From: Candidatus Eiseniibacteriota bacterium
Lineage (GTDB): Bacteria; Eisenbacteria; RBG-16-71-46
Length of the DNA stretch: 35,480 bases
Reading direction: 5' to 3'
NCBI GenBank assembly: GCA_031364845.1
Contig: JANLWX010000126.1
Location: forward strand, 1-35,480
Shown here: piece after piece, positions 1 to 35,480 of the stretch
Layout: the number at the start of each line of letters is the position of its first letter
Numbering within the stretch: the stretch's first letter is position 1
Program-made: the position numbers and the translations under genes
Notes under the pieces: model-generated
What the model saw: only the letters and a program-made list of their open reading frames with translations
The model's database searches: none
Told to the model about the DNA's origin: nothing

Positions 1-141
1 AGCTGTTCGACTACATCGAGGTATTCTTCAACCAGCGTCGTCGGCACTCGACGATCGGCCAGGTCAGCCCCGCCGCGTTCGAGAAGGAGTGGGCGACTCA
101 GGCGGCGTAATCAAACCGTCCACGAAAGTGGGCCAAGCTCA
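1..141 (+). mobile_element. Right end of IS3-family insertion sequence, terminal IR ~111-141
   Basis: After the transposase stop: TCAAACCGTCCACGAAAGTGGGCCAAGCTCA, ending in CA (reverse complement starts TG) as IS3 ends do. Left end is outside the window. Confidence 0.75.
3..110 (+). CDS. IS3-family transposase OrfB, C-terminal fragment (5' truncated by window edge)
   Basis: Frame from nt 3 reads LFDYIEVFFNQRRRHSTIGQVSPAAFEKEWATQAA*, matching the IS3 OrfB C-terminal motif YIExFYNxxRxHSxLGxxSP. Not in the ORF track. Confidence 0.9.
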   Translation: MFDYIEVFFNQRRRHSTIGQVSPAAFEKEWATQAA

Positions 142-277
142 TGGCGCTCCGCTGGGAACGAAGCCATCTCGGATAGCCCGAACGCCACAGGCGGGCGCGT
201 CGAGCGTCTGAGTGAGACCCCGATCGCGCCGCCATCTTGAAGGGCGGATCCGGATGCAGCGTGCTAGGGCTGACCGC

Positions 278-307
278 TTGACGGTTCGCACGCGGGAGGG
301 GCATGCT
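278..307 (+). promoter_or_regulatory. Possible sigma70-type promoter for the metal cluster
   Basis: TTGACG (278-283), 18 nt spacer, CATGCT (302-307). Alternatively GGGAGG (294-299) is the RBS for ATG 303. Confidence 0.3.
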
Positions 308-362
308 CACATCGACGCGTTACTTGTCACACCGTCGGTCCGATTCCCAACAAAGGCTTCCT

Positions 363-818
363 GTGCAATCACGAATCACCTCGTTCATGGCCGCCTTGAT
401 CGCGCTCTCCATGGTGGTCTTTGGGCAGGTTTGCGCGTTGAGCACACTCGTCAGCCTTTCGGACGCTATGGCCTCCGAGGTGTCGATCGAAGGGCAGTCC
501 GGTGAATCTGCCGGGCACCAGGGCTGCTCTTCTGAGACCTGCGGCGGTGACCGTAAGAAGAGTGGGGGGCCTTGCCCCAGCGGTGCGGCCATGTGCTGCT
601 CGACCTGGGCCCCGCCCAGCGGCCGCCTGGAGTTGACCCAACCCGCGCTTCTCCGCCTGCCTTTGAACGACTTCTCGGTTGATCACTCAGGCCTCAACTC
701 AGTCGAAGATCGAGCCGCGGAGGTGGCTCTCTTCGAATTTGATCGACCACCTGGCACATCGGGCGACCCCCTTCTCACCTCCTCGCTGTCCCGGCGCGGT
801 CCACCCGCGTCCTCCTGA
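363..818 (+). CDS. Cys-containing exported leader protein with C-terminal RGPP motif (DUF2946/CruR/CutF-like)
   Basis: Hydrophobic N-terminus (RITSFMAALIALSMVVFGQVCALS), Cys cluster (HQGCSSETC...PCPSGAAMCCS), C-terminus ...FDRPPG...SRRGPPASS*; first gene of the metal cluster. Start uncertain (ATG 303, GTG 363, ATG 387). Confidence 0.65.
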   Translation: MQSRITSFMAALIALSMVVFGQVCALSTLVSLSDAMASEVSIEGQSGESAGHQGCSSETCGGDRKKSGGPCPSGAAMCCSTWAPPSGRLELTQPALLRLPLNDFSVDHSGLNSVEDRAAEVALFEFDRPPGTSGDPLLTSSLSRRGPPASS

Positions 819-988
819 GCGGTCGGGCTGAAGCAGCGCTTGCGCTGGCTACAGCCGCCTTGCCCATGATGCAGTACTCCACGGGCGAAGCCCTGACCGT
901 CTGATCGACTCGTATCTCCGAGGCGTATCGAGTACGGCTCCACGGCTGTGCCACGTCTACTTCTCCTTGTGAATGAATGGAGGGCCAG

Positions 989-1456
989 ATGCATTTCCCG
1001 AAGGGATATTTCGCGCTCGCATTTATGGCGATCGCTCTTGTTGCAGGTTGCAGCCAGAAGCAGGAGACGACCCCCTCAACGACCGATACACCGCCGGCTG
1101 CAACTGCAGTGCCGGCCCCAGAACCTGCAGCGGCGGGCGCCCCCACCTGGGTCGCACAACTGCGCCAGAAGGAGATGGCGCTCGGACAATCGATCGATCA
1201 AGGCAAATTGGGCGACGTTCACGATCAGTCCGTCGAGCTCAACACGCTCCTGAAGCCGGTTTCAGAACAAGCCGCAAGTCTCCGGGCTGACCAGCAGCAG
1301 CAGCTCAATGAACACCTGAGCGCGGCCACCCGTAAGGCGGACGAACTCCATGCCGCTGGCGATGCCGGGGACCTCACCAAGGCAAAAGCCAAGTTCATCG
1401 AACTCCAGACCCACCTGCGTGCGATCGAGGGAGTCTTCGGTGTTGCGACACCGTAA
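989..1456 (+). CDS. Lipoprotein with Pro/Thr/Ala linker and His-containing helical domain
   Basis: GGAGG at 979-983 before ATG 989; lipobox LVAG|C; helical C-terminal part with VHD, EHL, ELHAAGDAGD, THL. Confidence 0.8.
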   Translation: MHFPKGYFALAFMAIALVAGCSQKQETTPSTTDTPPAATAVPAPEPAAAGAPTWVAQLRQKEMALGQSIDQGKLGDVHDQSVELNTLLKPVSEQAASLRADQQQQLNEHLSAATRKADELHAAGDAGDLTKAKAKFIELQTHLRAIEGVFGVATP

Positions 1457-2750
1457 GCAATTTACTCTGCTCGCCCTATCCATAACGCTCCTCGTACAAG
1501 ACCACGCGGCTCTGGCGCAGGTTGATTCCTTGCGCTTGAGCCGCAGCGGAGCGCGGGAACGAGCGCTGGCGCACTCGACGGAAATGGAGCGACGCTCCGC
1601 GGCTCGGGGAGAGGCGCGTAAACTCGCAGGACTGCCGTATCTGCACAATCCGGAGATCTCAGTCGAGATCGAGGGGACACCTGCGCCCTGGTCAGGCACG
1701 GACTTCACGCGCCGAATCGTCCTCGAGCAGGAGTTCGATCTGCGTGGCGAACGGCGGGCCAGAATCCAGTTGGGGAACGCCACGACTGCTGTCGTTGACC
1801 GGGAGTTCGGAGCGCGGGCGCAGGAGATCTCGGCGGAAGTCGATCAGGCTTACAGTCGACACCTCGTGGCACGGCGAAAAGCATTGTTGCTCGAGCCACT
1901 GCGAGAACGCGCCCGTAATCTGCGCTCGAAGGCCGAGAGCGCGCGACGCAGAGAGACCCTGACCGGTTTCGACGCGCGGCTTCTGCGATCCGAAGCGTTG
2001 AGCCTCGAGGCGGACTGGCTCGATGCTCGCCGTGAGTTGGACATCGCCGAGGCCGAGCTTCGGACAGGGCTTGCACTCTCGCCCGATTCGGCTCTGTCCC
2101 TGCAGGATGATCTCGACGAGAGATGGTGGGGTTGCGACATCGACTCCGCGTTGGCTCTGGCGCGCCGGACGCGATGGACGCTGACGCGTGCCGCCGCCGC
2201 CGAGTCGCTGGCACTTGCGCGGCTGACGCTCGAACAACGCCTCGGCCGCGTCAACCCGACACTGGGTGCTTCGATCGGCCGTGAACGGCTCGCGTTGGAA
2301 CTCGACGGCGCGGGTTCTATCAGCGACGAGGGCACATTCGTGGGGGTCCACCTGCGAGTTCCGCTTCCAATCTTCGGGCAGAACTCGGCCGGAATGGGCG
2401 AGGCTCGACTCGAATTCCAGCGCGCTATGGCCGAGCGCGCCGCAGTCGAGCGCGAGGTACAACAGGAGGTGGCTGTGGCGTGCGCGGGGCTGAACCGAGT
2501 CCAAGAAGAACACAAGCTGCGAAGCGAGGCGGCCGAGTCGGCCGGGCCAGATCTTCGGCTCATCGAGGCCGCCTACGAAGACGGTCGCATTCCGCTCGAT
2601 GAGTACCTGACGCTTCGCGAACGGCTCGTCCGCCAGCAAGTAGCACTACTCGATGTGCTGGGGGCACTCGAGGAACAGCGGGCTCGACTCGTCCGGGCGA
2701 CGGGTGTGCCGCGAGCCGATCTCGCTCGGCGATGGGGTGGCGAACGATGA
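1440..2750 (+). CDS. TolC/CzcC-family outer membrane efflux protein
   Basis: GTG 1440 after GAGGGAG gives a signal peptide; OEP-like motifs (NPEISV, LEQEFDLRGERRAR, LRVPLPIFGQN, AYEDGRIPLDEYL); ATGA overlap with next gene. Confidence 0.88.
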   Translation: MLRHRKQFTLLALSITLLVQDHAALAQVDSLRLSRSGARERALAHSTEMERRSAARGEARKLAGLPYLHNPEISVEIEGTPAPWSGTDFTRRIVLEQEFDLRGERRARIQLGNATTAVVDREFGARAQEISAEVDQAYSRHLVARRKALLLEPLRERARNLRSKAESARRRETLTGFDARLLRSEALSLEADWLDARRELDIAEAELRTGLALSPDSALSLQDDLDERWWGCDIDSALALARRTRWTLTRAAAAESLALARLTLEQRLGRVNPTLGASIGRERLALELDGAGSISDEGTFVGVHLRVPLPIFGQNSAGMGEARLEFQRAMAERAAVEREVQQEVAVACAGLNRVQEEHKLRSEAAESAGPDLRLIEAAYEDGRIPLDEYLTLRERLVRQQVALLDVLGALEEQRARLVRATGVPRADLARRWGGER

Positions 2751-4285
2751 ATGCGCGTGTCTGCTTCTTGTCATTGTTGATTTTCCTGGGTGTCCTTGCA
2801 TGGACGCCCGCGTGGTCCCACGAAGGGCACGATCATGGCGCGCCTGAGCCGGTCAACGCGGATCCCAGCCTCGTCGTTCGATCGGCTTCGAACGATGACT
2901 ACGAAGTGGTGCTGAAGTACCGCAGCGTCCGCGGGCAGAAGTCGACGACGGTGATTGTGTATGTCAGCGACTTCGCGACCAACGCTCCGCTCGATCAGGC
3001 GCGAGTCGCCTTGCGCACGACGGCACCGCGGCAGGTGACCGCCACCGCGACCGCCGCATCCTCTGGTATCTACGAGGCAGTGCTGCCATTCGAACAAGCC
3101 GGCCGATACACGTTGATCCTGGCGATTGGCACTTCGCCCGCTGCGGAGTTCGCGTTCCAGGACTTGCCGATGGGTGAGGAGATGGTGACCGCGAGGGGAA
3201 CCGCGAGCACCGCACGTCCCTGGCCCGCGTGGTGGTGGATCGGGACGGCCGTGCTCGCACTCGCGATCCTCGCGCTCGTGTTGCGACGCCGTGCGCTTCG
3301 CCCGGTAGCCCGAACCGCACTCACACTTCTGTTTGTCGGTGGGGGCTCAACACTCCCGGCGCAGAACGCACCCGCGGACGAAAGTCATCCGCATCCCGAA
3401 CAGAACACATCCATCCCGGTGCAGACGCGATATATGCCCAAGGAGTCCCAGTTCTTCCTGGGAGTGCGAACGATCGTGGCGCAGTCCGAGTCGCTGCGAG
3501 CCCGCATCAACGCGGTTGGACATGTCGTCCCCGAAAGTGGCGCTTTGGCCAGTGTCGAAGCGCCGCGCGATGGCAAGCTCGAAGCGGTGGGACATCGGCT
3601 GTCGGTGGGTGATCGCGTCCAGGCAGGGCAGTTGATCGCGAACCTGCTCGTCATCGATCGACTGCCGATCCGTGCGCCGATTTCCGGACTGGTCGCCGAG
3701 GTGAAGTTCTCGGCGGGACAGTGGGTCCAGGCCGGCGATCCGCTGCTCGTGATTCTCGATGAGCGTCAGGTGCGGGTTGAGTTGCCGCTGTTCGGTGAGA
3801 ATCTCAACCAGGCGCTACGAACCCGCAAAGCGACGATCACCTCGAGCGCTCTTCCCGGTATGCTGTTTCCCGCACGGGTTCGTGGACTGGCTCCGACCGC
3901 TCCTGAACCCACCCGCGAAACCGAGACCCTCGCCGGCAGCCCGATTCCTCCAGTCCTGCTCACCGTGACGAATCGAGGTGGCATGTTGCGGCCCGGCATG
4001 CTGGTTGAAGCCAGTCTGGAGTTGCCGACGGCCATGGAGCTCATAGCGGTTCCGGAATCGGCCGTGATCCAGCAGGAGAGCGGATCGAGCGTCTTTGTAC
4101 ACACGGCGGCCGAAGTGTTCGAACAGCGGCCGGTTCACGTGGTCGGCCGCTACGGCAATCGGATCGGGCTATCGGGCGGGGTTCGCCCGGGAGATCGGAT
4201 CGTCGTGGAAGGAGCGCAGTCGCTGGTGTCGGCCCCTCAGGTGAAGGTCAGCGCCAGCCCTGATTCCGGGAAGGCCGCGCGATGA
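2747..4285 (+). CDS. RND efflux periplasmic adaptor (CzcB/CusB-like) with N-terminal His-rich and Ig-like extension
   Basis: Lipoyl-like halves (VGDRVQAGQLIA; IRAPISGLV..GQWVQAGDPL), LRPGM, AVPESAV, GVRPGDRIVVEGA; N-terminal HEGHDH; ATGA overlaps on both sides. Confidence 0.88.
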   Translation: MNARVCFLSLLIFLGVLAWTPAWSHEGHDHGAPEPVNADPSLVVRSASNDDYEVVLKYRSVRGQKSTTVIVYVSDFATNAPLDQARVALRTTAPRQVTATATAASSGIYEAVLPFEQAGRYTLILAIGTSPAAEFAFQDLPMGEEMVTARGTASTARPWPAWWWIGTAVLALAILALVLRRRALRPVARTALTLLFVGGGSTLPAQNAPADESHPHPEQNTSIPVQTRYMPKESQFFLGVRTIVAQSESLRARINAVGHVVPESGALASVEAPRDGKLEAVGHRLSVGDRVQAGQLIANLLVIDRLPIRAPISGLVAEVKFSAGQWVQAGDPLLVILDERQVRVELPLFGENLNQALRTRKATITSSALPGMLFPARVRGLAPTAPEPTRETETLAGSPIPPVLLTVTNRGGMLRPGMLVEASLELPTAMELIAVPESAVIQQESGSSVFVHTAAEVFEQRPVHVVGRYGNRIGLSGGVRPGDRIVVEGAQSLVSAPQVKVSASPDSGKAAR

Positions 4286-7200
4286 TCAATGCGATCCTGC
4301 GCGCCTCTCTGAATGGACGCATGCTGGTGCTGGTCGCCGCCGGGCTCTTGACGATTTACGGCCTGTGGACCACCACGCGTTTACCCGTCGACGTCTTCCC
4401 CGATCTCAACCGACCGACCGTTACCATTCTCACCGAAGCCGCCGGGCTCGCCCCGGAAGAGGTTGAAGCGCTCGTCACACGGCCGATCGAAACGGCCATG
4501 AACGGAGCGCCGGGCGTGGAGCGTGTGCGTTCGACTTCCGCGGTGGGCCTTTCGATCGTGTATGTCGAGTTCGCCTGGGGCACGGACGTCTATCGTGATC
4601 GCCAGCTGGTAAGCGAACGACTCCAGCTCGTGCGCGAGCAACTTCCCGGGACGGCCGAGGCCACGATGGGTCCGGTCTCATCGATCATGGGAGAGATCGC
4701 ACTGATCGGCGTCGAGAGTCCCAAGGGATCGATCCCGCCCTTCGATCTGCGCACGATTGCGGAGCAGGTCATCGGCCGGCGGCTGTTGACGATTGCCGGA
4801 GTTTCCCAGGTGATCGCGATCGGTGGCGGACTCAAGCAGTACCTGGTCGAGCCGAAGCCCGAGCAGATGGCGGAGGCAGACGTGACGTTACAGGAAGTCG
4901 TCGAGTCCGTGGAGCGGGCGAACATCAACACCACCGGAGGCTTTGTCAGTCAGGGCGGCCGGGAACTCGTGGTTCGCAACGTCGGTCGCACGATGGATCC
5001 GCGCGAACTCGGCGCGACTCCGGTTGGGACCTTTCGCAATGGCGTACCGATCCCCCTGGCGGCGGTCGCTGACGTAAGTATTGGCACTGCACCGAAGCGG
5101 GGAGATGCCGGCGTCAACGGCAAACCCGCCGTTATTCTGATGGTGCAGAAGCAGCCGGGCACCGATACCGTCGAACTCACGGAAAAGATCGAGCGGGCAT
5201 TGGCCCAGCTCCATCCGTCCTTGCCCGCTGACGTAGAAACTCGCGTCCTGTTTCGGCAGGCGACGTTCATTGAAGCCTCGATCCACAATGTCGAAGCAGC
5301 GCTACGCGACGGCGCCATCCTGGTCACCATCGTCCTCTTCATCTTCCTGCTCAACTTCCGCACAACGGCCATCACCCTGACTGCGATTCCGATCTCGCTC
5401 GTGGTGACGGCGATCGTCATGCATTTTCTGGGTCAGAGCATCAACACCATGACGCTCGGCGGCATTGCCATCGCGATGGGTGAGCTCGTCGACGATGCCA
5501 TCGTCGACGTGGAGAACGTGTTCCGGCGATTGCGGGAGAACCGCGCCAAAGCCGACCCGCGTCCCGCGCTCCAGGTCGTCTTCGACGCCTCCTCGGAAGT
5601 CCGCACCTCGATCGTCTATGCGACGATTCTCGTAATCCTCGTGTTCCTCCCGTTGTTTGCCCTCAGTGGAATCGAAGGTCGTTTGTTCACACCGCTCGGG
5701 ATGGCCTATGTCATCGCAATCTCGGCTTCATTCGTTGTCTCGATCACCGTGACGCCGGCACTCTGTCTATTGCTATTGCCCCATGCCAAGGCCACCGAAC
5801 GAGGCGATGGGGCATTCGTACGACGGCTGAAGCGCCTCGACCAGCGCTTGCTCGTGCGGGTGCTCGCGCATCCCAAGCCGGTGGTCATCGGCGCCGCGAT
5901 CGCGGTTCTGGCTGCGATCTCGGTGGTTCCGTTTCTTGGGCGCGAATTCCTGCCGCCCTTCAACGAAGGTACCGCCACCATCAATGTGCTGGCGTCGCCC
6001 GGCACCTCGCTCGAGCAATCGAACCGGATCGGGCAGATGGCGGAGCGGCTGCTCCTGCAGATCCCCGAGGTGGTTTCGACCGGCCGGAGAACGGGCCGAG
6101 CGGAGCGGGACGAACATGCCGAGGGTGTTCATTACACCGAGCTCGATGTCGACTTCAAGCCGTCGCGGCGCTCGCGAGAAGTGATCCTCGCCGACATTCG
6201 CGAGCGTCTTGCCATTCTCTCCGGGGTGTCTGTCAGCCTAGGGCAACCCATCTCACATCGGCTCGACCACCTGCTCTCGGGCGTGCGCGCCCAGATCGCG
6301 ATCAAAGTCTTCGGTGAGGATCTCGGCACCCTGCGTCAAATGGCTTCCGAGGTGGAGGCGGCAATCGCCGACGTTCCGGGCGTGGTGGATCTCCAGACCG
6401 AGCGGCAGGTGCTCGTACCACAGCTGCAGGTTCGAGTCGACCGCGAGCGGGCGGCCATGTACGGCCTTCAGGCCGGAGCGTTGAACGAGTGGTTGGAGAC
6501 TGCTCTGGCCGGTCGGACGGTCGGTCAGGTGCTGGAAGGGCAGTTCGGATATGACCTGGTGGTGCGGCTGGCTGAAGGACAGCGCGGCCGGCCCGATGCG
6601 ATCCGTAACCTTCTGGTTGACACGCCCAGCGGCGCAAGAGTCCCGCTCCAGGCGGTGGCAGACATCCAGGAGGCCTGGGGGCCAAATCAAATCCAGCACG
6701 AAGACGTCCAGCGGCGGATCGTGGTCTCGGCCAATGTCTCAGGACGCGACCTTGGCGCTGTCGTCCGCGAACTCGAGGCGCGGGTGGCCGAGCGCGTGCA
6801 ACTCCCGCCGGGGTATTACCTCAGTTTTGGCGGTCAGTTCGAGAGCCAGCGATCGGCAAGCCGGGTGCTGGCGCTGCTTTCCCTGCTCTCGTTCGCGGCG
6901 ATGTTCACGGTCCTCTATGCGCACTTCCGTTCGTGGCGGATCGTCCTCCAGATCCTCATCAACATTCCGATAGCGCTGATCGGCGCGGTACTCGCGGTGC
7001 TGCTCACCGGTGGCGTGTTCTCGATCGCTTCGATGATCGGCTTCATCACGCTCACCGGGATTGCTTCGCGCAACACCATCATGATGATCTCGCACTACAT
7101 CCATCTCATGCGCTACGAAGGCGAGCACTTCACCAAGGACATGATCGTTCGCGGATCGCTGGAGCGATTGGTCCCGGTGCTCATGACGGCCCTGACCGCC

Positions 7201-7410
7201 GGTCTGGCGCTCGTGCCGCTCGTGCTTTCCAAAGGACAACCGGGAAAGGAAATCCTGTACCCGGTCGCGACCGTGATTCTGGGCGGTCTGCTCACGACGA
7301 CGATCCTCGACATGCTGGTCACGCCGGCGGTCTTCTGGATGTTCGGGCGACCGGCGGCGGAACAGGCCATCAGGGGACATGTCGCCGAAGCGCCGCAGGA
7401 TGCGGCATGA
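4282..7410 (+). CDS. CusA/CzcA-family heavy-metal efflux RND permease
   Basis: 1042 aa; LPVDVFPDL, APEEVEALVTRPIE, TM4 GELVDDAIVDVEN, EFLPPFNEG, RLVPVLMTALT. Confidence 0.95.
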   Translation: MINAILRASLNGRMLVLVAAGLLTIYGLWTTTRLPVDVFPDLNRPTVTILTEAAGLAPEEVEALVTRPIETAMNGAPGVERVRSTSAVGLSIVYVEFAWGTDVYRDRQLVSERLQLVREQLPGTAEATMGPVSSIMGEIALIGVESPKGSIPPFDLRTIAEQVIGRRLLTIAGVSQVIAIGGGLKQYLVEPKPEQMAEADVTLQEVVESVERANINTTGGFVSQGGRELVVRNVGRTMDPRELGATPVGTFRNGVPIPLAAVADVSIGTAPKRGDAGVNGKPAVILMVQKQPGTDTVELTEKIERALAQLHPSLPADVETRVLFRQATFIEASIHNVEAALRDGAILVTIVLFIFLLNFRTTAITLTAIPISLVVTAIVMHFLGQSINTMTLGGIAIAMGELVDDAIVDVENVFRRLRENRAKADPRPALQVVFDASSEVRTSIVYATILVILVFLPLFALSGIEGRLFTPLGMAYVIAISASFVVSITVTPALCLLLLPHAKATERGDGAFVRRLKRLDQRLLVRVLAHPKPVVIGAAIAVLAAISVVPFLGREFLPPFNEGTATINVLASPGTSLEQSNRIGQMAERLLLQIPEVVSTGRRTGRAERDEHAEGVHYTELDVDFKPSRRSREVILADIRERLAILSGVSVSLGQPISHRLDHLLSGVRAQIAIKVFGEDLGTLRQMASEVEAAIADVPGVVDLQTERQVLVPQLQVRVDRERAAMYGLQAGALNEWLETALAGRTVGQVLEGQFGYDLVVRLAEGQRGRPDAIRNLLVDTPSGARVPLQAVADIQEAWGPNQIQHEDVQRRIVVSANVSGRDLGAVVRELEARVAERVQLPPGYYLSFGGQFESQRSASRVLALLSLLSFAAMFTVLYAHFRSWRIVLQILINIPIALIGAVLAVLLTGGVFSIASMIGFITLTGIASRNTIMMISHYIHLMRYEGEHFTKDMIVRGSLERLVPVLMTALTAGLALVPLVLSKGQPGKEILYPVATVILGGLLTTTILDMLVTPAVFWMFGRPAAEQAIRGHVAEAPQDAA

Positions 7411-7472
7411 CACAGAGTACAGGTTCAATTCCATCGGACACTCACTTGGCAACCTGTCGGAAGGAGTAAATC

Positions 7473-7949
7473 ATGAAGAACCTTGGACTCGTTCTCCTGG
7501 TTGTAGGGATTGCGGGCACCGCAGCGAGCGCTACGGCCCACGAAGGGCACAAGTCCATCCAGGGCGGCTCGTCCTCCACAGCCGCAGCGGCGGCAGCAGC
7601 AAAGACCGCATCGACACCGGTGCGGACCCATGCGTTGCCCCGCGCCGCAAACGTGCAGAAAGTCAGCCTCACCGGCGAGTTGATCGACACGCAGTGCTGG
7701 TTCACGCACAACGGTGAAGGGAAGACTCATGCGGCGTGCGCGGTGAGGTGCGCGAAAGGCGGTCAAGACCTGGCCTTTCTGGATACGCGCACTGGCGAGG
7801 TGCACGGCTTGATTGCGAGCGGGCACGGCAAGAACCCGAACGACGGTCTCTACGACCACGTGGGAGTGCCGGTGAAGGTGAGTGGCACGCTGTATACACG
7901 AGGCACCAACAGTGGCCTGCTGTTGGAGAACGTCGCACTTGCGAAGTGA
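7473..7949 (+). CDS. Exported hypothetical protein with DxxC...HxxCxxxC motif
   Basis: RBS AAGGAG; signal peptide followed by HEGH; GELIDTQCW...HAACAVRCAKGG; beta-rich C-terminus. Confidence 0.8.
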   Translation: MKNLGLVLLVVGIAGTAASATAHEGHKSIQGGSSSTAAAAAAAKTASTPVRTHALPRAANVQKVSLTGELIDTQCWFTHNGEGKTHAACAVRCAKGGQDLAFLDTRTGEVHGLIASGHGKNPNDGLYDHVGVPVKVSGTLYTRGTNSGLLLENVALAK

Positions 7950-7962
7950 GTCTCGAAGAGAA

Positions 7963-9201
7963 ATGAGGACGGTTCACATGACCCAAGCGCGTCCCTGTCT
8001 GATGATGCTTCTGATGACGGTCATCTGCTCGTTGGTGACCGGCCAGCGGTGCAGCAACGCCGACGAGCGATTGGTGATCCGCGCCATGGGATCGCCGTCC
8101 GGCCTCTCGAGCGCTGAACCGCGCCTGGTTGCCGTCGATGGCGGCGTGGCGATGAGCTGGCTCGAGCGTCGTGGTGCGGGCCATGCCCTCCGGTGGTCCC
8201 GATGGCGCAACGGGCGATGGTCGAACCCGGTGACGATCGCGCAAGGGGATTCGTTCTTCGCCAACTGGGCCGACTTCCCAACCCTTCGCCCCCTGGGCGG
8301 GACTCGGTGGGCGGCGCATTGGCTCTGGAAGAGTGCATCCGACACCTACGCCTATGACGTGCGTATCAGCCAGTCCCAGGATGACGGCCGCACGTGGAGC
8401 CGGCCGATCACACCCCATCGGGACGGAACGCCGACCGAACATGGATTCGTCAGCCTTCTTGCGGAAGAACATGGCGTTCGGGCCGTGTGGCTGGATGGCC
8501 GGAAGTTCGCAGGCCAGAAGGACGGTGACCACTCCGGTGCGGACATGACGGTCCGCACGGCGGTTGTTCATCCCGACGGGCGGATTGCGGACGAGCACGA
8601 ACTGGATGTCCGAAGCTGTGAGTGTTGCGCGACCGCCGCGGTCCGCACGAGCAAGGGCATGCTCGTGGCGTATCGTGATCGCAGCACGGGCGAGATACGG
8701 GACATTGCGCTCACGCGCTATGAGGACGGGCGGTGGACCCAGCCTTACCTCGTCAACGCGGATGGCTGGAAGATTTCCGGGTGTCCGGTCAATGGACCGG
8801 CGATGGATGCCGCCGGGGATCACGTCGCGATCGCGTGGTTCACTGCGGCAGCCGACTCGCCGCGAGTGTACGCCGCCTTTTCCGAAGACGCAGGCCGGCG
8901 GTTCACGCGTCCGATCCGGATTGATGGCGGAGATCCGGCGGGGCGGGTGGGCATTGCGATGATGTCGGACGGAAGCGCCCGGGTCTCCTGGCTCGAGACC
9001 GTGAGCGGGAAAGCCGCGGTCAAAGTACGTCAGGTGTGGAAGACCGGACGGAGCGGTGAATCACAGATCGTCACCGCCATATCCGGCGCTCGAGCCAGCG
9101 GGTTTCCGCAGATTGTGCGCTCGGGAAACGGCATCTGGTTTGCGTGGACGGAGGACGGAACGCAATCCCGAATCCATGTCGCGCGCGCCACAGGCAAGTA
9201 G
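7963..9201 (+). CDS. BNR/Asp-box (sialidase-like) beta-propeller protein with CECC motif
   Basis: Asp-boxes SQDDGRTW and [29 protein letters not shown]; hydrophobic N-terminus. Start 7963 or 7978. Confidence 0.85.
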
Positions 9202-9208
9202 GGAGGCC

Positions 9209-11659
9209 ATGAGCACTCATTTGGATACACCACCTGCGGAGCATGCTTCTGCGCCACGCGATCCTGTCTGCGGCATGAGCGTCAAGCCGACGAGCCCACA
9301 CCACACGACCTACCACGGTCACGACTATTTCTTCTGCAGTGCGGGATGTCTCAAGCGTTTCACTGAAGACCCCGAACGGTATCTGTCGCCGCCTGCCACA
9401 CCGGTCCCGGCAGTCCCGGCAGGGACGGCCTGGATCTGCCCGATGGATCCCGAGGTACGCTCCGACAAGGCCGGGAGTTGCCCAAAGTGCGGCATGGCGC
9501 TCGAGCCCGAGATGGTCGTGGTCACGACAAAGACCGAGTGGACGTGCCCGATGCATCCGGAAGTCATTCGGGATGCGCCGGGTTCGTGTCCCATTTGCGG
9601 CATGGCGCTCGAGCGCCGCATCGTAACGCTCGAAGAGACGGAGAATCCCGAGTACGCCGACATGAGCCGGCGATTCAAGATCTCGGTCATCCTGACGGCA
9701 CCACTCCTCGCGCTGATGATCGGTGCACTGCTCCCGGGACAACTACTTCATCAACTGATCGCGCCCGCGCTCATGGGCTGGATCGAATTGGCGCTCGCAA
9801 CGCCGGTCGTCATGTGGGGCGGATGGCCGTTCTTCGTGCGCGGTTGGCAATCCGTCGTCAACCGCAGCCCGAACATGTTCACCCTGATCGCGCTCGGAGT
9901 CGGGGTCGCCTTCCTCTACAGCCTGGTCGCCGTTCTATCACCGGGCGTCTTTCCGGCGTCGTTTCGTGACATGAGCGGCAGAGTCGGAACTTACTTCGAG
10001 GCGGCGGCGGTGATCGTGACGCTCGTCCTGCTCGGCCAGGTCTTGGAGTTGCGGGCCCGTGGTCAAACGAGCGCCGCGATCCGGTCGCTCCTGGGAATGG
10101 CACCGACGACAGCTCGCCGTCTCCGCGCGGACGGAACCGATGAAGATGTTCCGCTCGATCAGGTTCAGGTCGGCGACCGCCTCCGGGTACGTCCCGGTGA
10201 GAAGGTTCCGGTCGACGGGATCGTCACGGAGGGGCGGAGCTCGGTCGATGAGTCGCTGGTCAGCGGCGAGCCGATCCCGGTGGAGAAAGAACCCGGCAGC
10301 CGTGTGGTCGGGGCCACCCTCAACGGAACGGGCTCACTCGTGATCGAGGCCGAAAAGGTGGGAAGCGATACGTTGCTGGCCCGCATCGTTCAGATGGTGT
10401 CGCAGGCACAGCGGAGCCGCGCACCCATTCAACGCCTGGCGGATCGTGTGTCCGCGTGGTTCGTCCCGACCGTTGTGGCGATCGCCATTGTGACGTTCGT
10501 GGTCTGGGCGCTCGTGGGTCCCGAGCCGCGGATGGCGTATGCAATGGTCAACGCGGTGGCCGTCCTCATCATCGCCTGTCCGTGTGCGCTCGGACTCGCC
10601 ACACCGATGTCGATCATGGTCGCCGTCGGCAAAGGCGCCACCATGGGAGTCCTGTTTCGAAACGCCGAAGCGATCGAGACGCTTCGCAGTGTGGACACCC
10701 TCGTCTTCGACAAGACCGGGACGCTGACCGAAGGCAAACCCAGGCTCGTGGGCATCGTGACCGCGGAAGAATGGCGCGACGACGATGCGCTTCGACTGGC
10801 GGCGAGCCTCGAGCGTGGCAGCGAGCATCCGCTGGCCGGGGCGATCGTGTCGGGCGCGCATGAGCGCCGCCTTGCATTGAGCGAAGCTTCTGACTTCTCC
10901 GCAATCTCCGGCAAGGGAGTGCAGGGGAGGGTGGAGGGCAAGGCGGTGGCCCTCGGAAATGCGGCCCTTCTTTCCGAGCTCGGCATCGCCTCTCCCGCAT
11001 TGGAGCCGGAGGCGGAGCGCATGCGCCTCGACGGCCAGACCGCCATGTTCCTGGTCGTCGAGGGGCGGACCGTTGCCGTGCTCGGCGTGGCCGACCCGCT
11101 CAAACCCACGACGCACGAGGCGATTCAGCAGCTTCACGCCGAAGGACTCCGTCTCGTCATGCTCACGGGCGACAACCGGACCACAGCCGAGGCGGTCGCA
11201 CGGCAGCTCGGACTCGATGAGGTGCTCGCGGGAGTCTTGCCCGATGGCAAGGCCGAGGTGGTGCGGAAGCTGCAGACTGAAGGCCGTTCGGTGGCGATGG
11301 CGGGCGATGGAATCAACGACGCGCCGGCGCTCGCCGCAGCACAGGTCGGCATCGCAATGGGCACCGGCACCGACGTGGCGATGGAAAGCGCGGGCGTGAC
11401 ACTCGTCAAAGGCGATCTTCGAGGCATTGCGCGAGCGCGCCAGCTCAGCCGGGCTACCATGTCGAACATCCGGCAGAACCTGTTTTTCGCTTTCGTCTAC
11501 AATGCGCTCGGAGTGCCGATCGCGGCGGGCGTGCTGTATCCGTTCTTCGGCCTGCTCCTTTCGCCGGCGATCGCCGCCGCAGCAATGAGCTTCAGCTCGG
11601 TCTCGGTGATCGGAAACGCTTTGCGATTGCGGGGCGTCAGGCGCGATTCGAAGGGCTGA
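9209..11659 (+). CDS. copA: Cu(I)/Ag(I)-type P1B ATPase with YHS domain and two CPM(H/D) metal-binding modules
   Basis: GGGAGG before ATG 9209; [14 protein letters not shown] (YHS), [22 protein letters not shown] and MSFSS in the last TM helices (P1B-1 signature). Confidence 0.95.
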
Positions 11660-11693
11660 CGCCTACCAACGCTCTCTGGGTTACATTCGACCG

Positions 11694-13970
11694 ATGCCAC
11701 TGACCCCCGGTACCCGCCTCGGCCCTTATGAGATCGTCGCGCCGCTCGGAGCGGGAGGAATGGGTGAGGTCTATCGCGCGCGCGACGCGCGGCTTGGCCG
11801 CGACGTGGCGATCAAGGCATTGCCCACGGCGTTCGCCGCCGACCCCGAGCGTCTCGCGAGGTTTCAGCGCGAGGCCCAGGTGCTCGCGTCGCTGAACCAT
11901 CCGAACATCGCGGCGATCTATGGGCTCGAAGAGGCGTCCGGCACGCCACACCTCGTGCTCGAACTGGTCGAGGGCGAAACACTCGCGGCACGCCTCACGC
12001 GCGGACCGCTGCCGCCACCCGAAGCACTGCGTCTCGGCATCCAGGTGGCCACGGCATTGGAGGCCGCGCACGAAGGTGGAGTCGTGCATCGAGACCTCAA
12101 ACCCGGCAACGTCATGATCACGCCACGCGGCGTCGCCAAGGTGCTCGACTTCGGGCTCGCGAAGAGCGATGCACCCCTGCCATCGGGAGGCGACCTGTCC
12201 GAGTCGCCGACGGCGACCGCGCATATCGGGGCCACCGTCGCCGGCACGATCCTCGGCACCGCGGCATACATGAGTCCCGAGCAGGCGCGCGGCAAGCCGG
12301 TCGACCGGCGCAGCGACGTGTGGTCGTTCGGTTGCCTTCTGTTCGAGTGTCTCGCGGGACGCCCGGCCTTCGGCGGCGAGACCGTTTCCGATCTCATCGC
12401 GCGCATCCTCGAGCGCGACCCCGACTGGTCGGCGCTGCCTGCGGGAGTTCCGCCGCGTGTGAGAGAGATCCTGCGTCGCTGTCTGCGCAAGGAAGCCGAG
12501 GCGCGCCCGCGCGACATTCGTGACGTGCGGCTCGAGCTGGAAGAGATCACCGCAGGCGGCACCAAAGCCGACGCCGCGCGTGAGAAGTCGATCGCCGTAT
12601 TGCCGTTCGAAAACCAGAGTGGTCCCGACGACGAATACTTCGCCGACGGTGTCACCGACGAGATCCTGAACGCGCTCGCTCAGGTCGAGGGTCTGCGCGT
12701 CGCCGCGCGCACCTCGTGCTTCATGTTCAAGGGCCGCCGCGAGGACCTGCGCCTGGTCGGCGAGAAGCTCGACGTGGCCACGGTGCTCGAAGGCACGGTG
12801 CGGCGCTCCGGATCGCGGCTGCGCATCACCGCGCAGATGGTCAACGCAGCCGACGGCTACCAGCTCTGGTCGGAGCGCTACGACCGCGAGATGACCGACG
12901 TGTTCGCGGTCCAGGACGAGATCGCGCTGGCGATCACGACGCGCCTGCGCGGCGCGATGAGGACCGAAGCGCTCCGGGGCCGGGCGCGAAGCGGCACCAC
13001 GAGCATCGAAGCCTTCGAGTTGCTGTTGCGTGGCCGGGCGTTCCAATCCAAGCGTGGCCGCTTCATGTCGCAGGCGATCGTCTGCTTCGAGCAGGCCATC
13101 GCGCTCGATCCTGGCTACGCGGACGCCCTCGCATCGCTCGCGAACTCGTACCGGTTGATGGGCGTCTTCTCCTACGTCCGGCCCGCCGAAGTAATGTCGA
13201 GGGCCAAGGCCCTGGCGGAGCGAGCATTGACGATCGACTCCGGACTGGCCGAAGCGTGGTCGACCCTGGCGGCGATCGAAGAACAGTACGAGCGCGCCTA
13301 CGCCAAGTCGGACTCCAGCTACGAACGTGCGCTCGCGATCGATCCGCGCCACTCCCAGGCGCGTGCCCAGCGAGCGCTGTGGCGAGCGATCCGCGGCGTG
13401 ATGCCGATCGCAACCGCGGTGGCCGAATTGCAACGCGCCGTTCAAGACGATCCGTTGAACTCGTGGGTGGTAGGCATGCACTCCTACGTCCTCGGGATTG
13501 CGGGCCGTCACGAAGAGTCGATCGTCGAGGCGGAGCGCTCGATCGGCCTCGATCCCGATTCGTTCTTCGCCCACCTCGAGGTAATGCGGAGCCACGCGTG
13601 GGCCGGCGACTACGCACGAACCATCGCGGAGGCCCGGGGGCTGCTGGGATCCTCCGGCCGGCACTCCTGGGCACTGGGCCTGCTCGCGTGGACGCATGGC
13701 AAAGCAGGCGATGTGGACAAGGCGCGCGCCTGCTACGACGAAATGGAAGCGCGTTCACGCCACGAATTCGTGGCGCCGAGTTGGCTCGCCGTCGCGGCGT
13801 CTTCTGCCGGACTGACCGCCGAGTCCATTCGCTGGGCCGAGGTCGGCGTGGCGGAACGCGATCCACTCATGCTCTGGTCCAGTCTTCCGTATTGGGACTC
13901 GATCCGGACGCATCCACGATTCGCCGACGTCATGCGAGGCGTTCTCGATGGGCCCGGCCTGCAGGCGTAG
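11694..13970 (+). CDS. Hanks-type Ser/Thr protein kinase with TolB-like and TPR domains
   Basis: GAGGMG, VAIK, HRDLKPGN, DFG, YMSPEQ, DVWSFG; SIAVLPFEN...YFADGVTDEI module; TPR-like repeats (AIALDP, ALAIDP). Confidence 0.95.
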   Translation: MPLTPGTRLGPYEIVAPLGAGGMGEVYRARDARLGRDVAIKALPTAFAADPERLARFQREAQVLASLNHPNIAAIYGLEEASGTPHLVLELVEGETLAARLTRGPLPPPEALRLGIQVATALEAAHEGGVVHRDLKPGNVMITPRGVAKVLDFGLAKSDAPLPSGGDLSESPTATAHIGATVAGTILGTAAYMSPEQARGKPVDRRSDVWSFGCLLFECLAGRPAFGGETVSDLIARILERDPDWSALPAGVPPRVREILRRCLRKEAEARPRDIRDVRLELEEITAGGTKADAAREKSIAVLPFENQSGPDDEYFADGVTDEILNALAQVEGLRVAARTSCFMFKGRREDLRLVGEKLDVATVLEGTVRRSGSRLRITAQMVNAADGYQLWSERYDREMTDVFAVQDEIALAITTRLRGAMRTEALRGRARSGTTSIEAFELLLRGRAFQSKRGRFMSQAIVCFEQAIALDPGYADALASLANSYRLMGVFSYVRPAEVMSRAKALAERALTIDSGLAEAWSTLAAIEEQYERAYAKSDSSYERALAIDPRHSQARAQRALWRAIRGVMPIATAVAELQRAVQDDPLNSWVVGMHSYVLGIAGRHEESIVEAERSIGLDPDSFFAHLEVMRSHAWAGDYARTIAEARGLLGSSGRHSWALGLLAWTHGKAGDVDKARACYDEMEARSRHEFVAPSWLAVAASSAGLTAESIRWAEVGVAERDPLMLWSSLPYWDSIRTHPRFADVMRGVLDGPGLQA

Positions 13971-14005
13971 GCCCCGAGGAAGCCGGCGCGCTGAGGAGGC
14001 TTGCC

Positions 14006-14095
14006 ATGGCCACGGCACGGACGGTTCTTCTCGTCGGGGGCACGGGAGGCCATGTACTGCAGCGGATCACACCCGCGGCATCACGCGCCGCCTGA
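14006..14095 (+). pseudogene. 5' stub of an NAD(P)-binding Rossmann-fold protein
   Basis: GAGGAGG (13993-13999) then MATARTVLLVGGTGGHVLQ..., running into the 3' end of the convergent gene; resembles the N-terminus of 27916..28674. Confidence 0.5.
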
Positions 14096-15128
14096 GGCGG
14101 TAGTGCGCGACCATCCACTCGTTCCCCGATCGGAGCCCGAACATTTCCGCGCACGCAAGGAAGAAGATCCGCCAACGTTGATACGACCGGCGGGCCTCCG
14201 CCGGTCCGCGGGCGCCTGAGAGGATGCGAAGGATCTCGGTTCGGTGGCGACGCAGGTTCGCCACCCACGCCTCGGCGGTGCGCCGGTAGTGATCGCCACT
14301 CCACGTCCACTCGGCTTCCACTTCGAGCGGAGTGTCGAGATGGCGAATGTAGTCGCGAGACGGCATCATCCCGCCCGTGAAGAAGTGACGGCCGAGCCAG
14401 TCTTCGGGACCGTCGGTGGCATAGGGATACGTCGCGAAACGATGGCAGAAGACATGCAGGAATACGCGACCGTCAGGTGCCAGGCATTGCTCGACGCGTT
14501 GCAGCAGTGCCTCCCAGTTCCGCATGTGCTCGAACATCTCCACCGAGACGACGCGGTCGAAGACATCGAACGGCTGAAAGGCATTCATGTCGAGCGTGCG
14601 GACTTCGAGGTTGCCCAGGCCGCGCCGCTCCGCTTCGGCCAGAATGTGCGCGCGCTGGGAGGCGGAGTTCGAGATCGCGACAATGCGCGCCCGGGGAAAT
14701 TGAGTCGCCATCCACAGTGAGAGCGAGCCCCAGCCGCAGCCGAGTTCCAGGATGCGCATCCCGTCGCGCAGATCGGCACGCTCGCAGGTGATGCGCAGCG
14801 AGGCCGCCTCGGCGTCGCTCAGGTCCCGCATTTCCGGAGCCCAGAAACACGCGCTGTACTTGCGGTGCGTCCCGAGTACCTGCCCGAAGAACTCACTCGG
14901 CAGCTCGTAGTGTTGTGTGTTCGCGATCTCGGGCACACGCGCGATCGGACCCCGGCGCGCTTCGTCGCGGAATGCGAGTTGGTCACGCGCGACATCCGCT
15001 TCCGAGAGGCCGGCGAGGCGTGAAGCATGCTCCGCGCATTGGCGGCGGATGGCGCGCCTCAGGACCCACTCGGGGACGAGGCCACGCTCGGCCAGCTCGA
15101 GCCCGAGAGCAGAACCGCTCACGCTCAT
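14067..15128 (-). CDS. Class I SAM-dependent methyltransferase, Cfa superfamily (coclaurine N-methyltransferase-like branch)
   Basis: ANTQHYELP, KYSAC, LELGCGWG, SVEMFEHMRN, HFFTGGMMPS, WRIFFLACAEMFG; ATG 15128 overlaps upstream stop (ATGA). Confidence 0.9.
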   Translation of the reverse strand: MSVSGSALGLELAERGLVPEWVLRRAIRRQCAEHASRLAGLSEADVARDQLAFRDEARRGPIARVPEIANTQHYELPSEFFGQVLGTHRKYSACFWAPEMRDLSDAEAASLRITCERADLRDGMRILELGCGWGSLSLWMATQFPRARIVAISNSASQRAHILAEAERRGLGNLEVRTLDMNAFQPFDVFDRVVSVEMFEHMRNWEALLQRVEQCLAPDGRVFLHVFCHRFATYPYATDGPEDWLGRHFFTGGMMPSRDYIRHLDTPLEVEAEWTWSGDHYRRTAEAWVANLRRHRTEILRILSGARGPAEARRSYQRWRIFFLACAEMFGLRSGNEWMVAHYRLRRRVMPRV

Positions 15129-15907
15129 GACGGCCTCTCCCTGGGCGGCCATGGGATGAAGGGCGATGTGATGCGCTGGTACCGGCGGTACGCTTCACCG
15201 CGGCTTTCGAGCAGACGTTGCTCGAGCAACGGGATGCCGGTGACCTTGAGCAGGAACCACAGCATCACGGCGGGCCCGAGCCAGGCCAGCCACCGGCCGT
15301 CTCCGCCGGAAGCGAGGCAAACGTAGGCGAACCAGTGGACCCATTCGAAGAAGTAGTTCGGGTGCCTCGAGTATCGCCACAGTCCCTCGTCGCACACGCG
15401 CCCCGCGGAATCGGGGCGAGCACGAAAACGTCGCAGCTGATGATCGGCCACGGCCTCCCCGGTGACGCCGACGGTCCAGATCAAGACGCCGAGCGCATCC
15501 GGCCAGCCCAGTCGCGAATGGTTCCATGCGGCCCACGCCATCGGGAGCGCAAAGAGCACGGCCCATAGCGCCTGGAGCTGGTAAAACCCGAACATGTACG
15601 TCTGGAACCGTGGACCCCACTCAACCCGCATCTTCTGATAGCGGACGTCCTCATGGCGTTCGCCCGCAACACGTCGCCAGATGTGCCCGCCCAAGCGAAC
15701 GCCCCAGACGCCCGCAAGTCCCGCGATGATCCATTGGCGCGGTCCCTCGCCGAGAACGAGCGCGAAGACGCAGCCGATCACCGCGGTGGCGAACGACCAG
15801 GCCACATCGACGATGCCCGCGTTACCGCTGCGCCGCTGCCCGTACCAGAGGATCGCCATCGCGAACGCGGTGCCGGCCCATGCGAGAAGTGCGAGCCTGA
15901 GCGTCAC
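15125..15907 (-). CDS. DUF1295 membrane protein (steroid 5-alpha-reductase/ICMT-like fold)
   Basis: NAGIVDVAWS, WGVRLGGH, EDVRY, EAVADHQL, GLWRYSRHPNYFFEW, TGIP; GTG 15907 overlaps upstream stop (GTGA). Confidence 0.9.
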   Translation of the reverse strand: MTLRLALLAWAGTAFAMAILWYGQRRSGNAGIVDVAWSFATAVIGCVFALVLGEGPRQWIIAGLAGVWGVRLGGHIWRRVAGERHEDVRYQKMRVEWGPRFQTYMFGFYQLQALWAVLFALPMAWAAWNHSRLGWPDALGVLIWTVGVTGEAVADHQLRRFRARPDSAGRVCDEGLWRYSRHPNYFFEWVHWFAYVCLASGGDGRWLAWLGPAVMLWFLLKVTGIPLLEQRLLESRGEAYRRYQRITSPFIPWPPRERPS

Positions 15908-17259
15908 GCGTTCACCTCGCTGTCGCACGGATGCGACCTGATCTTCGCGGGCTTCGGCGGTGCTGCGCGGGTTGCGGCCATCGCGTGCTCACGCTCGACC
16001 GCGAGGGTTGCCGGCTGCGCGCTCCATTGCGGCCTGGCGAGGACGATCTGCATTCCGTCCACACAGTCTTCCTCGAAGCCGGCCTCGCAGTAAGACAGGT
16101 AGTAGTTCCAGAGCCTGATGAACCGCTCGTCGAATCCAAGCGCCCGGACTTCGGCAAGCCGCTCGTTGAACGCCGCTCTCCAGCGCCGCAGCGTCTCGCC
16201 GTAGTGGCGCCCGATGCTTTCGACGTGGTCGATGCGGAGATCAGTCTGCTCGATGGCCTTCGTGATGGCGCCCAGCGAGGGCAGGCTGCCGCCGGGGAAC
16301 ACGTGCCGCTGGATGAAGTCGGCCGAGGCCAGATAGCCTGGGTAGTCGCGGTCGGGAATGGTGATCGCCTGCAGCAACATCGCTCCCTCGGGACGCAGCC
16401 GCTCCGCGCAAGCACGAACATAGACCGGCAGATTCACGTGCCCCACGGCCTCGATCATCTCGATCGACACGAGCCGGTCGAACGTTCCCGCGAGATCGCG
16501 GTAATCGGCGCCCAGCACTTCGACACGGCTCGACAACCCCGCCGCGCGAACGCGCTCGAGCGCCAGCTGCCGCTGCGCCGGGGAAATCGTGGTGGTCGTC
16601 ACGCGGCAGCCGTAGTGCGTGGCCGCGTGCACGGCGAAACTTCCCCAGCCGGTGCCGATCTCGAGCACCCGGTGACCGGGTACGAGACCCAGCTTCCTGC
16701 ACACGGTATCGAGCTTGTGGATCGACGCCTCGCGCAGAGTGCTCTCGGGCCGCGGAAACATCGCGCACGAATAGGTCATGGTCTCATCGAGGAACAATGA
16801 GTAGAACGCGTTGCCGAGATCGTAGTGGGCTTCGATGTTCCGGCGGCTCCCGCGCCGTGAGTTCGCGCGCAGTGCATGAGCGACTCGCGCGACCGGCCGG
16901 GCGAGCGCGGCGTGCGTCCAACGGCCACCCTCGTGGCGCGCCACGTTGCGCGCCAGTACGCGCAGGAGAAGGGTGAGGTCATCGGTCGTCCACTCGCCGC
17001 GCAGGTACGATTCCGCGAACCCCAGCGATCCGGCCATCGCGACGCGCGCGTAGAACCCGGAGTCGAGGACGCGAAGCGACGCGGGAGGGAGGTCCGACGC
17101 GACTCCGAGAAGCCGGGTTCCGGCGAAATCCTCGACCCACAACTGCGCACCGCGCATGCGCGCGAGGCGCTGATGAACGGCCGCGCGCGCGAGAGGAGCG
17201 ATGATGCCGGGGCCACGCCGGCGCGGGTGGATCGCGGGCTGCGAGTGCGTCACGCTCAT
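15904..17259 (-). CDS. cfa: Cyclopropane-fatty-acyl-phospholipid synthase family methyltransferase (UfaM-like)
   Basis: GSLGFAESY, NIEAHYDLGNAFY, MTYSCA, LEIGTGWG, SIEMIEAVG, FIQRHVFPGG, WNYYLSYCEAGF; ATG 17259 in ATGA overlap. Confidence 0.92.
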   Translation of the reverse strand: MSVTHSQPAIHPRRRGPGIIAPLARAAVHQRLARMRGAQLWVEDFAGTRLLGVASDLPPASLRVLDSGFYARVAMAGSLGFAESYLRGEWTTDDLTLLLRVLARNVARHEGGRWTHAALARPVARVAHALRANSRRGSRRNIEAHYDLGNAFYSLFLDETMTYSCAMFPRPESTLREASIHKLDTVCRKLGLVPGHRVLEIGTGWGSFAVHAATHYGCRVTTTTISPAQRQLALERVRAAGLSSRVEVLGADYRDLAGTFDRLVSIEMIEAVGHVNLPVYVRACAERLRPEGAMLLQAITIPDRDYPGYLASADFIQRHVFPGGSLPSLGAITKAIEQTDLRIDHVESIGRHYGETLRRWRAAFNERLAEVRALGFDERFIRLWNYYLSYCEAGFEEDCVDGMQIVLARPQWSAQPATLAVEREHAMAATRAAPPKPAKIRSHPCDSEVNA

Positions 17260-18020
17260 GCGCCGCTCGATCCCCGCAGCCGGCCCGGGTGCGGATGCAG
17301 AGGAGAGCGCTTGAGCCACAGTTTGAGTGCCTGCCAGTAGATCGCGGCAATCACCGAGGCGGTCATGAACGGGTGCTGGAGAAGTGCTGAGGCCAGGCTG
17401 CGGGTCGTGATTTCGCGGCGCGCGAGGGACATCGTGGCGTCGAAGAACGTGCGCCCGCGGGATCGGTTCTCCATGTGAACCATCAAGGCGCGGCCCGGCG
17501 GGGTGAGCCGCCAGAAGTAGTCGAGGTCCATCGGCATGAACGGAGAGACATGGAACTCCTTCGGGAACGAGAACTCGAACGCGTTCGCCGCCTGCTCGCG
17601 GCAGTCGAGGACGTAGCAATGGCGCTCGCCCCACGGTGTGTTGTGAACCTCAGCCACGATCGCCTCCAGCCGTTCGCCTTCGGGGGCAAAGCAGTAGTAG
17701 AAACTCACCGGGTTCATGCAGTAGCCCCAGTATCGCAGGTGTGTCAGCAGGCGCACCGGGCCCTCGGGACGCACCCCGATCCGCTCACAGACCAGATCGC
17801 GAACGCATTCGTCGAGCGGCAGTGCGGAATCGCCCAGGTGATCGGCGCGGCGGAACCATGCAGGTGCGGGGCGGTGCGTAGACCATAGCCATCGTCCACG
17901 AAACACGCGGTCCAGTTCGGCCAGATCCAGGTAGACGTAGAAGGCGTGATAGCGGAACGAGTTCGCCACCGGCGACAGTCGGCGGTGACGGATCGGACCA
18001 AAATAGAGCGCGCTGTTCAT
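17256..18020 (-). CDS. DUF1365 protein (UfaO-like)
   Basis: HRRLSPVANSFRY, MNPVSFYYC, EVHNTPWGERHCY, KEFHVSPFM, IYWQALKLWLK; ATG 18020 in ATGA overlap. Confidence 0.92.
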   Translation of the reverse strand: MNSALYFGPIRHRRLSPVANSFRYHAFYVYLDLAELDRVFRGRWLWSTHRPAPAWFRRADHLGDSALPLDECVRDLVCERIGVRPEGPVRLLTHLRYWGYCMNPVSFYYCFAPEGERLEAIVAEVHNTPWGERHCYVLDCREQAANAFEFSFPKEFHVSPFMPMDLDYFWRLTPPGRALMVHMENRSRGRTFFDATMSLARREITTRSLASALLQHPFMTASVIAAIYWQALKLWLKRSPLHPHPGRLRGSSGA

Positions 18021-19348
18021 GTCGGCGTGGCCACGAGATTTGCCGGGCGTGATGCGTGGTCTGACGCGCGCGCCCCGATGCTCGCCGGGTCCGCCGCGAT
18101 CCTCGCCGGTTGCGACGCGATGCCCGCAGCGACCTCGAGGGCACTGCGCACACCGTCCTCGTGAAACCCGTTCCCGAAGTAGGCGCCGCAGAACCACACG
18201 CGGTGCGTGCCCTGGATGCGGGCACGCTGGCCGCGCAGACGCACCCAGTCCAGGCTGTACTGCGGATGCGAATAGGTGAACCGCCGGATCACGCGTGACG
18301 GAGAGACTGCCTCCGTCTCGTTGAGGGTGACGAGGAACCGCGTCGAGGAGACAAACCCCTGCAGGCGGTTCAGGTCGTAGGTGAGCGTGGCGAGGTCGCG
18401 GCGTTGATGAACGTGGTAGTTCCAGCTCGCCCACGCTTTGAGGCTGCGGGGCAGCAACGAAGTGTCCGTGTGCAGCACGACGTCGTTGTCCTGGTAGCGC
18501 ACCGCACCGAGGATCTCGCGCTCGGCGGCGGTCGGATCCTCGAGCAGCGCGAGCGCGTCGTCGCCATGACAGGCGAGGACCACTTCGTCGTAGTCGGCCT
18601 CGCCGGAGGTCGTCATCACGCGCACGCCGCCGCCGGTACGTCGCACCGATCGTACCCGGTCACCTCTTCGGATCCGGTCGCGAAAGGGTGCCGAGAGCCG
18701 CTCCACATATCGAGCCGAGCCGTCGACGACGGTACGCCACTCGACGCGGCGGCGAAGGTTCAACTCGAGCAGATCGTGGCGATCGAGGAACTCCACCACG
18801 AAGCGCGCCGGATAATTGCGAAAGGCGCTGCCGGGCGCGGACCACAGCGACGACCCGAGCGGCAGAAGGTGCCAGGCCACGAACTCCTCGCTATAACCAC
18901 CGGCGGCGACCAGGTCTTCCACCGTGGCATCCTCTGACAGGCCGGCCACGGTTGCGCGCGCCTCGCGGTAGAAGCGGACGACATCGCGGAGCATGCGCCA
19001 GAAGCCGGGCCGGACCGCGTTGCCCGGCTGGCAGAAGATCGAGCCGAGTCCCGATCCGCTGTACTCGACCCCGGTGCGGGAGCAGCGGACACTGAAGCTC
19101 ATGCAGCTGGGCTTGGACGCCACACCGAGGTCGTCCAGAAGCGCGTTGAAGTGCGGATAGTCGCGCCGGCTGAAGATCAGAAAGCCGGTGTCGAGCGCCC
19201 GCGTCGCGCCCGCGTCGTCCACGATCACCGTGTGTGCGTGGCCACCGAGGCGCCGTTCGGCTTCGAACAACGTGACTTCGTGGTCGGAATTCAATGCTCG
19301 GGCGGCCGTGAGTCCGGAAACGCCCGCGCCGACGATCGCGATCTTCAC
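18017..19348 (-). CDS. FAD-dependent oxidoreductase (amine oxidase-like, UfaD-like)
   Basis: KIAIVGAGVSGL, EAERRLGGHAHT, DTGFLIF, MSFSV, VVLHTD, WASWNY, YSHP, GAYFGNGFHEDG; start likely GTG 19348. Confidence 0.92.
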   Translation of the reverse strand: MKIAIVGAGVSGLTAARALNSDHEVTLFEAERRLGGHAHTVIVDDAGATRALDTGFLIFSRRDYPHFNALLDDLGVASKPSCMSFSVRCSRTGVEYSGSGLGSIFCQPGNAVRPGFWRMLRDVVRFYREARATVAGLSEDATVEDLVAAGGYSEEFVAWHLLPLGSSLWSAPGSAFRNYPARFVVEFLDRHDLLELNLRRRVEWRTVVDGSARYVERLSAPFRDRIRRGDRVRSVRRTGGGVRVMTTSGEADYDEVVLACHGDDALALLEDPTAAEREILGAVRYQDNDVVLHTDTSLLPRSLKAWASWNYHVHQRRDLATLTYDLNRLQGFVSSTRFLVTLNETEAVSPSRVIRRFTYSHPQYSLDWVRLRGQRARIQGTHRVWFCGAYFGNGFHEDGVRSALEVAAGIASQPARIAADPASIGARASDHASRPANLVATPT

Positions 19349-19445
19349 GACCTGCGGCCCCGCCGCGGAATCCTGTCGGATACGGGCTTCAACTCGGTTC
19401 TGCCTGCGGCGGCGTTCGTCCGGGTCATACGGGCCTCTCGAGTGT

Positions 19446-19473
19446 GGAACGCGGCGCCGAAGCACCGCGCCCC
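19446..19473 (-). terminator. 12-bp stem with C(UUCG)G tetraloop just after the gpx stop (no U-tract)
   Basis: Minus strand GGGGCGCGGTGC-TTCG-GCGCCGCGTTCC. Confidence 0.45.
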
Positions 19474-19479
19474 CGGGTT

Positions 19480-20070
19480 CTAGCGTTTCAGCAGCGATTG
19501 CGTGATGCGGTCGGTGATCTTCTTGTCGAGTGGATCCGTCGCGGGATCGAACCGCGCGACCACGTGTCCGTCAGGTGCGACCAGGAATTTGGTGAAGTTC
19601 CACGAGACGTCTCCTGGCCGGCTGGAACCCCGTGTAAGATACGCATAGAGCGGCGCAATGTCCTTGCCCTTCACGCTGATCCTCGCGAAAAGGGGGAAGG
19701 TGGTCCGGAACTCCAGGCTGCAGAACTCCTTGATTTCGGCGTTCGTTCCCGGCTCCTGCCCCATGAAGTTGTTGGCCGGGAACGCCAGGACCTCGAAGCC
19801 ACGCTCCCGGTACCGTTGATAGAGCGCTTCGAGCGACTTGTACTGAGATGTGAAGCCGCAACGCGAGGCGGTGTTGACGATCAGCAGCACTTTGCCGCGG
19901 TAGTCCGCCAGCGACTTCGATTCGCCGTCGATGTTGGTGACCGTGAAGTCGTGCACGCGGTGCTTCACCGCCGGGTCCCCATTCCTGGCTGCTGCGAAGG
20001 ACTCCCGCACCGCAACGGCCGCGAGCGCGAGCAGTGCCATCACAGGAGCGAACCGAAGTACGCGTTGCAT
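19480..20070 (-). CDS. gpx: Glutathione peroxidase family protein (Cys-type) with signal peptide
   Basis: VNTASRCGFTSQY, FPANNFMGQEPG, WNFTKFLV; N-terminal hydrophobic segment ending SFA-A. Confidence 0.93.
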   Translation of the reverse strand: MQRVLRFAPVMALLALAAVAVRESFAAARNGDPAVKHRVHDFTVTNIDGESKSLADYRGKVLLIVNTASRCGFTSQYKSLEALYQRYRERGFEVLAFPANNFMGQEPGTNAEIKEFCSLEFRTTFPLFARISVKGKDIAPLYAYLTRGSSRPGDVSWNFTKFLVAPDGHVVARFDPATDPLDKKITDRITQSLLKR

Positions 20071-20230
20071 GTTTCGATCTCCTCGCGAGGGTGCGGCTCA
20101 GTTGTTGACGATGATCTGATTCCGGCCAGCGGTGTGGGCTGCGGCGGCACGAGCCGGGAGGAGCTCACCGTTGGATCGCCTGCGACATCGAAGCGCTTCG
20201 ATGCCCTCGCGAGCCAATAAGGTTCATGTT

Positions 20231-20263
20231 TTGAATAATTCTTGAATAGATATTGACTCAGGC
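20231..20263. promoter_or_regulatory. Three tandem 11-bp direct repeats, candidate CarH/LitR-type operator
   Basis: TTGAATAATTC / TTGAATAGATA / TTGACTCAGGC at 20231, 20242, 20253 in an AT-rich patch of the divergent intergenic region. Confidence 0.65.
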
Positions 20264-20354
20264 GGCCGATACCGACATCGTGAGAACCGGGGCATCGAGT
20301 ATCATGGCAGACTCTCGACGACCGGCCCGCACAGTCAGGAAGGACACGTTTGGA

Positions 20355-21326
20355 ATGCCACGCAAGCCGAAACGCTCGCCGACATCGGAGGTTCACGATC
20401 CCGGGCTGTTGACGATCGGGGCGTTGGCCAGGGCAACAAGCATCCCGGTTCCCACCTTGCGAACCTGGGAACGGCGTTACCAGTCACCGGTACCCACCCG
20501 CAAACCCTCGGGCCACCGGCTCTACCCGGTCAGTCTGGTTGCGCGCCTGCGCAAAGTTGCGCGGCTTCTGAATCATGGGCACCGGCCCGGTGAAATCTTG
20601 CAATTGGCCCCGGAAGAACTGGACTCGCTGCTGGCGCTCTCGGGTCCGACGGCTGAACGCAGCGCATCCCAGAACATGGTCGCGGCCGACGCCGTCACGC
20701 CGGACATCGAGTTGGGCGAGATGCTGCAGTCCGTGAGGGAGTTCGATCGCGACGCGCTGATGGGCAACTTCAGGCGCACGTGGATCCACCTCGGTCCCCT
20801 GCAATTCCTGAAGCAGTGCGCAGCACCTTTGATGGACGAAGTGGGATCCGCCTGGCACAGCGGCCGGCTCGAGATCCGCCACGAGCACTTCGCCACCGCG
20901 TGCCTGTCGGGTTTCCTGCTCGAGGCGCGAGAACCCTTCGATCGGCAGGCGCGAGGACCGCGCGTGGTCGCTGCCATGCTGCCCGCTGACGCACATGAAG
21001 GCGGTCTGCTCATGGCCAGCGTGATCCTGGCGATGCGTGGTTGCCGGCTCCTGTATCTGGGACTCGAAACTCCCGTGGACGAGATCGTGACCGCGGCCCG
21101 CGATGGCGGGGCTCGCGCCGTCGCGATCAGCATTTCCGCAACCGCGCCGCGCAGCCCGGCGCGCAAGTCCATCGCGGCGCTTCGGGATGCGCTGCCTCGC
21201 CGCATCGCACTGTGGGTGGGAGGCGCCGGCGCACCGAAGCCTCCGAAAGGGGTCACGCGCTTCGACAGTCTCGAGAGGCTGGATGCCGCACTCACCGCCT
21301 GGCGCGAGACCGTATCGCCGGGGTGA
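20355..21326 (+). CDS. MerR-family regulator with cobalamin-binding domains (CarH/LitR-like)
   Basis: MerR HTH (LTIGALA..TLRTWERRY..GHRLY); W-x9-EH (WHSGRLEIRHEH); DAHEGG, YLG, AISIS, VGG; AGGAAGGA before ATG 20355. Confidence 0.9.
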   Translation: MPRKPKRSPTSEVHDPGLLTIGALARATSIPVPTLRTWERRYQSPVPTRKPSGHRLYPVSLVARLRKVARLLNHGHRPGEILQLAPEELDSLLALSGPTAERSASQNMVAADAVTPDIELGEMLQSVREFDRDALMGNFRRTWIHLGPLQFLKQCAAPLMDEVGSAWHSGRLEIRHEHFATACLSGFLLEAREPFDRQARGPRVVAAMLPADAHEGGLLMASVILAMRGCRLLYLGLETPVDEIVTAARDGGARAVAISISATAPRSPARKSIAALRDALPRRIALWVGGAGAPKPPKGVTRFDSLERLDAALTAWRETVSPG

Positions 21327-21429
21327 GACGTCTTGCGTCTGGTCCCGGCGATCTCCGCACTCGGAGCGACCATTGGCGATTGGACCCGTCGTTCTCGATC
21401 GCCACGGTCCACTCGCCTACACTTCCTCG

Positions 21430-24400
21430 ATGCTCATCCGTTTCTTGTGGATCTATTCCTGGCTCGTGCTGGCTCCGGCCCTTGCGGGAGAGGCTCGTGC
21501 GGCCGATGTATCCCCGCCGAACGTCCATCCGCACAAGCTCGTTCTCGAGCTGTCCCCAGGCACTCCGCGCCCTGGCCACGGTCACGTGGAGCGGCCGAAC
21601 GCCCGGCCCGAGCGTTTGTCCTCGAGCGGAATAGCGGCCCTCGATGCTGTCCACGCGCGCTACCAGCCTTTGGTCTTCGAGCCGCTCTTCCCGACTGCCG
21701 TCCCGCCACCGTTCGGATCGGACGACGAAGACCTCACACGCTTCTATGTCATCGAGCTGCCAGCCACAGCGATTCTGTCCGACGCACTCGCCGACTACGC
21801 CGCCGTGCCCGGCGTCGCGAGCGCCGAACCGGTGCCCGTCGCGGGGCTCTCCTACGTGCCGAACGATCCGCGGGTCGCCGACCAATGGCAGCTCGGCCAG
21901 CCCAATGATCGCGACAGCGACGTCTTCGAAGCATGGGATCTGGTGCGGGGCGACTCGTCGATTGTCATCGCGATCCTCGATACCGGTGTGCTCTACAGCC
22001 ACGAAGACATGGGAGGCAGCGCGCCGCCCTACACCGACGGCAACATCGCGCACAATTGGATCGAGATGGGTGGAGTTGCGGGCGTGGACGACGACGCCAA
22101 CGGCTTCGTCGACGACTTCCGCGGCTGGGACTTCGTCACGGCAGGGGCCGGCGTTCCCGGCGAGGACGTGAGCGGCGCGGACAACAATCCGATCGACTTC
22201 GCCGGGCACGGGACGTACTGCGCCGGCATGGCGAGCGCGCGCACTGACAACGGAGTCGGCATTGCCGGCACCGGTTTTCGCGCGCGCATCCTTCCACTGC
22301 GCATCGGCTACAAAGACGCGGCAAGCAGTCCCGGCCAGATCGACATGAGTTGGGCAGCACAGGCCATCGTCTATGCGGCGAACAACGGCGCTCACGTCAT
22401 CAACTGCTCGTGGGAGAGTTACTCGCTCTCGGCATTGGGTTCCGCCGTGACCTACGCCTTGAGCCGCGGCGTCACGATCGTGGTCGCCGCCGGCAACGCG
22501 AACACCGAGACGCCGAGCCAGAACTACCTGGCCTCGCGAGGAGACTGCATCGATGTCGGAGCGATCGACAGCAACGACGTGCGCGCCGGCTTCTCCAACT
22601 TCGGAACGTGGGTCGATGTCTCAGCCGCCGGACTCTCGGTCACGAGCACCTGGGGAGGCGCATCGGTGGCGAGCTACCTCACGAGTTCGGGCACATCGGT
22701 CGCGGCACCATTCGTCGCGGGGGCGGTCGGTCTTTACCAGGCGTACCGCAAGAGCCTGGGGCTGCCGCTCGCGACCCCGACCGAGAATCGCCTGCGCGTC
22801 CGCGACACGGGCGACAACATCGACGCGCTGAACCCGAGCTACGCCGGGCGGATGGGCACGCGCGTCAACGTGCACCGGCTGCTCACCGATCCGTACACAT
22901 TGTCGTGGGAGAACGTGGGCACGGGCGGCTTCACGACATCGCCCGCGATCGCCGATCTCGACGGCGATGGCCAGGCGGAAGTCATCATCGGCGGAAGTGA
23001 TCAGCGCGTGATCGCGGTCACCGGCGCCCAGGGCGACACGCTGCCCGGCTTCCCCGTATTGCTCACCGGCGCGATCTACTCGAACCCGGCGACCTGGGAT
23101 GTCGACCTCGACGGCTTGCCGGAAATTCTGGTCGGCACGACCGAAGGACTTCTGTATGCGATCAAGGGCAACGGCACGATGGCCCCTGGATATCCGATCG
23201 TTCTCTCGGGCGACTTGCGAGCGGGCCCCGCGATTGCCGACATCGATCGCGCGCATCCCGGCCTCGAGTTGGCGATCGGCTCGTCGGATGGAAAACTCTG
23301 GGTGCTCGACCGCACCGGAGCGATTCGCCCGGGCTGGCCACAACAGGCTCGCAGCGGCATCTACGCCGTTCCCGCGTTGCATGACTTCGATGGCGATGGC
23401 GGGGCCGAAGTCGTCGTCGGCTCACTCGATTCGACGCTTTACGGATTCCATGGCGACGGAACTCCGATGGCGGGCTGGCCCATCACGCTGCCGAATCGGA
23501 TCGAGTCCTCGGCGGCGATCGGGGATGTGGACCACGATGGCGCGGCCGACATCATCGTCGGCTGCAACGATCAGAACGTGTACGGCTTGAGATCGAATGG
23601 AACGCCTATGACGGGCTGGCCCGTGTCGGTGATGGGCGCAGCACGCTCGTCGCCCGCACTCGCGGACCTGGCGGGGAATGACGGCCTGCTCGAAGTCGCC
23701 ATCGCCTCCGACGGCATGAGGCTTTACGTGATCGATGGCGGCGGGAACGTCGTCGCGGGCTGGCCGGTAACCCTCGGTGGCCGGGTGTCGGGTGGCGTGA
23801 TCGTTGCGGACGTGGACGGGGACGGTGCACTCGAAGTCCTGGCCGGCACCACCGACAAGAAGCTCAACGTGTATTCGGAGTCGGGCCAATCGAAGCCGGG
23901 TTGGCCGCGACTCTACGATGGAGTGATCTCGGGCACGCCCTCGGTGGGCGATCCCGATGTGGACGATCGCACCGAGATCATCTTCGGCACGAGTACGCGG
24001 ACGCTGCGCGCCGTCGACATGGGAGCCGGATCGTGGAGCTCATCACCCGCGCCGTGGCCGACGTTGCACCGCGACTACTTCCGACGGGGAAGTACGTCTG
24101 CCTTGGTTGTCGGAGTGCCTGTCGATGACGGAATGGCGGGCGTACGCACGCTTGCGTTTCATGCGCAGCCCAACCCATCCGTGGCGCCGATTCGGTTTGT
24201 CCTCCGCCGTCCGGGTTCGACGCCCGTCGATGAGGCACGCGGCAGCGACGGCGTGCGGATCTATTCGGTCACGGGACAGAAGGTGCGCGATCTGCCGATC
24301 ACGTCGAGCCCGGGCAACGATCTGGTGCTGAACTGGGACGGAACCGACGAGCAGGGGCGGAGAGTAGCGACCGGACTCTATTTCGCCCACGCGCGCTGGC

Positions 24401-24441
24401 GTGGAGTGGAGGCGCGGCTGCGCCTCGTGCGCCTGCGCTAG
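21430..24441 (+). CDS. Secreted S8 subtilisin-like serine peptidase with FG-GAP repeats and FlgD-Ig/T9SS-like C-terminus
   Basis: Signal peptide; ILDTG, GHGT, AAGN, GTSVAAP; repeated SPAIADLDGDG..GWP units; PNP..IYSVTGQKVR..WDGTDEQG..GLYF. Confidence 0.93.
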   Translation: MLIRFLWIYSWLVLAPALAGEARAADVSPPNVHPHKLVLELSPGTPRPGHGHVERPNARPERLSSSGIAALDAVHARYQPLVFEPLFPTAVPPPFGSDDEDLTRFYVIELPATAILSDALADYAAVPGVASAEPVPVAGLSYVPNDPRVADQWQLGQPNDRDSDVFEAWDLVRGDSSIVIAILDTGVLYSHEDMGGSAPPYTDGNIAHNWIEMGGVAGVDDDANGFVDDFRGWDFVTAGAGVPGEDVSGADNNPIDFAGHGTYCAGMASARTDNGVGIAGTGFRARILPLRIGYKDAASSPGQIDMSWAAQAIVYAANNGAHVINCSWESYSLSALGSAVTYALSRGVTIVVAAGNANTETPSQNYLASRGDCIDVGAIDSNDVRAGFSNFGTWVDVSAAGLSVTSTWGGASVASYLTSSGTSVAAPFVAGAVGLYQAYRKSLGLPLATPTENRLRVRDTGDNIDALNPSYAGRMGTRVNVHRLLTDPYTLSWENVGTGGFTTSPAIADLDGDGQAEVIIGGSDQRVIAVTGAQGDTLPGFPVLLTGAIYSNPATWDVDLDGLPEILVGTTEGLLYAIKGNGTMAPGYPIVLSGDLRAGPAIADIDRAHPGLELAIGSSDGKLWVLDRTGAIRPGWPQQARSGIYAVPALHDFDGDGGAEVVVGSLDSTLYGFHGDGTPMAGWPITLPNRIESSAAIGDVDHDGAADIIVGCNDQNVYGLRSNGTPMTGWPVSVMGAARSSPALADLAGNDGLLEVAIASDGMRLYVIDGGGNVVAGWPVTLGGRVSGGVIVADVDGDGALEVLAGTTDKKLNVYSESGQSKPGWPRLYDGVISGTPSVGDPDVDDRTEIIFGTSTRTLRAVDMGAGSWSSSPAPWPTLHRDYFRRGSTSALVVGVPVDDGMAGVRTLAFHAQPNPSVAPIRFVLRRPGSTPVDEARGSDGVRIYSVTGQKVRDLPITSSPGNDLVLNWDGTDEQGRRVATGLYFAHARWRGVEARLRLVRLR

Positions 24442-24536
24442 ATTCCAGTCAGAGTCGCGATGTCGAGATCCCGACCGCCGTGATCGGCCGACGCACTCGA
24501 TGCCGCCCGGGCGCATCGAGGAGTATGCTCGCCGCC

Positions 24537-25520
24537 ATGAACCCGACTCCCAGTGCATTCAAAGTCGCCGCGGTCCAGGACGCCCCGGTATTCCTCGATC
24601 GAGATGCAACCGTCGCCAAGGCCTGCGATTGGATCGCTCGCGCCGCTGCGGAAGGCGCCCAGCTCGTCGTGTTCCCCGAAGCGTTCGTTCCCGCATACCC
24701 CGACTGGCTGTGGTCGGTGCCCGCGCGCGAGCGGGCGATGCTCAACGAGCTCTATGCCGAGCTTCTCGAACAGAGCATCGACGTCCCCGGACCGGCAACC
24801 GACGTGCTCGGCCAGGCGGCTCAGCGCGCCGGCGTGCACGTGGTGATCGGGGTCAACGAGCGCAATGCCGAAGCGAGCGGCTCGACCCTCTACAATACGC
24901 TGCTGCTCTTCGGCCCCGACGGTCGCCTGCTCGGCAAGCACCGCAAGCTGGTTCCGACCGCATGCGAGCGGATGGTGTGGGCGGCGGGAGATGGCAGCAC
25001 GTTTCAGGTGTTCGACACCGCGCTCGGCAAGATCGCCGGCCTGATCTGCTGGGAGAACTACATGCCGCTGGCCCGCTACGCGGCGTACGCTTGGGGCACG
25101 CAGATCTACGTCGCCGCCACGTGGGATCGCGGCGATCCATGGCTCGCGACCCTGCGCCACATCGCGCGCGAAGGTCGCGTGTTCGTGATCGGGTGCTGTC
25201 AGGCGATACGCCGCGACGACATTCCGGATCGGTACGACTTCAAGAACCGCTATCCCCAAGATCGTGAGTGGATCAACGCCGGCGACAGCGCGATCGTCGG
25301 TCCCGATGGACGATGGATCACGGAACCGCTGCACGAGGTGCAGGGACTCGTGATGGGAGAGATCGACATTCGCGAGGCGCTCGGGTCACGCTGGATGTTC
25401 GACGCCGCCGGCCACTACGCGCGGCCGGATGTGTTCGAACTCACCGTCAATCGCGGCGCGCACCCGATGGTGCGGACGATCGAGCGGGAGGAAGCGCCGG
25501 ACGATGGCGATCCGGTATGA
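24537..25520 (+). CDS. Nitrilase (carbon-nitrogen hydrolase family)
   Basis: Glu-Lys-Cys triad motifs FPEA, HRKLVPT, ICWENYMPLAR; GHYARPDVF. Start 24525 or 24537. Confidence 0.93.
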   Translation: MNPTPSAFKVAAVQDAPVFLDRDATVAKACDWIARAAAEGAQLVVFPEAFVPAYPDWLWSVPARERAMLNELYAELLEQSIDVPGPATDVLGQAAQRAGVHVVIGVNERNAEASGSTLYNTLLLFGPDGRLLGKHRKLVPTACERMVWAAGDGSTFQVFDTALGKIAGLICWENYMPLARYAAYAWGTQIYVAATWDRGDPWLATLRHIAREGRVFVIGCCQAIRRDDIPDRYDFKNRYPQDREWINAGDSAIVGPDGRWITEPLHEVQGLVMGEIDIREALGSRWMFDAAGHYARPDVFELTVNRGAHPMVRTIEREEAPDDGDPV

Positions 25521-25628
25521 CAGAAGAGCTTACGGCACTCGCTCGGACAGTGAACGTGCTCGCTGGGCATGCGCGATACGCTCGGAACCACGAAGCTGGC
25601 GTGGAGGCGTGGAGGAGCGTGCGCTGAA

Positions 25629-27182
25629 TCATTGCGTCATCACGAGTTTGCGAATCGCATGTCCGCCCCGCCATTCCATGCGCACGAAGTAGACCCCTGA
25701 GCGTCCTTCGGGGGATACGCTCGATGCACTCAAAGTCGCTTCGAACCTTCCTGCCACAAACTCTCGCTCCGCAATCACGGCCACCCTCCGTCCCTGGAGG
25801 TCGTAGACGCTTACGCCCACTCTGGAGTATTGAGGGATGGAGAACGCGACGCGCACATCCCCTCGACTCGGATTCGGTGATAGAGACAGGAGTGCGAAGC
25901 GAGAGCTGACCGGAAGCTGCAACTTCGGGCCGTATGTCCCGTCGCCATCACCGAGGAGTACCGCCACGATTCCCGGAGAACGACCATTGCACGAGACTGC
26001 AAGATCCGGCCGCGCGTCTCCATTGAAGTCTTCGATTGCGACCCCGAGGGGCTCGAGTCCCGTGAGATAGCGGCTATGGGCCCCGAACGTTCCGTCACCG
26101 TTGCCGAGAAGTACGGACACTGAGGATTCGCCGGCGTTGGCAGTGACGATATCCCGATTGCCATCGGCGTTCAGATCGCCAATCGCCATGAACCACGGAA
26201 TGGAACCGGTCCGATAACGGCCGCTTGCCACGAACCCACCTTCTCCCAGTCTCGCGAAGATCGTGACGGAGTCGGTTGTGGCCACGGCCAGCTCCGAGCG
26301 CCCGTCCCCGTTCAGATCGGCGATCGCAACCGCTTTGGGATACCACCCCGTGTACAAGTCGATTCTCGATGTGAACGTGCCATCTCCGACGCCGAGGAAG
26401 GTCGAAACGGTGGTGTCCGCGTAAGCCGTAGCAGCGAGGTCGGGGATCCCGTCGTCATTCAAGTCTCCGATCGCGATACATTTCGGAACACCGCCGGTCA
26501 GGAACTCGACCTCCGGTGTGAACGCACCATCGCCCACTCCCAGGAGCACGGTGATCGAGTTGGCGTTCCAATTGCCGACAACGAGGTCGGGCTTCTCGTC
26601 ACGATTCAGATCGCCGATCGTCACCCAGTAGGGCTCACTTCCAGTCGGATAGTCGACTTTGGGTTGGAGGGTTCCATCTCCATTCCCCAGGAGCACCGAA
26701 ACGAAGCCCGTCGGCGCACGTCTCGCACCATAGTTCGCCACCACGACGTCCGGCTTGCCATCAGCATTCAGATCTCCGATCGCGACCGTTGTCGAAGCAT
26801 CTCCGGTCCGGTAGTCACGCTTCGGAGCGAACGTCCCATCTCCATTGGCGAGCAGCACTGAAACGCTGCCGAGATACGGCGGAGCATAGCCGCCATAATT
26901 CGAGACCACGAGGTCGGGCCTGCCATCCTGGTCCAGATCAGCGCTCGCGACCGAGGTTGGGTTCACTCCGGTCTCGAACGGAACGAAATGCGCGAGGTAG
27001 GAATCTATTGGGAGTTCGGCAAGTGCCCCATCGCGCAGGTCGGGCCACGGGAAGAATGCAGTCCGATGCTCGGCGGCCCGAGTCGCGACAGAAAGAGTCA
27101 GCATGGCCCCTGTGACACCGACCGTGCATGCTGCTCTCCAAAAATCCCGAGGTAGTCTCACTGTGGTGCGATCATAGTTCAC
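25629..27182 (-). CDS. FG-GAP/VCBS repeat protein with T9SS-like C-terminal domain
   Basis: About seven IGDLNxDGxPDL...SVLLGNGDGTF repeats; PNPSRG..VYDLQGRRV..SGVYFVR..KLV. Start uncertain (GTG 27182 or later). Confidence 0.88.
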   Translation of the reverse strand: MNYDRTTVRLPRDFWRAACTVGVTGAMLTLSVATRAAEHRTAFFPWPDLRDGALAELPIDSYLAHFVPFETGVNPTSVASADLDQDGRPDLVVSNYGGYAPPYLGSVSVLLANGDGTFAPKRDYRTGDASTTVAIGDLNADGKPDVVVANYGARRAPTGFVSVLLGNGDGTLQPKVDYPTGSEPYWVTIGDLNRDEKPDLVVGNWNANSITVLLGVGDGAFTPEVEFLTGGVPKCIAIGDLNDDGIPDLAATAYADTTVSTFLGVGDGTFTSRIDLYTGWYPKAVAIADLNGDGRSELAVATTDSVTIFARLGEGGFVASGRYRTGSIPWFMAIGDLNADGNRDIVTANAGESSVSVLLGNGDGTFGAHSRYLTGLEPLGVAIEDFNGDARPDLAVSCNGRSPGIVAVLLGDGDGTYGPKLQLPVSSRFALLSLSPNPSRGDVRVAFSIPQYSRVGVSVYDLQGRRVAVIAEREFVAGRFEATLSASSVSPEGRSGVYFVRMEWRGGHAIRKLVMTQ

Positions 27183-27301
27183 GAATGGCCAAAGACACCT
27201 ATGGGCAAACCGGGAGAAGGCTTTATCTTCCGTCCCGGCACTGGATCATGAGGCGGTTGAACGTTTCGATCGCCAGTGAGCGACAGAACGAGGAGGCAGC
27301 G

Positions 27302-27706
27302 ATGGCTCGTGTGACGGGGATCGGAGGCGTTTTCTTCAAATCGACGTCGGACAACAAGCGCCTCGCGGCCTGGTACCGGGACAACCTGGGCCTGGGCCTC
27401 GAAGATTGGGGCGGCGCAATCCTCAAGTGGCCGGAGGATCAGGCGGAAGACGGCGGTCTCACCGTGTGGCACGTCGCCGAGCCCGAGTCGAAGTGGTTCA
27501 GCCCGAGCAATTCGAGCTTCATGATCAACTACCGCGTCGACGACATGACCGCTCTGCTCGCGAAGCTCAAGAGCAACGGCGTGGAGATCATCAAGGGTCC
27601 CGATTCCGCAGAGAACGGCAAGTTCGCGTGGATCATGGATCCCGATGGCAACAAGGTCGAGCTGTGGGAGCCGAAGAACTGGGACGACAAGAATAAAGAG
27701 GGATGA
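27302..27706 (+). CDS. VOC/glyoxalase family protein
   Basis: GAGGAGG RBS; MARVTGIGGVFFK, MINYRVDD, GKFAWIMDPDGNKVELWEP. Confidence 0.92.
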   Translation: MARVTGIGGVFFKSTSDNKRLAAWYRDNLGLGLEDWGGAILKWPEDQAEDGGLTVWHVAEPESKWFSPSNSSFMINYRVDDMTALLAKLKSNGVEIIKGPDSAENGKFAWIMDPDGNKVELWEPKNWDDKNKEG

Positions 27707-27915
27707 TCGCCACGTCCGTGATTCCGCACTGCATTGCAGGGGACGTTCCGGCATGACCACCGAACGCAGAAACGCAATCGGACGGAGCACCTTCCTGTTG
27801 TCGGTCGGAAGCGTGGCCGCATCGCAGATGTTGGGAGGCGCGGGCGCGGCAAAGACGCGTCCTGGGTCCGCCCGGGGCACGCTCAGCGTGTGCTCCCAAG
27901 GAAGGCGATGAGGAT

Positions 27916-28674
27916 ATGTGCAGTCAGCGGGTACTTCTTGTCGGCGGCACCGGGCGCACGGGCCACCACGTGTCGCACCAGCTCCTCGAGCGCGGCATCA
28001 GCATTCGCGCCGTCGTTCGATCGCCCGGAACGCTCGCAGCCGGCGCCTCGGAACATCCAAACCTGACCGTGATCGACGCGAGCCTGCTGTCGCTGTCCGA
28101 TGATGATCTGCAGCGCCACCTTCGCGGCTGCGATGCGGTGATCTCGTGTCTCGGCCACGTCCTGAACTTCAAGGGCATCTTCGGACCGCCACGGGACCTC
28201 GTCACACGAGCGACATCACGGTTGTGTCGGGCGATTGAAGAGCTGCGGCCCCCAGCGCCGATCAAGTTCATTCTCATGAGCAGCGTGTCGGTCAATCGCG
28301 CCGGTGGCCGCGATACGCGACGCGGCCCCTTGGAGAGAGCATTTCTCCGATTGCTCTGCGGCGTGCTTCCCCCGGCAGCGGACAACCAGCAGGCCGCGGA
28401 CTTCCTCCAAGGCAAGGTGGGAGCGAGCCACCCGTTCGTGGAGTGGACAGCGGTCCGCCCGGACACTCTGCTACCCGGCGACATCACGGAGTATTCGCTG
28501 CACGACGGCCTCGTGAACGGCATCTTTGCTCCCGGCAGCACGAACATGGCCAATGTCGCGCACTTCATGTGCGAGTTGGTGACGAGCCCGAAGACATGGG
28601 CCGATTGGAAGGCCAACCTGCCCGTGATCGTCAACGCTGGCGCGACGACCGGGGCGACCGCGCGGCACGCCTGA
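27916..28674 (+). CDS. NAD(P)H-binding oxidoreductase (atypical SDR/flavin reductase-like)
   Basis: VLLVGGTGRTG, VVRS, DAVISCLG, MSS, WTAVRP. Confidence 0.88.
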   Translation: MCSQRVLLVGGTGRTGHHVSHQLLERGISIRAVVRSPGTLAAGASEHPNLTVIDASLLSLSDDDLQRHLRGCDAVISCLGHVLNFKGIFGPPRDLVTRATSRLCRAIEELRPPAPIKFILMSSVSVNRAGGRDTRRGPLERAFLRLLCGVLPPAADNQQAADFLQGKVGASHPFVEWTAVRPDTLLPGDITEYSLHDGLVNGIFAPGSTNMANVAHFMCELVTSPKTWADWKANLPVIVNAGATTGATARHA

Positions 28675-28821
28675 GCGATGGCCTTGTGCAGCGGCGCGCG
28701 GGGTCCCGGGCCTCGGCACGTGTCCGCCATCGACGACAACATCGGTTCGCCGGGTGGCGCTGGCGCCCAGGCGTCGCGCAATTCGATAGCCCGCGCGTGG
28801 CCCTTCGCCTATGCTCAACCC

Positions 28822-31620
28822 ATGTTTCGGCGCTCGCTCGCAACCGTCACGCTTCCTCTGGGAATCCTCGCTCTCGTGGCGGGTGCGGAGTACGCATTCG
28901 CCCTCGAGCTGGACTTCGCCGCGATGCGCTCTTTTGAGACCGCCCGGGAGCCGGCGTCGCACGCGACCGGAGATCTGAATCGAGACGGTTTCACAGACCT
29001 GGTGGTCGCGAGCCCGAGCGACAACGTCCTCTCGATCTTATGGGGCCGCGCAGACGGAACGTTCGGCCCGCAGGCCGACCGAACCGCCGGATATCGGCCA
29101 TCGTCGGTTGCGATCGGCGACCTGAATGGCGACGGCATTCTCGACCTCGCGGAGACGAACGCCGGCGATCTCGACACTCGACTCACGGAAGTCGCCACGG
29201 TCGGAATCCTGCTCGGTCGTGGCGACGGCACTTTTGCGGACGCCGTGGAGTACGCCACCGGTACCACGCCGTGGTACGTGGCGATTGGCGATGTGAATGG
29301 CGATCAGCGGAATGACCTCGTGGTCGCGAACTACGGCTTCAACCGGCTGGGACCTTCGACGGTGTCGGTGCTGCTGGGGCAGGGCAACGGGACCTTCGGA
29401 TCGCACACGGAATTCGAAGTAGATAGGCATCCGACGTTCGTCGTCATCTCCGATCTCGACGGGGACGGCGATGCGGATCTCGCCGTCGCCAACGCGTTCT
29501 TGAGCATCACTCATACCACGCACTACGACGCCAGGATTTCGGTGCTGCTCGGCAACGGCGATGGCTCGTTTGCAGACCACGTCGACTACCTCACTCCGGG
29601 CGTGCCACGATCGATCGCAGTCGGAGACCTGAACGGGGACGGCCGTCCCGATCTCGCCGTGGCCAGCGGGCGGCTGTGCGCGTTCCTGGGCCACGGCGGC
29701 GGAACTTTTGCGGCATCGCCTGCGGACACAACATCCCCTCAGGTGGCAGGCACCTCCATCGCGCTGGGCGATCTGAACCACGACGGGATCCTGGACTTCG
29801 CCGCCACGAACGGAGATCGCTATGGATCCACAACGGGATTCGTATCGGTTGCGTTCGGCAGGGGTGATGGAGCCTTCGAAGCTTCGGATGGCTACGCGAC
29901 GCCAGCCGCGTGGTCGATCGGCATCGAGGATCTGAACCGCGATGGCGATGCGGATCTGACCATGCTCACGTTCCACGGCGTCTCCGTTCTGCGCGGCAAG
30001 GGGGAAGGGAAGTTCCTCGCAGCCCAGGACTACCCGGACCTTTCCGGCGGTACGCGGCTGGTCTATTCGGGCGACGTCGCGTTGACCGACGTGAACGGCG
30101 ACGCACGACTGGACATCGTGGCGACGACCTATGGACGGGATGACTACGAGTTTCAAGGAGTCGCGGTGATGCTCAATCGGGAGGAGGGCGGATTCGCGCC
30201 GCCCGTGATCACGCCGCTGCCGGGCGCGGCCAGCTTCTTCCGCGTCGCCGACCTCGACAATGACGGGAGGGCCGACGTGGTCGTCTCGAGGGCCTCGAAC
30301 GATGAGACGGACAGCGTCTGGGTGATGATCGGGCGGGGAGATGGAACGTTCGGGCTGCTGTCGGCGTTCCGGGCGGGCCATCATCCGCGGTCACTCGCCG
30401 TTGGAGATCTGACCCACGACGGAATACCCGATCTTGCCGTGATCCATGGGCAATCGGCCCAATTGTCCATCTTGCCCGGAGCAGGCAATGGAATGTTGCG
30501 CGCCCCGGTCGACATCATGGAGGAGAGCGGACTCCTCTCACCCGCAATCGTGGACCTGAACCACGACTCGGTGCTCGACCTTGTCTTGGCCGATCAAGAC
30601 TCCGACTGCCTCTGGGTGCTGACAGGCACGAACGGAGGGACTTTCCCGAGGCGAACGTCGTACCCGACGGGACGATCGCCCCATTCGGTCGCCGTCGCCG
30701 ACCTCGACCTCGACGGTTCGTTCGACCTCGTCGTCGCGAACTATGGTTCCGGAACCGCGTCGATCCTTCTGGGACGCAACGATGGCGGCTTCGCCCCCCG
30801 TGTCGACTACCCGACGCTTCGCGAACCCTCGCGGACCGCGATCGGCGACGTGGACGGGGATGGGCACTTGGACATCGCCGTGTCGTGCCGAGGCGGAATC
30901 GTGTTCCTCACCGGACACGGGGACGGGACGTTCACGCGCACCACCGATTTCGGCTTCGGCCGCTCGAACAGTTACCCCTTGGCGCTGGGCGACGTCGATT
31001 GCGATGGCGCCCTCGATGTCGTTCAAAGCGGTCCCATGTCGGTGCTGCGCAACATCGGGGCGGCCGGCGCAGCGAGCCGAGTTCCGGTCCTGTCGAGCTT
31101 TGACCCGGCGCGCGGCGAACCCGGCACCAGGATCACCATTCACGGCCGCCATCTGACCTGCGCAAGCGAGGTGTGGGTCGGCGCTCATCCCGTCGCGCGC
31201 TACGCTCTGCTCGCCGACAGTCTGATCGAAGCCGTGATCGACACCGTCGACGAGGGCGGCATCGTCACCATCACGACTCCACAAGGTTTCGCCAGCAGCG
31301 TGGCGGCGTTCGACGTGCTGACGCCCCACGTGATGCCCCCGGATAGTGCCGTCACGAGTTTTGCAGTGCTCGCCATCGGCCCGAGCCCCGTGCGTGATCG
31401 TCTCGAAATGGTCCTCGCGATACCCGCTCCGGGTGTCGTGCGACTCGAGGCACTCGACATCACCGGTCGTCGCGTGTTGCAGCAGAGCGTTCCGTTCCCG
31501 CGCGCCGGCGTGCAACGCTACGTGTGGGAGGACTTCCGAACTTTGCGGCCGGGCGTCTACTTCGTCCGGGTGCAACAGCGAAACGCAGTCCAGCGGGCGC
31601 GCGCGGTCGTCGTGCGGTGA
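28822..31620 (+). CDS. Secreted FG-GAP repeat protein with IPT/TIG domain and T9SS-like C-terminus
   Basis: Signal peptide MFRRSLATVTLPLGILALVAG; more than ten GDLNxDG..DL repeats; PVLSSFDPARG..GTRITIHG (IPT); LDITGRRV..PGVYFVRV. Confidence 0.88.
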   Translation: MFRRSLATVTLPLGILALVAGAEYAFALELDFAAMRSFETAREPASHATGDLNRDGFTDLVVASPSDNVLSILWGRADGTFGPQADRTAGYRPSSVAIGDLNGDGILDLAETNAGDLDTRLTEVATVGILLGRGDGTFADAVEYATGTTPWYVAIGDVNGDQRNDLVVANYGFNRLGPSTVSVLLGQGNGTFGSHTEFEVDRHPTFVVISDLDGDGDADLAVANAFLSITHTTHYDARISVLLGNGDGSFADHVDYLTPGVPRSIAVGDLNGDGRPDLAVASGRLCAFLGHGGGTFAASPADTTSPQVAGTSIALGDLNHDGILDFAATNGDRYGSTTGFVSVAFGRGDGAFEASDGYATPAAWSIGIEDLNRDGDADLTMLTFHGVSVLRGKGEGKFLAAQDYPDLSGGTRLVYSGDVALTDVNGDARLDIVATTYGRDDYEFQGVAVMLNREEGGFAPPVITPLPGAASFFRVADLDNDGRADVVVSRASNDETDSVWVMIGRGDGTFGLLSAFRAGHHPRSLAVGDLTHDGIPDLAVIHGQSAQLSILPGAGNGMLRAPVDIMEESGLLSPAIVDLNHDSVLDLVLADQDSDCLWVLTGTNGGTFPRRTSYPTGRSPHSVAVADLDLDGSFDLVVANYGSGTASILLGRNDGGFAPRVDYPTLREPSRTAIGDVDGDGHLDIAVSCRGGIVFLTGHGDGTFTRTTDFGFGRSNSYPLALGDVDCDGALDVVQSGPMSVLRNIGAAGAASRVPVLSSFDPARGEPGTRITIHGRHLTCASEVWVGAHPVARYALLADSLIEAVIDTVDEGGIVTITTPQGFASSVAAFDVLTPHVMPPDSAVTSFAVLAIGPSPVRDRLEMVLAIPAPGVVRLEALDITGRRVLQQSVPFPRAGVQRYVWEDFRTLRPGVYFVRVQQRNAVQRARAVVVR

Positions 31621-31802
31621 GGAAAAGGAAGGACTGCGAGTCTTCGGACGACGTACGCTGACCCGTACTGGATTCTAGCGTGGCTGTCCGATATCTGAAG
31701 TGAGATGCCACGTTCGGTCAAGCTCCTCGAGGTGGAGCACCCCAGGGGCGCCTCGTCCGAGGCGCACGACCGCGAAGACAACGCGAGGACGAGAACGGCC
31801 TG

Positions 31803-32351
31803 ATGCAACCCCTTCGGTATTCCATCAACGTCACACTGGACGGCTGCTGCGATCATCGTGTGGGGATCGCGGACGAAGAACTCCATCGTCACGCGGTCGA
31901 GAATCTCGCCCAGGCCGATGCCCTCATCTTTGGCCGGGTGACGTACGAAATGATGGAGACCGCGTGGCGGCTCGACACGCGGACGGTGACGATGCCCGAC
32001 TGGACCGAACCCTTCGCCCGCACGATCGACGCAGCCAGGAAGTACGTCGTTTCGAGCACTCTGGACCGCGTTGATTGGAATGCGGAACTCGTGCGCGGTG
32101 ATCTCGGCAAGACTGTTCATCAACTCAAGCAGCAGCCGGGAAGGGGCCTGTTCACGGGAGGCTTGATGCTACCGCTCGCGTTGGCGGAACTCGGATTGAT
32201 CGATGAGTACGAGTTCATCGTGCACCCCAGGATCGCGGGCCATGGGCCGACGTTGTTCGCAGGGCTGTCGAAGCTCGTCGACTTGAACCTCGTGAGCCGG
32301 CTGGAGTTCGGTTCGGGTGCGGTGGCGTTGCGGTATGAGCCGAGAGGGTAG
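31803..32351 (+). CDS. Dihydrofolate reductase-like / RibD C-terminal domain protein
   Basis: SINVTLDG, FGRVTYEMM, KYVVSSTL, GLIDEYEFIVHPRIAGHGPTLF, SGAVALRY. Confidence 0.9.
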   Translation: MQPLRYSINVTLDGCCDHRVGIADEELHRHAVENLAQADALIFGRVTYEMMETAWRLDTRTVTMPDWTEPFARTIDAARKYVVSSTLDRVDWNAELVRGDLGKTVHQLKQQPGRGLFTGGLMLPLALAELGLIDEYEFIVHPRIAGHGPTLFAGLSKLVDLNLVSRLEFGSGAVALRYEPRG

Positions 32352-32395
32352 GCGACCTCGGGCGCCGGCTTCACGTAGCCCAACCCGTAGAAGCT

Positions 32396-34936
32396 CTAGC
32401 TCGTGATCACGATCCTCTGAACCGCGCGCGCTCCGCCTTGCAGGACGCGAATCACGTAGACGCCGGGCCGCAGGGAGGCACCCTCGGGAATCGTCAGCTC
32501 GTGACGACCGTCAGCCGGAGGATCGAACCGCCGACTCACGACCCTTCGACCGCCCACGTCGAAGCATTCGATCGTGGTGCGGGCGTTCGATGGCAGCGTG
32601 AAGCTCACGCGCAGTACACGTGACGAGGCGTCCCGCCAGGCGCGTTCCATGGCGAGCGCAAATACATAAGGTATCTCGACTCGTACTTCGCCGGCTCGCT
32701 GCTCGACCCCGGCCACCATGAGTCTCAGTCGATAGTCGTACACGTGTCCCGGAACCACGCTGCGATCCTGGTAGACCAGGTCGTCACGCCCTTCGCGCGC
32801 GGCGACTCCCAGCGTACGCCACGAATCGTCAGGCACGTGCCGTCGTTCGACGAGTACGGGGCCGTCCAGGCCATGAGCGTTCCAACGAAGGAACACTCGC
32901 CCGGCATCGACCTGACTCGAAACGAGCGACGCCAACGTCGGCGTTTGGGGAGTGTCGAACGCAAGTGCTTCGACCACCGGCGTCGCGCCCGAGAATCGGT
33001 CCCGGCTGCCGCCGAACACCAGCATCCGATCGTGGATCGGATCGTAGACCGAGGTGTGGCCGCTGTGCCGCTGGGGAGCCGGCGGCAGGAGCGTCCATGT
33101 GGGGATCAAGCCGAGCGACAGGGCGTGCGTGTCGTCGTAGTAGGTGCCCCCAAAATGCACCAGGCGGTCGCGCGTCGGATCGTAGATCGCGGTGGCGCCA
33201 GAGCGCGGCGTCGGCACGGCGCCTCCCGCATTGACCGGTGTCCAAGCAGGCATGTCTCCCAGCCACAGCGCCGATACTCGGTCGTTGTGCACGAGGATCA
33301 TTCGATCCCGTAAGGCGTCGTAGATCGCTGCGTTGTAGTACTGAGACCCCGGGCTTCCCGTTGGAGTCAGCTGATGCCAACTCGGAGTGCTCTCCAGGTT
33401 CAGTTCCCACACTTCGTCGGCGAACCCGGCCGACGTATTGCCACCGTACACGACCATCCGGTCGTGATTCGGGTCGTATACCGCGACATGGCCGTAGCGC
33501 CCACTTGGCGGGGCACCGGCTGTCGCGAGCAGCGACCACGCGCCGCTCGTCACGTCGTACGCCCATACGTCGTTGGAAAACGTGGACCCAGCGACGAGTC
33601 CTCCAAACATCAGAATGCGGTCGCGCAAGGGATCGTAGATCGCTGAGAAGTACGCGCGAAAGGCCGGTGTGGCGCTTTGCGGCAAGGCGTTGAAGAACAC
33701 CGGCGTGTACAGCGTCCAGGTGGGATCAAGCGCCGTCGACAGCACCGCCACGGTGGGGCCTTGGCCGAGCATGATCATGCGTCCGCGGTTGGAGTCCCAC
33801 ATGCCGACGTTAGAATGGCTCGGCGGCGTGACGTTGATGATCGCCACCCCCGACCAAACAGGACTCGGACCCATCGGGAGCCGCCACAGGTCCATCGTGT
33901 AAGCGCTGCCGCCTTCGTTGTCGGTCAGGCCGCCCATCACCCACAGCTCGACCGGATCCGTCGTGACCGCAACCCCACCGAGGCGGCGCGGTGTGGGTAA
34001 CGCTCCCGCGGGCGTGAGCTTGCTCCAGGTCTTGGCGGCGAGCGCATACGACCAGGTGTCGTTCGCGAGGTTGTAGAGATGGTTCCCAGGCGCCAGGTTA
34101 CTGCTGCCGCCAAACAGCAACAGGCGGTCGTCCGAGGAGTCGTACACGATGGAGTGAAACATGCGGGCGGCAGGGCCTGTCGCCGCCGACATTTCCCACT
34201 GGGGTTGCGACATGCCCATGGACAGCGTCCATAGCTCGTCGCTCGGTCGGTTGTAGCTCCCAGGCGACTGGTCTCCTCCGTGGATCACCATCTGATTGCG
34301 GGTCGGGTCGAAGATCGCCGCGGCACCGTTGCGACCGACGGGAGGAGTTCCCGAAGTGGTCACCGAGTTCCAACGGAGGGAATCCGGGCCCGCAAGCGGC
34401 AGGGTCCACACGTCGTTGTAGCGCGTGATGTTGGTGCCGTCGTAATAGTATCCGCCAAACAGGATCAGCCGATCGCCGACGCTGTCGTAGACCAGGGTCG
34501 CGTCGCGCCGGATCGAGGGTCGGCTGCCCACGACCGCAACTTCCGTCCATGCCGGTGAACCGGTGAGGTTGACGGTCCAAACGTCGTTGCCGCCGTAGCC
34601 GCTCCCACCGCCGTACACCATGATGCGGTTGCGCGCCGTGTCGTACGCGACGGCATGTTCGACACCGCCGAATGCCGTCCCGCTCGGGGTCAGCGTCGTA
34701 ACGAATCCATCGCGGGTGACGGTCTGTAGCGTTCCACTGTATCGGCTGAAGACGATGAAACGCGATTGGCTCGCGTCGTAGAACGCGTTGTCGTAGCTCG
34801 TCTCCAACCCGGCAGTAACGGGGACGATGGTACTCCACGAGTCGGCGCGGCTATGGGCGGGCGCTACGAGCACCAGGGCGACGATCAGAGCCGCGAGGGG
34901 GCGGGCGGGACAGGTCGAAACCGAGAGCTGTGCCAT
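32396..34936 (-). CDS. Secreted Kelch-repeat beta-propeller protein with T9SS-like C-terminus
   Basis: Signal peptide; repeated R..H.A.YDP..DRM..FGG...ND.W units; C-terminal FTLP..FDVGGRRV..PGVYVIRV; GGAG before ATG 34936. Confidence 0.88.
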   Translation of the reverse strand: MAQLSVSTCPARPLAALIVALVLVAPAHSRADSWSTIVPVTAGLETSYDNAFYDASQSRFIVFSRYSGTLQTVTRDGFVTTLTPSGTAFGGVEHAVAYDTARNRIMVYGGGSGYGGNDVWTVNLTGSPAWTEVAVVGSRPSIRRDATLVYDSVGDRLILFGGYYYDGTNITRYNDVWTLPLAGPDSLRWNSVTTSGTPPVGRNGAAAIFDPTRNQMVIHGGDQSPGSYNRPSDELWTLSMGMSQPQWEMSAATGPAARMFHSIVYDSSDDRLLLFGGSSNLAPGNHLYNLANDTWSYALAAKTWSKLTPAGALPTPRRLGGVAVTTDPVELWVMGGLTDNEGGSAYTMDLWRLPMGPSPVWSGVAIINVTPPSHSNVGMWDSNRGRMIMLGQGPTVAVLSTALDPTWTLYTPVFFNALPQSATPAFRAYFSAIYDPLRDRILMFGGLVAGSTFSNDVWAYDVTSGAWSLLATAGAPPSGRYGHVAVYDPNHDRMVVYGGNTSAGFADEVWELNLESTPSWHQLTPTGSPGSQYYNAAIYDALRDRMILVHNDRVSALWLGDMPAWTPVNAGGAVPTPRSGATAIYDPTRDRLVHFGGTYYDDTHALSLGLIPTWTLLPPAPQRHSGHTSVYDPIHDRMLVFGGSRDRFSGATPVVEALAFDTPQTPTLASLVSSQVDAGRVFLRWNAHGLDGPVLVERRHVPDDSWRTLGVAAREGRDDLVYQDRSVVPGHVYDYRLRLMVAGVEQRAGEVRVEIPYVFALAMERAWRDASSRVLRVSFTLPSNARTTIECFDVGGRRVVSRRFDPPADGRHELTIPEGASLRPGVYVIRVLQGGARAVQRIVITS

Positions 34937-35120
34937 AGAGAACTCCACTGCGCACGAACAGAGCCGACTTCACCGCGGGGCACCGCGAGACTTCATCAAC
35001 GCACACACGATCGTAGTGCTCCGGGGCGGCGTTCTCAAGGCAGACAATTCGTCCTTGTGCCGCACGCCCCCGGGGCGGCACAATTGCGTTGCTGCTATTC
35101 ATCCATCGGGAGCAATCACC

Positions 35121-35480
35121 ATGGCCGCTTGCCGCCCACGCGCCGTTCTTCTCGCGATCGTCCTGTGCGTTGCCCTGTGCGCGCCCGCGTACGCTGCGGG
35201 CATCCTGTGCGGCACCGTGCGTGACGCGGTCACCGGCAACCCCATTGTCGGCGCCGGAATCTTCCTGCGGCAGACCACGGGTCAGTACACGGGTCTGAAC
35301 GGCGCCACCGATGCGGCCGGGCACTACTGCATCAGCGGCATCCCGGCGGGCACTTACGATCTCGTGGGGCGCCTCGACTACTATAATGTGGCTTATCGCC
35401 GTACCGTCGTGGTTAACAACGTGACGACCTGCGTCGACGTCGACGCCCGGTTCATGACGAGCACCCTGTCACCACCGTGG
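35121..35480 (+). CDS. Secreted protein with carboxypeptidase-regulatory-like domain (3' truncated by window edge)
   Basis: Open frame from ATG 35121 to window end, not in the ORF track: MAACRPRAVLLAIVLCVALCAPAYAAGILCGTVRDAVTGNPIVGAGI...TDAAGHYCISGIPAGTYDL...LSPPW; GGGAG RBS. Confidence 0.8.
   Translation, partial: MAACRPRAVLLAIVLCVALCAPAYAAGILCGTVRDAVTGNPIVGAGIFLRQTTGQYTGLNGATDAAGHYCISGIPAGTYDLVGRLDYYNVAYRRTVVVNNVTTCVDVDARFMTSTLSPPW

Follow-up and report, generated by a model that had tools for sequence, protein, structure and literature searches.

A CarH-type B12 photoreceptor probably keeps the operon gpx-ufaD-ufaO-ufaM-DUF1295-fufM repressed until light arrives, and thereby governs a furan lipid defense; we favor this reading with reasonable confidence. 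The locus lies in a window, the whole stretch of 35,480 nucleotides that was analyzed, from a phylum whose closest named relatives are Candidatus Eisenbacteria. The window combines a regulator bearing the motifs of a B12 light sensor, a conserved repeat, and divergent lipid genes, from which we infer that light likely switches on colorless antioxidant lipids. As long as it is dark and B12 is available, the regulator would sit on the 11-bp repeats at 20220-20263 and hold the divergent genes off; light would cleave its cobalt-carbon bond, and the regulator would let go of the DNA. The enzymes would then methylate, desaturate, and oxygenate unsaturated acyl chains of the membrane, yielding methyl-furan fatty acids that would quench singlet oxygen, while peroxides would be cleared by a peroxidase that is likely exported. 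For cofactor binding, photolysis, repression, and lipid products, this scheme extrapolates from characterized homologues.

CarH has been described almost wholly as a carotenoid switch; genes for furan fatty acids, in turn, have been placed under sigmaE-ChrR or under B12-independent class II LitR. The locus joins CarH to furan fatty acid genes and names a candidate operator. Both parts are known, their pairing recurs across phyla, and there is no new mechanism.

The locus and its putative B12-binding regulator

Direct observations comprise the order of the genes, their domains and motifs, a conserved period-11 repeat that is specific to CarH loci, and the lack of detectable crtI or ChrR. An earlier note on this DNA had described gpx and five overlapped lipid genes divergent from a MerR-type regulator; the gene places, domains, and 4-nt overlaps were found as described, with matches over the Pfam cut-off for each family in all 7 genes. 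The features are as follows.

14067..15128, minus strand: second SAM methyltransferase (methylase 2, likely FufM-like), 353 aa; coclaurine-N-methyltransferase-like branch
15125..15907, minus strand: DUF1295 protein, steroid 5-alpha-reductase-like, 260 aa; DUF1295 216.8 bits, Steroid_dh 36.1 bits
15904..17259, minus strand: UfaM-type fatty-acyl methyltransferase (methylase 1), 451 aa; CMAS 293 bits
17256..18020, minus strand: DUF1365 protein, UfaO-like, 254 aa; DUF1365 284.4 bits
18017..19348, minus strand: FAD/NAD-binding oxidoreductase, UfaD-like desaturase, 443 aa; Amino_oxidase and NAD_binding_8
19345..19428, minus strand: 27-codon mini-ORF, its stop overlapping the start of ufaD; perhaps what remains of a deleted gene for a membrane desaturase
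19480..20070, minus strand: gpx, glutathione-peroxidase-family peroxidase, 196 aa; GSHPx 124.5 bits
20200..20226, minus strand: putative gpx-side promoter; TGAACC (20226-20221), 17 nt, CATC (20203-20200)
20220..20263, minus strand: candidate CarH operator, four tandem 11-bp units
20355..21326, plus strand: divergent regulator, CarH/class I LitR-type, 323 aa; MerR_1, B12-binding_2, B12-binding

The five lipid genes are joined by 4-nt stop/start overlaps (ATGA or GTGA). There is no overlap between gpx and the FAD gene, which lie 131 nt apart; independent contigs from the same study as the likely source (runs X2 and X3) match the window at this junction with 0 differences. The placing of gpx in the operon stands for this locus and is variable elsewhere, gpx accompanying the operon in 3 of 7 adjacent loci. 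As the earlier note also stated, neither a crt nor a photolyase domain occurs among the 24 window proteins scanned.

The regulator consists of a MerR DNA-binding domain (MerR_1, 44.2 bits), a four-helix bundle (B12-binding_2, 30.8 bits against a cut-off of 23), and a Rossmann B12-binding domain (PF02310, 38.2 against 32.1). It aligns to Thermus thermophilus CarH with an E-value of 5e-27, at an identity of only about 30%. The RxWERRY helix of the MerR domain reads LRTWERRY. Both cobalamin motifs claimed for it are borne out by this alignment: W167-x9-E177H178 is matched by a W-x9-EH motif in 79 of 80 homologues, and D212-A-H214-E-G-G217 by a D/ExHxxG motif in all 80. The photoreceptor signature reported for the family (GxxW, EH, GxxH, and GxxxP; PMC11796333) is exact in 3 of its 4 elements; GxxH reads AxxH, with Gly in 10 of 13 aligned relatives. 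The CarH equivalog NF052513 is the best NCBIfam match, although its score of 113.6 bits is below the cut-off of 400. An Arg-Asp (or reversed) dimer salt bridge is reported only for many of the homologues; here A213 and E238 occupy the aligned positions, the pair is absent, and the positions vary across the clade. Every Foldseek match listed for an AlphaFold model (pLDDT 88) is T. thermophilus CarH/LitR, and the B12 domain of the model superposes on the best-fitting chains at an rmsd of 2.3-2.7 A. Assignment to class II LitR fails: both B12 domains exceed their Pfam cut-offs, and class II keeps only the four-helix bundle. Architecture and motifs are those of class I, and the protein is likely an adenosylcobalamin-dependent photoreceptor-repressor of the CarH type.

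With repressor and operator unchanged, the working signal could instead be the cell's B12 status, or damage done to the cofactor by oxidation, and not light; the operon would then come on whenever AdoCbl is scarce or destroyed. The genome appears to be that of a B12 salvager: cobQ was not found in it, a cobalamin riboswitch precedes a TonB receptor gene, suggesting riboswitch-controlled uptake, and PduO, methylmalonyl-CoA mutase, and a MetH-sized B12 protein are encoded. Given this apparent salvage, B12 shortage would likewise derepress the operon, and Myxococcus xanthus CarH represses only with B12 supplied (PMC8156234). The datasets holding window DNA are sediment metagenomes labeled freshwater sediment, a setting where light may be scarce; this habitat call leaves out runs X5-X8, which hold small shares (X5 short pieces only), and the listed holders include no RNA datasets. 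His168, at the position of the light-state ligand, is kept in only 6 of the 79 motif-bearing homologues; yet the window protein itself retains it, and CtMerR, which lacks this His, still monomerizes in light (PMC11796333). The neighbors of the CarH clade (photolyase, fasciclin, lipocalin, and ufa genes) also match photo-oxidative regulons, and we consider a B12 signal rather unlikely as an alternative to light.

The period-11 repeat and the putative gpx-side promoter

The intergenic repeat at 20220-20263 comprises two full 11-bp units with a TATTCA core between two partial units. It is both the best 11-bp triple and the most AT-rich 40-mer in the window, its core reads TnnTCA against the canonical TnnACA, and it is conserved in relatives (Gibbs information 52 versus 33 in shuffles). 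We counted an operator matrix from five relatives' genomes, leaving the window's genome out. Across that 4.6-Mb genome, the top three sites score 32.2 bits (window), 31.0 bits (a carH paralogue), and 24.8 bits (a fasciclin gene); the real matrix gives 6 genome-wide sites above 14 bits, and shuffled matrices reach genome maxima of 11.8-20.7 bits. Of the 77 other CarH loci, 47 have an upstream pair of repeats scoring at least 15 bits, against 0 of 61 downstream controls; periods 8-10 and 12-14 yield 3-6 loci where period 11 yields the 47, and shuffling the matrix columns yields a mean of 2.4 and a maximum of 18 of the 77. Adjacent loci outside the training set score 34.5 bits (G128) and 41.3 bits (G151); in one further genome (G098), regulator and operon are adjacent with no operator site in the sequence examined. 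On this pattern, the repeat is likely the regulator's binding site, and we treat it as a candidate operator.

The same operator stands at two other places, another CarH locus, which has a second gpx (C21), and the fasciclin gene (C204), and the operon is predicted to be one arm of a small CarH regulon that includes both. A photolyase gene elsewhere in the genome (C176) was considered as a further member and set aside, since it is not among the 6 genome-wide matches.

On the gpx side, the spacing of TGAACC-N17-CATC is constant across the 7 intergenic regions aligned and recurs in G151; G128 reads CGTC instead, and the element is missing at C204. A scan of 19300-21500 returned no sigma70-type promoter, and the element resembles an alternative-sigma promoter. 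This conserved non-sigma70 shape would suit an arrangement in which the repeats only autoregulate carH, the alternative sigma factor drives the operon, and the two lie side by side through joint transfer as stress genes. The distance from the site to the carH start is 92-135 nt, and most ufa operons of the phylum are unlinked from carH and without repeats: among unlinked ufa loci in CarH-bearing genomes, 22 of 26 have no repeat pair of at least 20 bits, several of them ending at contig edges. However, the fourth repeat doubles as the putative -35 hexamer, which a bound repressor would therefore occlude. Repeats also occur far from carH, at the ufaD start in four carH-unlinked ufa operons of CarH-bearing genomes (none of the 9 ufa loci in genomes lacking a CarH match has them) and at the lone fasciclin gene. 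The genome has no ChrR over the cut-off, and by eye a sigma gene neighbors CarH in no more than 3 of 80 loci. Autoregulation alone is very improbable, and repression of the operon by the CarH-type regulator is the reading we carry forward.

The lipid enzymes, the peroxidase, and the predicted product

A UfaD-like FAD protein, a DUF1365 protein (UfaO), and a UfaM-like methylase are all present together at the locus. Its five lipid genes are the genome's best matches to the same genes beside RpoE-ChrR in Mesorhizobium, at 36-47% identity: the FAD gene, for example, best matches the FAD gene of that sigmaE cluster (44%), and the DUF1295 protein is 45% identical to its counterpart there. UfaO contains DUF1365 (PMC7380195); the DUF1365 gene here is single-copy in the genome, and its UfaO-like product would form the furan ring from O2.

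Methylase 1 falls below all four Cfa NCBIfam cut-offs (266.8 against 400 bits for the Cfa equivalog), although Escherichia coli Cfa, of the same CMAS fold family, is its best PDB match (6BQC, E 6e-53). Its active-site motifs read SIEMIEAVGH...LQAITI where E. coli Cfa has SVGMFEHVG...LHTI, with Glu for Gly and Gln for His; Halomonas UfaM has the same motif, unlike the Cfa proteins of Halomonas and E. coli, a comparison that comprises one verified pair (the Halomonas UfaM codons in Table S1 of PMC12089945 having been read by eye). A literature search for the Gly-to-Glu change as G236E found no text with the term. Taken together, these features support a UfaM-type rather than a Cfa-type enzyme.

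Methylase 2 (CMAS 138.6 bits) has coclaurine N-methyltransferase as its best PDB match (E 6e-63, versus 8e-30 for E. coli Cfa), and shares 47% identity with the DUF1295-linked methylase in the sigmaE cluster of Mesorhizobium, and about 28% with methylase 1. FufM, which makes dimethyl from monomethyl furan fatty acid, is reported to resemble AT4G33110; from family position, identity pattern, and this likeness, methylase 2 is likely FufM. A published Rhodopseudomonas palustris FufM primer, searched in metagenomes, gave 119 matches, none of them the FufM gene.

Regulation could proceed as proposed and the product still not be a furan: the enzymes might make methyl-branched or cyclopropane chains, or DUF1295 might reduce an intermediate, with the operon tuning membrane packing instead of quenching singlet oxygen. 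The DUF1295 protein is reductase-like and lies outside the three genes, RPA2571-2570-2569, that suffice for 9M5-FuFA (PMC7380195), and plant N-methyltransferases are the solved structures nearest to methylase 2. The substrate in this genome is also uncertain. Neither a membrane desaturase nor FabA was found there, so a supply of cis-vaccenate, on which UfaM of Rhodobacter sphaeroides acts, cannot be taken for granted; the one weak FabA candidate was judged by eye to be a FabZ-type region beside lipid A genes. A soluble acyl-ACP desaturase (C137) could supply the UfaM substrate. Against a non-furan product, the ufaD-ufaO-ufaM order is that of the sufficient R. palustris genes, and the Cfa motif is missing from methylase 1. 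We judge a non-furan product unlikely and retain methyl-furan fatty acids as the predicted end point.

The gpx protein carries active-site motifs of the Cys type. A hydrophobic stretch near its N terminus (mean 2.8 at residue 11), also seen in two homologues, is signal-peptide-like, and the peroxidase is likely exported. Between gpx and ufaD, at the position of the 27-codon mini-ORF, three relatives (G006, G022, and G161) have a PF00487-type desaturase gene; the end of the mini-ORF weakly resembles the end of that desaturase, with 2, 6, and 25 of 200 shuffles reaching the score, and the mini-ORF may be a remnant of it.

Relation to known systems and distribution

With CarH and class I LitR of T. 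thermophilus (5C8D/5C8E), Bacillus megaterium, and Myxococcales, the regulator shares the three-domain architecture and the Wx9EH, D/ExHxxG, and RxWERRY motifs. The locus also shares divergent promoters and a tandem 11-bp operator whose full and partial repeats overlap a -35-like element (PMC8156234 and PMC9304148). The targets differ, being ufa-type lipid genes, gpx, and fasciclin rather than crt. Compared with T. thermophilus CarH, the recognition helix has Thr in place of Gln at residue 37, the operator core is TnnTCA, the Arg-Asp pair is not kept, and identity is about 30%.

The earlier note had cited a precedent for a LitR-ufa link, and it is sound: in Pseudomonas, class II LitR controls ufaM. 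PplR/PmlR of P. putida and P. mendocina are LitR-family repressors over ufaM and a neighboring FAD oxidoreductase, in a light-inducible, non-carotenoid cluster (PMC9758184); unlike the system here, they need no B12, act through a LOV-protein switch, and use a TGTACA-N12-TGTACA site. Our literature search for a class I CarH-furan lipid pairing, whose scope excluded the primary class II and class III LitR papers, the CarH structure paper, and the main review, found only this class II link.

The sigmaE(RpoE)-ChrR singlet-oxygen regulon and the UfaM/UfaD/UfaO/FufM pathway, known from R. sphaeroides, R. palustris, and a Mesorhizobium terrae plasmid cluster, have the same effector genes, ufaD, ufaO, ufaM, DUF1295, and the second methylase, with fasciclin and lipocalin genes nearby (PMC7380195 and PMC7074977). 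Here, by contrast, a single coupled operon holds all the enzymes together with gpx, relatives add the membrane desaturase, and the best ChrR match in the genome (97% complete) reaches 20.7 bits against a cut-off of 124.5; a candidate direct photoreceptor would stand in for the sigma/anti-sigma singlet-oxygen cascade. The best crtI match in the genome likewise falls below its cut-off (78 versus 238 bits). Two carotenoid candidates were rejected: the only PF00494 protein resembles squalene synthase more closely than CrtB, with no match reaching its cut-off, and the one crtB-like match among the 80 CarH loci is HpnD, the crt test there having used sequence patterns only.

More tentatively, and at somewhat less than even odds, a clade of CarH photoreceptors in Eisenbacteria, with kin in Gemmatimonadota, Acidobacteriota, and Binatia, may have left carotenoid control for a colorless photoprotection regulon with a shifted TnnTCA operator, in which, at this locus, B12 photolysis would directly turn on the complete dimethyl-furan route together with an exported peroxidase. 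That route would be fed by a delta-9-type desaturase and could therefore place the furan ring at a new position in the fatty acid. A CarH with a likely different DNA specificity could serve as an orthogonal optogenetic repressor, and the operon as a compact furan fatty acid kit that could help assign functions to DUF1295, fasciclin, DUF4397, DUF378, and DUF2867 partners.

Of 206 genomes surveyed across the phylum, 74 have CarH-like genes and 2 have crtI; if our reading is right, a phylum nearly without crtI keeps B12 light sensors in about one-third of its genomes for lipid and peroxide defense. CarH is present in 31 of 40 ufaO-bearing and 43 of 166 other genomes, counts in which kin are not independent. 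The co-conservation that the earlier note proposed to survey is partial: a same-genus genome (G001) has neither CarH nor the ufa operon, ufaD, ufaO, and ufaM stand together beside only 6 of the 80 closest CarH loci in the sequence examined, and of the 31 genomes with both parts, only 7 have regulator and operon side by side. Each computationally testable part of that note's reading is otherwise supported. Adjacency in 7 genomes of the phylum, and also in Binatia, one deltaproteobacterium, and one acidobacterium, argues that the arrangement is not due to chance, and the window is one example among many of a common CarH-ufa pairing.

The regulator and its divergent lipid operon

The window belongs to a 4.6-Mb genome, and its regulator has Ca. 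Eisenbacteria MAGs as nearest named relatives. Its DNA was found in freshwater-sediment metagenomes, all from one study; across the gpx–FAD junction, contigs of two further runs are identical to it (0 differences). The seven genes and the order claimed for them are all borne out: a CarH-type regulator diverges, across a 284-nt gap, from the peroxidase gene gpx, which lies 131 nt upstream of five lipid genes (FAD oxidoreductase, ufaD-like; DUF1365, ufaO-like; methylase 1, ufaM-like; DUF1295; methylase 2, fufM-like) joined by the claimed stop/start overlaps, each of 4 bases. The gpx N terminus is signal-peptide-like. Within carH, outside its motifs, position 20932 is C in contigs of metagenome runs X1 and X2 and A in the window. 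The surrounding features are as follows.

Window 1350-11659: heavy-metal efflux set (outer-membrane factor, CusB-like adaptor, RND pump, YHS/HMBD P1B-type ATPase)
Window 11694-13970 and 21430-35480: Ser/Thr kinase with TPR repeats; large secreted proteins (S8 protease with FG-GAP and FlgD-Ig; FG-GAP and Kelch proteins); nitrilase-family protein; RibD-C protein

The earlier note's B12-type (CarH/LitR) MerR regulator stands: the MerR domain and both B12 domains exceed Pfam cut-offs, the closest solved structure is T. thermophilus CarH/LitR (E 5e-27), and the AlphaFold model (pLDDT 88) has CarH structures in every row among the matches listed. Class II LitR, described as retaining the helix bundle only (PMC9758184), was ruled out as its identity by the presence of both B12 domains. 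The protein departs from CarH in carrying Ala for Gly in the GxxH signature element, and from T. thermophilus CarH in lacking the Arg-Asp dimer pair and in having Thr for the recognition-helix Gln; its score for NCBIfam NF052513 (CarH) is 113.6, under the cut-off of 400. We consider it unlikely that the regulator senses B12 or oxidants with no real role for light.

The order of the ufaD-, ufaO-, and ufaM-like genes is that of RPA2571-2570-2569 of R. palustris, reported as sufficient for 9M5-FuFA, the second methyl group being added by FufM (PMC7380195). Methylase 1 scores under Cfa cut-offs and carries SIEMIEAVGH...LQAITI at the positions of SVGMFEHVG...LHTI in E. coli Cfa; in a verified Halomonas pair, judged by eye from Table S1 of PMC12089945, UfaM groups with the window motif and Cfa with that of E. 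coli. The two methylases are ~28% identical, resembling the 26% given for FufM and UfaM (PMC7380195 supplement). The closest match of methylase 2 among solved structures is coclaurine N-methyltransferase. Arabidopsis AT4G33110 presumably belongs to the coclaurine N-methyltransferase-like branch. FufM is described as resembling this protein (PMC10940516). A Mesorhizobium plasmid holds the same five lipid genes plus fasciclin and lipocalin around rpoE-chrR, and each of the five has the corresponding window gene as best match in the genome, 36-47% identical, in a comparison that covered this Mesorhizobium set. We regard lipid products other than furans as rather improbable.

In relatives, a membrane desaturase gene lies between gpx and ufaD. 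The window has in that position a 27-codon mini-ORF (19345-19428, minus strand), translationally coupled to ufaD, which might tentatively be the remnant of a deleted desaturase gene.

A candidate operator at the shared promoter

Within the whole window, the top-ranking 11-bp triple repeat coincides with the 40-mer richest in AT, at ~20217-20263 between gpx and carH. Seven divergent intergenic regions (the window, a paralogous CarH locus, and five relatives) align on this repeat block, with an information of 52 against 33 for six shuffled sets. In the direction of the operon, the repeat unit reads nAnnTnnTCAn, with TCA in place of the ACA of the published CarH unit, nAnnTnnACAn (PMC9304148). 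A matrix with counts from five other genomes only, and offsets from the joint alignment, gave 6 genome matches above 14 bits, led by the window (32.2) and followed by the locus of the paralogue on contig C21 (31.0) and a site before a fasciclin-like gene on C204 (24.8), the others having at most 16.9 bits; five column-shuffled matrices reached genome maxima of 11.8-20.7 bits.

Among the 80 closest CarH loci minus three training loci, a repeat pair of at least 15 bits occurs within 2.5 kb upstream in 47 of 77, against 0 of 61 downstream controls. Since these controls are mostly coding DNA, two more were run: periods of 8-10 and 12-14 yielded 3-6 of the 77 loci, and shuffled columns a mean of 2.4 and a maximum of 18. 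With ACA in the matrix instead of TCA, 33 loci rather than 47 qualify.

A TGAAYC-N16/17-CATC element (20200-20226, minus strand), whose upstream hexamer is the last repeat of the operator, is present in the seven aligned regions and in genome G151 and absent at the C204 site; it is a putative alternative-sigma promoter. This testable operator is an addition of the present analysis, the earlier note having none; it sharpens an interpretation that is supported overall. In the dark, AdoCbl-bound CarH would sit over repeats and promoter; light or B12 shortage would release it, and the operon would then yield methyl-furan acyl chains and an exported peroxidase. We consider this whole chain the probable one. 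Repeats serving autoregulation alone seem very improbable.

CarH and ufa genes among relatives

Across 206 genomes of the phylum, many incomplete and not independent by kinship, CarH-like matches (E<=1e-40, motifs checked in part of them) occur in 74, DUF1365 in 40, and both in 31; crtI occurs in 2. As to the co-conservation of regulator and operon raised earlier, CarH and ufa genes stand no more than 10 kb apart, by coordinates, in 7 of these 31 genomes (gpx accompanying the operon in 3 of the 7). A further 38 ufa regions, drawn from 36 genomes, were scanned after excluding G000 (the window's genome), G002, G006, G022, and one broken copy. Of these regions, 6 carry a repeat pair of at least 20 bits, each of them in a genome with CarH; the rate is 2 of 3 where CarH is adjacent, 4 of 26 where it is unlinked, and 0 of 9 in genomes lacking CarH. 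CarH control of ufa, as read from sequence, thus holds in some lineages but is not the rule. In G125, G124, G116, and G129 (loci L269, L270, L273, L281), the ufa operon is remote from carH and operator repeats abut its ufaD start codon; this arrangement may reflect very short leaders or roadblock repression.

Neighbors of the 80 closest CarH loci, many ended by contig edges, include ufaD+O+M in 6 (three of Eisenbacteria-like identity, one Binatia, one deltaproteobacterium, one acidobacterium), fasciclin in 24, DUF2867 in 16, DUF378 in 15, DUF4397 in 12, and photolyase in 1. The CarH–ufa pairing is thus a recurrent one across phyla. A pattern-only test for crt genes in these loci matched only HpnD, which was rejected. 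In a deltaproteobacterial MAG (L109), the ufa cluster lies between two CarH-like genes, one with the Wx9EH pattern and the other with ExHxxG; the second gene call may be short. An unnamed 186-aa secreted-looking family recurs next to CarH, in 18 loci that are for the most part from Gemmatimonadota (including L100, L103, L105, L113, L114, and L117).

Control of ufaM by class II LitR (PMC9758184) and of the pathway by sigmaE (PMC7074977) is already published; a search that left some key papers uncovered found no publication that links ufa genes with a CarH of the B12-binding type.

Genome context and further candidate CarH targets

The genome has PduO and methylmalonyl-CoA mutase, and cobQ was not found in it. 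Neither crtI, CrtB, nor ChrR reached the cut-off in this 97% complete assembly; a photolyase gene lies on C176, with no operator detectable by the matrix. Neither membrane desaturase nor FabA was found. Four loci on other contigs bear on B12, acyl chains, and CarH.

C233:138-4014: cobalamin riboswitch, then TonB-dependent receptor and secreted protein; likely B12 uptake
C137:5271-6245 (L308): soluble acyl-ACP desaturase (PF03405, 322 bits), absent from 14 of 14 control genomes
C204:893-1550 (L303): lone fasciclin-like gene and two small ORFs behind the third operator (24.8 bits)
C21:174-8193 (L034): second CarH, 57% identical to the regulator, with two operator-like blocks

One arm of the C21 locus holds DUF4397, an unknown gene, DUF2867-NAD, and gpx; the other holds FAD oxidoreductase, GTP cyclohydrolase II, and M50 peptidase.
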